Shown one piece after another: positions 1 through 64,000 of a stretch of DNA of 64,000 bases. The stretch comes from Eledone cirrhosa. Its lineage: Eukaryota. Under the pieces are notes generated by a model. That model worked only from the letters and a program-made list of their open reading frames with translations, did no database searches and had not been told where the DNA came from. Position 1 is the first letter of the stretch; every line of letters begins with the position of its first letter. The position numbers and the translations under genes were made by a program. The stretch lies in the NCBI GenBank assembly GCA_964016885.1, contig OZ024741.1:377828001-377892000 (forward strand). Direction: 5' to 3'.

Positions 1-85
1 TGGAGAATATACATTCTTCTGGAAAGGAAGAGATGAAGGAACCAGAAGAGAGGCTTGGCTAGGATTTGCTGTTAAGACTGTACTT

Positions 86-901
86 GTGAATAAATTAGAA
101 GAATTCCCAGTAGGGATTAGTGAGCGTCTTAATTCCATGAGAATTCCGCTGGACAGAGGAAGATATGCGACCCTGGTGAGTGTGTATTCTCCAATTATGA
201 ATTCTGTCGATGAAGAAAAAGTGTCCTTTAACCATGCCTTGAAATGTGTTTTAAGAAATATCCCTCAGGCAGACAAAGTCATCGTGCTTGGTGACTTTAA
301 TGCTAGAGAGGGTAGAGATTTTAACACATGGAATGTAATCGAAAGGCATGGGGTGGGAAAGTGTAACAACAATGGTATGCTCCTGCTGCAGATGTGTGAG
401 GAGCTGGAACTATGTGTTACCAACACCATGTTCCAACAAAAGAACACATTCAAGACCACATGGATGCATTCTGCATCTAAGGAATGCCATCTTTTGGACT
501 ACGTCTTAGTCAGGATGCGTAACAGACAGGATGTGCAGTGTGTTCGTGATCTTCGTGGGGCTGAGTGCTGGACGGACCACCGCCTGGTACGCGCAAAAGT
601 AAAACTAATCACTAAACGTAAAATCGGGGCTCCTGGTGTTGCCCTGCCCAAAAGATTGAATGCTGCTCGTCTTAAGGATAAAAATGTGAAGAGGACATTG
701 GAAGAAGAGATGCAGGCTGCAGATCTTGGTGAGGATTGGCCGACCCTTAAAAAGTCGGTTTATGATGTAGGCAGGCGTGTTCCGGGATTGGCGCAGAGGA
801 AACATCAGGACTGGTTTAATGAGAATGATGTACATATAGAAGACTTGTTGGCTGATAAGAGGCGTGCTCTGTCACGCTACTTGACGGCAAAACCACAGTA
901 G
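86..901 (+). pseudogene. APE endonuclease domain of RTE LINE ORF
   Basis: SVYSP, VLGDFN, NTMF..TW.H, DYVLV, TDH motifs; ends in premature stop. Confidence 0.9.
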
Positions 902-1171
902 AGGAATACGTTGCATGAGGAACTCAAGGGTGTAAAATAACGTGTTAGGCGGAGTCTTTCTCAGATGAAGGATCAGTGGTGGAGTGAGAAGGCTGGTGAG
1001 ATACAAACTGCGTCAGATTCCAATAACACAAAGCTGTTGTACAGTCTCTGGCGTGAAGTTTATGGACCGTCTTCTTCTCTGGTGACACCGCTTCGCAGCA
1101 AGGATGGCAAAGAACTTCTTCGTGACTCACAAGGAATTCTATGAAGGTGGCGAGAGCGCTTTGATGATCTT

Positions 1172-2542
1172 TTGAATCAGCCATCTGTCGTCAGTGAAGA
1201 TTTCCTCAATCTAATTCCAGAAAGTCCTGTGAAAGTAGCTCTCACAGAACCTCCGACGCTTGTGAAGGTTGCAGTGGATATTTCGAAGCTGAACAGTGGA
1301 AGATCTCCAGGTATGGATGGCATACATGCTGAGCTCCTACAAATTTGTGGTGAGAGACTCCTGCAACATCTTCACTCTTTGTTTGGCAGGATATGGGCTA
1401 ATGAATCCGTACCTGAGGACTGGAGAGATGCAGTAATGGTAGTCTTGTACAAGGGAAAGGGTAACAGGAATGATTGTGGGAACTACAGAGGTATATCATT
1501 GCTTTCTGTCGTAGGGAAAGTTTTATGTAGGGGGCTTCTGGACCGTCTGCTGACACACATTGCAGATTGTGTTCTTCCTGAAAGTCAATCTGGTTTTCGT
1601 GCTGGACGCGGCACTACTGATATGATCTTCTCAGCTAGACATCTCCAGGAGAAGTGCATGGAACAAGGGTTGGATCTGTATCAGGTTTTTGTCGATTTGA
1701 CGAAAGCTTTCGATACTGTTAACAGAGATGCATTATGGAAGGTTCTCCAGAAACTTGGTTGACCTGATAAGTTCCTTGCTTTAGTTAGGTCTTTCCATGA
1801 AGACATGAAGGCTTGGGTTAATGTCGGAGGTAACATGTCGGAGCCTATCTCAGTAAAATATGGAGTGAAACAGGGGGATATTCCAGCACCGACCCTGTTT
1901 GCCATATACTTTGCAATGGTTTTCTGTATTGCATTCAGGAATTGCGAGCATGGTGTTTACATCCGACATCGAGCCTCAGGCAGCATATTTAACTTCAGGC
2001 GCTTTGCTGCAAAGACAAAAGTATTTACATCAATCATAAGAGACCTCTTGTATGCAGATGATTGCGATCTTGTAACGCACACAGAGAGTGATATGCAGCA
2101 CATTTTGAATGCATTTTCTGACGCTTGCACTGCCCTAGGATTGACTGTCAGTCTCACGAAAACCGTGGTCATGTACCAACCTGCCACTGGTAAGCAGTAC
2201 ACTGAACCAAATATCTATGTGTATGGTAAACTACTTGGAGTGGTTGATCAGTTTGTCTACCTGGGAAGCACTGTCAATCGATACGGCAACATTGACAGTG
2301 AAATCTCACTTAGGATTAGGAAAGCAAGGGTTGCTTTCGGAAATCTAGAAAGGCGACTCTGGGGTCGGCGAGACATATGCAGGAGGACAAAGGTAAAGGT
2401 GTACAGGTCATGTGTGCTCTATTGGCTTCTTTATGCCTGCGAGACTTGGGTCACATATCGACACCACCTTAATCAATTGGAGCGTTTCCATCAGATGAGT
2501 CAGACGGATCCATGGCGTTCACTGGAGGGACCACATCAGTGA
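1172..2542 (+). pseudogene. Reverse transcriptase domain of RTE LINE ORF (interrupted by stop at 1760-1762)
   Basis: SPGMDGI, YRGISLL, DLTKAFD, GVKQG, YADD, FVYLGS motifs. Confidence 0.92.
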
Positions 2543-2552
2543 TGTCGAGATT

Positions 2553-3215
2553 TTGGAAAGCTCTATGTGTGACAGCATAGAAGCTCTTGTGCTTAAGCAA
2601 CGACTCCGTTGGAGTGGTCACCTTGCCAGGATGAAGGATTCTAGAATACCAAAACAACTCTTTTATGGAGAGTTGGTTAAAGGAAAACGACCGCTATATA
2701 AACAAAAAAAGAGGTATAAGGACTCCTTGAAAGCCTCTCTGAAAGACGCTAACATCTCTGCTGATACATGGGAAAATATTGCAGCTGATCGTAATAAATG
2801 GAGAAAGACTGTATATGAGGGAAAAGTTGCCTTTGAGGCATCTCGAATCGCATACGAGAAAGTAAAGCGGGATGTGAGGAAGGGCATTGCTGTTGCACTT
2901 CCAGACGGCGAGGGTCCTCCTATGGTGCTGACATGCAGCGTCTGTGCGAGACGCTGCCTAAGCAAAGCTGGACTCGAAAGTCATCTTCGCAGTCATAAAG
3001 TAAGACCAGTGGTTGACTACCAGGCTGCTGTTGGAGATGCTACTCATCATTCTTGCTAAACAGGTGGTAGAGGATGTAAATCAGCAGGAGGGCTCAAGTG
3101 ACATGCAAAAGTACACGAACTCCAACCACAGCCGACTATTCCCAGTGAATGTTTTGGTTGCCGACTCTGTGCATTGGCTGGGCTAACAGGCCACATTCGG
3201 TCGCAGCGCTGTTAG
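2553..3215 (+). pseudogene. RTE C-terminal region with three C2H2 zinc fingers (second and third decayed)
   Basis: CSVCARRCLSKAGLESHLRSH; reading through the stop at 3057 gives C*TGGRGCKSAGGLK*HAKVH and [16 protein letters not shown]. Confidence 0.75.
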
Positions 3216-3224
3216 GTTGCTATC

Positions 3225-3796
<572 letters not shown>

Positions 3797-3861
3797 GAAG
3801 AGAGAAGAAACATTTAGATATAATAAGTAATAAAAGTATCATACCTAAACTGCTCCTAGAT

Positions 3862-3951
3862 TCCTCGACTACGTAGTTTCGTGGCATAAACAAAAACAAT
3901 ACATCATAAAGATATAGAGTCCCTGCGATGTCTGCCGACTTATCAAGAGGA
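3862..3951 (-). ncRNA. Type I hammerhead ribozyme motif (U3/A8 variant), copy 1
   Basis: Reverse complement of UCCUC-UUGAUAA-stem II-GAAAC-UACGUA-GUC-GAGGA. Confidence 0.7.
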
Positions 3952-4454
3952 TACCTCATTTTACTAGTCTCAAGAACGCGTCTACACGACGTGAGAAAGA
4001 ATCCCAAAAGGCGGAGGGGGAGATAGTCACGCGATATAACGGTCGAGAAACTGAGCTAAGCCTCTTATAACCCCGAAGAAAATACCACAGAGGCGGAGGG
4101 GGTATTTATATCGAAGCTGTAGAAGAGGTGGTGAAGGAGGCGAGAAGTATGAGTAATGGCAGCTTTCCAGCAGTCACCACACTTCAAAGATTACTCAACC
4201 AGAGGGAGTTATTAATAATAAATTTAGAAACACACAGATACATGCGGACACACACATATATATGAATGCATCCACACCCAACCGTGAGTTAAGGGTGCCA
4301 ACCTCACCGATGTTGCTCAATGAATGACTGGGACAGACCAATCCGGTCGAACAAGACTGAACCAGTATCAGAGATAAAAATACATTATGAAGAGAGAAGA
4401 AGCATTTAGATATAATAAGTAATTAAATGTATCATACCTAAACTGCTCCTAGAT

Positions 4455-4544
4455 TCCTCGACTACGTAGTTTCGTGGCATAAACAAAAACAATACATCAT
4501 AAAGATATAGAGTCCCTGCGAGGTCTGCCGACTTATCAAGAGGA
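4455..4544 (-). ncRNA. Type I hammerhead ribozyme motif (U3/A8 variant), copy 2
   Basis: Same motif as 4836-4925 on the opposite strand. Confidence 0.7.
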
Positions 4545-4835
4545 TACCTCATTTTACTAGTCTCAAGAACGCGTCTACACGACGTGAGAAAGAATCCCCA
4601 AAAAGTGTGGTGACTGCTGGAAAGCTGCCATTACTCATACTTCTCGCCTCCTTCACCACCTCTTCTACGGCTTCGATATAAATACCCCTCCGCCTCTGTG
4701 GTATTTTCTTCGGGGTTATAAGAGGCTTAGCTCAGTCTCTCGACCGTTATATCGCGTGACTATCTCCCCCTCCGCCATTTTGGGATTCTTTCTCACGTCG
4801 TGTAGACGCGTTCTTGAGACTAGTAAAATGAGGGA

Positions 4836-4925
4836 TCCTCTTGATAAGTCGGCAGACCTCGCAGGGACTCTATATCTTTATGATGTATTGTTTTTGTTTA
4901 TGCCACGAAACTACGTAGTCGAGGA
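4836..4925 (+). ncRNA. Type I hammerhead ribozyme motif (U3/A8 variant), copy 3
   Basis: Stem I TCCTC/GAGGA; core TTGATAA 4841-4847; stem II GT(C)GGCA/TGCCAC with long loop; GAAAC 4907-4911; palindromic TACGTA; GTC 4918-4920. Confidence 0.72.
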
Positions 4926-5156
4926 ATCTAGGAGCAGTTTAGGTATGATACATTTTATTACTTATTATATCTAAATGTTTCTTCTCTCTTCATAATGTAT
5001 TTTTAACTCTGATACTGGTTCAGTCTTGTTCAACCGGATTGGTCTGTCCCAGTCATTCATTGAACAACATCGGTGAGGTTGGCACCCTTAACTCACGGTT
5101 GGGTGTGGATGCATTCATATATATGTGTGTGTCGGCATGTATCTGTGTGTTTCTAA

Positions 5157-5194
<38 letters not shown>

Positions 5195-5196
<2 letters not shown>

Positions 5197-6110
5197 ACAA
5201 TGTAGGAAAAACATTTCTAGCCCTCTTAGATAGACACTTTCTCATAGGTCATAAATACCGCTCCATCTTTAACCGGCACAAAGTTAAACTAGGATACTTC
5301 TGCGCTAAGAACATGAAGGCCAACATCACCTGCAGCCCTAGGAGCAACACCCCACCAGGGTGCTCTTGCCGTAAGCCCGAAGCATGCAGCCTTCAACAGC
5401 AATGCAACACACCTTCTGTAATTTATGAAGCTGTGGTCACTTCCAAACCGACCAAACGAACCACAGGAGGTCAAATCCTATGTGAGAATGGCGGAGGGCC
5501 GATTTAAGGAACGTTTCCTGAACCACCAGTTTACCTTCAGGTAGCCAGACAGACGTTCATCCATGAAACTCGCGAGCCACGTATGGTCCCTCAAGGAGTC
5601 AAGTATAGACTACTCCATCCAATGGAAAGCCATCACTAAGTCCAAGCCATACGCAAGGGAAAATCCGACGTGTGGCTTATGTATTGACGAACGAATAGCT
5701 ATTCAAAAGAGATTACGCAATAGTGATTGCTTAAACACGAGAAATGAATTTGTAACACGTTGTCCACACGTCGCCACACACCTATTGCATAACTACAAAG
5801 CTCCGGACTGATTCCTTGTAATTTTATGTTCTCCTAAAAGTTTTCGGACTTTCGTAGTTATCTCCCTTCCACCTCTCGCACGCATTCTAGTATTGCCTGT
5901 GTGAGGTGACCGGGTTTCTGCGCATGCGCTTTCGTACGGTTGTTCTTCCTGTTCCTATAACCATGCCCATTACGAGATGAGGATCCGTTAAGGTGAAACA
6001 ATTGTTCTCTGTATGGTAAACTAACTGTTGTGTAACCACTTCTACGTAACTCGTCCCATGGACTGAGTGCTCTACCACTACGGATATTACCTTCCAGTGT
6101 TCCACCACTA
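5195..6110 (+). mobile_element. Penelope-like element 3' fragment: Cys-rich linker, GIY-YIG endonuclease and downstream pLTR-like region
   Basis: CSCRKPEACSLQQQC..SVIYEA, FKERFLNH, LASHVWSLK..YSIQWK..CGLCIDER..LNTRNE..CPH; degenerate HHR-like GATGAG-GATCC-GTTAA-GGT-GAAAC-AATT-GTT near 5975-6010. Confidence 0.85.
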
Positions 6111-6526
6111 TATATATATATATATATATATTAATATATATTGACAGATATTTTCTTTAACACACCCGAAAAGATGACTGGCAAAGTTGATCTCTGCGGG
6201 ATTTGGTTACAGAACTCTGGGATCCAGAAGAAATATAAAATACTTTTATTACTCTTCCAATGGACGTTTCCTATTCTGTCAAATATTAAAATAAAATATG
6301 ATATCGTTGAAGTTTTATCGAACCCCTGATTGATTATTGTTCGTTAACTTTGCGCATACTACCCCTCCATATATATTACTTTCAAGGAATTTCACCAGTC
6401 CAGCCCCTTGCCATCTTATTCAATAATACGCCCCCCCCCCCCACACACACATACACACACATATATATATATATATATATTTACAATGTTACGAACGAAT
6501 CGATACAAGCCGTACGTACATATGTA

Positions 6527-6593
<67 letters not shown>

Positions 6594-6607
6594 TTATTTA
6601 TTTATGT

Positions 6608-7205
6608 CGGGTCACTCTTGAGTACTACTAGTAACTTGAAACCTAGTTCAACCTCTCGCATGGCCGGGTTGTCGGTGACTAAACCAGCAACACCACCGAG
6701 TTTACTTGGTGAGGAAGGTAATTTTGGACACCCTGTTGGACAAAAAAGAAAACCTGACAAAGGGCGATCAACGGCCATGCAAAAGTGTGTAAATATGTAT
6801 ATACATATGTACATATGTCTGTGTATATAAATGGATGCATGTGTGTGTATATGCGCGGGGACATAGAAATACTCGGGCTGGAAACCTGATCGCGCGGTTA
6901 AACGACTGGGAGTGAATGCTCCCTGGACTTTGTCAGGGCATTCTTCTAGGAGAAGGTAACTCAGGAAACTGGGATAACTCCGATATTTAATCTGCGGTTC
7001 AGTGATTAACGACGAAGTTGATCTTTTCTTCTTTTTGGGTTATAGCTACTTTCGCTCAGAGAGTGGGTTTGCCTCAGTGCACAGTTTTTCCTTACTTTAA
7101 AAAATACCATCACGCACAGGCATTGCACTATGGAATTAATTAATAATTATTAATAATGGTATATCGTGCAATGGCCATACTCGATAACGTGGGGCCAGCC
7201 ATCAT
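6608..7205 (+). mobile_element. Non-autonomous bipartite RTE derivative (RTE 5'-UTR-like head plus RTE 3' terminal hairpin)
   Basis: 7165-7205 nearly identical to RTE terminus 3625-3665; 6705-6780 similar to reverse complement of 23070-23158; no ORF; flanked by (TA)n. Confidence 0.6.
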
Positions 7206-7859
7206 ATATATATATATATATATATTCGGATATACATGGTATCCGTGTATATGTTTGTGTGCGTATACGTGTATGTATGGAATAATAAACTCCAAGGTCT
7301 TTCAGGGTATTTGGGACATTTAATATTTTAAATTTCGACGAAAAATTGTATTTATTATTTATACTCTGCGTTGAAACGTGCAGGCTGGATCTTCAATTAT
7401 TTTGGCCAATAGATTACATTTTACATTAAGCGGTCAGGTTCCTTAAGGTTCCATTCAATATCTTGATTTATAATATATGTTTATGTATAATAAACATGTA
7501 TAAATCTCACTAGGAGGGATATATCAGCATACCTATTTATTTGACGATAAACATATGGTAGACATCAATTATAAAAACGTGAAATTAAGTAGCTTTTTAT
7601 GAAAGACACATTTCATAAACAATACAAGTTTTCTAATAGATCATATATTGTATCATTATTTTGCGTCTTCCATAAAACCTTTAATTTTTTGAGATATTCA
7701 GAACATATGGCATATGTGAAAAGGATATGGCTTTCCTTATTATTTTTTATTTATCCACTATTTGAATATTTGGATTATCACCGATCTATTTAAAAGTGGA
7801 ATAATATATTTTGTAATTTACGAATATTATTTCCTAATATTTCCTAATATTTCCTAATA

Positions 7860-8050
7860 GGACGGTGGATTGGCAGTATCGGTAGAGAGTCGTACGCCAT
7901 GCTTTCCAGCATAGTTACGTCCCTTTACGATCTGACTTCAAATCCCGCCGAGGTTGACTTTGCCTTTCATCTTTACAGGGTCGATAAAATAAAGTACCAG
8001 TAATACACTGGGTAATTGCTGGCCTTGTGCCTAAAGTAGAAACAATTATT
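7860..8050 (+). mobile_element. tRNA-derived SINE (octopus-type), full length
   Basis: A-box-like TGGCAGTATCGG, B-box-like ACTTCAAATCC, central GCCTTTCATC..GGGTCGATAAAATAAAGTACC, tail GGCCTTGTGCC..GAAACAATTATT; multiple copies in window. Confidence 0.9.
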
Positions 8051-8457
8051 TCCTAATATTCTTAATAATATATTAAACAATGTCAATATCCTGATGAACA
8101 ACTGTGTAAGTTAATTTAATAATATTTTCAACTTCATTGATTAATATTTTAAAGTAAACAGAAAGGAATATGAAGGTGTATAGGGGAAATAATATAAAAA
8201 TAATCGGTTTTATTTGTGTGATAATGTCATGGGTGGTTTCTAATTCAAATACAACGTATAATGATTTATATGTAGCCCTAAAACTAAGCAATAAGAGCAT
8301 ACAGGAAAAATGTGTTCAGAAACATGAAAGAGATAAAATAATTTCCTGCGTTTCTCTTGAAATTCAAATTGGAAAATCGGATATTAAAAAAAAAGAACGA
8401 AGATGTATGATATGTAAAAGGTTGAAATATATCTGATATAAAGAAGCATTGGATGCA

Positions 8458-8490
<33 letters not shown>

Positions 8491-8767
8491 TGGAAAAGAA
8501 TGAAACGAAATTTCATTTCTCACTCTTAGTACGGCTGATACTTAAATGTAAGTATGATCGTATACGTACATACATATATGTATACAGACGTATAGTAGTA
8601 TGTATATATATACATACATGCACACGTATATATATGTACGTATCGGTTTACCAAACATTTATTATAATGTTCGGTTTGTTTGTTTTTTAAACAAACAAAC
8701 AGCCCGAATTGCGCCGTACAGTGTTTAGCACCCATCGTTGCTCTTTTGTTCAACACTGACAGAGGAA

Positions 8768-8808
8768 CGATGTACTAGTTTCAAGCTTATTACCCATTGT
8801 CAGCACCG
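8768..8808 (-). ncRNA. Type I hammerhead ribozyme motif, unit A (core CUGACAA, mutated)
   Basis: Reverse complement CGGTG-CTGACAA-TGGGTAATAAGCTT-GAAAC-TA-GTA-CATCG. Confidence 0.7.
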
Positions 8809-9212
8809 TATCCCTTCCTGCCAGATGATTGAACGTATGAAAGTATATACTTTCCTGATGCATATTAACGGCTGACCAGCCTAATTTGCATATCGAGTGA
8901 GATAGTCGGCCGGGCGCACCGAAAACGATAAATGGAATAGAATGAAACGAAATTTCATTTCTCACTCTTAGTACGGCTGATACTTAAATGTAAGTATGTA
9001 TGTATACGTACATACATATATGTATACAGACGTACAGTAGTATGTATATATATATACATACATGCACATATACATATATATATATATATGTACGTATGAA
9101 TTTACCGAACATTTATTATAATGCACGGTGTGTTTATAAACAAAAATCTCGAATTAAGCTGTACAGAGTTTAGCACCCATCGTTGCTCTTTTGTTCAACA
9201 CTGACAAAGGAA

Positions 9213-9253
9213 CGATGCACTAGTTTCAAGCTTATTAGCCATCGTCAGCACCG
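9213..9253 (-). ncRNA. Type I hammerhead ribozyme motif, unit B (intact core, GUG triplet)
   Basis: Reverse complement CGGTG-CTGACGA-TGGCTAATAAGCTT-GAAAC-TA-GTG-CATCG. Confidence 0.75.
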
Positions 9254-9417
9254 TATACCTTCCTGACAGATGATTGAGCGTTTGAAAGTATATACTTTCC
9301 TTATGCATATTAACGGCTGAGCAGCCTTATTTGCATATCGAGTGAGTTAATCTGTCGTTAATATGCACAAGGAAAGTATATACTTTCAAACGTTCAATCA
9401 TCTGGCAGGAAGGTATA

Positions 9418-9458
9418 CGGTGCTGACGATGGCTAATAAGATTGAAACTAGTACATCG
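9418..9458 (+). ncRNA. Type I hammerhead ribozyme motif, unit C
   Basis: CGGTG-CTGACGA-TGGCTAATAAGATT-GAAAC-TA-GTA-CATCG. Confidence 0.8.
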
Positions 9459-9854
9459 TTCCTTTGTCAGTGTTGAACAAAAGAGCAACGATGGGTGCTA
9501 AACACTGTACGGCTTAATTCGAGATGTTTTTTTACAAACACACCGTGCATTATAATAAATGTTCGGTAAATCCATACGTACATATATATATATGTATGCA
9601 TGTATGTATATATATATACATACTACTGTACGTCTGTATACATATATGTATGTACGTATACATACATACTTACATTTAAGTATCAGCCGTACTAAGAGTG
9701 AGAAAAGAAATTTCGTTTCATTCTTTTCCATTTATCGTTTTCGGTGCGCCCGGCCGACTATCTCACTCGATATGCAAATTTGGCTGCTCAGCCGTTAATA
9801 TGCATAAGGAAAGTATATACTTCCAAACGTTCAATCATCTGGCAGGAAGGTATA

Positions 9855-9895
9855 CGGTGCTGACGATGGCTAATAAACTTGAAACTAGTACATCG
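9855..9895 (+). ncRNA. Type I hammerhead ribozyme motif, unit D
   Basis: CGGTG-CTGACGA-TGGCTAATAAACTT-GAAAC-TA-GTA-CATCG. Confidence 0.8.
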
Positions 9896-10171
9896 ATCCT
9901 TTGTCAGTGTTGAACAAAAGAGCAACGATGGTTGTTAAACACTGTACGGCTTAATTCGGGATGTTTGTTTACAAATACACCGAGCATCGTAATAAATGTT
10001 CGGTAAATCCATACGTACATGTATATATGTGTGCATGTATGTATATATATATACATACTACTGTACGTATGTATACATATATGTATGTACGTATACATAC
10101 TTATATTTAAGTAACAACCGTACTAAGTGTGAGAAATGATATTTCGTCTCATGTTTTCCGTTTATATATAT

Positions 10172-11315
10172 ACTAGCATTAAAGCGCGGCGTTGCAGGGG
10201 TCAGTAAGTTACCAAAGTTAGGTTGCACCACCCATTTTATGGCAGCAATCTTTTGTCTGCCAGGCACTGGGTAAATGAATTGCAGACCTGGACTGCCGAC
10301 GCAGGAGCTGCGCCAGCAGTGACAATTGTAGTTTCGCCTATGGATATTATCTCTGTGCAAAGAAGTGTTGAAATTTATTGTTTCACAGTACTTGCGCAAC
10401 ACGCGCGTAGACGATGCCTGCCGAACAACAGAGCTGCGATGGCGTTGTTCTGCAAGGTTGTCTAATGTGTGTTTTCTAACTTTAAGACAGTAGGGAGTGG
10501 TGTGATATGGGGGAGAGTTAGCAACTGTTTCTAGCATGTTTAGTGACCTCATAGAGGATATTATTGTGTATAGTAAATGGACGGTGGATTGGCAGTATCG
10601 GTAGAGGGTCGGACGCCATGCTTTCCAGCATAGTTACGTCCCTTTACGATCTGAGTTCAAATCCCGCCGAGGTTGACTTTGCCTTTCATCCTTACGGGGT
10701 CGATAAAATAAAGTACCAGTAATGCACTGGGTAATTGCTGGCCTTGTGCCTAAATTAGAAACAATTATTGTGTATAGTAAATGAACTGATACCTTTTTCT
10801 TCCACGTTTGTTGATAGATGTTTTATAAAAGATTTATCGCTATTTTTGTTGTTGTTGAATACATTTATCTGTTGCTTTTGAATAATTGTTGTTTCGTATG
10901 AAATGTAATAAGTTCTCTTTGTCATTGAAGTAAATAAATGTTTGACCGTTCCACACTCAAAAACAAACTTCCCTCTCTCTCTCCCTCTCACTCTCTCTCT
11001 CTTAAAGTTTGTAAGTTTAATCGCATACCAGAAAAAGTTGCAGCATGTATGTAGTTTTATCGAATTTTAAGAGGAGTAGAGAGAGGTAAAATGATTGTAT
11101 TAGAGGGGTAAAGCGTCATATATTTAGTTTGATCGATTATTTCCGTAATTGTGGGTGAGTTTGAATGAAATAAATAGTCGTTGTCCTAAGTTAAACCATT
11201 TACAACATTCTTACAGTCTTGAGTCGAATCGGTTTGAAATTGTGCAAATGTATAAACATGGAACATACACACACACACACACAACAACAACAATCTGCAT
11301 TTTATAGATAATGAT
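10172..11315 (-). mobile_element. Probable non-autonomous Helitron (interrupted by a SINE)
   Basis: CTAG at 10173-10176 beside a degenerate GC-rich hairpin (GCGCGGCGTTGCAGGGG); far end has AATCGG..ATGTATAA..(CA)n..TTTATAGAT resembling non-autonomous Helitron 5' ends. Confidence 0.45.
10580..10770 (+). mobile_element. tRNA-derived SINE with 20-bp target-site duplication
   Basis: Same consensus as 7860-8050, B box GAGTTCAAATCC; ATTATTGTGTATAGTAAATG at 10560-10579 and 10764-10783. Confidence 0.93.
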
Positions 11316-11328
11316 ATATATATATATG

Positions 11329-11366
<38 letters not shown>

Positions 11367-11907
11367 AATATATATATATATATATATCTTAGAAAGGACA
11401 CTTTCCGAGCCGGAATGTTTCTCTTCTTTGAGCTATTTAACTGTAAAAGACTATTTTGATTTTATAACTCAATGTATGATATTCCCGTATGGAGAGCTAA
11501 ACTTAGTCTCATAAACCCAGCTGCTATTTTTACCGGCATCATTATGAGAAGCGCTAGGCACTGCGACATGTGCGTTTATAACAGCATATCTCTCAGTCTT
11601 CTTAGGACCTTTGAAGTTAAAGGTACGAATTTTTCTTGATACCCTCAGATGAGCACCGGAATTCTGGCTTTCACTTAATAATTCTTGCGGAACATATTTT
11701 GGGTCTGTGCAGGCATGAAAGGCTATTGCCCGATATAGGTTTGTTATTTTTATTGATGTATTACTTTAAATCGAGTCAGGCAAACCATATTGTTTTAAAT
11801 TAGTATTCTTTCAACCTAGCGAACTTGGTCATTTGCAATTGGATCACATGTATACTTATATCTGTATTCAGCCCTCTCATATATCCAATTATAGACACAC
11901 ACACACG

Positions 11908-11968
<61 letters not shown>

Positions 11969-12029
11969 GTTTCTCATATAGGCACAAGACCATCGATTTG
12001 TGGGAGGAGAAAGTCGATTAACTCGACAC

Positions 12030-12110
12030 TAGTGTGTGACTGCTACTTTATTTTATCGACCCCTTGAGGATGAAAGACCAAGTTAACCTAGGGGGGATGT
12101 TACCTCAAAT
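12030..12110 (-). mobile_element. Degenerate SINE central-domain fragment
   Basis: TACTTTATTTTATCGACCCC..AGGATGAAAG matches reverse complement of SINE core. Confidence 0.6.
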
Positions 12111-12379
12111 ACGGGCCTAAAATTCAACGGACGCCCTTATCTTGGGCATTGCAAGAAAAATTCCGTTATAAAAAAAGCCCCCCCCCCCCCCAATAGAAAT
12201 ATATCCACATCTACACGATGACGCACATACACACCCATGTGAATAACATACCTACGCACACACACTATGTCACAGGTAGAAATTGTACATGTACATGCAT
12301 TTACATACACACACTTACATACATATATACACACATCCTCACACACTCACATGCATACATACACTTATGCATATGTATA

Positions 12380-12463
<84 letters not shown>

Positions 12464-12596
12464 GGAATTAGTAGGTCCCCGACGGCTTGAGCTCAGCCCT
12501 CGGGGTCCTACTCGTTCCTATTACCCACTCTACTATCTAAGTATTGAGTACGTTGGTGCGTTATGGTCCACCTGGTTTCTCACCACATTTCCTTCG

Positions 12597-12657
<61 letters not shown>

Positions 12658-12699
12658 TATGTGTATGTGTATATATATATATATATATACACACAAATA

Positions 12700-14165
12700 T
12701 CATAAAAATACACTCATGAGAGTTGCGGGAAAAAGGGTGTTGGTGGTCTAGGAAGAGTACTGGAACTACCGTTGCAGGACAGGATCGATAGCTCACTAAG
12801 GAAGACAGCGGCCCTCGTGGTGCGTCCACCTGCAAGATGGGCGAACAGTCGTTCGACGGATACAATTACTCCAAATCTGGAACCTAGAGTAGATCGCCCG
12901 CCCGCGTAGCTTGTGCACTTTACAGTCTCAAAGATACAGAGCCGACAAACCCCGTTGCCCAGGCCACGAGTCAATACAAAACGGCTGGTTTCGCACCTCA
13001 ATTTGAAGTTCCGGTTCTCCTCCTTGAGCCTTCACACGCAAACGGCTAGACGAGTGTTGGACTTCTAGATTCAGTATCTAAAGTAGCACATCTGGTTGTG
13101 GAAATAGTACTAGTGCAACATATATTCAGAAATTCCTCAGAAATTCCCGAGATTCTTCAACAGTTGTTGAGTGGGAAGCCACGGGTGGAGTTGCAGTTGC
13201 AGTTCGTCAGAGTTATACGAGGGATGCCGTAGGTTTCGGTGTTCTATGCGACAGAGCAGAAATTGCAATAGAGGGTCCCGACTATTTAAGACCGATATAG
13301 CAGTGGCTATACCTCCCCTAGGCAGTTTCGACACGTCGACAACGCTCCCAATACGGGGATTATGGTGATACTCCCGTAGCCATTTACGGGTGATGGAGCC
13401 AATGACCTCTGCAAGTTCGGGTATGGTGGAGAGTGAGAACTTCACCGTGTGCCGCTAGAATAGTTTATGGTATCTATGTGATGGTGGAAATTACTCGTCC
13501 AGGGCCCGGAAGAAGAGGCCTAGTAGATGTATTCTAAGGCTCCTGTAGTAGGGGGCATTATACCACGTTACATTTCTGCTGCAAGACACGCGGTGATTCT
13601 GTTGATTATAGGAACCAGGTTAGTGTGCCAGGGTCACCTCATGGTGCAGTTGAATCCCCGTGGAGTTGGTGCGAAGGAGCGCAGGTGGTGCGCCGTTTAA
13701 ACACCGGTGTACTGTGTGGCCAACTATGGGGCTTGGGTCCGTAGGGAGTGGTCTTTCACACTCATGCCCATTGCGGGAAATATGGTCATACGAACATGGC
13801 ACAAGGCGATGTGAGGAGTCAGAAGATGTGGTTACAAGATCACACGGGGGATGAATAGAGGCCCCAGACACACCGGGACTTGATAGTCGTGTGGGCTCCC
13901 CCACTCATGCATGTCCCCATATCAAGAGGCCCACCCCCGGAAAGCATGTTACATTGTCCATCTGTAGCACCACCGGTAGTGTCCGGGCTGCGGTGGGCGT
14001 GGGTGAGATGAGGGGCATAGTCGTCATCACGCCGGTGCTCTGTCGTTCCCATTACGGGTTCGGAGGTAAGGGTGCTGTCGGGGATGTGAGATCGCGAGCG
14101 CCGTCACCGATCAGAAAGCGGAGAGGCAGTCAACAAATCCACGAATCCAGTGCTCACCCCGGTAT
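12700..14165 (-). mobile_element. Highly decayed CRE-clade (RLE) non-LTR retrotransposon
   Basis: Across shifting frames and in the expected order: SPGVSG, PIVGHTVHR, PSHQLHG, LLGLFFRAL, SKLPRGG, PWATG, ELSI/VLQR. Confidence 0.45.
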
Positions 14166-14571
14166 TGATATATATTCATATATATACACATGTATATGTA
14201 GTTAAATCTATGAGCTAATAATACAACACTAAAGCGTTCGGATATGTATTTGAATCTCAAATGTGGTTTATTTTATATCCATATTAGCGAGAGGTATATC
14301 AGGGTTAATTCCACTTGGTACAATTCCTACCATTTTAGATTTATAATCGCAGAACATATATTAACAAAGAAAATAGATCACCAATGTTCAACCGTTAATG
14401 TATTATCTATTTCATCTACACATGTTTCATTTCGTACGTAGATTATTTACAATACGCTTAAAAAGAGAAAGTCATTATCAATTTAATACGCATCATATTA
14501 AAAGGTGTTTGATTGCCGAGTAATATATGTCACGCCAGCATGTTGCAGTCGCAATATACACACACACACAC

Positions 14572-14687
<116 letters not shown>

Positions 14688-14929
14688 ATGTATGTATGTA
14701 CATATTTAAATTTTGAGCCAAATCGTTGAAGATAGACTCTTGAGCTGATCAATCGTGAAACCCGCGTCACTACTTAATAAAAGTAATGGAGATCTAACAA
14801 ATCGTCCTTTTTATTATTATTTTTATTATTACTATATATATATATATATATACTATACTGTTTATATATATATTTATTATGACTATATATATATATATAC
14901 GATACTGTAAATATATATATACAGTATCG

Positions 14930-15162
14930 TATGTGAACCTCGTACCCACGAACTTACGATGCACCAGAGAAATAAGTCTACAATTATATGCATGGGACAC
15001 AAGTGCAGAAGACAACATCTACCGCATTCAGATGCAATACAAATATTCCAAAATAATCGGGTTAAATCCCCCCAAAAGTTACTGCCAGTGGCCACGTCTT
15101 GGAATCGAACCTCTCGTGTTTCCTATACCGGCTGACGACTCTAACGATTGAGACAAGGGCCC
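14930..15162 (-). mobile_element. tRNA-derived SINE of a second family (head region)
   Basis: Minus strand GGCCCTTGTCTCAATCGTTAGAG (A-box-like) and GGTTCGATTCC (B box); 3' boundary uncertain. Confidence 0.5.
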
Positions 15163-17764
15163 TGTGACAACATTGTACCGTCCAAAATAAGAAGAAAATT
15201 AAAAAAAAAACTTTGAACAAATTACAAGCATCGTGTGTGAAGCTCGAACGCTGGATTCCGTGAAACATCAAACACAAATCTACAAGATGATGCAGAATGA
15301 TCCAGTGCAGGAAACATCTGCAACCACACTTAGTTCTCATAAAATATCTGACAATAATTACGGCTGATGGCAGCATCTTTCTCCGTCTGTAGGCGTCGTA
15401 TTATTACTTTTTATTTTATTAGATATCAGGCGTATGTGACCTTTAGAATACTGAGATACATCCAGTATACTTCTTCAAAATCACAAAAATCCGGCATTCG
15501 AAACACAACATCGCATAAACTTTCATGAAAATCAGAACCATGGGAATGGGGGAGGCGTGGCATTTTTATGTTAAATAATCAAGCTTGGAATGAACTCTTA
15601 TTAGTGGAGTTATTAGCTCGACATTAATGATGGATGTTTTGATTGATATATTAATAATGTACACATCACATGCGAGTTCATTAATTAACAAGAGTCATAA
15701 ATAAAAAAAACAACGGACACCTTTGTGAGCTGGTGATAATATTTTGTCAACGTTTGTTGATTAGTATAACATCAAAAGTACAAACCTAATTACCCTTGTA
15801 GTATAATGAATCAACATCAAAATATTGATGAAATTATTTCACTAACGGATCTGATATTTTTGTTATTATATTATGCGATATTCAAATGTATAATTAAAAA
15901 CAAATTTATGGGTGGTGATTAAATTTGGTAAACTCTAATGAAACTATATTATATCGTGTTAATATATCAAACAGATAACTCAAATACAACTAAATCACAT
16001 TTTAACTTTGATTGTACGATCATATATTAGCCATATGTTTCATAGATAATACTAAAACATACAAATATTCCTTTGAACATTATGGACATTTCAGATAAAG
16101 CTATTATTCATAATTTGATATTTTAGATAGGTAGGAATGAACCCTCATCAGTTTCGAGGGTGAATATCCTAGTTGATCAATCAATAGCACATTTTATTCA
16201 TGAAAGGTATATGAAAGTTGATGAGCCTGTCATTTCATTTGAGAATTAGTAGAACAGGTTGTCTTTTAGAAAATGATAAAAAAAGAAATTCCTTTGAGCT
16301 TCCAATGAGTTTCTATCTGCCCAATGTCATTCATTTTGCTTGGGTAGTAAGTTTGCTATGGTAAATCTGAATTGCCTTGAATGCCTGCAGTGGGAAAAAA
16401 CGGCACCCTAAAAGTTTCGAAACCAATATTTTAATTATTGAGCCCTATTGTGCCCACTGTAGATTGCTAGACAGTGTAGGGAACGATGAACAATGTGTAA
16501 AGGGCCATCGTGTTTCAGTTATTTGATAAACAATTTGTTCAAATTGTACTGTTTTTGAATTAACCCTCAGTCTCCAAGAATATATGAAATATCTTTTGAA
16601 TTGTTGGGTTAGTACGAGTAATTGTGCAATATCGAGATTTCTTCATTACCATAGTAATTTAGTTTGACGTATTTTGCCACTATTTGGAAATACGATTAAG
16701 CAAAATATAAAAATGAAATGCTACGCATATTTTTAGAAACATAATATGAAATATTTACCCCCAGATATTATTAATGCAACAGATTAAATTCTATTTATTT
16801 CCAAATTCATCCCAAAACTGAATAGTTGCAAAAAGTTAGTTCTTTGTAAATCTAATTAACGAATTATATTCATTATTTTTATGTTTTTGTCAGTTGCCTA
16901 CAGGGAGATTTGATTCAGACTTCTTTAATGCTTCAATGTGTTAAACGTTCTTTAATAAGGTTAGTTTCTGGTCAATCACTGCAGTATATATAAATTGATT
17001 TTCTTCGAATCTCTTAGCGGCATTATCTCCATGTTTACGATGCAAAAATTTCTACACATTCAACATTAAAATTTCCACGTGAAAAGTGTACCATTTTCTT
17101 GTGACATCTTTGTCATTCAATTGCTTAAATCAGTCACGTGAATAAAAATAGAGGAACAATTGACGTTTACGTACATTTCATTTATGATATTATTTTGATT
17201 CTTTCTGCAAATATCTCGTGATTTAACAAAACTATATTGAAAATCACTGAAACGTTGACAACTTTCGTTTGACTGTTCTTTACACAGAATAAGTCGATGA
17301 AATTGCTATGGCTCACGTCAATATTCCACCGAGTATTGTATTTACATTAATTCTAAAACTTGAAATTATTATATTTATTATCAATATTGTTATTGCTATT
17401 GGTTTGTAGAGACGTGTAATTGTAAGCTCACGTAAGGTTGCTGTTTTCTGATGTTTGAATCGTTGTTTATTTTAATTTTATTGTAAAACAGAAATAAGGT
17501 ATCAGTCGTTGCCTTGAAGAAGGGAAACCCCATAATATCTGGATCTTTGACCGAAAGATTTGAGCTTTGCACCTACTATTTACGCCCACTAAATTTCTTT
17601 TGTAAAAATGAAAGCTTTCTTATTACTACTACCAGACCAAACGCTTTCGTGCGGTTTTCTACTGGTATAGGTAGTGTGCATTACACGCAAATGTACATGC
17701 ATATAGATATGATATGTAAATTGAAAGAAAATTGACATCTTTTTCTTGTTCGTCCAATTTTTTC

Positions 17765-18360
17765 ATAGAGGGTCGTGGGGGCAGAGTCCTTCTAAAACCA
17801 GCGAGTCAGAAGGAAGTATCACTGACTGATCCAAAATCTGACCAGCCAAGCTCATGGATGTTATCCAACTATCTTGCTTAGGGTCTACCTTAGGGTCTCT
17901 TGCCGGTTGGTTTTGTCTGTAAAATCTGCCCAGGATTTCTCTCTTGCGACATTCTAACTACATGCCCATATTTCGTAGCTGTGATCTCTCAAACCGCAGA
18001 AGTAGTGGCTCTGCTAGGAGTGACTCTCTGATATTTGAGCTATCCAATTTATCGAATAACGTTACTGCAAAAACCCTTTGGAGGAACCCCATTTCTGCCG
18101 CTTGTATTTCAATTGTATTTTTTCGCTCATTACCCAAGATTGATGAAACTTGGTAAGTGATTGTTTGAATACCAGGAAGACAGTGAATTTGGCTTTTACA
18201 CCTACCTCCATTCTTCTGATTACTGAATGCTGCAACTGGCGCATTACTGCATCAACTTTTACAATTCTTGCAGTTAATTCAGCCTCCTGCCTTCCATCAC
18301 TCGTGAACACAGCCCCGAGATACATGAATTGTCTACATGCTTCAGTGGAACACCATTCAC
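17765..18360 (-). mobile_element. RTE (Expander/Rex3-like) LINE 3' fragment
   Basis: FMYLGAVFTSDGRQEAELTARI..AVMRQL..KAK..WVMSEK. Confidence 0.8.
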
Positions 18361-18469
18361 ATATATATAAACATGAGTGACTTCTGTCCATCCGTCCGTC
18401 ACACGATGTGTGTGTGCTTGTAAGGATGTATGTTTGTCTAAAAGGAAGGAAGGAGATACACACACACAC

Positions 18470-18524
<55 letters not shown>

Positions 18525-18589
18525 TTTAAATTAAATTCGGTGACACACACGTCTCTAATTTACGAACGCAAAGAAATACACTATTACCA

Positions 18590-19230
18590 CTTCAGAGCTT
18601 TTTGGTCTGTTTAAGCATACTCTCAATTTTAGAACTGTTTCGGTTGTCCAGAATTGATAGGATAAGACCTGACGGTCTTACCCTGTGCCCCTGGTCAAGA
18701 GGCAGGTTTCTTATCTGGGATATCACATATGGTGAAAGTTTGCTCCTCCCACATCCATGAAAATTGCTAAAGGCGAGAACTAGCGCATCCGCAGCTGAAC
18801 GGAACAAAATCTTTAAATGCCGTGATCTGACGGCTAACTACACCTTCCGGTCTGTGACATTGGATAGGTTTGGGGAGTCGGGCTACAGGCAGTGAGGTAC
18901 TTATCTTCAGAGGCAGCTCGCCTAACCAAGATAAATGGTGATGCTCGTCAGGGCACTTGGTTGTTCCGGCACCACCCTTGGTAACGCTGCGAGCGTGCTG
19001 GCTTAGAGAGGTTTCCCCAGTGCTCCTCACTATATCTTTATCTTTCCTCTAGTTGTAGCTAGTATACCCACCCCTTTTCCCTGCCTTTTGATGTATGTGG
19101 TCCTAGATGTGTGCATTACCTGCATGGGTGTTTTTTCTCTCTCTTTTTTTCCTTTCCCTTTCCTTTGTATACTTTATATTTGTTTGTGTTTTTGTGAAAG
19201 TTTGTATGTTGGTGTGTATTTGTTGCGCGA
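18590..19230 (+). mobile_element. CRE-clade LINE 3' fragment (RLE endonuclease and 3' UTR)
   Basis: RPDGLTLCPWSRGRFLIWDIT from 18665, then AAERNKIFK and GNAASVL. Confidence 0.85.
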
Positions 19231-19430
19231 NNNNNNNNNNNNNNNNNNNNNNNNNNNNNNNNNNNNNNNNNNNNNNNNNNNNNNNNNNNNNNNNNNNNNN
19301 NNNNNNNNNNNNNNNNNNNNNNNNNNNNNNNNNNNNNNNNNNNNNNNNNNNNNNNNNNNNNNNNNNNNNNNNNNNNNNNNNNNNNNNNNNNNNNNNNNNN
19401 NNNNNNNNNNNNNNNNNNNNNNNNNNNNNN
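19231..19430. other. Assembly gap (200 N)
   Basis: Run of N. Confidence 1.
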
Positions 19431-21449
19431 TAATTCATAGTGTCAAATTTTGGCGAGATATTTAAATGGTTTTCCAGAGTAAACATGAAAATCACGTTTA
19501 AATCGGAATTCTATGCCGGTAAATCAAAACTCATGTAAACCTGATCCATATTTACGATGATGTAATGTTCCCATGCGCTTTTTCCTCTCGTTTGAAAGCC
19601 ACATTTTCTATTGTTGTTGAAATATGTTGCGCTTCTAGTTGAACGTAAACACCTCAAACTTATAACATCTTTGCAGGAAAACATTTATGTAATTCCTTCT
19701 GCTGATCTGAGTTAAGGCGGTCATAATTTGAGGGAGGTATCTAACATTAATCTCATTCTCTGTGACCCTAGTCATATCAGGTACTTCGAGAAACCGTTAT
19801 AGTCCTTCTTTATGCTTGTGTGATAATAGATTTGCCAGTACGGCAGACAATTTGGAACATCAGATATATGAGCACTCACTGCAGCGAACAAAATTATGAC
19901 TTATAATACCTTTGAAGTAAGGTATGAGGTACGTCTTTCACGCGTTTGTAAATGATATTCCCTTTGGTTATTCATCAATTTACAAAGCTATGGTGTGGTT
20001 TGTCTTCTTATAGTCACTTTGTCTAAATGACTGCATTTGCTGAATATATAATCTTATACAAGCTATTACCAGATATCTTTGATGCTCTAAATTTCCTTCT
20101 ACAAAAGTAATGTTGTAGAATGAATCCCCATATTGCTTTTAATTGACATTCTCTCTTGCGCTATCTTTATATTTTCATGATATCTTTATATATTCAAACT
20201 GTCTGCTTGTTTTACTTATTTCCTTTTAAATTTTCTGTATTTAAATTTGATAATTTCTACATCACCACCTTGCTATTTGCCGTAATTGTGTTTGTTGCTA
20301 TTTCGTAGCCATTTTCACACGTATTAATTCCCATCTAGTTTACTGTTTTCTTTTGTAATTATCGAATTTCGAGAACTTGTTCACCTGTTTAAAAGTCCTC
20401 ATTACGTATATCCCTGTACACGGTGTCCGTTTTCTGGACAAATACCACCACTTTTATTTCATGTGTCTGTACACAGTGACTGTGTTACATGGAGTGATGT
20501 GTGGCTTTTACAACAACAAATAACTTACTAGACGAACATTCTGTCTCTGTTTTGTTCTAATAAAGATATTAACTTAACAAACACGCTGTAATATTTGATA
20601 ACACAGTAAATACATTAACTTATCTGAAAACTAAAAAAACTGACAGAAATTAAATGAAACAGTCAATAAAATATAACTTATATATAACAAAAGAGATAAT
20701 TGTGTGAGTTCGAACAGGACATATTTTTAACAAACACAATAATTGTTAGTTGAGGTAGATTGAAACACATATGTTTTAGAAACTAATTTATTGTACAAGA
20801 AAAGTGAGATAACATATTTTAATGAAACAAAATAATTCTGGTGGGAAAAACTTCAGCGAATGTACTTGTAAAACATCACGTCAGTTTATATTACATATAT
20901 TTGGTAAACGTACATGCAATTGAATCAGAAAGAAGATAACTATACACCTCTCTATTGTTGCACTTGTCTGATATAAAAGCAAACGATATGCACACGGTGT
21001 CACGTGATGATGATATTTATACGTATGGATATGTACATTTAACCTGATACAATTCTATTTCGATAAGGTACTTCCCATAATTATATATATATATGTGTGT
21101 TTGTGTGCGTGTATTTATTTGTGTAAATAGTAACGTATTTCTCCAGTCAGTCAAATAACCTTCACCAAGCACCCCAAACCTAATGCCTGCCTGTACTCAT
21201 GACCCCTGCCTTACAAACCGTACTCACCCTCCAAATTCGGCAAATAAAATCTGGCCCATCAATTCTCCTGAACTCCGCTTAATTATGCCAAGCGCAATAG
21301 CTACGTAATTGGGAACACTCATTTTATCAAGATGCATCTGTCATATCAAACAGGTTTTATATAATAATGGCAAAGCTATTATTATATGCAGCGATTACAA
21401 CTCTCTCTCTAAACACACACACCCACATACACCCATATATATATATATT

Positions 21450-21690
21450 TAATAAAATAACAGATTAAAGTTTAAGCAAAGAATCGCTGTTTTCACCCTT
21501 AACGGGATCTTCTGAAAGATTGAGTTAGTTTCAGAAGATCCCGTTAAGGGTGAAAGCAGCGATTATTTGCTTAAACTTTAATCTGCTATTTTTATAAATA
21601 TTTGCTCTACGGTTCTTATATATTTGATATATATTTATCCTTATCGAGCCCTCTTTGGATTTTAGTCTTCAAATTTATTATTTTTACAAT
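21450..21690. repeat. Inverted repeat (~65-bp arms, 11-nt spacer), probable Penelope pLTR junction
   Basis: 21452-21517 versus 21529-21597; arms contain HHR-like CAGAAGA-TCCC-GTTAA-GGGT-GAAA. Confidence 0.7.
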
Positions 21691-21724
21691 ATATATATAT
21701 ATATATATATTATTTTATAGAAGG

Positions 21725-21775
21725 AGCTTCTACAGGACTAGTACTGTTTCATTCAGATGAAATCTTCATGAAGCT
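21725..21775 (-). ncRNA. Type I hammerhead ribozyme motif with C3A core change
   Basis: Reverse complement AGCTTC-ATGAAGA-TTTCATCTGAAT-GAAACAG-TACTAGTC-CTGTA-GAAGCT. Confidence 0.6.
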
Positions 21776-22014
21776 GGGTGTCATATTAAGTTCTGGTATT
21801 TATACATTTAGGTAGTGCTAAGGGAGGGGTGGTGGCTGCGGGGGGGGGGGGCTAGGATGGTATTTAGATACACAGGACCACAACATGGTACAGGCCGTTT
21901 TTTCTGTGGGGAGTGGTCAATTAGCCAGAGTGCTTTTTTGAAATAAATAAATAAGTAAATAAATAAATAAATAAATGAATAAATAGATAATTTAATAAAT
22001 AAATAAAGAAAATA

Positions 22015-22202
22015 AATGTTTCTACTTTTGGCACAAGGCCAGCAACTATCCAGTGCATTACTGGTACTTTATTTTATCGACCCCGTAAGGATGAAAGGCA
22101 AAGTTAACCTCGGCAGGATTTGAACTCAAACCATAAAGGGGCGTAACTCTTTGCTGCAAAGCATGGCGTCAGACCCTCTACCGATACTGCCAGTCCACCG
22201 CC
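22015..22202 (-). mobile_element. tRNA-derived SINE, full length
   Basis: Reverse complement of SINE consensus. Confidence 0.9.
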
Positions 22203-22221
22203 CTAAATAGGAAAAATAATG

Positions 22222-22255
<34 letters not shown>

Positions 22256-22510
22256 TACATGTATGTATGTCTCTCGGTATAAACTATACTATACATACAC
22301 ATACATACCTATGCACATACATACACACACATACTTACACACACACACAAACACATACATACACACATATATACACATATACATATACACACACATACAC
22401 ACACATACATATATAAACTCATATATTCATTCGCACCGTTTCCTTTCGCTATATGTCTCTCCACCACGCCCCTACACACCTTTTGAACTCTGTTCCCGCA
22501 CACTTCTCAC

Positions 22511-22538
22511 CTGAGAAAGGGCTTATGCCCGAAACGTC
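22511..22538 (+). ncRNA. Minimal Penelope-type hammerhead-like motif, degenerate
   Basis: CTGAGAA-A-GGGC-TTAT-GCCC-GAAAC-GTC; stem I weak. Confidence 0.45.
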
Positions 22539-22647
22539 GTCCCCCACCTACACCCCACTCTCCTGAGCGTGAAATTAATAAACATTTATCGTACTGCCTC
22601 TCTCTTTTGTCCCTGTTCAAATTTTTCCATTATATATATATATATAT

Positions 22648-23160
22648 ATGGTGGCTGCCAACTCGTTTTCGAGTACGGTCACTACTTTATATCTATGTAG
22701 GAGAACCCCTACCGATGCGCTGAACGAGTGTGACTTTTTGTCCAGCCAACGACTTGAAAACTCTGGTAAAAACACTACACTTGTGACAATTATTGACACA
22801 TAGTGCTAGGCCCAGTGTACCATGTGACGACAAGTGCAGAGAGATCTCCAGATATAAAGCAATGCCTGTGCCATGAAGCTTTTATAGTGAGCAAAGGCAC
22901 TGCACAAAGCCAGTCCCACTCTCTTAACCAAGATGATATTTACCAAAAAGAAGAACAAGTCAACATCATTGGATACCATCAGGGTTGCAGGTGTTATATC
23001 AGAGTTTTCCTTCTCTTAGAATTCTGCCTTGACAAAGGCTAAGGGGTCATCTCTCCCGGTGATTTTGGATGGCCATTGACTCTTAAGAGCTCCTTTGCCC
23101 TTTGACAGGTTTTGTTTTTAGTCCTGCAGGATGTCCAAAGTCACCCTCCTCACCAAGACA
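22648..23160 (-). mobile_element. Non-autonomous bipartite RTE derivative
   Basis: Minus strand starts with the head shared with 6705-6780 and ends CTCG-AAAA-CGAG-TTGGCAGCCACCAT(AT)n like the RTE terminus. Confidence 0.6.
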
Positions 23161-24329
23161 TATATACATATATACATACATACAGATACATATATACAAG
23201 CACACACGCATACATACACATACACACATACAAATAAGTACACCTTTTGACATCTCTAAATCTAAGACCTGTTTTACACCCGAAAGACGAAAACCTAGAC
23301 AATGACCCTTAAAATCACTTGGCGTTCAATGTGTGTGTAGGTTTCACTACATATTCATAAATATATATATTCTTTTAATTTTAATTTGCAACTTCATAAA
23401 GATTACTGTCTCTATTACGTAGTAATCTTAATGAAAGCACAAGATATATTAATCAATTACTAAGCTAATTATCCACTCAGAAAAGTAAGTATGCAAATTA
23501 TTCTTGGGGTCAAAGTAGACATCTTGCCCAGCGTCCTATATCTATAGCATTGAGGTTTGGCGGAGTTCTGTAGTAAATGGGTTGTACGTAGGTGAGTGAA
23601 TTCTAAAAAATAAAATCCCATCAGACCTAGGAGAAGTATTGCTTGTATAGCATTCCAGCCACCATTAATTGTGTGGGAATTATATTCCCGTAGCTTATTT
23701 TAAACAATTGTCTAAGGGAAGACTACTCCGAAATAAAACCATCTTTTTAGCAGTCCAGAGATCATGCACATATTTGGTTCTCGATTTCATTGTCTTGTTG
23801 ATGAGTGACCTTGCATTGTTTCGGATAATGTTAACATAAATGTACCGACAGTGCTGGAAACCACAACCTGTATCATTCCGTGGTATTTAAATATATATAT
23901 ATAAACAATAACAATAAAACGTTTTGGGGGGAACGGGAGCAGAGTGATATTTACAGGCTTGACACAAGAAGGTGGTGTGTATTTCTTGTCCTCCATTTAT
24001 TGCGACCCTTGCCAGATGTTAAACAATTTTGGTCAAGTCTGGTTGTAGTTACACTTGGATAATCCATCGGTTTCTTAGCAGCCCTTCAAGTGTCAGCACT
24101 GATTACCTGACATTGGGAAGCATGTGGAAAAGTTAATCGGAAATTGTCCTATTATTTTTGTGTCATCAGCTTGTTGCGGTTGATGGAAGTTCATTTATGC
24201 CTTCAAAATAAGACAGAAAACAATTAAGAAACAACCAAATCCAAAACGGGTGTTAGAATGAACGACCTCTGGTTGACAAACCGAATAGTTTACCTCCACA
24301 AGGTAGAACAGAATTAGTCGGCAAAATCT

Positions 24330-26170
24330 GTATCACTAATTGATGTTTTAGCGGCACTTTCAGAAACTCACCTTCCTTTTCAAAAGGGTCAATTGTAGGT
24401 GATGCGTGGTGATTTTACGTTTTTCTTGAAGTTGCAAAATACTCAAGAAAGAAAATAATAAGGAGTGGGCCATGCTGTGCTCACGAGTCTAGGTCAGTAG
24501 CAAATGTAGCTTCCTCGAGGTGGCATTGATCCCTTGATGAGTTCAGAGCAACTCATTTCAAGTGGCAGACATTTCGCTATATTTGTTTTTTATGATCCAA
24601 AACTTGGCAGGGATGAAGTAAAATAAACAGAATTTTATAAAATAATGAAGGAATACTCTGCCTTCACTTTTGCATGGTGATAAAATAATTCTTGTCGGAG
24701 ATTTTAATGAATGTGTGGATAACGATTGGGAGACGTAAAGCTGTATTAGAAGCTATGGGTTTGAAAAGCTAATAGTATCGTTCTACTTCGCCTGGGGTTG
24801 TGTAATATGTTCAACATGTATCTCAAGCACACACTTCATCACATGGACGCATATATCTATTTGTTCGCACACGTGATATTCAAGATATCTCTAACGTCTT
24901 ATCTATGCGAATTGTTGAGTGCAGGACTGACCAGTGTTTGTTGAGAGCAAACATGTATTTAGTAATGACACATCAGTCAGAAATAATAACACTCCTACGC
25001 TTCCAAAATGTCACGATTTGGTTACATTTTACAATGCAGCGTAGACCTTGTTGGAATTACTACCGACAGCAAGAAATAAAGGATATTTTGATGAGAATGT
25101 TCAGAAGAAAAAAGAAACAAATATTGTGACGAAGATTTCTGTCAAGGTGCAAATGTTATAAACATGTAGACTATGAGAACATTTTTAAAAGCCTTGGGGA
25201 ATGACGTTACATTCAATGTGACTGATAATCAAAACTCGCATCATATATGGAGATTGCTGCATAATTCGTTGAAACTGGCCTTTGGACCATAATCCAATAA
25301 GATAAATCCACTCAGATTCAATGATTATCTGACATAGATGAAACGGCCAATTCAAACATTCCCGATTAGAGCAAACATTATTAATAATTTTTAACAGAGA
25401 TATATATCGTTTCTAGTAATGCCCTTCGACGTTTTGAAGACGAAATATTAGCATACAAAAACCTAATTGTAAAGATGTGTTCAAGACTAAATAATAATAT
25501 ATCACATCTTATCTAACCAGAAGCACCATGTGGCTTCTACCCTAAATGATATATGATATTTGCTATGAACAATGAAAGGATATCTCGCAGGTTTTTTTTG
25601 TAATTAACATAAGTCTCTGAATCGGTAAACATAGCTGTTCTGTAGAAGATACTTATCCAAATACGGCGAACAGAATACACTAATTGCCTAATCAAATACT
25701 TCCATGGTGAGATAGAGCTTAGGGTAAATATGGATGGCATCATGTCAGAGCAATTATACATCTAAAATAATGTTAACCAGTGTCATTATATTGTTCCCAA
25801 ACTTTTCTCAATATGTCTACGATTGTCATTGATCGCTTTTGGGATTCTAACGAAGGTATTGCTCGTCACACAGGAAAGCTTTTCAACATAGGGTGCTATG
25901 GTACAATGATTAAATGCATCTATAGTGTCATACGCCATCTTGCTACCTTGATAACTTTGATCTGGTTACTCATCCAGTCCTCTATATGTAAAACTTCATT
26001 CATAGACTATGTCAGAAGGACCGAATGATGAAAGCGCTATATATCAACGGAATGCATCCTATGCACGAACAAATACAAGTCTGTAGTAGGATGGTTTAGC
26101 CACTATAGGGTTCATGATTACTGATTAAAGCCTAGTATAAGTAAATGATTGTCTTAGACGTCTAGCAACT
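24330..26170 (+). mobile_element. Ancient RTE-type LINE remnant
   Basis: AALSETH, IILVGDFN, ECRTDQ.L (APE) and GVNMDGIMSEQ (RT-like) remnants with many stops. Confidence 0.55.
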
Positions 26171-26279
26171 CAATGGCCAAATGTAGACAAGTCCACGTAA
26201 AGGCACACAACGTCACACAAACCCACAAACAAATACATCTATGTTCTCTTCAATCACTCTTGCTTGAGAGTGTCGTGGA

Positions 26280-26570
26280 GTCGGAACCCTCAAACTCACT
26301 TTCTAATCAGTCCTGTTAGAAGCAACCTTTCACCAACTGATTCGGCTGGAACCCCAAGCCGGACCACCAAATTCATGGATGCTATTCAATCATCTTGCTC
26401 AGGGTATAACACTGGGGCTCTTGTCGGTTGGATTATCCCGTGAAATCTATCCAAAGATCCCTTCTTGAAACACTCTGAATACATGCCATTAGTATCGGGG
26501 ATGTGGTCTCCTAATACGGAGATGTAGAGGCTTTAGCAGGAGTGACTCTCTGATCTACGAATTAGGTGTA
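26280..26570 (-). mobile_element. Second fragment of the Expander-like RTE 3' end
   Basis: Colinear similarity to 17790-18035. Confidence 0.55.
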
Positions 26571-27299
26571 GAATGTAGAGTCCAACAAAGTCCGTAACTT
26601 GAGCAGAGACAGTAGAACCCATGGTCATGTCAAACGTTTCAGGTCTATCCGCGTGTGTTCCTAAGTCCTCTTTGAATGTAATAATATTCTTGTTTCCCTG
26701 GCTGTTAGTATAACGTCGATTTTTTCATGGGTAAGATATGCTTACTTTAATCCATATATAAGTGTTTTATTTAGTTTTATTGAGGAGAATTAGCTACACC
26801 TAATTAAAAGAAGGATTTCCTTAATAAGCGAAGGTTTGTACCGCGAAGATGCACTTTTTACATGAGTTAATCATAATAACAGTGCCATAAATAGGAGGAA
26901 AAAATGATAATAATTTGTTTTCGTAATTACGGTGTTAACATTGAAATAGAAACCAACAGTAGGAATTCAATTTTCTCGACATAACACTGGACATCAATTC
27001 TGGCCTATACAACCGATGAATTAAACTAAAGCCATTACATTAGCTACTTCTGAAACCACCCTAGAAATGTTAAAAATCCACAGTTAAAAGCGTAGAAGGA
27101 AGGATCCCTAGACTCTCAGGAAATAGGGAAATCTTCAATAGTAAGTTTAATTACTATAATAATGTATTAGGTAGAGGTGGATAGAATGACAACATATAAT
27201 GCATACACAAAATAGAAATAATTACCCACCCAAACATAGGCATAAACAAACAAATAGCATAAACACTAACATACACATAATAAATGATAGTAATAATAA

Positions 27300-27490
27300 T
27301 GTTTCTTCTTTTGGCACAAGGCCAGCAATTACCCGGTGCTGGTACTTTAATTTATCGACCCCGTAAAGACGAAAGGGAAAGTTAATCTCGGCGAGATTAA
27401 CTTTGCCTTTCATCCTTACGAGGTCGATGAAATAAAGTACCAGTAATGCACTGGATAATTGCTTGCCTTGTGCCACAATTAGAAATAGTT
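27300..27490. mobile_element. Two head-to-head SINE 3' halves forming a fold-back centred at 27391
   Basis: AAAGTTAATCTCG-G-CGAGATTAACTTT centre; SINE tail at each outer end. Confidence 0.85.
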
Positions 27491-27561
27491 ATTATTGTTA
27501 TCATTTATTGTGTTCCTGTTAGTTTTTATGCTATTTGTTTGTTTATGGCGATGAATGGGAC

Positions 27562-27562
<1 letters not shown>

Positions 27563-27599
<37 letters not shown>

Positions 27600-27616
27600 G
27601 TAATAATAATAATAAT
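27563..27616. repeat. (AAT)n tract, LINE target
   Basis: Directly visible; similar tracts at 33502-33534, 35546-35556, 42246-42301, 47071-47088, 52889-52919, 56955-56990, 60280-60296, 60697-60729, 61726-61782. Confidence 0.95.
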
Positions 27617-27855
27617 GTTTTCTTTATTAACCACAAGGGTTTACATAAAGTAGACATTAAGGACAGTAAAGGACAATACAGGACGGTACAAATGGGCATT
27701 TCTGCGTGTAAAAAAACAGAGGTTGAAATAAAATAACAAAGAAAAATTCCCCAATAGGGGGGAGACTTCCGAGGGACATTTGTGGAGAAAGCCCATTAAA
27801 AGACCACAGTGGCCCTGACCACCAGGGCAAGTGCCCTCTCCCAGTTTTCCACCTT

Positions 27856-30800
27856 TAGTGTACAGACACATACTCAGAGAAGGCCCATTCATTCGGGCCA
27901 TACTTGCTTCTCTCACCCATCTTTCAACAAAATGCTGGGAAGAGAGCACTTCCCTCTCTACCCTGATTTTTCTTTTCAAATGAAATTTGAAAAAGTTAAT
28001 CAGGGCATCACCGAAGAGGTAAGTGCTCGTCTTCAGCCCTTTCAAACGTGTCCAACATACTATCTCTTTCGCCATGGCCACCAGACAGATAAAAACTGCC
28101 TGCCCTTCCAGGCTAAAGAAAGGGGGCGGGGCAATCCTCACGATGGACTCAGCTGATAGCTGGATCCGTACTACACGTGACAGCAGGTGTTCGACATAAA
28201 CCCACAAGTCAGCAATGCTTGGACACTGGACGAGTGCGTGCAGGACGGTTTCGTCGCCCTGCGCGCATCTCGGACATGCCCGGCTGACGGCACCTCCATG
28301 CCTGTAGAGTTTATCCTGAACTGGCAAAGCTCCTCGGTAGCACTACCAGGCCAGGGATTTCTGGAAGTTGTCCATAGGCCCCGGCCCGAAAATCCTTCCG
28401 AAGAGATTGGCTAGTTGATTTTCGTCGACGCCTAGATTTTCTCCAAGTACGGTGTCGCTCTTCCCCTCCACTAATCCCCTATAGAACGCCAAGGTGGAGT
28501 TTCCACCGATCACATTGCCCGATTGGTCGAGGGCTGTGAGCGGCTGAAGACATTCCTGTCTCCAAGCGCTCCCTCTCGGTCTTCGCTTGACCCAGGACTG
28601 CAGCTCCGTCAAGGAGACGAGCTGGGGAAAAACGTGTCTAGCAAACGGCGACCACACCTGATCACCGTCGAGGAAGAGGTGGAGATGTCGTATCCTGAGC
28701 GCGTGTCTGCGCATCATCAGCCACGGCATGCCCAGCCCTCCACGTAGCGGGTGTTGACAGCAGATGGACCGCCTGACCATCGGAGCGCGTCCCTTCCACA
28801 AGAAGCGAAAGAGCAAACGCTCCAGCGCAGTCAGGCGGGGCTTAGGACAAGGTACGACGGTCAGGCGGTAGTAGATGACGGATGCGATGTACGCATTCGC
28901 CACCTCCGCTCGACCTTTCAGGGATAGCTTCCTCTCGGCCCATTTCTGGGTGAGAGAAGCCACCCTGCTCGTCACCTCGTCCCAGTTTTTGTCCGTCTGG
29001 AGGTTTGGACCGAACCAGACCCCTAGCAATTTAACTGTCCGTCCGTCCAGCGCCCGACAACGCTGTTGGACGGCATGGACCTGCCTCTCCAGGTGCCGAG
29101 CTGCAGGCCCACTGACTTTTCCTGGTTGATCATTGCTCCTCTCAACGCTTTGTATTCTCATAGTGTAGTGCCGATCGCCTCGATGTGTTTGGCGTTCGAC
29201 ACCACTACGATGACATCGTCGGCATATGCTGACACGGATCTTCCGCATCCTAGTTCGCGCGGGACCCCCCTCAACGTCTCCAGTTTGTGCAGTAATGGCT
29301 CGAGAGTCAATACGTACAATAGGGACGAGAGGGGACATCCTTGGCGGACCGAGCGCATGTTGTTGAACGGTTCCGAAAGGTGACCATTCACTCTCACTAC
29401 AGAGCAGATGTCGCTGTGCATGGCAGCGATCCAGCCTCTGAAGACGGGCCCAAAGCCAGCCGCCCTCAGGACTGCCGCTAGGTAACGATGGTCGACCCTA
29501 TCGAAGGCTTTCGACTGATCTAATTTGACCAAAGACCCACCCGTGCCAGGTTCCCTAGCTACCCTCTCTACGATGTATCGCATGAGGTGGAGGTTGTCGT
29601 GGATGGATCTGTCGGTAATGGCGCATGTCTGTGCCTCTCCCACCAGACCACCAACGACAAGCGCCAACCTCTTTGCTAGCACCTTGGCCAAAATCTTGAA
29701 CTCTGTGTTTAGCAGAGTTATGGGCCTAAAATTATCTATGTTATCCCCCTTGTTCGGATCCTTTCTCAGCAGCGCCACCGCTCCTCGGCTCACAGAGCTG
29801 GGAATTCTCCCGTTCTGTTGCCAGTTGCAGTAGACGTCCGCCAAGAGGCCTCCGAACAAGTTTGGGATGTGTACGTAAAGTTCATAGGGCAGACCATCCA
29901 AACCAGGCGATATACCCCTTGTGCAACTAGTCATTGCATCGCGTACTTCAGCGGTTGTTATCGGCTTTTCGCAACACTCCGCCTCAGTGGCCGCAAGCCA
30001 CGGCAGTCCGTCGAGGTAGACACTAAAGTCCATCCCGCGATCCGGCCCGCCACTACCCCCAAACAGTTGAGCGAAGTGTCGCTGAAAAGCTTCACACATT
30101 TGCCCTGGATCGAGTAGCATGCGCCCGTCGTGGTCCACCAAAGACCGGATCGTGGCTTTGTTGCCACGACGCGCCTCCGCCACTCGGGCCCATTGAACGG
30201 CTTTCGTTCCCTCGTGTCTGAGAGCACGCACCCTAGCTGTGACAACGCAGCCTTCGTGCTTTGCATTGAAGAATTGGTCAAGGGCCAATTTCGCCGCAAG
30301 TACGTCGGTCGCGATGTCTTTGCTAAGCGCCTCATCTAATTTTCTAACTAATTCTCCCCCTGCTCTATTTTTCTCTATTGCTAAAGTTTTGCTAAACCTA
30401 ATCTATTCTAATTGCTCTTTTCAGAGCAAACCACCACTTGTTGTTGACGATGGCCCCCGTCAACGCCCGCTTAACTAGTTCGCTAATCCGGTCTCTGTAG
30501 GCCTTGCGCGCTGGTAAGGACGCGTTCAACTTCCAGTAGCCGGGTCCTCGTCTATGAAGCCTATCTAAGTCAAGCACACAGATCACGAATTTGTGGTCCG
30601 TGTAGCTGACTATCTTGAATTGTGCACAGCCTATGCTAGACCTATCTATTTCCCTACAAAATACTCTATCTAGATATGATCTGGATGACCCTATGCGATT
30701 TGTCCAAGTCCACATTGGTACATTCGGGAAATCCATTCGGTACATGTCAGACAGTTCAAAACGTCTGAGCAGGTTGGTGAGACTCTTCCACTCTCCTTCC

Positions 30801-31273
30801 CTATCCACTAATACCATACAATCCCAGCGTGCATCTAAGATCCCGTTCCAGTCGCCCACTAACACTAAAGAGTGGGACGTTCCAAGAAAGGTCTCCAGAC
30901 GCCGGAAGAAATCAGGCCGCCCTGCTCCTGTCGGGGATTAGACGGCCACTAACCTGAAAGCTTGCCCGTCTCCGCTGGTCACGTCCAGCCCCACCAACTT
31001 ACCTTCTGGGTCCAGGAAGATGGCCCGTATGGCAAGATCCAAACCTCTCCGAAAAAGCACAGCAACTCCTCCCCCCGATCACGGACGGCTGGGAGATGCG
31101 TACACATCGTAGTCTCCGAAGATCGGTGCGAAAGCCTGTGCTTCGGAGATTCTGGTCTCGCTGATGGCCACTACATCTATGTTTAGTGACCTGAGGTCGT
31201 TGAGCAGGTGGCTCTGCTTCCCTGACGACCCCAAGCCACGCGCATTTATGCTGCCTATTCTGAGTGAGGTCAT
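27856..31273 (-). pseudogene. Tx1 family A ORF2 (APE, RT, C-terminal CCHC), fragmented
   Basis: SINARGL, VGDWN, SYLDR, YTDH; SPGLDG, FRPITLLN, KAFDRVDH, RQGCPLS, AYADD; CPRC..ETVLHALVQC. Confidence 0.92.
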
Positions 31274-31307
31274 GTTGAAAAGGAGTGGAAAAGATGAGAA
31301 AGACCAC

Positions 31308-33293
31308 TTACCTTACATCTCGTAGGGGAAGAACGGTTTTTCCATCCTTTTCACTGCTTGTGGTCTCCTCAGGAAGGATGTCCTTATAAATCCTCCTGGA
31401 GAGTGCTTGTCGGAAGTCTCCGATGTCTTTGGGGAATTTTTGTTTTAGTGTCATGTACGTTTTCTGTGTGATGCGAGTGATTTGTATGTGTGGAGGTGGT
31501 GTGAATTTTGGGGTTGTTGTGTAGTCTTTTTCTGTGATGCTGGTGTTGTGTTGGATGTAGTGTAATAATTGCTTGTTGTTCAAATGTAATGCTGTGTAGT
31601 GTGTATCGTTTTGGTTGTTTTGTTTTGTTTGCGTTTGTTGTGGGTTTGTTTCTGTTTCGCATTTTGGTGACTTTTGAGGTGTAGGTGATGGTGGTGCTGG
31701 GGTTAATGACGGTGATGGCGTTGGTGTTTGGGTTGATGGGGTTGGTGATGCTGGTGTGGATGGTGGCATATCTGTCCTAACTTTTTTGTTTCTTAATTTA
31801 TTTGTTTCCCTCTGTATTTTGTTTTTGGAGGGGGAAGGAAGAGAATTTTTTTCTTTTTTGGTTTCTTTTTTTTCCGGATATCGTTTCCTACTCCTCGTCG
31901 TCACAATCTGTCTCCAGTTGTGATAGGCCGGGGAGTGGAAAATCCTCCACAGGCGTTAGTTTTGGTTGTGGTGTGGTGGATGGTGTAGACGCTGGTGCTA
32001 GTTCTGAAGCGTTGGGTGGTGGTGGTGTTGGTTTTGCTGGTGGTGGTAGTGGTGTTGGTTTTGCTACTGTTGCTGGGGTTGTTGCTGTTATAGTTGCTTC
32101 TGTTGTTGCTGCTACAGTTGTTGCTGCCATCTCTGCTACTGGTGGTGTTGATGGTTGTGTCACTGGGGTGGGTAGGAGAGGTGGCGTCAACCTTTTAGCC
32201 TGAGGGCAGAAAACCCTTAGGTGGGTTCCTTCACCACAAACGACACACCTAGGTCTTCTGCCCTCGACTATTACCGTGAGGTGGATGCCGTCAGTGAGGT
32301 CTATTACCTCTGGGATCTCCTCAATACTTTTTTGGTCCGCTTGGATCAGGAGCTCCATCCCAGATCCGGACCAGTTCTCCTGCTTTTCTTTTGCTATTGC
32401 TATTATTTTCGTGTTGGCTTCGATGCCGGCGAGGAAAGCCGCTATTAGCCAGGGAATTTCGATGGCCGGTGGAACGTGGGTCACCCTGATCTTTACGAGT
32501 CTCTGGCCACAATAGCTTGGGACGAGTGTGAAGTCGTCACTTTTTAATGGGGCCATGGAGTGTTCTCTAGCCTCCTCTGGTGTTTCAAAGAACACATCCA
32601 CGGTTCCATACTTTTGCCCACGTCTGATGTGGGTTTTTCTTGCCCACACATGTCCCAAAGCTTTTTGGATTTGGGACTCGGATGCCCGTTCCACTCGGCG
32701 CGATTTTACATTTATTGTTCTATACGACACGGTGCATAGGCGCCGATGCTCCATTTTATTAGGTGGGGGTGAGGCTGACCCTGTACCCATCTTTCTTTAC
32801 CATTTGTTTGGCATTTTCTAAATCTTCCTGAGTTACCGTGAATGCTTCAAACTGTTTTGCTACTATGGCGAAACTGAGGGTCGGTTTTATAATGTCATTG
32901 TTGTTGTTGCTATCGTTATTTGTGTTAATATTAATTTTAGTTTCAGTTGTGGTGGTGGTGACGTCAGTCGTCTTTGGTGGGGAAGAGTCCATTTTGCTTG
33001 ATTTCATTTCGACATCACGAGTTAATTTATTTTTTTCTTCTTTTGTTTATGTTGTCGCGGTGGTGGTGGGCGTGGTGGTTGTCGCGTTGGTGGTGGTGAT
33101 GGAGGCTTTAACACCTGCAGTCATTGGTAATGGCGGGAAATGAATGTCTGCCTGAGACAAATTTAAAATATTGCTACTGTTATATTTTTTTTGTGTTGGC
33201 AAACGTAGTAACATTTACAATGGTGGTGTCGGTGTGAGGTGTTAATTTGTGAGGAAGGCTTTCAGCTGCTTGTTGCAGAGGTGAATTAGCCAT
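31308..33293 (-). pseudogene. Tx1 family A ORF1 (gag-like, CCHC knuckle, T/P-rich), fragmented
   Basis: CVVCGEGTHLRVFC; near-identical to ORF 62124-63503. Confidence 0.85.
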
Positions 33294-33501
33294 TTTTCTC
33301 AAAGAAATTTTTTTGATAATAATAAAAGTTTATATTTTGGGCACAAGGCCCCAATCTTTTTGGGTGTCCTTTTCGGAAAACGATGTATGTGCGCTTATAA
33401 ACAGTTAACAATAACATTTTCCATAAATGACAATTTTTAACAAACGGAAATAACAAACCTTTGCGGAGCTCACGATGATACGATTTACTACGTAGGTCGC
33501 C

Positions 33502-33534
<33 letters not shown>

Positions 33535-33536
<2 letters not shown>

Positions 33537-35545
33537 TTTCATTTATTAGCCACAAGGGCCGACATGTAGGGGACAATACAAAGACAGGGACAGTGGGGGT
33601 TTACAATAAGGTCGAGTAAAAGTGCACAATGGCAAGACTAATTTAACAATGAAAATATAAAATATAAAATAAACTATGCAAAATATAACAAAATAAATTC
33701 CCCGAAAGGGGGTGGACGACCCTGGGGTGATTCGGGTACCCCTCCAATCCTGAACCCCCCTGCGCTTCTAGGGCACCCAGGAGAGCACCCCTCTCCTCAA
33801 GTTAGCTAGCCTATAGGCGCATGGTCAGAGTAGGCCCATTCACACGAGCCATTCTTGCCACATTCACCCACCTTTTAGCAAATGTACTGGGGGGCAGCAC
33901 TTCTCTCTCCACCCTCACCCTCCTTTCCAGGTGAAACTTGAAGAAGTTGATGAGGGATTGGCCGAAGAGAAAAGTGTCTGTCTTTAGTCCTTTCAACCTG
34001 GTCCACCATATAATCTCTTTCGCAACTGCCACCAGACAGAAGAAAATGTCCTGCTCTTCCTGACCTAAGGAAGGTGGCGGCTCGATCTTCACTATGGATT
34101 CGGCCGATAACTGGATTCGTTCCACACGCGAGAGTAGCTGTTCGACATAACTCCACAAGTCAGTAATGCACGGACATTGGACAAGTGCGTGCAGAACGGT
34201 TTCGTCGTTCTGTGCGCATCTTGGGCAGGTCCGTCTGACAGCACTTCCGTGCCTGTAGAGTTTATCCAACATTCCAGGTGCTAGTCACCCAGTCTCGGTC
34301 TCTTCTTCACCCAGGACTGCAGCTCAGTCAAAGAAATGAGCTGCGGAAAGGCCCGTCTGATAAACGGCGACCACACCTGTTCACCATTGAGGCAGAATAT
34401 CTGGAGATGTCGCAGCTTCAACGCATGTCTGCGCAGCCTCAACGGCATGCCCAGCCCTCCGTGTAGAGGGTGCTGGCAGCAGATGGACCGCCTCACCAAC
34501 GGAACTTGTCCCCTCGACAAGAATTTGAAGAGGAGCCGTTCCAACTTGACGAGGCGCGGACGGGGGCAAGGCACGACGGTTAGGCGGTAATAGATGACGG
34601 ACGCGATGTACGCATTCGCCACCTCCGCGCGACCTTTCAGTGATAGCTTCCTCCCAGCCCATTTTTGGGTGAGACTGGCTACTCTGCTCGTTACCTCGTC
34701 CCAATTCTTTTCCACCTGGAGGTCTGGTTCGAACCAAACCCCGAGCAACTTTACTGGTCCGTCCGTCCAGCGCCCCACGACGCTGTTGGACGGCATGGGC
34801 TTGCCTCTCCAGGTTCCGAGCTGCAAGCCCACCGACTTTTCCGGGTTAAGTTTGGCTCCTGTCAACCTTTCATATTCCTTCAATAAGGTGCCGACCACCT
34901 CGATTTCTGAGGTGTTCGACACCATCACGGTGATGTCGTCCGCATAAGCCGACACCGCCTTTCCACGTCCCGGTTCGAGCGGGATGCCCTGCAACAGCTC
35001 CAGCTTCCGCAGAAAAGGTTCGAGAGTCAATACGTACAGAAGGGAAGAGAGAGGGCACCCTTGACGGACCGATCGGGAGAGCCGAAATGGTTCCAAGAGA
35101 TGGCCTTTAACCTTGACCACCGAGCGTGTGCCGCTGTGCATTGCAACGATCCAGCTTCTAAAGACAGGGCCGAAGCCAGCTGCTTTGAGGACAAACTCCA
35201 GATACCGATGGTCGACCCTATCGAATGCTTTCGATTGATCTAAATTGATCAGTGCCCCACCGAAGCCAGGTTTACACCCAACCCTCTCTATGATGTATCG
35301 CATGAGGTGGAGATTGTCGTGTATGGACTTGGCTGGGATTGCGCAAATTTGCGCCTCCCCAACCAAATCCTCGACGACAAGCGCCAATCTCTTTGCTAAC
35401 ACCTTGGCCAAAATCTTAAACTCTGTGTTGAGCAGAGTTATGGGCCTGAAGTTGTCTAATGTATCACTCTTGTTCTCGTCTTTCCTTATCAGCGTCACCA
35501 CTCCCCTGCTCACAGAACTGGGAATACTCCCATTCTGCTGCCAGT
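33535..35545 (-). mobile_element. Tx1 family B, 5'-truncated RT/CCHC copy flanked by (AAT)n
   Basis: ORFs 34281-35513 and 33811-34272 closely match 47341-49788; internal deletion near 34270. Confidence 0.93.
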
Positions 35546-36519
35546 AATAATAATAAGAATAAGGGAAGAAGACGCACGAGGTGGTAGAACGTCACGAAAT
35601 TGCTCCCGTAAGTTTTTTGATTTTTAACATATTTAAATCAATTGTGAAAGAACAATTCTTAGCACAAATGTTGCATAAAGGCACCGAATGAGGTCCCATA
35701 AAGTTTCGGATCCATATTATATTGTTGTATCGCTCACATATTCAATTTTGTATTATATATTTTGTATTCAAAAAAAGAAAATGGTTATAAATGGAACAAA
35801 ACACCCTCTGTCTACACTATATAGAACAGCAGCAATTTCAATTTCACCAACACCAGAAACTTGATACGCTACCTATCCCATCACACTAAATATAACAGCC
35901 AGAAAACGGCAATTTCACCAGCATCAGAATAATATTTACTATTATTATTGTCTCAAATTTAAAAAAATGTTTAATTCAAATTTTACGGGAATATGTCAAC
36001 ACAAAATATAATAAAAATATATATTAAACATACGAACACAAACTCATAGATACTATATCAGTAACCACAACACCACCGCTGCCACCACCCCACCACATCC
36101 ATCATCGCCGCCACCACTCATTCAATGCTACTGACACTATTCCCCTGTTAACTTGATAGAGAAAAGGGAAGGTGGCGGTAGCACTAGACAAGAGAGAGGC
36201 TAGCAAAAGATACAAATAGATTGACTTGGTGACCTTGCCACGGCCAAACGTCTACATCAACAATTATGGGACTGCTGGCTCACCCCTTTCTCACCAACAA
36301 TATAAAAATCCCCGGCACCACCACCGACATAGCCAACAACAATAACAGCCAACTACAACAAATAGTATATTATAGTATTGTAATGCACTGGGTGATTGCT
36401 GGCCTTGTGCCTGGAGTGGAGACAATTATTAATCATTTCATTCTTAAGCCACGCAATGCTCACATTAAGGAACCACTCATGATAATAACAATTTAAAAAA
36501 AAAAAACAACAAAAAGAAA

Positions 36520-39500
36520 ATCCCGTGTCCAAGAAATACCGGGATGGCGGCCGGCGGGGAATAGCCATGTCTCTAGGGGAGAACGACCCCTCTAGTCTTG
36601 GTTGACACTCGTTCTAAAAGTGGTAACACGAAATGATTACCCCTTGGCGGATAAGGATAAAACGCGACAAAATAAAGTAAATGTCTAATGATAAAATCTC
36701 ATACCGTCACCCGGGTAAAAAAGGGCCGCGTCCCTCAGAGAGGAACCAGACTGGGGTCGAAAAATCAGCTAATGGTTCAAACCTTCCCATCACTTCGGAG
36801 CTGGAGACCTCCCATAACCGGAATACTCCTACTGTTGGCCCTCCATGCTCACCACCAAGAAATCCAAAGAAAAAGAGAGAAAAATGGTCAAGGGAAGATA
36901 ATAAAGAAGTCCTTGACGCTTTCTACACTGCCATGTACTACCCATCAAATATATCGAATACAGAACAAACATATATCAACTGCAAAAAGAAACATCCCGA
37001 AAACAGAGGCTATATTGACAGTAACAAACTAGCCAATATACGAAGAAATATTGTAAGAAAAAAGTTACAAACTGATATAGAAATTGATCAGATCAAGCTA
37101 GTAGCACAAAGTCAGCGAATGGAAAATGAAGCATGTGTCAGTGAAAACGAGGTAAACTGTAACACTTCGAATCCCAGGGTTGGGGCGGAATCACTGGCAA
37201 CAGAACAAATTAAAGAGAGGAGCGAAAAAATGGAGGGAGTGCATGCTCAGGATGAAACTCCAAATGAAAATAATGAGATCGTAAATGATAAAGAAATGAA
37301 TGAGAATGAACTTGCCAACTTGAAGGATGAAATTATGATCGAATGGATGAAAATGAAAGATTCTGACATGGGGTAACGAGACACCCTCCCTAAGATCCAG
37401 AACTCCAAACAGAACCAAAAGATAATACACAAGACTAACATAATTCTCAAAAACATTATCATCACAAACAAACTAAACATTACTGACTTAAATCATCTCT
37501 ATTATGCATCGGCTAAAGTCACCACTCACTTATGTGGAGTGAAGATGAAAAAACAAAGGAATTCCAACAAGAAATCTACTTGGCAAGATAACATCAATCG
37601 CCAAATAAACCTTCTCCGATCTGACATAGACATTTTAACAAACTATAAAGTAGGTGAACATGTTAAACTAAACTTAGAAAATTGAAAAAAAAGTACAGTA
37701 TAAGATCAACATGTGACATAGACATGCTGATAGAAACAATCAAGCAAAAAGTGTCGGCCAAAGCTGCTCGTATAAGGCGCTTTGAAAAACGATCTAGATT
37801 CTATAAGGACAATAATATGTTAAAAAACAACCAAAGAAACTTCTACAGAAAAATTGGTAAGTCAACAATAACTGCTAAATCAATACCACCCAAGGAGGAA
37901 GTGCAAGAATTCTGCGAAAAGATCTGGGCCGAAGAAAAAGTTCATAACATACCTGCCCCATGGATAGACAGACAAATGAAAGAAACAGCTCACCTTGAAG
38001 AACAAACATGGGAAAATACAACAGTTGAACAGCTGCGCTTGGCTCTAAGAAAAACCATCAAATGGAAATCCCCAGGAAAAGACAAAATACAAAACTTTTG
38101 GATAAATGCCTTCACAGAGTCTCATGAGCTGTTAGCCCAACTTTACAATGAAATAGTTAAGGAGCCAGAAAAGATACCATCATGGCTAGTTAACGGCATT
38201 ACATACCTGCTACCGAAGAATGATGAGACAAACAATCCCAAAAATTACAGACCGATAACCTGCTTGACCACAATGTATAAAATGTTAACATCAGTCCTAA
38301 CTGAATACACATATGACCACCTGATAATAAATGACCTATTTCCCACTGAGCAGAAAGGGTGTAAACGAGACTCATATGGCTGTAAGGATCAGCTTCTGGT
38401 TAACAAAATGATACTGGAGGATTGTCATAATAGACACAAAAATCTATCGATTGCTTGGATAGATTATAAAAAAGCATTCGATAGTTTGCCACACAGTTGG
38501 ATTGAAAAATGTTTAGAGATTTTCAAAATATCCCCCGTTGTCAGGAGGTTTTTGTCATTCAGTATGAAGACATGGTGAACGACACTCCGTTTGAATAATG
38601 AAACAAAATCACTGGAAGCTAGAGAAGTTAACATTAATTGTGGAATGTTTCAGGGTGACTCTTTATCACCGCTTTTATTCTGCATCGCACTTATACCATT
38701 AAGTAAAATGCTCAATGAAACAAAACATGGATATAGAGTCTATGACAAAACCATTAATCACCTGTTCTACATGGATGACCTGAAACTATTTGCAAAAAAA
38801 TGATGAACAATTGCAAGGGCTATTATCCACTGTGAAGCAGTTCAGTGATGACATTAAAAGGGAGTTTGGACTGGATAAATGCGCCAAAGCAACGTTCACC
38901 AGAGGAAAGCTGCTGAAGAGTTCAGACATTAATCTTGATCGGGGGAACGTGATAAGAGAGCTTGATCAAGAAAAAACTTACAAATATCTAGGTGTTTGTG
39001 AAGGATACGGAATCAAGCACTCGACAATGAGGGAAAGGATAAGGAAGGAATGTTACCGCAGAGTCAGAGTAATCTTAAGAACGGAATTGAATGCAAGGAA
39101 TAGGATCGATGCCATAAACACGCTTGCCATACCAGTAGTAACCTACAGTTACAATGTCATCAACTGGTCAAGCACAGAGATCCGTAGGCTCAATACAAAA
39201 ATCCGAAAATTCTTAACCATGCACAGAATGCATCACCCTAAGTCAGATATAGATAGAATATATCTCCCTAGGAAAGAAGGAGGACGTGGGTTAATCCAGT
39301 TAGACATTGCGTTGAAAACTGCAACAATTGGATTATCCACATATCTAAGGGAATCACATGATTGGATGATCAAACTCGTTTTGAAACACGAAAGCACCAA
39401 AAGATCATATTCCATTACAAAAGATACACAGAGATACAGTAATGGACTACAAATTTCAGAAGTCCCATTTACTGCTGAAATGGAAAACACAGAAAAAGCA

Positions 39501-40390
39501 AAGCAGGTAAAAGTAACTGCAAAGAAAGAACTGCTACAGAAACTGGCTAAGAAATGGCAAGAAAAGCCTCTGAGCGAGCTAACAATCCTGATGTTGACAA
39601 TACTTTAACCCATCAGTGGTTGGCATCCTGTGAACTGAAATCGGATACTGAATGACTGATTATATCAGCACAAGATCAGTGTCTGCCAACAAAAATTACC
39701 AAGCCAACATAATAAAAAATGGATGCAACCCATTATGCCGTGTATGTAAAAAACAACCATATAAATTCAATGTGCAGTCCTATAGCTCCAACCGAATACC
39801 TAAACAGGCATGACAGAGCTGCACAATACATACATTGGATAATGTGTAAGCATTTTGACCTGCATCATCAAAAGAATTGGTGGGAGCATCAACCAACTCC
39901 CATACTTGAAAAAGATCACATCTCAATCTTGTGGAACTTTAGCATTCAAACAGACCGAAAAATCGACGCAGATAGACCTGATATAATTCTGAAGGACTTT
40001 AAAAAGAGGGTATGCCTGCTAATTGATATGTCCGTTCCAATAGACAAGAATGTATCTATAAAAACATTTGAAAACTTTAGCAAGTATAAGGACCTGGAGA
40101 TAGAAATGAGAAAAATGTGGAAATTGAGAACTAAAACAATACCAGTGGTTGTAGGCGCTCAAGGAATGATGCCTAAGGGGTCTAATGATTACTTATCGCA
40201 AATCCCAGGAAACCCGCGTATAGGAGAAATACAAAAGATAGTACTAATGGGAACTGCCCATATAGTAAGGAAGATGCTGTCAATATAAGTACATCACAAG
40301 TCTAAACACCTAAAGATGCATGTGTGTGTATGTATGTTCTTTCTTGAACATGGCGGACCATATTGTCTCTTGAGGTCACTGGTTGTGACT
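36520..40390 (+). mobile_element. R4/Dong-clade LINE family 1, near full length, inactivated; 3' UTR cut at 40390
   Basis: Single ORF in pieces 36681-40288: WKSPGKD, YRPITCL, WIDYKKAFDS, FQGDSLSP, FYMDD, RHD, RPDII..LIDMSVP..KY (RLE). Confidence 0.93.
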
Positions 40391-42245
40391 ATCTCCCTGG
40401 AAGATACCTCTCTTGATCTTCACGCTTCCCATGGATTCTCCAGCTGATGTTAACTCTGTTTCCCAGGTCTTTTGCCCAACAACTGTCTGATGTTATCTGC
40501 CACCCTGGAGATCTTCAGGGTGGCAGATGACATCAGACAGTTGTTGGGAAAAGGTATGAAGTCCTGAGAGACAGAGTTAACATCAGCTGGAGAATCATTG
40601 GTAAGCGTGAAGATCAAGAGAGGTATCTTCCAGGGAGATAGTTTGTCCCCTCTGTTGTTTGTCCTTGCCCTGATGCCCCTGACCTGAGAAAAGTGAGAGC
40701 AGGATACACGTTGGGAAAGGGAGGGCTTACCATCAATCACCTCCTCTTCATGGACGATCTTAAGCTCTTCCGGAAGAGCGAGAAGGAGTTGGATGTGCTT
40801 GTTGACACTGTCCGTATTTTCAGCAATTATATATGTATGCAATTTGGTATTAGTAAGTGTGGAGTCCTTGTGATGAAGAGGGGTAAATTGAGCAGAAGTA
40901 ACGGAATCCAGGTACCAACAGGTGAGATGATAAAGGAAATTGACACTGAAGAAGGATCTGGGGGCTGAAGACATCAAGAACAAAAAAATGAAGGAATTGA
41001 TAAGAACTGAATACATTCGGGGAATAAGGAGCGTATTAAAGTCACATCTGAACAGTAGGAATGCCATAAGTGCAGTAAATTCCCGAGCTGCGTCTATTAT
41101 TAGGTACAGTGCGGGAATTCTGAGATGGAATGTTGCTGAACAAAAGAAATGGATAGGAAGACTAGGAAGCTATTGAGTATCTACAACATGTTCCACAAGA
41201 GGAGTGATGTCGATCGAATCTACGTAAGGAGATCTGAAGGTGGAAGAGGTCTTATAAGCATAGAGGACTGTGTTCCGATGGAGAAAAACAACCTACACAA
41301 ATACATGACTGATAGTAAGGAGCCAATGCTCAGAACTGTTCTGAAGCAGGGGACAATAGACCAGGGGATGTCCAATGAGGAAATAACATCAATGAGAAAG
41401 AGCCGCCTTCAGGAAAAATCCCTTCATAGTACCTTCTTTGAGAAAACTGAATTCAGAGATCCACAGACATGGAACAGGTTAAAAAGAGGAGACCTTAAAA
41501 AGGCTACAGAAGGAATGTTAATGGCTGCGCAGGAGCAGGCTCTCAAAACAAAGTGGTTGAATCACCATATTTACAAGGAGGAGGCTAGCCCACTGTGCAG
41601 GATCTGTGGAGAGAGAGAGGAGACTGTGGCTCACATTGTATCCGAGTGTAAACACCTTGCCCAGACTCACTATAAAGGCTGAAGACATGATGTGATAGGC
41701 AGGGTGATACACTGGCATCTATGCAAAGTAAACAATTTACCACACTACTCTGAGAAGTTGTATGAGCATAAGCCAGAGTTGGTGATAGAAAACGATCAGG
41801 TGAAGGTCCTGTGGGATTTTAGGATACAGACGGACAAGAAACTGGAACTCAATAGACCTGACCTGGTGATTGTGGACAAATAAAAAAGAACGTGCCTGAT
41901 TGTGGATGTGGTCTGCCCATTCGACACGAGAGTGCAATAGAAGGAGAGGGAGAAAATTAACCGATACCAGGACTTAAAGTAGGAGGTAAACAGGATTTGG
42001 AACTGTCATGAAGTCAAAGTGGTCCCGATTGTCATAGGCGCACTAGGTACTATCTCAAAAGGTTTCCAGGGATGGTTAAAGAAAATTGGCCCCGCCACGC
42101 CTTTTGGAACGCTTCAAAAGGCATGCTTGCTGGGAACAGAAATAACCCTCCGATACGTCCTGAATATCTGACGCTGCAGGTAGTGGATTGATATTCATTT
42201 CACCAAACTTTCCAGTTAACTAACATCAATGACTGAGACTCAAAG
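40391..42245 (+). mobile_element. R4/Dong-clade LINE family 2, 5'-truncated with fold-back inversion at its 5' end, (TAA)n tail
   Basis: IFQGDSLSP, LFMDD, GGRGL, CRIC..ETVAHIVSEC, RPDLV; 40390-40508 is the inverted copy of 40516-40640. Confidence 0.9.
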
Positions 42246-42301
<56 letters not shown>

Positions 42302-42303
<2 letters not shown>

Positions 42304-45300
42304 TTTCTTTATTGACCACAAGGGCTGATATCAAGAAAAACATTACATACGGCACAGGACGTACAATGTGCCTTTTGTGCGTGTAAAGATTTTTATATAA
42401 GAAAAGTTAAAAAAAGACATAGAACATATATATAAACAATAAAAATGAAAATTGGAACAATGAAAAATTCCCCAATAGGGTGGAAACTTCCGAAGGTTAC
42501 TTGTGGCGAAAACCACACAAAAGACCACCGCCACCCTGACCACCTGGGCAAGCGCCCTCTCTCAATATTTCCATCTCTCAAACTACAGGCGTATATTCAG
42601 AGCGGCCCCGTTCACTCAGACAATTCTCGCTATATTCACCCACCTTTCAATAAACTTGCTAGAAGTCAGCACTTGCCTCTCCACCCTGATTTTCCTCTTC
42701 AAGTGAAACTTGAAAAAGTTAATTAGGGATTCGCCGAAGAGGAAAGTGTCTGTTTTTAACCCTTTCAACCTTGTCCACCACACCATCTCTTTCGCAATAG
42801 CCGCCAGGCAGATGAAAACCGCCTGCCCTTCCTTCTCGAAGGAAGACAGCGAGACCATCTGCACAATGGACTCAATCGATAACCAGATCAGTCCTACACG
42901 AGACAGCAACTGTTCGACATAGCTCCACAAGTCAGCGATGCTCGGGCACTGAAGGAGTGCGCGCACGACGGTTTCGTCGCTCTGCGCGCATCTCGGACAG
43001 GCTCGGCTGACGGCATTTCCGTGCCTGTAGAGCTAATCCTGAACCGGCAACGCTCCCCGGTAACACTGCCAAGGATGGGATTTTTTGAGATTATGCTTAG
43101 GTCCAGGGCTGAAAGTTTTCCGGAAGAGAGCAAACAGCTGATCTTCTTCGATGCCCAGGATCTCTCCGAGAACAACGGCGCCCTTCCCCTCCACTAGTCC
43201 TCTAAAGAACGCCGAGGTGGATGTTCCACCGATACTGGTGCCCAGCCTGCTGAGATCAGTGAGCGCCTGGAGACATTCCATTTTCCAAGCGCTATCCCTC
43301 TCTTTTTCTGACCCAGGACTGCAGCTCCGTCAAGGAGACGAAACGTGAGAAAACGTGCATGGCGAACTGCCGCCACACCTCTTCACCGTCAAGGAAGCAC
43401 CAGAGGTGTCTCAACCTCAGCGCATGTTTGCGTATCATGGTATCCCTAGTCCATCACGCAACGGGTGTTGACAGCAAATGGATCTTGTTACCAGGGGTGC
43501 ACGCCCTTTCCACAAAAAGCGAAAGAGAAGGCGCTCCATTTTGGTGAGAGTTGAGCGGGGCAAGGTACGACGGTCAGGCGGTAGCAGATGACGGACGCGA
43601 TGTACGCATTCGCCACCTCCGCCCGACCTTCAGTGACAGCCTCCTCTCGGCCCGTTTCTGAGTGACAGAGGCCACCTTGCTCGTCACCTCGCTCCAGTTT
43701 TTCTACATCGGACGTCCGAACAGAACCAGACCCCGATAAATTTAACCGGCCCTTACGTCCAGCGCCCCACGACGCTGTTGGAAGGCATGGACTTGCTTCT
43801 CCAGGTGCTGAGTTGCAAGCTCACCGACGTTTTCTGGCTTATCTTTGCTCCTGTCACCGCTTCGTATTCTTTGAGAGCGGTGCCGAGCATCTGGACGTGT
43901 TTGCTGTTCAACACCACCACGGTAACGTCATCGGCGTAAGCTGATAGGATCTACCGCATTCCTGTTCGCATGGGGCCACCTCATCGTCGGTCCACCCGTG
44001 CCGGGTTCCTTAACCACCCTCTCTATGAATTATCGCAAGAGATGGAGGTGATCGTGGATGGATCTGTCCGGAATGATGCATATCTGCTCCTCTCCCGGCA
44101 GATCACCGACGACAAGCGCCAATATCTTTGCAAACACCTTAGCCAAAATCTTGAAGTTGTCCATAACGTCCCCCTTGTTCGGATCTTTTCTCAGCAGCGC
44201 CACCGCTCCCCGGCTCACAAAACTGAGAATGCTCCCGTTCTGCTCCCTGTTGCAGTAGACATCTCTCAAGTGGTCGCCGAACAAGATCTGACATATACGC
44301 ATAAAGCTCGTAGCGCAGATCATCCAAAACTGGCGATTTACGACACGTGCAGTCAGACATCTCTCCCGTATTTCACCTGTGGTAATCAGCTTTTCGCAGC
44401 ACTGCGCTGCGCTCGTCGAGAGCAGTGGCAGTTCCTCGACGTATGCACCAAAGTCCATAATCCGATCCGGCCCGACGCCGCAGACAAACAATTGAGCAAA
44501 GTGCTGTTGAAAAGCGGTACACATCTGCTCGGGTTCGCGCAACTTGCGCCCGTTTTCATGAGGCAAAGACCGAATTATGGGCTGGTTGCTACGTCATGCC
44601 TCCACCACCCGGGCCCAATGAACGGCTTTCGTACCCCCGTGTCTTAGAGCAAGCGCTCTAGCTTTGGCAACGCAGCCTTCGTTCTATTCGTTGAAGAATT
44701 GGTCGAACACCAGCCTCGCCGCAAGCACGTCGGTTGGAGATGCCTGTCCTAAACGCCTTTTCTAGCTTTCTAACACACTCTCCCTGTACTCTATTTTCCT
44801 TTATCCCTACTCCTTTGCTAAACCTTATCGATTCTACTCTAATAGCCCTTTTCAGGGCAAACCACCACCTGTTATTGACCGTCGCACCCGTCAACGCACG
44901 CTTTGCGCGCCGAGAACGACGCGTTCAGCTTCCAGTAGCCGGGCCCTTGTCTATGGAGTCTATCTAGTTCAACTTCACAGATCACAAATATCTGGTCCGT
45001 GTAGTCGACTACTTTAAATTGTGGACAACCAACACTAGCCTTATCTGTTTCCCTACAGAATACCATGTTTGTCCGTGTCCTCATTTGCACATTTGGATAA
45101 TCCAGTTTATATGTGTCAGTCAGTTCAACACGTCTAAACAGGTTGTTGGGGCTTTTACACCCTCCTGCCCTGTCTACTAGCCCCACATAATCCCAGCGTG
45201 CATCTAAGATACCGTTCTAGTCGCCCATTAACACTAAAGAGCGGGACGTTCCAAGAAAGGTCTCTAGACCTTTGAAGAAAAATGGCCGTCCTGCTCCTGT

Positions 45301-46480
45301 TGGGACTAGGCATTGGATGGAGGGGGGGGGGGCTTCTCCTTCGCTGTCTTAAGCGGGCAAAAGACGCTGAGGTGACCATTTGACCCACAGAGATAACATT
45401 TTGGGTTTCTTATTTAACGCCTATAGGTAGTTGGAGTCCTTCCTCGATGTCTATGTTATTGGGGATAGCCACGATGCAATCCTGGTCAGTGTCTATTAGC
45501 ATTTGCATGCGTATACCTGACTAGTTCTCTCTCCCTATTTTCTATACTTGTAGCATGGTTGTCTTGTCCTCGATTCCAGCAAGTACAGATGCGGGCAGCC
45601 AAGGTATGGGCACGACGGGTGGGTCCTATGTCACTTTGACCCTCACAATGTTCTGCCCACATTAGGAGGGCACCAACACTATCTCCTCACTCTTTAGCGT
45701 TTCCAATGGGGGAAACTTCGCAACTTGGTGGGTAGTGAAAAGTACGTCTAGTGTTTGATACTTTCTGCCTCGAGTGATATGATTTTGCGTGCCCAGACGC
45801 ACCCCAAAGTCTTTGGGATTTGAGCCTCCGTGGCTTTCTCCACCCGATGTGACATTTTGTTTACGGTACGGTAAGTCACTGTCTGTAGCTGCTGGTTTTG
45901 AAAAAAATCGGGTGGAGGTTTCTGTGAAACTCTATTGGTGTTTCATGTCACCATTGGCCTTACGACTGCCATCTCCTCCTCTGTGACTAGCACTGTTTCG
46001 ATATTTCGGCCCACACCTGCAAAAGAAGTGGCCCCTTTTTTAGCGGCACCATTATTGCTGCCGCTACTGGTCTTGCTGCTGATGCTGAGATCGTTGTTAC
46101 TGGTATTGATGTCATTGTTGTTGTTTTCGTTGGTATTGTTTTTGATGTTATTGTTTTCATTGTTGTTATTCTCGTTGCTAGTGTTATGGTGGCTGTTGAT
46201 ATTATTGTAGTTTTTGTTGATACTGTTCCCACTATTATTGTTGTTGTGGCTGTTGTTATTGTCATTGTTAGTCTATCTCGACCTTACCGCTGATATTTTT
46301 GTTGTTGCTGTTGTTATTGATGGTGTTTTTGTTGGTGTTATTGTTGGTGTTGTTTGTGTTAGGAATATTTCGTAATTTTCAATATCATTAAAAATTATAT
46401 AGTATCACTTTTCCTCCGTAATATTTTGATCTAAATTTACCTTCGCTAGAACGCTGCCTTGCAGACATGTTGATAAAGTC
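42302..46480 (-). mobile_element. Tx1 family C, old internally deleted copy
   Basis: APE (GPGYWKLN), RT (SRGAVALLRKD, SIHDHLHL, AYADD), CCHC remnants and N/T-rich ORF1 remnant; 3' end abuts (AAT)n. Confidence 0.85.
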
Positions 46481-46524
46481 TCACTCTCTCTGTATTGTCT
46501 GACAGCGCTCTCTCTCTCTTTCTT

Positions 46525-47070
46525 GTGTTATCCACTGGCATCTATGCAAAGTAAACAATTTACCACATTCGGAGAAGTGGTATGAGCATAAGCCAGAGTC
46601 GGTAATAGAAAACGATCAGCTGAAGGTGCTATGGGATTTTAGGATACAGACGTACAAATAATTGGAACACAATAGGCCTGACCTGGTGGTTTGGACAAGG
46701 AAAAAAAGGTTATGCCTGATTGTAGATGTAGCCTGCCCATTTGACACGAGAGTGCAAGAAAAAAGGAGAGGGAGAAAATTAACCGATGTAGGATTTAAAT
46801 TGGGAGTTTAAAAGTATTTGGAACATGCCATGAAATCAAGGTCGTCCCGATTGTAATTAGGCGCACTAGGTACTATTTCAAAGAGTTAAAGAAGATTAGT
46901 CCAAAGAAGATTAGTATAGCCCCGCTTTTTGGAACACTTCAAACGGCATGCTTGCTGGGAACAGCAATAACCCTCCGATACGCCCGGAATATCTGAGGCT
47001 GCAGGTAGCGGCTTGATATTAATTTCAACAAACTTTCCAGTTAAATAACATCAATGACTGAAACTCAAAG
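46525..47070 (+). mobile_element. R4/Dong family 2 3' fragment with (TAA)n tail
   Basis: Colinear with 41705-42245. Confidence 0.88.
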
Positions 47071-47340
47071 AATAATAATAATAATAATGATTTCATTTAT
47101 TGGCCACAAGGGCCGACATATAGGGGACAACACAATAGACAGGGACAGTGGGGGTTTACATACAGATCGAGTAAGTATAAATAACAAAAAACAAAATAAC
47201 AATAAAAATACAACAATGAAAGTTCCCCAATAAGAGGGATCACCACCCAGGGTTGACTCAAGCACCCCACCAGTCCTGAGCCACCCGACGCTCCTAGGGC
47301 ACCCGGGAAGGGCACCCCTCTCCTTCTCGAATTCACCAGC

Positions 47341-50300
47341 CTACAGGCGCATGATCAGAGTAGGCCCACTCACGCGGGCCATTCTCGCCACATTCACCCA
47401 CCTTTCAGTAAATGTACTGGGGGGCAGCACTTCTCTCTCCACCCTCACCTTCCTTTCCAAGTGAAACTTGAAGAAGTTGATGAGGGATTGGCCGAAGAGA
47501 AAAGTGTCTGTCTTCAGTCCTTTCAACCTGGTCCACCATGCAACCTCTTTCGCTACTGCCACCAGGCAGAGGAAAATTGCCTGCCCTTCCTGACCAAAAG
47601 AAGGCGGCGGGTCAATATTCACTATGGACTCGGACGATAGCCGGATCCGTTCTACACGCGACAATAGCTGTTCGACATAACCCCACAAGTCAGCAATGCA
47701 CGGACACTGGACGAGTGCGTGCAGAACGGTTTCGTCGCTCTGCGCGCATCTCGGGCAGGTTCGTCTGACAGCACTTCCGTGCCTCTAGAGTTTATCCCGA
47801 ACCGGCAGCGGCCCCCGGTAGCACTGCCAAGCGAGGGATATCTGGAAGTTATCCATCGTCCCCGGCTCGAAAGTTCTCCGGAACATACTGGTCAGTTCTA
47901 CTTCGTTGACACCTAGAGCCTCTCCTAGTACGTCATCGTACTTGCCCTCCACTAATCCTCTATAGAAATCTTGAGTGGAAGTTCCACTGACCGCATTGCC
48001 CACCTTGCAGAGTGCAGTGAGGGCCTGGCAACATTCCCGATGGCAGTCGCCCAGTCTCGGTCTCTTCTTGACCCAGGACTGCAGCTCTGTCAAAGAGATG
48101 AGCTGCGGAAAGGCCCGTCTAACAAACGGCGACCACACCTGTTCACCGTTTAGGCAAAATATCTGGAGATGTCGCAGCCTCAGCGCATGTCTGCGCATCA
48201 TTAGCCACGGCATGCCCAGCCCTCCACGAAGAGGGTGCTGGCAGCAGATGGACCGCCTCACCAACGGGACCCGTCCCCTCCACAAAAATTTGAAAAGGAG
48301 CCGTTCCAAATTGGCGAGGCGTGGACGGGGGCAAGGCACGACGGTCAGGCGGTAGTAGATGACGGACGCGATGTACGCGTTCGCCACCTCCGCGCGCCCT
48401 TTCAGTGATAGCTTTCTCTCAGCCCATTTCTGGGTGAGGTTGGCTATCCTGCTCGTCACCTCGTCCCAATTCTTATCCACCTGGAGGTCTGGTCCGAACC
48501 AAACCCCGAGCAACTTTACCGGTCCGTCTGTCCAGCGCCCAATGACGCTGTTGGACGGCATGGACTTGCCTCTCCAGGTGCCGAGCTGCAAGCCCACCGA
48601 CTTTTCCGGGTTAAGTTTTGCTCCCGTCAACCTTTCATATTCCTCCAAATGGGTGGGGATCACCTCGATTTCCGAGGTGTCCGACACCATCACGGTGATG
48701 TCGTCCGCATAAGCGGACGCAGCCTTTCTACGTCCCGGTTCGAGCGGGATGCCCAGCAACAACTCCAGCTTCCGCAGTAGAGGCTCAAGAGTCAATACGT
48801 ACAGAAGTGAGGAGAGAGGGCACCCTTGACGGACCGATCGAGAGATCTGAAACGGTTCCGAGAGGTGGCCATTAACTTTGACCACCGAGCAGATGCCGCT
48901 GTACATTGCAGCGATCCAGCTTCTGAAGACGGGGCCGAAGCCAGCCACCTCGAGGACAGCCTCCAAGTACCGATGGTCGACCCTATCGAATGCTTTCGAT
49001 TGATCTAAATTGATCAGAGCCCCACCGAAGCCAGGTTTGCACCCAACCCTCTCTATGATGTATCGCATGAGGTGGAGGTTGTCGTGTATGGACCTGGTCG
49101 GGATTGCGCAAGTTTGCGCCTCCCCAACCAAATCTGTGACGACAAGCGCCAACCTTTTCGCTAACACCTTGGCCAAAATCTTAAACTCTATGTTGAGCAG
49201 GGTTATGGGCCTGAAATTATCTAGTGTGTCCCTCTTGTTCTCGTCTTTCCTTATCAGCGTCACTACGCCACGGCTCACAGAACTGGGAATGCTCCCGTTC
49301 TGCTGCCAGTTGCAGTAGAGCGCTTCGAGGAGATCGGAGAACAAGTCTGGCATATTTACGTAAAGCTCGTAGGGCAGACCATCCAAACCGGGTGACTTGC
49401 GACTCGAGCAGCCGACAAGGGCGTCCTGAATTTCGACTGATGTTATCGGCTCTTCGCAGCGCTCAGCGTCGGCCGTCGAGAGGCGTGGCAAGCCGTCGAG
49501 GTAGGGACTGAAGTCCGCCGCCGTCTCCGACTCACCCATCCCCCCGAACAATCGAGCAAAGTGCTGGCAAAAGGCCTCACACATCTGTTTGGAATCGCTC
49601 AGTTCGTGTCCATCTCGATCCGTCAAAGACCGAATTGTGGTTTTATTTCCACGCTGCCTCTTTGCAAAGCGAGCCCATCGGGCAGCTTTGGTTCCCTCGT
49701 TCCTCAGAGCACGCGCCTTAGCTCTGACAATGCAACCTTCGTGTTTCGCATTGAAGAAATGGTCTAGTGCCATTCTCGCCGCTAGCACGTCTGTTGCAAT
49801 GCCACTACAAATAGCCTCGTCTAACTTAGCTAACAGCCCCTCCTCCTTTCTATTTTTCTCTATTGCTACTTATTTGCTAAATCCTATCGAGGTTGCTCTA
49901 ATCTCTCTTTTGAGAGCCCCCCACCACCTGTTGTTGACAACCCCCCCCCCTGTCAACTTTTGCTTAACTAAGTTGTTGACCCGGTCCCTGTAAGCTTTAC
50001 GTGCCGGAAACGACATGTTTAGCTTCCAGTAGCTAGGTCCTAACCTACGTGTCTTATCTAGGTCGACCATACAGATCACAAGCTTGTGATCTGAATAGGC
50101 AACCGTTTTAAAATGTGGACATCCTACACTATTTCTATCTCTTTTCCTAATGAAAATCCTATCTATGTACGATCTAGATGACCCTATGCGATTGGTCCAG
50201 GTCCATACTGGCGCATTAGGGAAATCTAGTCGGTACCTGTCAGACAGTTGAAACTGGCTGATCAGGTACTTGAGGCTTTTGCACCCCCCGCTCCTATCAG

Positions 50301-50763
50301 ATACTCCCACACAATCCCAGCGTGCTTCTAAGATGCCATTCCAATCCCCTATTAACAGTAAAGGGCGAGACGTAAGCAGAAAGTGTTCCAGGCGCCTAAA
50401 GAAGTCCGGCCGACCGGCCCCAGTAGGGGCGTAGACGGCCACCAGTCTAAAGGCACCACCTTCGCTATTGCTCACGTCCAGGACCACCAACTTTCCGTCA
50501 GGATCCCGGAAGATTGACCTTACCTCGAGATCCAGACATTTCCTAAACAGCACAGCCACTCCACCTCCCATTCCCGGCCGACTAACAGATGCAAAGATCT
50601 GATAATCGTCGAAAATCGGCGCCAGTGCGCGTGTGTTGAAAATTCTGGTCTCGCTGATGGCAATTACATCCATTCCTAGTGACCTGAGGTCGTTGAGCAA
50701 GTGACCTTGCTTCCAGGGCGACCCCAGGCCACGAACATTTAAACTTCCTACTCTTATGGCCAT
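47341..50763 (-). pseudogene. Tx1 family B ORF2 (APE, RT, CCHC), nearly intact
   Basis: SLNVRGL, ISET, VYAP, IGDWN, SYIDR, SDH; 667-aa RT ORF with AYADD. Confidence 0.93.
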
Positions 50764-50792
50764 GCTGGCAGGATGAATGGGAGAGGAAAGGT

Positions 50793-52675
50793 TTACTTAC
50801 CTTCCGGGGTCTTGTGAAGGTCGGGTGGTTCGACCTCCATGGTTTGTGGGGTTTCTTTTGGGAACCCCTTTAATAGTCTTGAAGTGGGTTTTACGTTCGG
50901 GGTTCCCACATCCCGAGGAAAGCTCTTTCGAATTTCTTTGTATGAAGCGAGCGACATTCGCATCAGAAGCAAATTATCTGGTACGCGAAATGTGCTCGCT
51001 TCAAATGTGCTTCGTGCTACATGGGCCATCAATTCCTTGTTGGCCCTTCTGGCAAGCACGAAGTTTTTAATGTTTTGTTGCTCGGGTTTTATTTGTTCGT
51101 GTGATTGTGGTGGTGATAGCTTTGTTAGTGTTGTTTCTATTGTGTCTGCGTTTGTTGTGGGTGGGGTGTCTGTAGTTTCTGATGTTTGTGTGTCTATTTG
51201 TTCTTGTGTCTGTTTAGCTTGTTTGCGTTCGGGGGATTTTGGTGGTTGTGTTGGTGATGCTGTGGGGAAAATGTTTGTGTGGGTGGTGTGTGTATTTTTT
51301 TTGTGGGGGTGTTTGTGCTTTGTGGATTTCTTTTTTTTTTGTGTTTTGTTTTTTGTATTTTGGGGGACTTTGGTTTTCCCTCATCTTCACTGCTGGAGGA
51401 TGAGGGGTCTGTGGCTGTGAGCGTGTTTGTGTCTGAGTGAGTGTTTATGTTCTTGTTCGTGTGTGTATTTTGGGGGGGGGGGGTGGGAGAGCTTTCCTCG
51501 TTTCCCCCCTGGGTGTGCAATTTTGGTGGTTCCATTGTTGACGGTGTTGCTGGTGGTCCTTGTCCCGGCGTCGCCAGCAGTGGAATCTTTCGACACCTTG
51601 CGCTTTTCGGCAGTTGAGGGCAGAAGGCTCGCAAGTGTGTCGTTTCCCCACAAAGGAAACGATGCGGCCTTTTGCCCTCAGTCATTATATGCAACACCCT
51701 CCCGTTTTGGAGGCGGATGTGGTCCGGGATTGCTTTTACGTTTTCGGGTCTAATTTGGAGCAGTATCTCCAGATCAACCCCGGACCAGTCGTTCCTGGCA
51801 GTTCTCGTTGCCTCTACCGGGACTGTATCCGTTCCTTCCACGATTACGCAACCCAGGAGCCACCACATATCAAGTCCTGGTGGAATCCTCTGAATGCGCA
51901 CACGTGCTATTCGTTTTCCCATGTGGGAGGGGTACATTATGACCTTGCTAGTTTTGCAAGGGGTCATTGAATGCTTCACAGCGAGGGCTACAGACTTGAA
52001 CAGCACCGAAACGGTGCCGTATTGCCTGCCCCTCTCTATGAAGTCTGTGTCCTCTCTGATATATTTCAGTGCGGCTTCTATATCAGCTTGAGCGATTATC
52101 GTTGCCCTCTTTGTCTCTACTGAGATGCATCTGAAATGCACCGTTCTTTTTTCCACTGCCTCAATGGCTTCTGCCGGGACAGTTAAGTTTGCCCAGGTCT
52201 GCTCTTGATTTATGATTTTCCAGGCCTGGGCCAACTTTTCCTCTCTGTTGGTTAAGTCGATGCTGTAGCATGGTCTCCTTTTAGCCGCTGCCACAGCAGC
52301 GAAGGTGTTCTTGTTGGTGTTGTCACTGTTGTTGTTCTTGTTGGTGTTGCTGCTGCTATTGCTGTTGTTGTTCTCCCCTGTGTCGTGGTTACCCTCTGTG
52401 CTGTTGGCCTTGTTGGTGCTGCTGTTGTCGCTACTATTACTCTCTGTGCTGTTCATTTTGTTGGTGCTCTCACTATTACCACCTTCTGCGCTGTTCGGCT
52501 TGTTGGTGTTGGTGTTGTCGCTGTTACCACCTTCCGCGCCGCTCGGCCCGTTGGTGCTGGCACTGTCGCTGCTCACACTCGTGCTGGTGGCGCTCCTCGC
52601 CCCACCTCTCCTCTCAACGCTCAAGTCGCCGTTGCACGACAGCAGACCCGCCTCTAGGGGGCGTGGCTCCGTCAT
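50793..52675 (-). pseudogene. Tx1 family B ORF1 (gag-like)
   Basis: RGRQYGTV and (R)FLCGETTHLRAFC homologous to family A ORF1; S/N-rich N-terminal repeats. Confidence 0.85.
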
Positions 52676-52989
52676 GTTTTTTTTGAGAAAAAAATTATTA
52701 TTTTTCCAAAATAAAGTTCAAATATTTGGGCCAAAAGGCCCAAATATTATGAGTTATTCCTTCACAGGATACAAATGAATGTCTTATAATGCTTCAGCGG
52801 TACAAAAAAAAATAAACAATTCTCCACAATTAATCCTCAAAAAATTGCTTGCTCACGGAGCTTCAAAAAACGTAAATCCACTTTCGTCAATAATAATAAT
52901 AATAATGATCATAATAATAGTAGGGATATCCAAAACTAAAACAATAGAGAAACACCAAACTCGCTAAATCTGATTGAACTGCAATAATA

Positions 52990-53150
52990 ATAAGATGAAC
53001 TGCAACTGCAGAAGGTTGGGTAAATGCTCTATGCAGAATACATGCCTAGATAGAAACCCTGTTTATGAATGTAGTAATAAAACATATAAATATATTGGTG
53101 TCACCTCAACCAAATTTAAAGAAAGATGATACAACCACCGCTAAACTTGT
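52990..53150 (+). mobile_element. Penelope-like GIY-YIG fragment
   Basis: CNCRRLGKCSMQNTCLDRNPVYEC..YIGVTSTKFKER*YNH. Confidence 0.8.
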
Positions 53151-54336
53151 AACTGAGTTGATATAAAATCTAATAGGGACGTTGAAAAGTAATCAAGTAC
53201 AATACTTTTTTTCTTGGTCTAAACTTACATATGCTTATTCTTTATTTAAACTTGTCTATATTTTCCGAGTGTGACCTCTGTATTAGAGAAACTTTACATT
53301 TTATTTATAGACGATACAAAGTCATTAATAAACGCTCCCACATATTTCACACCTGTATGCATAAGATATGAGGTACATCTTTCACTGTCAACATCTTTAA
53401 AAAATATTCAATATATTGTGTTTTACCGTTTGGATGGTGAGATCTGCTTCTCAGAGGCTCCTATTAATTATATTATATATTTTAATGCTGTGTTAGCAGC
53501 AGCGTTTATTGCGTTGTAATAGCTTTGTAATTATTCCTTAAATATTATGTTTGTGGCACTATATTATTAACTTCATGGTACAGCCAGTCATTACCGATTT
53601 GCATGCGAAGTAAAAGCTACATAGTTTGAGGTTTTCCTATTATATATCTTTAAAATGTTATTATTGATATGTTTTATGTGATTGGAATATGAATGTTTGG
53701 AGCATTGACCTAGTATGGTTTTACCTCTATCACCGAATTGATATCAAATTCTTGTGAACACCTACTCGTTTATCGCATCTGGCATCGCAGATTCTCATGG
53801 GTTGAATGTCCTATGCTTGAAAGCGTGATATCCATATTTTATTCAATCGTCATTTATGGGGAGGAGATTAGAATAAAGTTGTACATTCTAATTGTTGTCT
53901 CATTTCGTTTATAGATATACCACGAATGACAATATCTACAGTAATTGGCAAAGCAATACTTTTATACGCAATTCTTTAATATGTCGTTAAGGATTTCAAA
54001 GATTGAATTATGCATAGAGATGTCTCCAAGACGTTATTCCTTACTGCGCCGATAAACAGTACATATTCTCTTAATGTTTGCTTATATTACGATGAATGTG
54101 CTTTCATTTCCATACTCTTTTAAATCCCAAAGGAAAACAAATAAGTGTTTAAATAATGTGTCTGAGAATTATGCGTGCCTAAAGCAAGCACAACCAACGT
54201 TAGAGTAATTCATTAAAAATCTAAATACAACAATTTTGAAACAAACACATATTTTGTAACTTAAAGATTACGATACCATGATTCACAATATATTGCTCAC
54301 AAAATCGATATAACCACTGGCATTATTTTTATTAAA

Positions 54337-54530
54337 GGCGGTGGATTGACAATATCGGTAGAGGGTCGGAAACCATGCTTTCCAGCATAGTTATGTCCCT
54401 TTACGATCTGCGTCGTTCAAATCCCGCCGAGGTTGACTTTGCCTTTCATCCTTACGGGGTCGATAAAATAAAGTACCTGTAATGTACTGGGTAATTTTTG
54501 GCCTTGTGCCAAAAGTAGAAACAATTATTT
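54337..54530 (+). mobile_element. tRNA-derived SINE, full length
   Basis: Matches SINE consensus; ATTATTT on both sides. Confidence 0.9.
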
Positions 54531-55882
54531 CTTATTTTCCATCACCCTTTTTTTCTCTCCCTCTATCCTTTTATAATCTGCCCCTTTATGTGCGTATACT
54601 TCTGCAAAGGACTTCAAATATATCGTCAGCCCCTGTGAATATTTAGAGTAATATTTGCAAAATATATATTGTAAAGTTCTATTATTTCATTGGGAGAGAA
54701 CTCACGTTGGGATGTGTAACTGCCATCTTACGATAAGAAATAACTCACCCCACAGTGAGTCTTTGAGACTAACTTTCCATGTGCTCAAATGTGGTCATGT
54801 GTGACAAATGGATATCCATGATATTGTACCGTTTTTATTGTGATTTGTCCTATTGTGTATTGCTGAAAACAAATCAAATCATTGAGTGAACCATCCAATA
54901 GGTGTTCTTATAAGCGACCTTTACATATAGAAGTAGAATATCATGGTATGACCTCCCTGCTCAAATGTAAATATATAGGCAAACTTAATATATAAAACAA
55001 TCATTTCAACAGAACATCAAAGAGAACAGCTACAATAATCGTGGGTACTGTTACGCTCATTGACATGTAATAAACTCCAATTTTGGCAAATATTAATAGA
55101 ATTTACTACATAAACATCATAATTCTCTTTTAAAATGTGATCGAATAAACATTCAAGTCAGACCAGACAAGCAGAGCTTCGCAATGATTTACTATGCTCA
55201 TCTTGCTTTAAGATGACGGATGTGATTTTAACCTTGTATTTTCCAACTCCAAGTTACTTTTGTAAAGAGTTCAAGCCTATTGTTTACTTGATTCATGAGC
55301 TTTACACACCATGTAATGTGTGCTGTCATTACATAATTACAGAATCGTTTTGAATGTATCTCTGTCAAACAAACGATGTGGTACAATATATGAAGTAATA
55401 ACCAGATGAAGTATCATATAACGGAAGCTCTGAATGTAGATGTTGCGGTAGTAAAGGAGTTCGAAAAAAAAAAAAAAATTAGAAACATATACAAAATATT
55501 GTTGTAAGCCGGTGGATGAATACACAATAGACACATTTACAATATGCAATCGTGGATTGACATGTGCGTGCATATGTCGGTGATTTATGTATGAATATGG
55601 AATAGCAGCAAATGTATTTTTTTTATTAAATTAAACTTCAAATGACTTTATAAGCATTAGCACATACTAAGCTTAATGAAATCTATAGTGAAAAAGCAAT
55701 ATATAGTTCCATATTAAATTCTAGTTGATGACATAACAAACGTAACTTTAAATAAATTAAAGGACATAGATAATTCAGCACTCATACGCTTATACATATA
55801 TTTGTATATAAAATACAGGCACACACATACGTACACACACACATACACACACATACACACACACACAAACACGCACACACAC

Positions 55883-55943
<61 letters not shown>

Positions 55944-56584
55944 CGTAAACTTTTTCGTGTGTGTATGGTTTTGTAATCGTGTATCTATGTAAACAAATGC
56001 AATACCTACATAAAAGTAGGTTAGGAGATGCTTTATTTACATAGAAGGCAACATTGAAAATCCAAACACAGACACTTTGATGTGTTTCTTATCTCTGTCT
56101 TTTATATTGTGAGTGGCATTCACTACCACTTTATAACTTGTTACTGAGATGTACAATGTTATACAAACACTTAGTTAAACTTTCAAAGTTATACAAACAC
56201 ATGCAGTTGGACGTGCATGCCATATATAAAATGTTTATGGTGACGCACATACATAAGACGCATTCTAGGGAAAATATATTTCGTCTGAAAATCTTTCTGT
56301 AACATATTAATAACCTTAGCACTGTGCAAGTAACCATCTGAAACTTTCGGTTTATTTAAATTTAGCTTTTCTTTTAAAGGGATGTCACTATTAGATTTTA
56401 ACGTACATTCTTATTAATATTTTACTGAATTATTATTATTATTATAAAACAATTATTATTATTATAATGGTTGTCCTTCTTCGGAATTGATATCCATTCC
56501 TGGTTTAGTCAAGTTAGCAGACCGCATCCAGTGGCATGATTATCAATACGTTTCTTATTATCCTAGCCGATCCATGCATACAAG

Positions 56585-56912
56585 GTTTCTGCGTCGGACA
56601 GTATGCTTTGCAACATAGAGTTATGTCCCTTTACGGTCAAAGTTCAAATTGCGTCGAGGTTACATAAGCCTTTCATTCTTATGAGGTCGATAAAATAAAG
56701 TACCAGTCACCCACTGGGTCAATTTAATCAACTTCCCCATCCTCCCAAATTGCTGGCCTTGTGCCTATATAAGAAACCATTATTAAGGTGGAGGATTAGC
56801 AGTATTGGTAGAACGTCGTACAACCTGCCTCACGACATACATTTACGACCAATCCCCTTTTGAGTTCAAATCCCGCCGAGGTTAGCATACGGGGTCGATA
56901 AAATAAAGTACT
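56585..56912 (+). mobile_element. Two tandem diverged SINE copies (56585-56785; 56787-56912)
   Basis: B boxes AGTTCAAAT, core GGTCGATAAAATAAAGTAC, tail GGCCTTGTGCC in the first copy. Confidence 0.8.
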
Positions 56913-56954
56913 ACTCATGAACCGTGGTGGATATAATTGACATTCTCCCTTGTA

Positions 56955-56990
<36 letters not shown>

Positions 56991-56992
<2 letters not shown>

Positions 56993-59900
56993 AGTTGCAT
57001 TTATCTTGCTTTATGTTCATACGAGTTATCACCAAGTCACAACCAGTGACCTCAAGAGACAACAAGGTCCGCCATGTTCAAGGAAGAACATACATACTCA
57101 CACATGCATCTTTAGTGTTTAGACTTGTGATGTACTTATATTGACAGAATCTTCCTTAGTATATGGGCAGTTCCCATTAGTACTATCTTTTGTATTTCTC
57201 CTATACGCGGGTTTCCTGGGATTTGCGATAAGTAATCATTAGACCCCTTAGGTATCATTCCCAGAGCGCCTACAACCACTGGTATTGTTTTAGTTCTCAA
57301 TTTCCACATTTTTCCAATTTCTATCTCCAGGTCCTTATACTTGCTCAATTTTTCAAATGTTTTTATAGATACATTCTTGTCTATTGGAACAGACATATCA
57401 ATTAGCAGGCATACCCTCTTTTGAAAGTCCTTCAATATTATATCAGGTCTATTTGCATCTATTTTTCGGTCTGTTTGGATGCTAAAGTTCCACAAGATTG
57501 AGATGTGATCTTTTTCAAGTATGGGAGGTGGTTGATGCTCCCACCAATTCTTTTGATGGGACAGGTCAAAATGCTTACACATTATCCAATGTATGTATTG
57601 TGCAGCTCTGTCATGCCTGTTTAGGTATTCGGTTGGAGCTATAGGACAGCACATTGAAATTATATGGTCAATAGTCTCTGGTTGTTTTTTGCATACACGG
57701 CATAATGGGCTGCATCCATTTTTTATTATGTTGGCATGGTAATTTGTTGTTGGCAGGCACTGATCTTGTGCTGATATAATCAGTCCTTCAGTCTCCGATT
57801 TCAGTCCAGACGATGCCAACCACTGATGGGTTAAAGTTTTATCAACATCAGGATTGTTAGCTCGCTCGGGGTATTTTCCATATAGAGGCTTTTCTTGCCA
57901 TTCCTTAGCCAGTTTCTGTAGCAGTTCTTTCTTTGCAGTTACTTTTACCTGCTTTGCTTTTTCTGTGTTTTCCATTTCAGCAGTAAATGGGACTTCTAAA
58001 ATTTGTAGTCCATTACTGTATCTTTGTGCATCTTTTGTAATAGAATATGATCTTTTGATGCTTTCGTGTTTCAAAACGAGTTTGATCATCCAATCATGTG
58101 ATTCCCTTAGATATGTGGATAATCCAATTGTTGCAGTTTTCAACGCAATGTCTAACTGGATTAACCCACGTCCTCCTTCTTTCCTAGGGAGATATATTCT
58201 ATCAATATCTGCCTTAGGGTGATGCATTCTGTGCATGGTTAAGAATTTTTAAATGTTTGTATCGAGCCTACGGATCTCTGTGCTTGACCAGTTGATGACA
58301 TTGTAACTGTAGGTTACTACTGGTATGGCAAGCGTGTTTATGGCATCGATCCTATTCCTTGCATTCAATTCCGTTCTTAAGATTGCTTTTACTCTGCGGT
58401 AACATTCCTTCCTTATCCTTTCCCTCATTGCCGAGTGCTTGATTCCGTATCCTTCACAAACACCTAGATATTTGTAAGTTTTTTCTTGATCAAGTTCTCT
58501 TATCACGTTCCCCCGATCAAGATTAATGTCTGAACTCTTCAGCAGCTTTCCTCTGGTGAACGTTGCTTTGGCGCATTTATCTAGCCCAAACTCAGTTTAA
58601 TGTCATCACTGAACTGCTCCACAGTGGATAATAGCCCTTGCAACTGCATCATTTTTTGCAAATAATTTCAGGTGATACATGTAGAACAAGTGATTAATGG
58701 TTTTTGTCATAGACTTTATATCCATGTTTTGTTTCATTGAGCATTCTACTTAATGGTATAAGTGCGATGCGGAATAAAAGCGGTGATAAAGAGTCACCCT
58801 GAAAAATTCCACAATTAATATTAACTTCTCCAGCTTCCAGTGATTTTGTTTCACTATTCAAAAGGAGTGTCGTTCTCCATGTCTTCATACTGAATGACAA
58901 AATCCTCCTGACAACGGGGGATACTTTGAAAATCTCTAAACATTTTTCAATCCATCTGTGTGGCAAACTATCGAATGCTTTTTTTTATAATCTATCCAAG
59001 CAATCGATAGATTTTTGTGTCTATTATGATAATCTTCCAGTGTCATTTTGTTAACCAGAAGCTGATCCTTACAGCCATATGAGCCTAGTTTACACCCTTT
59101 CTGCTCAATGGGAAATAGGTCATTTGTTATCAGGTTGTCATATGTGTATTCAGTTATGACTGATGTTAAAATTTTATACATTGTGGTCAAGCAAGTTATC
59201 GGTCTGTAATTTTGGGGATTGTTTGTCTCATCATTCTTCGGAAGCAGGAATGTAATGCCGTTAACTAGCCATAATGGTATCTTTTCTGGCTCCTTAACTA
59301 TTTAATTGTAAAGTTGGGCTAACAGCTCATCAGACTCTGTGAAGGCATTTATCCAAAAGTTTGTATTTTGTCTTTTCCTGGGGATTTCCATTTGTTGGTT
59401 TTTCTTAGAGCCAAGCGCAACTGTTCAACTGTTATATTTTCCCATATTTGTTCCTCAAGGTGAGATGTATCTTTCATTTGTCTGTCTATCCATGGGGCAG
59501 GTATGTTATGAACTTTTTCTTCGGCCCACAACTTTTCCCAGAATTCTTGCACTTCCTCCTTGGGTGGTATTGATTTAGCAGTTATTGTTGACTTACCAAT
59601 TTTTCTGTAGAAGTTTTTATGGTTGTTCTTGAACATATTATTGTCCTTATAGAATCTAGATCGTTTTTCAAAGCGCCTTATACGAGCAGCTTTGGCTGAC
59701 ACTTTTTGCTTAATTATTTTTATCAGCATGTCTATGTCACTTGTTGATTTTATACTGTACTTTTTTTTCAATTTTCTAAGTTTAGTTTGTTTAACATGTT
59801 CACCTACTTTATAGTTTGTTAAAATTTCTATGTCAGATCGGAGAAGGTTTATTTGGCGATTGATGTTCTCTTGCCAAGTAGATTTCTTGTGGGAATTCCT

Positions 59901-60279
59901 TTGTTTTTTCATCTTCACTCCACATAAGTGAGTGGTGACTTTAGCCGATGCATAATAGAGATGATTTAAATCAGTAATGTTTAGTTTGTTTGTGATGATA
60001 ATGTTTTTGAGAATTATGTTAGTCTTGTGTATTATCTTTTAGTCCTGTTTGGAGTTCTGGACCTTAGGGAGGGTGTCTCGTTGCCCCATGTCAGATTCTT
60101 TCATTTTCATCCATTCGATCATAATTTCATCCTTCAAGTTGGCAAGTTCATTCTCATTCATTTCTTTATCATTTACGATCTCATTATTTTCATTTGGAGT
60201 TTCATCTTGAGCATGCACTCCCTCCACTTTTTCGATCCTTTCTTTAATTTGTTCTGTTGCCAGTGATTCCGCCCCAACC
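56991..60279 (-). mobile_element. R4/Dong family 1, 5'-truncated 3.3-kb copy between (ATT)n tracts
   Basis: ORF fragments nearly identical to 37180-40288; intact CCHC (CRVC..HIISMC) and RLE in 57136-58236. Confidence 0.94.
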
Positions 60280-60296
60280 TTATTATTATTATTATT

Positions 60297-60672
60297 ACAG
60301 TTGCATTTGTCTTGCTTTATGTTCATACGAGTTATCACCAAGTCACAACCAGTGCCCTCAAGAGACAACAATGTCCGCCATGTTCAAGGAAGAACATACA
60401 TACTCACACATGCATATTTAGTGTTTAGACTTGTGATGTACTTATATTGACAGAATCTTCCTTAGTATATGGGCAGTTCCCATTAGTACTATCTTTTGTA
60501 TTTCTCCTATACGCGGGTTTCCTGGGATCTGCGATAAGTAATCATTAGACCCCTTAGGTATCATTCCCAGAGCGCCTACAACCACTGGTATTGTTTTAGT
60601 TCTCAATTTCCACATTTTTCCAATTTCTATCTCCTGGTCCTTATACTTGCTCAATTTTTGAAATGTTTTTAA
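60297..60672 (-). mobile_element. R4/Dong family 1 short 3' copy
   Basis: Duplicate of 56991-57365. Confidence 0.92.
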
Positions 60673-60696
60673 AAATGACAACAAATGCAACAACAA

Positions 60697-60728
<32 letters not shown>

Positions 60729-60730
<2 letters not shown>

Positions 60731-61724
60731 GTTGCACTTATCTTGCTTTATGTTGATACGAGTTATCACCAAGTCACAGCCAGTGACCTCAAGGGACAAC
60801 AAGGTCCGCCATGTTCAAGAAAGAACATACATATTCACACATGCATCTTTAGTGTTTAGACTTGTGATGTACTTATATTGACAGAATCTTCCTTAGTATA
60901 TGGGCAGTTCCCATTAGTACTATCTTTTGTATTTCTCCTATACGCGGGTTTCCTGGGATCTGCGATAAGTAATTATTAGACCCCTTAGGTATCATTCCCA
61001 GAGAGCCTACAACCACTGGTATTGTTTTAGTTCTCAATTTCCACATTTTTCCAATTTCTATCTCCAGGTCCTTATACTTGCTCAATTTTTCAAATGTTTT
61101 TATAGATACATTCATGTCTATTGGAACAGACATATCAATTAGCAGGCATACCCTCTTTTGAAAGTCCTTCAATATTATAGCAGGTCTATTTGCATCTATT
61201 TTTCGGTCTGTTTGGATGCTAAAGTTCCACAAGATTGAGATGTGATCTTATTCAATTATGGGAGGTGGTTGATGCTCCCACCAATTCTTTTGATGGGACA
61301 GGTCAAAATGCTTACCCATTATCCAATGTATGTATTGTGCAGCTCTGTCATGCGTGTTTAGGTATTCGGTTGGAGCTATAGGACTGCACATTGAAATTAT
61401 ATGGCCAATGGTCTCTGGTTGCATACACGGCATAATGGGCTGCACCTATTTTTCATTATGTTGGCTTGGTAATTTTTTGTTGGCAGACACTGATCTTGTG
61501 CTGATATAATCAGTCATTCAGTATCCGATTTCAGTCCAGAGGATGCCAACCACTGATGGGTTAAAGTGTTGTCAACGTCAGGATTGTTTGCTCGCTCTGG
61601 GTATTTTCCATACAGAGGCTTTTGTTGCCATTTCTTAGCCAGTTTCTGTAGCAGTTATTTCTTTGCAGTTACTTTTACCTGCTTTGCTTTTTCTGTGTTT
61701 TCCATTGCAGCAGTAAATGGGACA

Positions 61725-61725
<1 letters not shown>
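60729..61725 (-). mobile_element. R4/Dong family 1 1-kb 3' copy
   Basis: Duplicate of 56991-57992. Confidence 0.92.
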
Positions 61726-61782
<57 letters not shown>

Positions 61783-64000
61783 GGCGACCTACTTAGTAAA
61801 TCGTATCATCGTGAGCTCGGCAAAGGTTTGTTATTTCCGTTTGTTAAACATTGTCATTTATGGAAACTTTTATTGTTAACTGTTTATAAGCGCACATACA
61901 TTGTTTTCCGAAAAGGACACCCAAAAAGATTGGGGCCTTGTGACCAAAATTTAAACTTTTATTATTATCAAAAAAATTTCTTTGAAAAAAATGGCTAATT
62001 CACTTCTGCACCAAACAGCTGAAAGCCTTCCTCACAAATTAACACCTCACACCGACACCACCATTGTAAATGTTACTACGTTTGCCAACACAAAAAAAAT
62101 ATAAGCAGTAGCAATATTTTAACTTGTCTCAGGCAGACATTCATTTCCCGCCATTACCAATGACTGCAGGTGTTAAAGCCTCCACCACCACCACCACCGC
62201 GATAACCACCACCCCCACCACCACCGCGACAACAGAAACAAAAGAAGAAAAAAATAAATTAACTCGTGATGTCGAAATGAAATCAAGCAGAATGGACTCT
62301 TCCGCACCAAAGACGACTGACGTCACCACCACCACCACAACTGAAACTAACATTAATATTAACACAAATAACGATAGCAACAACAACAACAATGACATTA
62401 TAAAACCGACCCTCAGTTTCGCCATAGTAGCAAAACAGTTCGAATCATTCACGGTAACTCAGGAGGATTTAGAAAATGCCAAACAAATGGTAAAGAAAGA
62501 TGGGTACAGGGTCAGCCTCAGCGCCCCCCCCCCACCTAATAAAATGGAGCATCGGCGCCTATACACCGTGTCGTATAGAAAAATAAATGTAAAATCGCGC
62601 ATAGTGGAACGGGAATCCGAGTCCCAAATCCAAAAAGCTTTGGGACATGTGTGGGCAAGAAAAACCCACATCAGACGTGGGCAAAAGTATGGAACCGTGG
62701 ATGTGTTCTTTGAAACACCAGAGGAGGCTAGAGAACACTCCATGGCCCCATTAAAAAGTGACGACTTCACACTCGTCCCAAGCTATTGTGGCCAGAGACT
62801 CGTAAAGATCAGGGTGACCCACGTTCCACCGGCCATCGAAATTCCCTGGCTAATAGCGGTTGTCCTCGCCGGCATCGGAGCCAACACGAAAATAATAGAA
62901 ATAGCAAAAGAAAAGCAGGAAAACTGGTCCGGATCTGGGATGGAGCTCCTGATCCAAGCGGACCAAAAAAGCATTGAGGAGATCCCAGAGGTAATAGACC
63001 TCACTGACGGCATCCACCTTACGGTAATTGTCGAGAGCAGAAGACCTAGGTGTGTCGTTTGTGGTGAAGGAACCCACCTAAGGGCTTTCTGCCCTCAGGC
63101 TAAAAGGTTGAGGCCACCTCTCCTACCCACCCCAGTGACACAACCATCAACACCACCAGTAGCAGAGATGGCAGCAACAAATGTAGCCACAACAACAGAA
63201 GCAACTATAACAGCAACAACCCCAGCAACAGTAGAAAAACCAACACCACCACCACCACCAGCAAAACCAACACCACCACCACCCAACGCTTCAGAACTAG
63301 CACCAGCGCCTACACCATCCACCACGCCACAACCAAAACTAACGCCTGTGGAGGATTTTCCACTCCCCGGCCTATCACAACTGGAGACATATTGTGACGA
63401 CGAGGAGTGGGAAACGATATCCGGAAAGAAAAAAAAGAAACCAAAAAAGAAAAAATTCTCTTCCTTCCCCCTTCAAAAACAAAATACAGAGGGAAACAAA
63501 TAAACTAAGAAACAAAAAAGTTAGGACAGATATGCCACCATCCACACTAGCATCACCAACCCCATCAACCCAAACACCAACACCATCACCTACACCACAA
63601 AAGTCACCAAAATGCGAAACAGAAACAAAACCACAACAAACGCAAACAAAACAAAACAACCAAAACGATACACACTACACAGCATCAAATTTGAACAACA
63701 AGCAATTATTTCACTACATCCAACACAACACCAGCATCACAGAAAAAGACTACACAACAACCCCCAAATTCACAACACCTCCACACATACAAATCACTCG
63801 CATCACACAGAAAACGTACATGACACTAAAAAAACAATTCCCCAAAGACATCGGAGACTTCCGACAAGCACTCTGCAGGAGGATTTTTAAGGACATCCTT
63901 CCTGAGGAGGCCACAAGCAGTGAAAAGGAAGAAAAAACCGTCCTTCCCCTACGAGAAGTAAGGTAAGTGGTCTTTCCCATCTTTTCCACTCCTTTTCAAC
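61783..64000 (+). mobile_element. Tx1 family A second copy: 5' UTR and ORF1; ORF2 would begin just beyond the window
   Basis: Reverse-complement match to 31274-33501; preceded by (ATT)n. Confidence 0.94.
62124..63503 (+). CDS. Tx1 family A ORF1 gag-like protein (true start uncertain; overlapping frame 63394-63966 continues)
   Basis: 459-aa open frame with CX2CX4HX4C knuckle CVVCGEGTHLRAFC. Confidence 0.7.
   Translation: MSQADIHFPPLPMTAGVKASTTTTTAITTTPTTTATTETKEEKNKLTRDVEMKSSRMDSSAPKTTDVTTTTTTETNININTNNDSNNNNNDIIKPTLSFAIVAKQFESFTVTQEDLENAKQMVKKDGYRVSLSAPPPPNKMEHRRLYTVSYRKINVKSRIVERESESQIQKALGHVWARKTHIRRGQKYGTVDVFFETPEEAREHSMAPLKSDDFTLVPSYCGQRLVKIRVTHVPPAIEIPWLIAVVLAGIGANTKIIEIAKEKQENWSGSGMELLIQADQKSIEEIPEVIDLTDGIHLTVIVESRRPRCVVCGEGTHLRAFCPQAKRLRPPLLPTPVTQPSTPPVAEMAATNVATTTEATITATTPATVEKPTPPPPPAKPTPPPPNASELAPAPTPSTTPQPKLTPVEDFPLPGLSQLETYCDDEEWETISGKKKKKPKKKKFSSFPLQKQNTEGNK

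Follow-up and report, generated by a model that had tools for sequence, protein, structure and literature searches.

The repeat at positions 7,860 to 8,050 of this stretch is a SINE whose 3′ end carries a small hairpin with a CTTGT loop, and the locus raises the question of which LINE copies it. Throughout, the window means the whole stretch of 64,000 nt that was analysed. A sequence-only reading of the window had proposed that the SINE is mobilised by ATT-targeting Tx1 elements sharing its 3′ stem-loop. From comparison of the sequences we consider it very probable that the SINE is copied in trans by a Tx1 ORF2 protein, and we place the probability that Tx1 elements mobilise it by recognising the CUUGU hairpin at about two in three.

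The SINE and the Tx1-like LINEs

The SINE, which we take to be octopus-like, measures ~190 nt in its short form and up to ~220 nt in its long form. Its exact tail pattern has 148,838 matches in the 3.0-Gb genome, against 0 for reversed-pattern controls, and the 83 tails found in 800 kb of evenly spaced samples extrapolate to ~310,000 copies. Sampled copies are 38-219 nt long, 5′-truncated and flanked by duplications, and no poly(A) was found at SINE ends. A B box matches at 10655 and an A-box-like sequence, one base off the consensus in young copies, lies at 10590. The assignment of the SINE as tRNA-type rests on these boxes, as ARAGORN and Rfam gave no tRNA match and Rfam, at the gathering score, no snRNA match. 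Regarding the MetaSINE superfamily, which carries a 66-bp Meta domain behind the tRNA head, two motifs of the SINE body were not found in the searchable supplement, and comparison by eye showed no likeness to the BivaMeta lines. The copies in the window are the following.

7860..8050, plus strand: SINE copy, short form; tail hairpin GGC-CTTGT-GCC at 8021-8031, junction ATTATT from 8045
10579..10769, plus strand: SINE copy, near full length; A-box-like sequence 10590-10601, B box 10655-10663, hairpin 10740-10750; 20-nt target duplication beginning ATTATT at 10560-10579 and 10764-10783
11963..12110, minus strand: older long-form SINE fragment; stem GGT/GCC, then (TA)n
22011..22203, minus strand: SINE copy; hairpin 22030-22040
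27295..27398, minus strand: SINE copy, 5′-truncated; hairpin 27313-27323
27384..27493, plus strand: SINE copy, 5′-truncated, with a mutated stem; back to back with the 27295..27398 copy
36380..36430, plus strand: SINE 3′ fragment; hairpin 36401-36411
54339..54529, plus strand: SINE copy; hairpin 54500-54510
56593..56784, plus strand: SINE copy, long form; hairpin 56755-56765

The six SINE tails reported by the sequence-only reading were all found in place; in the copies at 22030 and 27313 the hairpin is present and the junctions have decayed. SINE copies are often neighbours, in tandem or back-to-back order, the later one having used the ATTATT of the earlier as its insertion site (window 27295-27493; loci L039-L042, L198 and L209), and 37-nt units of the SINE tail alone form a tandem array (L091-L102; G000:C1:126428886-126429318).

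The LINEs of the window that bear on the question are listed below, together with one hairpin in a 5′UTR to which we return later.

27617..33501, minus strand: Tx1-like LINE, full length, ORFs broken; 3′ hairpin AACC-CTTGT-GGTT at 27629-27641; (ATT)n on both sides
33339..33351, minus strand: 5′UTR hairpin GGGC-CTTGT-GCCC of the LINE 27617..33501, ~45 nt before the first ATG; resembles the SINE tail
33535..35545, minus strand: Tx1-like LINE, 5′-truncated; 3′ hairpin GGCC-CTTGT-GGCT at 33548-33560
42302..46600 (5′ limit approximate), minus strand: Tx1-like LINE with deletions, sitting in the (TAA)n tail of a Dong/R4-like element; 3′ hairpin GCC-CTTGT-GGT at 42315-42325
47089..52888, minus strand: Tx1-like LINE, full length; 3′ hairpin GGCC-CTTGT-GGCC at 47102-47114; ORF1 frame 51194-52717, ORF2 47344-50763 (endonuclease, RT, zf-RVT) with two in-frame stops
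61783..64000, plus strand: 5′ part of a Tx1-like LINE of the same family as 27617-33501; preceded by (ATT)n

ORF2 of these elements matches the Pfam families Exo_endo_phos, RVT_1 and zf-RVT, and Xenopus Tx1L ORF2 (P14381) is a homologue (E 3.6e-72; RT ~36% identical). An RT tree of 33 rows places them within the L1/Tx1 group, excluding RTE, CR1 and R4, with support of 98/96 and long outgroup branches. Inside the group, the tree leaves a polytomy between Tx1L with its fish relatives and vertebrate L1, the latter represented by no named canonical L1, while pairwise RT scores are 194-236 bits to Tx1L-clade rows versus 131-172 to presumed L1 rows. Since the tree does not separate Tx1 from L1, "Tx1-like" is the safe name; we write Tx1 for short.

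The Tx1-like tail pattern has 22,926 genome matches, in at least five tail types. When 30 of these loci were fetched, ORF2 similarity lay within 1.5 kb in 24 and the other 6 were short 3′ fragments. In the 800 kb of evenly spaced samples Tx1 contributes the most LINE coding sequence, 28.7 kb, followed by Dong (21.4), RTE (7.7) and CR1 (1.9). The sequence-only reading had called for a repaired ORF2 in a mobilisation assay; such repair is unnecessary, as the genome contains natural copies in which both ORFs are open (ORF1 and ORF2 of 698+1139 aa and 638+1145 aa). A fragment of the LINE matches an Octopus sinensis gene model, and relatives were found at 39-44% and 79% identity. Among 80 metagenome loci, mostly 22-45% identical and often without 3′ ends, there was one match to the hairpin pattern, unrelated in appearance.

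Tx1 families retain the hairpin but terminate in different microsatellites, (ATT)n, (ATCT)n and (AT)n, and full-length copies of the ATT family have (ATT)n on both sides. Families with ATT, ATCT and AT targets can be close relatives, with ORF2 70% identical between L220 and L190 (also L010, L015, L016, L074 and L210); they provide a set of natural variants in which endonuclease specificity could be mapped. Some Tx1 retrocopies are tiny, 21-36 nt, reaching barely beyond hairpin and tail and each with a 13-18 nt duplication (L230, L227, L222, L221, L224, near position 1500).

By Pfam RT matches the window also holds Dong/R4-like and RTE-like elements, whose classes we presume from protein motifs; the RTE-like element at 1145-3059 (plus strand) has in-frame stops and a C-terminal zinc-finger-like stretch. 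Near-perfect long inverted repeats with arms of ~390-400 nt lie at 4210-5170 and 8693-9970.

The shared 3′ end and its insertion sites

All four LINE tails named by the sequence-only reading were recovered, their motifs on the minus strand being the sense strand of the LINEs. Behind the hairpin, each of them reads AATAAA(T)GAAA, then two bases and (ATT)n, and lacks poly(A), as had been described. A combined motif of a 3-bp stem, the CTTGT loop, GAAA and ATT occurs 11 times in the window; over 100 dinucleotide shuffles it averaged 0.02 occurrences and never exceeded 1. The 11 matches are copies of a few families, and hence not independent events.

Anchored at the junction and aligned without gaps, the SINE and Tx1 have a common end consisting of a stem of 3-4 bp, CTTGT, 10 nt, GAAA, 2 nt and ATTATT, the distance from loop to GAAA being 10 nt in the SINE and 10-11 nt in Tx1. 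Ungapped 3′-anchored identity between six SINE tail variants and eight Tx1 ends was 14-18/24. The same scoring gave 7-14/24 for eleven CR1, RTE, Dong-like and I-like ends, so that no other LINE clade among the sampled ends matched the SINE tail better; a better match elsewhere would have counted against the proposed partnership. Most sites preceding ATTATT score 5-13 (1,385 sampled); 20 of the matches listed score 14-17, 16 of them being recognisable SINE or Tx1 ends. The homology spans only ~24 nt, without upstream extension. Among the LINEs sampled, an incomplete set, the SINE 3′ end is common to one lineage, the Tx1-like one, over a short stretch.

The loop was described in the sequence-only reading as invariant, which is true of the window. 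Genome-wide we anchored 85 Tx1 ends by ORF2 homology, in a set that includes loci fetched for stem mutants. CTTGT is present in 46 of 49 ATT-type ends, and invariance breaks down in the ATCT-type ends, where it occurs in 14 of 28 (CCTGT in 8, CTGGT in 3, others in 3). The claim that the stem covaries was borne out, with pairs 2 and 3 changing on both sides in an alignment of 15 rows (11 Tx1, 4 SINE) that holds few independent events. The closing C-G pair is invariant. At pair 2, Tx1 has C-G where the SINE has G-C; at pair 3, the Tx1 families vary between G-C, G-U and A-U; and 8/15 rows lack pairing at pair 4. The covariation score was 0.379, compared with a shuffled mean of 0.152; none of 500 shuffles reached 0.379 and slid controls gave at most 0.11. 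The four SINE rows represent one event, which leaves only a handful of independent ones. Genome-wide we found no abundant Tx1 family with the GGC/GCC stem of the SINE, only 117 scattered double mutants, among which T-A pairs were not counted as covariation because they are expected from transition bias.

The hairpin is conserved although the 3′UTRs upstream of it in the window are only 54-69% identical in pairwise comparison; the earlier statement that these 3′UTRs differ holds in that they have diverged, while they remain related. AATAAA is present in the Tx1 tail and absent from the SINE, which fits a Pol II poly(A) signal that only the LINE would need. The six SINE tail variants examined all keep the loop, complementary arms, the 10-nt spacing and GAAA.

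We then compared insertion sites. We examined 78 random SINE copies whose 5′ boundary was defined; 39 showed a duplication of 9 nt or more at any offset, against 2/78 in a shifted control. In 32 of the 78 the duplication starts exactly at the 3′ junction, with lengths of 9-21 nt, and 22 of those 32 begin ATTATT, which indicates that ATTATT is the target. The ATTATT at the SINE end had been noticed before, and it is indeed there, as the start of the target-site duplication and not as a separate tail. For Tx1, 30 copies were fetched from 243 ends matching a short-ATTATT pattern, of which 6 had their 5′ end outside the locus; 13 of the 24 evaluable copies have junction-start duplications of 9-19 nt, with abutment judged by eye and one ambiguous case (L247) left out of the count. 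An unconstrained downstream control also reached at least 9 nt in 8/30, so it is abutment to LINE sequence that carries the Tx1 result. Scoring was boundary-based for the SINE and CR1 and followed a slightly different rule for Tx1; between SINE and Tx1, duplication lengths showed no detectable difference (medians 14.5 versus 14, p=0.63). The ATT run after the end has a median of 2 units in the SINE (n=74) versus 6 in Tx1 (n=34); the longer Tx1 runs may come from more extensive AUU pairing in cis, or from long inserts being selected against where DNA is unique. Together, the best end match and the same-length, junction-start ATTATT duplications give computational support to the proposal that ATT-targeting Tx1 elements mobilise the SINE.

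In the islands where these elements accumulate, Tx1 and SINE copies insert antisense in the (TAA)n tails of Dong/R4-like elements, resulting in nested arrangements, and one element supplies the target of another (window 42210-42302, 47036-47089 and 61718-61782; L194 and L202).

Candidate partners and the role of the hairpin

Ends of other LINEs were gathered from the samples and from RVT_1 and Exo_endo_phos_2 searches, a non-exhaustive set. Read in sense, Dong/R4-like elements terminate in (TAA)n, which is the opposite strand, and they score 7-10/24; RTE elements end in (GAT)n and score 7-10/24; I-like elements have (CAA)n-type ends and score 8-11/24. All three were rejected as partners. In the LINEs L452, L453 and L468, which by their motifs are presumably I-group-like, the RT is followed by what appears to be an RNase H region, and the ends are of (CAA)n type.

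CR1 required closer attention, and families 1-4 were compared, with duplications tested in families 1 and 3. We regard it as improbable that a CR1-type or other unsampled LINE is the true partner and that the Tx1 likeness reflects convergence on a common design of GC stem and GAAA. What speaks for this explanation is that CR1 family 1 is young and ends in (ATT)n (2,724 tail matches), so that having an (ATT)n tail is not peculiar to Tx1; that the tail of CR1 family 3 aligns with gaps to one SINE variant (score 7); that CR1 and L2 are the reported partners of other mollusc SINEs in the accessible text of two papers (PMC4824008, PMC4758252); and that LINE families were sampled only in part, a PF09004 search having given no match, as did its own controls. 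In gapped alignment two CR1 ends beat shuffles, with scores up to 7 and 6 versus up to 11 for Tx1, which makes this a weak control. Age does not tell the candidates apart: a comparison of age profiles had been suggested, and nearest-neighbour medians of SINE and Tx1 (95.4% and 96.6%) do overlap, as does CR1 at 98.1% in a set picked by exact 31-mer and biased young. Against a CR1 partner, however, both families tested lack the CUUGU loop and lack junction-start duplications. Family 1 has a different hairpin and scores 9-10/24; 0 of its 22 evaluable copies (of 30) have junction-start duplications of at least 9 nt, and five carry repeats of at least 9 nt at offsets of 12-60, mostly in microsatellite or tandem-repeat flanks. 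For family 3 (910 tail matches), junction-start duplications were found in 0 of 9 evaluable copies (of 20) and ATTATT after the end in 0/20. Furthermore, the SINE hairpin with a non-SINE 4-nt upstream context has 244 genome matches, and none of the 30 viewed is a recognisable LINE end, in a test that would miss a LINE having the upstream bases of the SINE. Family 3 ends in TATCAAAGT repeats and (AT)n; most of the 20 copies (L467, L472-L491) show this order, suggesting a preference for AT repeats.

With Tx1 as the favoured partner, we propose the following route. Pol III would transcribe the SINE from its internal A and B boxes and Pol II would transcribe Tx1, with AAUAAA as poly(A) signal. The Tx1 ORF2p would bind the CUUGU loop and probably also GAAA, and its endonuclease would nick the AAT strand after 5′-AATAAT, before the next base (N). 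The AUUAUU in the RNA, 16 nt past the loop, would pair with the freed 3′ end in target-primed reverse transcription; this pairing at the nick would give reverse transcription a fixed-register start, leaving poly(A) uncopied. The duplication would arise from a second nick at a distance of 9-21 nt. On this scheme the SINE tail is likely an old capture of the Tx1 3′ end in which one base pair has since flipped.

Mobilisation by Tx1 could also be relaxed, with pairing of AUUAUU to the target, or primary sequence, being what matters, and the hairpin being a relic in the SINE or serving Tx1 3′-end processing by AAUAAA. We hold this to be unlikely, but several observations point towards it. The Tx1 hairpin is favoured in folding predictions, with median pairing probability 0.82-0.87, while the 3-bp hairpin of the SINE is disfavoured (0.04-0.09; 1.3-1.8 kcal/mol above the minimum) and appears in the minimum-energy fold of 1/4 window copies; none of eight 3′-end folds was significantly more stable than shuffles (z -1.55 to +1.10). 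The role of the hairpin is read from covariation, and protein binding could supply the stability that the SINE hairpin lacks. The SINE stem is, moreover, unlike every abundant Tx1 stem, and the loop varies in the ATCT-targeting families. TATCTATC almost never follows the SINE tail (1 SINE in 11 matches), though many ATCT-type Tx1 elements have the same loop, which fits targeting by RNA-DNA pairing. Finally, SINEU is inferred to be mobilised by Tx1-Mar, and in the accessible text of that report no 3′ end common to the two was detected (PMC4494074). What argues against a dispensable hairpin is that in the six variants examined the SINE retains the loop, arms, 10-nt spacing and GAAA while having lost AATAAA, and that at pair 2, where it differs from Tx1, both bases have changed and pairing is kept. 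We prefer recognition of the hairpin to relaxed mobilisation.

A further question concerns where the SINE tail came from. Tx1 5′UTRs fall into at least six types, and four of these have a GGG...CCC hairpin shortly upstream of the first ATG (window 33339-33351 and 52715-52790, both minus strand; L063, L124 and L128); the type-B 5′UTR fold is very stable (z -5.2). The type-A motif matches the SINE tail at 17-19/24 ungapped, slightly above the Tx1 3′ end, and has the GGC/GCC stem of the SINE, then TTTATT. Such a likeness, recurring in form near the first ATG of four 5′UTR types, would be expected if the SINE tail derived from this hairpin or if the 5′UTR had captured a SINE tail, and Tx1 proteins may bind one and the same hairpin at the two ends of their RNA. 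We consider this origin highly doubtful. In a sister lineage the loop is CTTGA (54 of 60 matches, with a pattern that excluded the commonest CTTGT context) and in other types it is TTTT-like, so that CTTGT in the 5′UTR may itself be derived; the remainder of the 5′UTR does not align to the SINE; and none of 20 loci viewed is an insertion ending at the 5′UTR hairpin, all 20 continuing into the ORF1 region. The 5′UTR reading concerns origin and is compatible with mobilisation by Tx1.

Taking hairpin recognition by Tx1 further, we tentatively raise the idea, somewhat against the odds, of a fully stringent metazoan L1-group lineage whose ORF2p reads the CUUGU pentaloop. One of the largest SINE expansions in the host would ride on a 24-nt mimic, and the same protein may bind the look-alike hairpin upstream of ORF1, controlling translation or 5′-end completion. 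If true, this would favour stringent recognition being the ancestral state of the L1 group, for which it would also provide the smallest testable recognition element.

Comparison with known LINE–SINE pairs

In mammals, L1 recognises poly(A), and almost any RNA can be mobilised by it. On the basis of examples from plants and an alga, the question has been raised, in the text available to us, whether the ancestors of L1 recognised a specific 3′ structure (PMC3472496). If a lineage of the L1 group in an animal had a conserved and covarying 3′ hairpin that a SINE copies, stringent recognition would extend to animals, and a Tx1 partnership would reveal what drives a SINE family with several hundred thousand members.

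The closest counterparts within the L1 clade, according to the accessible portions of two reports, are the monocot LINE1-1_ZM with ZmSINE2/3 and the Chlamydomonas L1-1_CR with SINEX-3_CR, in which an L1-clade LINE has a 3′ end in common with tRNA SINEs; the monocot pair also has a hairpin with compensatory stem changes (PMC3472496, PMC3747384). Those plant and algal pairs share ~50-80 nt; the present pair differs in its animal host and in having a LINE that targets microsatellites. As far as the accessible text of Ohshima's survey goes, three SINEs have L1-clade tails, all from plants or an alga (PMC3472496), and Table 1 of the survey, in the part available, holds no tail pair with Tx1 or an animal L1 (PMC3747384).

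Among Tx1 elements proper, the crocodilian SINEU/Tx1-Mar case is similar in that trans-mobilisation by Tx1 was inferred from target preference and age; in the accessible text SINEU has snRNA heads and poly(A) tails, with no LINE sharing the SINEU-1 3′ terminus (PMC4494074), in contrast to the tRNA-type head, absence of poly(A) and shared 3′ end seen here. Our search of the literature, as distinct from Repbase, Dfam and SINEBase entries, found no published Tx1-SINE tail pair, and SINEU was the sole Tx1-mobilised SINE in it. Kibi, Koshi and Xenopus Tx1L, as described in the same partly available source, resemble the present LINEs in having two ORFs, an APE endonuclease and RT, and insertion into microsatellites (PMC4494074). 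Unlike those, the targets here are (ATT)n, (ATCT)n and (AT)n, and the RT is only ~36% identical to that of Tx1L, a sister position to which the tree does not resolve. Papers on cephalopod and mollusc repeats name L1-Tx1 and SINEs without pairing them in their accessible text (PMC13282606, PMC8967140, PMC10294476, PMC4758252, PMC4824008, PMC7245038). In octopus, according to the available part of one of these papers, SINEs make up a major share of the genome and most recently active families lack a classification (PMC13282606).

In form, the pair described here most resembles the stringent L2 pairs UnaL2/UnaSINE, ZfL2-1 and ZfL2-2, which have a short 3′ stem-loop with conserved loop and variable stem, and a short repeat in place of poly(A); the ZfL2 ORF2p reads the loop specifically and the stem generically, in the accessible text of the report (PMC4176376). 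The differences are that our LINE is L1-group/Tx1-like, with duplications of 9-21 nt at a defined ATT site, that ~24 nt and a stem of 3-4 bp are shared, and that recognition is predicted here and shown for ZfL2. In conclusion, a tail partnership of this kind between an animal SINE and an L1-group/Tx1-like LINE is absent from the surveys checked, and our comparison suggests that the SINE-Tx1 pair likely works in the way of the stringent L2 LINE-SINE pairs.

Follow-up and report, generated by a model that had tools for sequence, protein, structure and literature searches.

We found a palindrome at positions 8486-10165 of the window, the whole 64-kb stretch of Eledone cirrhosa DNA analysed here. 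It has two arms, and each arm contains one 5'-truncated and one full copy of a non-coding unit of ~435 bp. The four copies (u1-u4) each carry a type I hammerhead motif (Table 1). The first-pass annotation had described a palindrome of four non-coding hammerhead units of ~440 bp, with hammerhead spacings of 445 bp in the minus pair and 437 bp in the plus pair. This is borne out by the direct repeats at 8693-8912/9138-9357 (90%, spacing 445) and 9351-9616/9788-10053 (91%, spacing 437) and by inverted repeats of 398 nt (94%), 325 nt (86%, arms 30 nt apart) and 307 nt (88%). With the arms in mirror register, complementarity holds at 761 of 813 ungapped columns (93.6%), with up to 109 nt in one uninterrupted stretch. 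In silico, the potential for the ~800 bp of double-stranded RNA that had been proposed to arise on read-through is real. The longest open frame of the insert is 82 amino acids and its GC content is 35%. The arms are asymmetric at the centre, where the minus arm reaches ~35 nt further in. A fold-back assembly artefact is excluded because the arms differ by 6-9%. Logan contigs (three runs of one sample) cover the repeat in pieces of ~60 nt, which span neither the centre nor the ends.

Table 1. Features of the palindrome and its borders (window coordinates).
Feature	Position	Strand	Description
(TA)n microsatellite	8457-8485		adjoins the outer (3') end of the minus arm
Minus arm	8486-9350	-	from the centre, unit with ~16 nt 5' truncation, then full unit to unit position 385
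u1 hammerhead domain	8756-8824	-	CUGACAA (G8 to A); also a G in stem II, stem II broken; predicted cleavage between 8773 and 8772
u2 hammerhead domain	9201-9269	-	core intact; position 17 is G, not a cleavable H; predicted site between 9218 and 9217
Head-to-head (5'-5') arm junction	9340-9357		~7 nt fit either arm
Plus arm	9351-10165	+	unit with ~52 nt 5' truncation, then full unit; ends in CCGTTTAT at unit position 385
u3 hammerhead domain	9402-9470	+	core and H17 intact; stem II C to A gives a G-A mismatch (AGAU); predicted site between 9453 and 9454
TA/TG-rich, partly self-complementary low-complexity segment	9567-9683	+	u3 coordinates; unit positions ~217-333; in all four units
u4 hammerhead domain	9839-9907	+	core and H17 intact; stem II G to A gives a C-A mismatch (AACU); predicted site between 9890 and 9891
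Short (AT)n stretch	10166-10172		adjoins the outer (3') end of the plus arm

The core pattern CTGANGA..GAAAC has three matches in the whole window, all within the palindrome (9223-9248 on the minus strand, 9423-9448 and 9860-9885 on the plus strand); 0.83 matches are expected by chance, and three or more occur in 6 of 100 shuffles. When the core CUGANGA...GAAA is combined with a cleavable H17, only u3 and u4 qualify in the window. The motif string and the extension of stem I through an internal loop appear in the unit alignment as they had been described, and the private lesion proposed for each copy is seen as separate changes in u1, u2, u3 and u4. In addition to the changes listed in Table 1, u2 carries a second lesion, G to U in distal stem I. 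The proposed stem II consensus GGCT holds at the locus but not for the family, in which AGCU is the majority form and GGCU is private to this locus. All four local ribozymes carry disabling or weakening changes and are probably inactive or impaired, and the units are 4-11% apart. We regard the local copy as a fossil.

Whether one dimeric template was copied twice to give the palindrome was examined through the variants of its four units. The few informative sites in the four-unit comparison group u1 with u4 and u2 with u3 (3 : 0 : 0). Private changes number 20 in each outer unit, and 10 and 6 in the inner units. One private variant is common to u1-u4, and three more are common to three units (null mean 0.02). 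At the sequence level this shows that u1-u4 have a common source, and the shared variants fit rolling-circle and multimer templates alike.

The palindrome is not a local oddity. The intact-core motif pattern CTGANGAN{10,18}GAAACTAGTA has 28,547 matches in the genome (14,732 + 13,815), in contrast to 5 (2 + 3) for the reversed control. The units sit in short dispersed tandem arrays, from one unit and a fraction to at least 12 units, with a period of 422-445 bp in subfamily A and ~470-500 bp in subfamily B. All 40 scored matches of the younger subfamily B (of 436 candidates) are 100% identical over 220 nt, and identical copies of this subfamily lie on many chromosomes. The family is thus large and seemingly still active.

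The family hammerhead contains all conserved core nucleotides in a type I topology, with helix I open and helices II and III loop-capped. Helix I consists of 5 bp, an internal loop and then 4+6 bp, helix II has 4 bp above a U-U mismatch, and helix III amounts to an A-U pair closed by CUAG, a palindromic tetraloop. In the young subfamily B, cleavage is predicted at GUA|C. The core is intact in 103 of the 130 motif instances examined, and the free N7 is the sole core position that varies among subfamilies. In 72 distinct natural copies, pairing is found in 95.5% of cells, as compared to 33.7-44% when the 3' partners are slid. Both sides are changed in 28 cells, against 8.3±2.3 in shuffles, and none of 500 shuffles reaches 28; this covariation stands for few independent events, in that two double changes were inherited by subfamilies. 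The variants include G-U (41), U-G (16) and A-U (11) at pair 22-58, and A-U (52) and U-G (11) at pair 12-66. Between subfamilies, a TA/TG-flanked block is conserved as well as or better than the hammerhead (0.98 vs 0.93).

Rfam gave no match in the whole window at the gathering score, and at E<=10 the 2.1-kb region gave 147 matches, none to a hammerhead and all of them noise, in the TA/TG-rich segment, to mir-297 and similar miRNA families. For the young subfamily, a 111-nt search ranks Hammerhead_HH9 highest among the Rfam models, in the expected register (18.5 bits, E = 0.016). The cut-off of this model is 52 bits, and none of the Rfam hammerhead models attains gathering. In nearest-neighbour folding of the young subfamily, the hammerhead shape is at -9.1 kcal/mol and the minimum at -19.7 kcal/mol. 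Minimum-free-energy folding of single domains did not recover the hammerhead fold, and of five such domains, four are matched or bettered by many shuffles. For the monomer from cleavage site to cleavage site, folding gives z = -5.08, with both ends predicted to pair in the long helix I. The hexamer duplex of an intermolecular helix III, a helix that a nested model cannot score, is by itself at -6.8 kcal/mol.

These properties bear on whether the ribozyme matters to the repeat. The unit could be a non-autonomous repeat that depends on Penelope-like elements (PLEs) and carries the hammerhead as a passenger or relic, without cleavage in vivo or a role for circular RNA. The minimal helix III and a predicted energy minimum other than the hammerhead fold agree with this, as does the fact that inserted arrays retain uncleaved sites and that none of the surveyed subfamily A and B loci has an end at the ribozyme cleavage position. 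The minimal hammerheads of PLEs are described as cleaving poorly in vitro in the relevant section of PMC4209133, and Naiad PLEs thrive without hammerheads according to a passage of PMC8557442. On the other hand, the core is invariant and pairing persists between subfamilies whose other parts are ~28% different, and the young subfamily B has the most canonical motif, with CUGAUGA and a perfect 4-bp helix II. Related animal retrozymes are reported, in the part of PMC7229834 that deals with their RNA, to be cleaved and circular in vivo. We therefore regard a mere passenger as unlikely.

We surveyed the junctions of 51 independent loci, 27 of subfamily A and 24 of subfamily B. The head-to-head orientation of the window palindrome recurs at 29 of them. 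Subfamily A has 14 head-to-head, no tail-to-tail and 13 single-orientation loci; in subfamily B, 15 head-to-head loci are accompanied by 6 of single orientation, 2 complex ones and 1 that is tail-to-tail. These last three calls are probably spurious, because they are based on 77-80% matches of the self-complementary TA/TG segment, and no convincing tail-to-tail array exists among the 51 loci. Within the first 100 motif places listed, all 11 opposite-strand neighbours less than 1 kb apart are minus-then-plus and none is plus-then-minus. On their 3' side, the arrays end at either of two fixed positions of the unit, which are TA-rich and lie beside (TA)n. In subfamily A, 20 of 39 are at unit positions 381-385 and 16 of 39 at 305-328; in subfamily B, 16 of 34 are at 447-453 and 13 of 34 at 380-398. 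The alternative end used at other loci (~318) is contained in the TA/TG-rich segment of the unit. The junction reads TTTCC(G/A)T(T/A)TAT followed by TA-rich sequence at 18 of the 20 unit-array ends listed. The 5' starts are scattered over unit positions in both subfamilies.

Hammerhead-bearing repeats were originally described as satellites, as recounted in PMC7229834, and some arrays here are long, the one near 149.82 Mb of contig C1 having 12 or more units. Both points would suit satellite DNA with a hammerhead that was spread and inverted by unequal crossing-over or fold-back replication instead of retrotransposition. This is highly improbable in view of the ~56 distinct loci along the initial 21 Mb of a single chromosome (among the matches listed), the generally short arrays, the discrete 3' ends combined with scattered 5' ends, the strong orientation bias (29 head-to-head to at most one tail-to-tail, and 11 to 0 among the motif places listed) and the identical copies across many chromosomes.

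The genome is rich in PLEs. It contains 10,596 GIY-YIG candidates, of which all 150 that were scored pass the Pfam cut-off, and open reading frames with a reverse transcriptase (RT) plus a GIY-YIG domain at the C terminus were confirmed. PLE tails are described in part of PMC8557442 as yielding the same tandem-plus-inverted picture. On such a reading, a coding PLE would have the unit as its terminal repeat (tail or pseudo-LTR, pLTR), and two copies with heavy 5' truncation would make up the palindrome. At one locus (L072), a unit array does lie directly against a PLE family A copy, on its 3' side and with matching orientation; the other five copies of that family lack the unit. An adjacent RT/GIY-YIG frame, raised as a point to check in the first-pass annotation, is absent: no PLE ORF lies within 1.5 kb at the 27 + 24 independent unit loci or in the window. 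Among 42 sampled PLE loci (of more than 10,000 candidates), the unit is near 3 and an integral part of none. Local alignment of unit parts with six PLE 3' UTRs gave nothing above shuffles except for one stretch at locus L071. The ordinary PLE tail or pLTR is therefore largely refuted already and very improbable, as the tandem period is also that of the ~430-500-bp unit, in arrays of up to at least 12 units, and not the length of a PLE. Out of the initial alternative between a retrozyme and a pLTR array, the retrozyme has stood, with its own ~425-500-bp period and dispersed copies, and the pLTR has fallen for want of an adjoining PLE ORF.

Two sequence similarities at PLE loci were rejected as links to a helper. 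The exceptional stretch at L071, a 30-nt T-rich hairpin located downstream of the ORF, belongs to another (TA)n-flanked repeat and not to that PLE. Apart from L055, L071 and L072, BLAST matches of the unit at PLE loci reflect generic TA/TG microsatellite sequence (74-81%, both strands).

The unit is best compared with the animal non-LTR retrozymes (Cervera & de la Pena 2020, PMC7229834; Li, Clavereau & Pollet 2026 preprint, 10.64898/2026.07.22.740005). As outlined in parts of these sources, they are non-coding tandem repeats of 150-450 bp with low GC content and type I hammerheads, present in thousands of dispersed copies beside autonomous PLEs, and their monomers are highly self-paired. The family shares these features: short non-coding tandem units of low GC content with a type I hammerhead, no LTR and no ORF, in dispersed copies that bear marks of retrotransposition with no coding element attached. 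It differs in that subfamily B units (~470-500 bp) slightly exceed the described range, and in that the known retrozymes have documented RNA forms, whereas the present description of this family comes from genomic DNA. Junctions are not described in the portions of PMC7229834 concerned; here we find 29 of 51 loci head-to-head, (TA)n flanks and two fixed 3' ends. Our literature search, at the level of main texts, listed no paper joining retrozymes to head-to-head or twin-primed insertion, and for inverted insertion or microsatellites it listed two, both among those discussed here. The locus belongs to this known class as a further member, and the palindrome is a fossil insertion of a non-LTR retrozyme family, not a pLTR array.

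The ribozyme has close counterparts. In the axolotl motifs, as characterized in part of PMC7229834, helix III is weak and helix II has a U-U at its base. By description, the one-pair helix III with a palindromic tetraloop resembles HHR_Amex1 and the U-U mismatch resembles HHR_Amex2 of axolotl and newt, although stem and loop sequences differ from those of the unit. Motifs of these types are reported in the same account to cut well only as dimers, and a passage of PMC4209133 likewise describes a short helix III with a palindromic loop as acting in dimers. The hammerheads of PLE pLTRs (Cervera & de la Pena 2014, PMC4209133; Craig et al. 2021, PMC8557442), in the excerpts bearing on them, are similar motifs near the 3' end. 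In this genome, PLE family C carries a hammerhead that is built alike, 386 nt after the stop codon, with a U-U at the base of helix II and a helix III of A-U plus the palindromic tetraloop GUAC, and this family ends in (TA)n. Rfam at E<=0.01 gave no hammerhead on seven PLE loci, only noise of the TA/TG type. In contrast to these pLTRs, the unit has no flanking RT/GIY-YIG ORF, its period is the unit itself, and its sequence has no significant resemblance to the sampled PLE tails.

The insertion marks point to the same elements. PLE insertions, in the sections of PMC8557442 devoted to them, are 5'-truncated and partly tandem, often carry an inverted 5'-truncated copy, and are biased to microsatellites including (TA)n, all of which is shared by the unit arrays. 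The Penelope dependence that had been suggested for the family is supported indirectly by the head-to-head inversion, the variable 5' truncation and the (TA)n junctions. We thus consider it very probable that the palindrome is one old head-to-head retrozyme insertion, likely made into (TA)n by a PLE reverse transcriptase and endonuclease. The locus itself is a fossil without special consequence. The junctions tie retrozyme arrays to PLE-type integration by structural marks, beyond mere co-occurrence. The arrays appear to be already formed on arrival: their 3' ends are fixed and TA-rich, their 5' ends vary, and many of them are inverted head to head. This disfavours purely local amplification and supports an uncleaved or re-ligated (circular) RNA template.

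A possible course of events is as follows. Retrozyme arrays would be transcribed as multimers, and their hammerheads may cut mainly as dimers between neighbouring units, since helix III is only an A-U pair with the palindromic tetraloop CUAG. Monomers, closed by the long helix I, might then be ligated to circles. At a (TA)n target, the PLE enzyme would make a nick in either strand, and the 3' ends so exposed, each in (TA)n, would serve as primers at UA-rich sites (unit position ~385 or ~318) of RNA that is circular or a multimer left uncleaved. Two cDNAs would result and become linked through their 5' ends. Because (TA)n equals its own reverse complement, both cut 3' ends could anneal to the same UA-rich RNA sites.

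LINE-1 twin priming, as set out in part of PMC2837659, likewise makes two cDNAs from both target strands and leaves an inverted, 5'-joined insertion. In LINE-1, only one outer end is the true 3' end, whereas here both outer ends are the same unit position, possibly because the template is repetitive or circular and the target self-complementary. It is tentatively conceivable, and perhaps doubtful, that such symmetric twin priming at (TA)n makes the palindromes and that thousands of them could feed silencing of the family as sources of hairpin RNA. If true, symmetric twin priming would account for head-to-head palindromes in more than half of the insertions, for the identical unit position at both outer ends and for the absence of ends at the ribozyme cleavage site. 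The young subfamily with its identical copies would then be a natural system for studying the mechanism of PLE integration. The young PLE family A also shows comparable structures: five of its six copies terminate in ...CTAAT(AT)n, and the family forms a head-to-head palindrome of 1,732 nt (99%) with a 26-nt spacer.

Repeat analysis of the window resolves a two-arm palindrome, with units u1 and u2 in its minus arm and u3 and u4 in its plus arm (see the table). The repeat finder places the direct repeats 445 bp apart in the minus pair and 437 bp apart in the plus pair, and detects inverted repeats, the longest of 398 nt at 94%, confirming the four-unit palindrome that the first-pass annotation had described. 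The inner arms lie 30 nt apart; aligned in mirror register, the arms are complementary in 761 of 813 ungapped columns, the longest perfect run being 109 nt. An assembly fold-back is excluded by the 6-9% divergence between the arms and by their inequality at the centre. Each arm ends outward at unit position 385 (...TTTCC(G/A)TTTAT), each adjoining (TA)n. The insert has a GC content of 35% and a longest stop-to-stop frame of 82 aa; the large ORFs within the window are of LINE type (RVT_1, Exo_endo_phos).

Positions of features in the window or, where an L-number is given, in an extracted genomic locus (local coordinates)
Feature	Position	Strand	Remark
Two-arm palindrome	8486-10165
Minus arm	8486-9350	-	one 5'-truncated and one full ~435-bp unit
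Plus arm	9351-10165	+	one 5'-truncated and one full ~435-bp unit
Second hairpin, u3 (subfamily A)	~9541-9566		stems CCGAGCAUU/AAUGUUCGG
Second hairpin, subfamily B	L071 6695-6720		stems AGCGGCGUU/AGCG(U)CCGCU
Head-to-head junction, subfamily B	L071 6210-6250
LINE-type retrotransposon fragments	47785-50796; 1145-2542; 29158-30402; 34281-35591; 37667-38578	-; +; -; -; +	RVT_1 in six frames
~190-nt dispersed repeat	7855-8050, 10574-10769, 54339-54529; 22011-22203 (-)		tRNA-like GTTCAAATCCCGCC box
~190-nt repeat, partial copies	near 27295-27493, 56593-56922, 12031-12110, 36380-36430
High-copy repeat	10166-10300		CTAGCATTAAAGCGCGGCGTTGC...
PLE family A palindrome	L066 613-4102 (contig C1 near 438.61 Mb)		head-to-head
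GTGGTAAGGAA-type repeat	L070, just past PLE family A end; L071 5597-5670, 5963-6040
Repeat with terminal hairpin	L071 4600-4665		AACGAAACGAAAUU/AAUUUCGUUUCGUU

Among the LINE-type fragments, an Exo_endo_phos endonuclease adjoins a 694-aa RT frame. The ~190-nt repeat is probably a tRNA-derived SINE. Two of its copies, 95-96% identical and in direct orientation, lie on either side of the palindrome at ~420-440 nt; we regard them as separate members of a common repeat and rejected a target duplication. Another high-copy repeat starts directly right of the palindrome, and many short run contigs begin within it, with variant sequences (loose ends at 10197).

The core pattern CTGANGA..GAAAC has three matches in the 64-kb window, all inside the palindrome (0.83 expected; three reached in 6 of 100 shuffles), and the fourth unit carries the same hammerhead motif with one core change. 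The parts follow the order helix I 5' strand, CUGACGA, capped helix II, GAAA, capped minimal helix III, GUA and helix I 3' strand, which gives a type I topology. In helix I, CGGUG/CAUCG leads into an internal loop, beyond which come 4 + 6 more pairs that include a GG bulge; helix II has four pairs over a U-U mismatch, and the palindromic tetraloop CUAG closes the single A-U pair that makes up helix III. The earlier statement that each copy has its own defect was borne out: u1 has G8 changed to A and a broken helix II, u2 has a G at position 17, and u3 and u4 have one helix II mismatch apiece. The first helix II pair is G-U instead of A-U in all four window units, a variant seen in 1 of 30 units from other loci. 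The window locus is locally decayed, and the value for follow-up lies in the family.

The extracted loci contain 130 hammerhead domains, of which 103 retain both core and H17 intact; 77 of the 130 are distinct. We aligned 72 of the 77 distinct domains, leaving out five with more than nine differences or indels. The named structure pairs in 95.5% of cells, compared with 33.7-44.0% with slid partners. Two-sided changes occupy 28 cells; shuffles give 8.3 ± 2.3, and 0 of 500 attain 28. Few events carry this covariation signal. Pair variants are G-U (41), U-G (16) and A-U (11) in helix I and A-U (52) and U-G (11) in distal helix I, while helix II has one-sided changes. No recognition of the motif was obtained with Rfam at curated thresholds; when 111 nt were searched, the motif of subfamily B matched Hammerhead_HH9 in the right register with 18.5 bits (cut-off 52). 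Thermodynamic folding of single domains did not return the hammerhead shape, which is expected with such a helix III, yet lends no support. The window's cleavage-to-cleavage monomer reaches -124.6 kcal/mol when folded, compared with -95.5 ± 5.7 in shuffles (z = -5.08), and both its ends are predicted to pair in a long helix I extension.

A search for the unit in the window's own genome (3.0 Gb) yielded 3,578 first-look candidates, with 40 of 40 scored loci matching at 74-100% identity. The exact pattern CTGANGAN{10,18}GAAACTAGTA occurs 14,732 + 13,815 times and its reversed control 2 + 3 times. The listed motifs include at least three sequence types (N7 = C or U; loop II = AAUA or AACA). Copies of subfamily A, the window's type, are ~90-93% identical to the window's unit. 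Subfamily B, found by chance downstream of the ORF of a Penelope-like element (PLE), has a period of ~470-500 bp, the core CUGAUGA and a perfect helix II AGCU/AGCU. It has 436 candidates on many chromosomes, and is young, since all 40 scored matches are 100% identical over 220 nt; subfamily A is older. Mean identity between A and B is 0.93 in the core and helices II/III, and 0.76 in the helix I 5' strand; it falls to 0.46-0.70 downstream and reaches 0.98 in a single TA/TG-flanked block, so the ribozyme is among the best-kept parts of the unit, though not uniquely. By eye and uncounted, a second hairpin, whose loop (UU)AUAAUA(A) is kept, seems to covary between the subfamilies. A B insertion in L071 has its head-to-head junction exactly in this loop, giving a perfect local palindrome.

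We mapped the unit on the extracted loci, dropping overlapping duplicates (L002, L014, L027; L079, L098-L102) and counting a match only if 30 nt or more of it lay outside the low-complexity segment. The 27 subfamily A loci, including the window's own, comprise 14 head-to-head and 13 single-orientation loci, with no tail-to-tail or complex ones. The 24 subfamily B loci comprise 15 head-to-head, six single-orientation, one tail-to-tail and two complex loci, the last three based on weak matches in a self-complementary TA/TG segment. The 3' ends fall at 381-385 (20/39), 305-328 (16/39) or elsewhere (3) in A, and at 447-453 (16/34), 380-398 (13/34) or elsewhere (5) in B; at the mapped A and B loci none lies at the ribozyme cleavage position. 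Ends at position 385 continue into TA-rich sequence in 18 of the 20 listed. The 5' ends are scattered; in head-to-head loci, the unit position at which one arm stops bears no relation to that of the other. Among the first 100 listed motif places, all 11 opposite-strand neighbours less than 1 kb apart are minus-then-plus; three plus-then-minus neighbours lie 1.1-2.3 kb apart. This pattern across loci indicates that the window palindrome is a standard integration product of its family and not a special structure.

The first-pass annotation had left the choice between a retrozyme and a PLE pseudo-LTR (pLTR) array, and had proposed a search for units with and without an adjacent RT/GIY-YIG. A PLE origin of retrozymes has been argued for vertebrates from co-occurrence and pLTR similarity, in the preprint 10.64898/2026.07.22.740005. 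Here, tblastn with twelve PLE open frames gave no match in 30 A loci, 30 B loci or the window. Units lie near only 3 of 42 PLE loci sampled through GIY-YIG: in opposite orientation to the PLE (L055), ~2.5 kb downstream as a head-to-head insertion of its own (L071), and adjoining the PLE tail through (TA)n (L072), where the remaining five copies of that PLE family have no unit. For the loci sampled, the pLTR array is thus rejected. The retrozyme identification was correct: at the sequence level, the family fits the definition of animal non-LTR retrozymes in PMC7229834, and it has insertion marks described for PLEs in PMC8557442. The preprint 10.64898/2026.07.22.740005 also proposes local amplification of arrays, whereas the junctions here point to integration of ready-made arrays.

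We then investigated the PLEs of this genome. GIY-YIG gave 10,596 first-look candidates (150 of 150 scored above the Pfam cut-off), and ORFs that combine RT with a GIY-YIG domain at the C-terminus were confirmed. PLE family A is young, as its copies are ~97% identical in protein, and ends in ...CTCACTTTCTAAT(AT)n in 5 of 6 copies. One locus (L066) is a head-to-head palindrome of this family with 1,732-nt arms, 99% complementary, and a 26-nt spacer, compared with the 30 nt between the window's inner arms; this palindrome is young, and 551-aa frames are open on both of its strands. The family's 3' UTR of ~1.2-1.6 kb (L062, L063, L066, L069, L070, L072) has internal ~160-nt tandem repeats, and a simple pattern search of it found no canonical hammerhead core. 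The L072 copy stops ~90 nt early at ...TTTTTCTTTAT(AT)n, resembling the retrozyme end ...TTTTCCGTTTAT(AT)n. PLE family C carries a hammerhead 386 nt past the stop codon (CUGAAGA-U-UGC-GAAA-GCA-U-GAAA-GUAC-U-U; L064, minus strand), ~170 nt before a (TA)n-flanked 3' end and also present in L065, L068 and L060. In this minimal type I motif, helix II has 3 bp and a GAAA loop, and helix III consists of an A-U pair with a GUAC tetraloop; the retrozyme motif likewise has a U-U base of helix II and a helix III of one pair and a palindromic tetraloop. Comparing the unit with the PLE tails sampled revealed no sequence similarity, and so pointed to no helper PLE. A further hammerhead family has a 3-bp helix III (CUGAUGA-A-GGGU-GAU-ACCC-A-GAAACA-UUAG-UGUC; L041:25 and L070 minus strand, reverse-complement coordinate 7128).

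We propose that transcription of an array would give multimers, in which ribozymes with so minimal a helix III would cleave mainly through dimers of neighbouring units, as reported for this motif type in PMC4209133 and PMC7229834; the monomers would be ligated into circles. With a PLE RT/endonuclease, (TA)n target ends would prime at UA-rich RNA sites. Once inserted, arrays keep uncleaved ribozyme sites and end at TA-rich unit positions rather than at the cleavage site, which suggests that the template was an uncleaved multimer or a re-ligated circle instead of a linear monomer. Because the two arms stop independently at their 5' ends, we favour two separate cDNAs, joined 5' to 5', over the snap-back of one cDNA. 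Since (TA)n is self-complementary, both target strands offer the same primer, which might explain the high head-to-head share. Our literature search found no paper joining retrozymes with head-to-head or twin priming. The minimum-energy fold of a read-through RNA (-1258.7 kcal/mol) places 777 of the 865 left-arm bases in pairs with the right arm, perfect runs measuring 109, 55 and 50 bp; the palindrome would yield dsRNA if the locus is transcribed through.

A further repeat, beginning ...GTGGTAAGGAA(C/T)CAGATGGACCATAAC..GGGTAATA, has three occurrences directly beside (TA)n or (GA)n microsatellites, and may be another microsatellite-targeting element. In L071, an unrelated repeat terminates in a 14-bp hairpin, a U-rich run and UAUAA(AU)n, a 3' end of the same kind as the AAAUGAAA/UUUCAUUU hairpin and UUUCCGUUUAU(AU)n of the retrozyme; the resemblance may mark a shared recognition feature or be due to chance, the sequence being T-rich.
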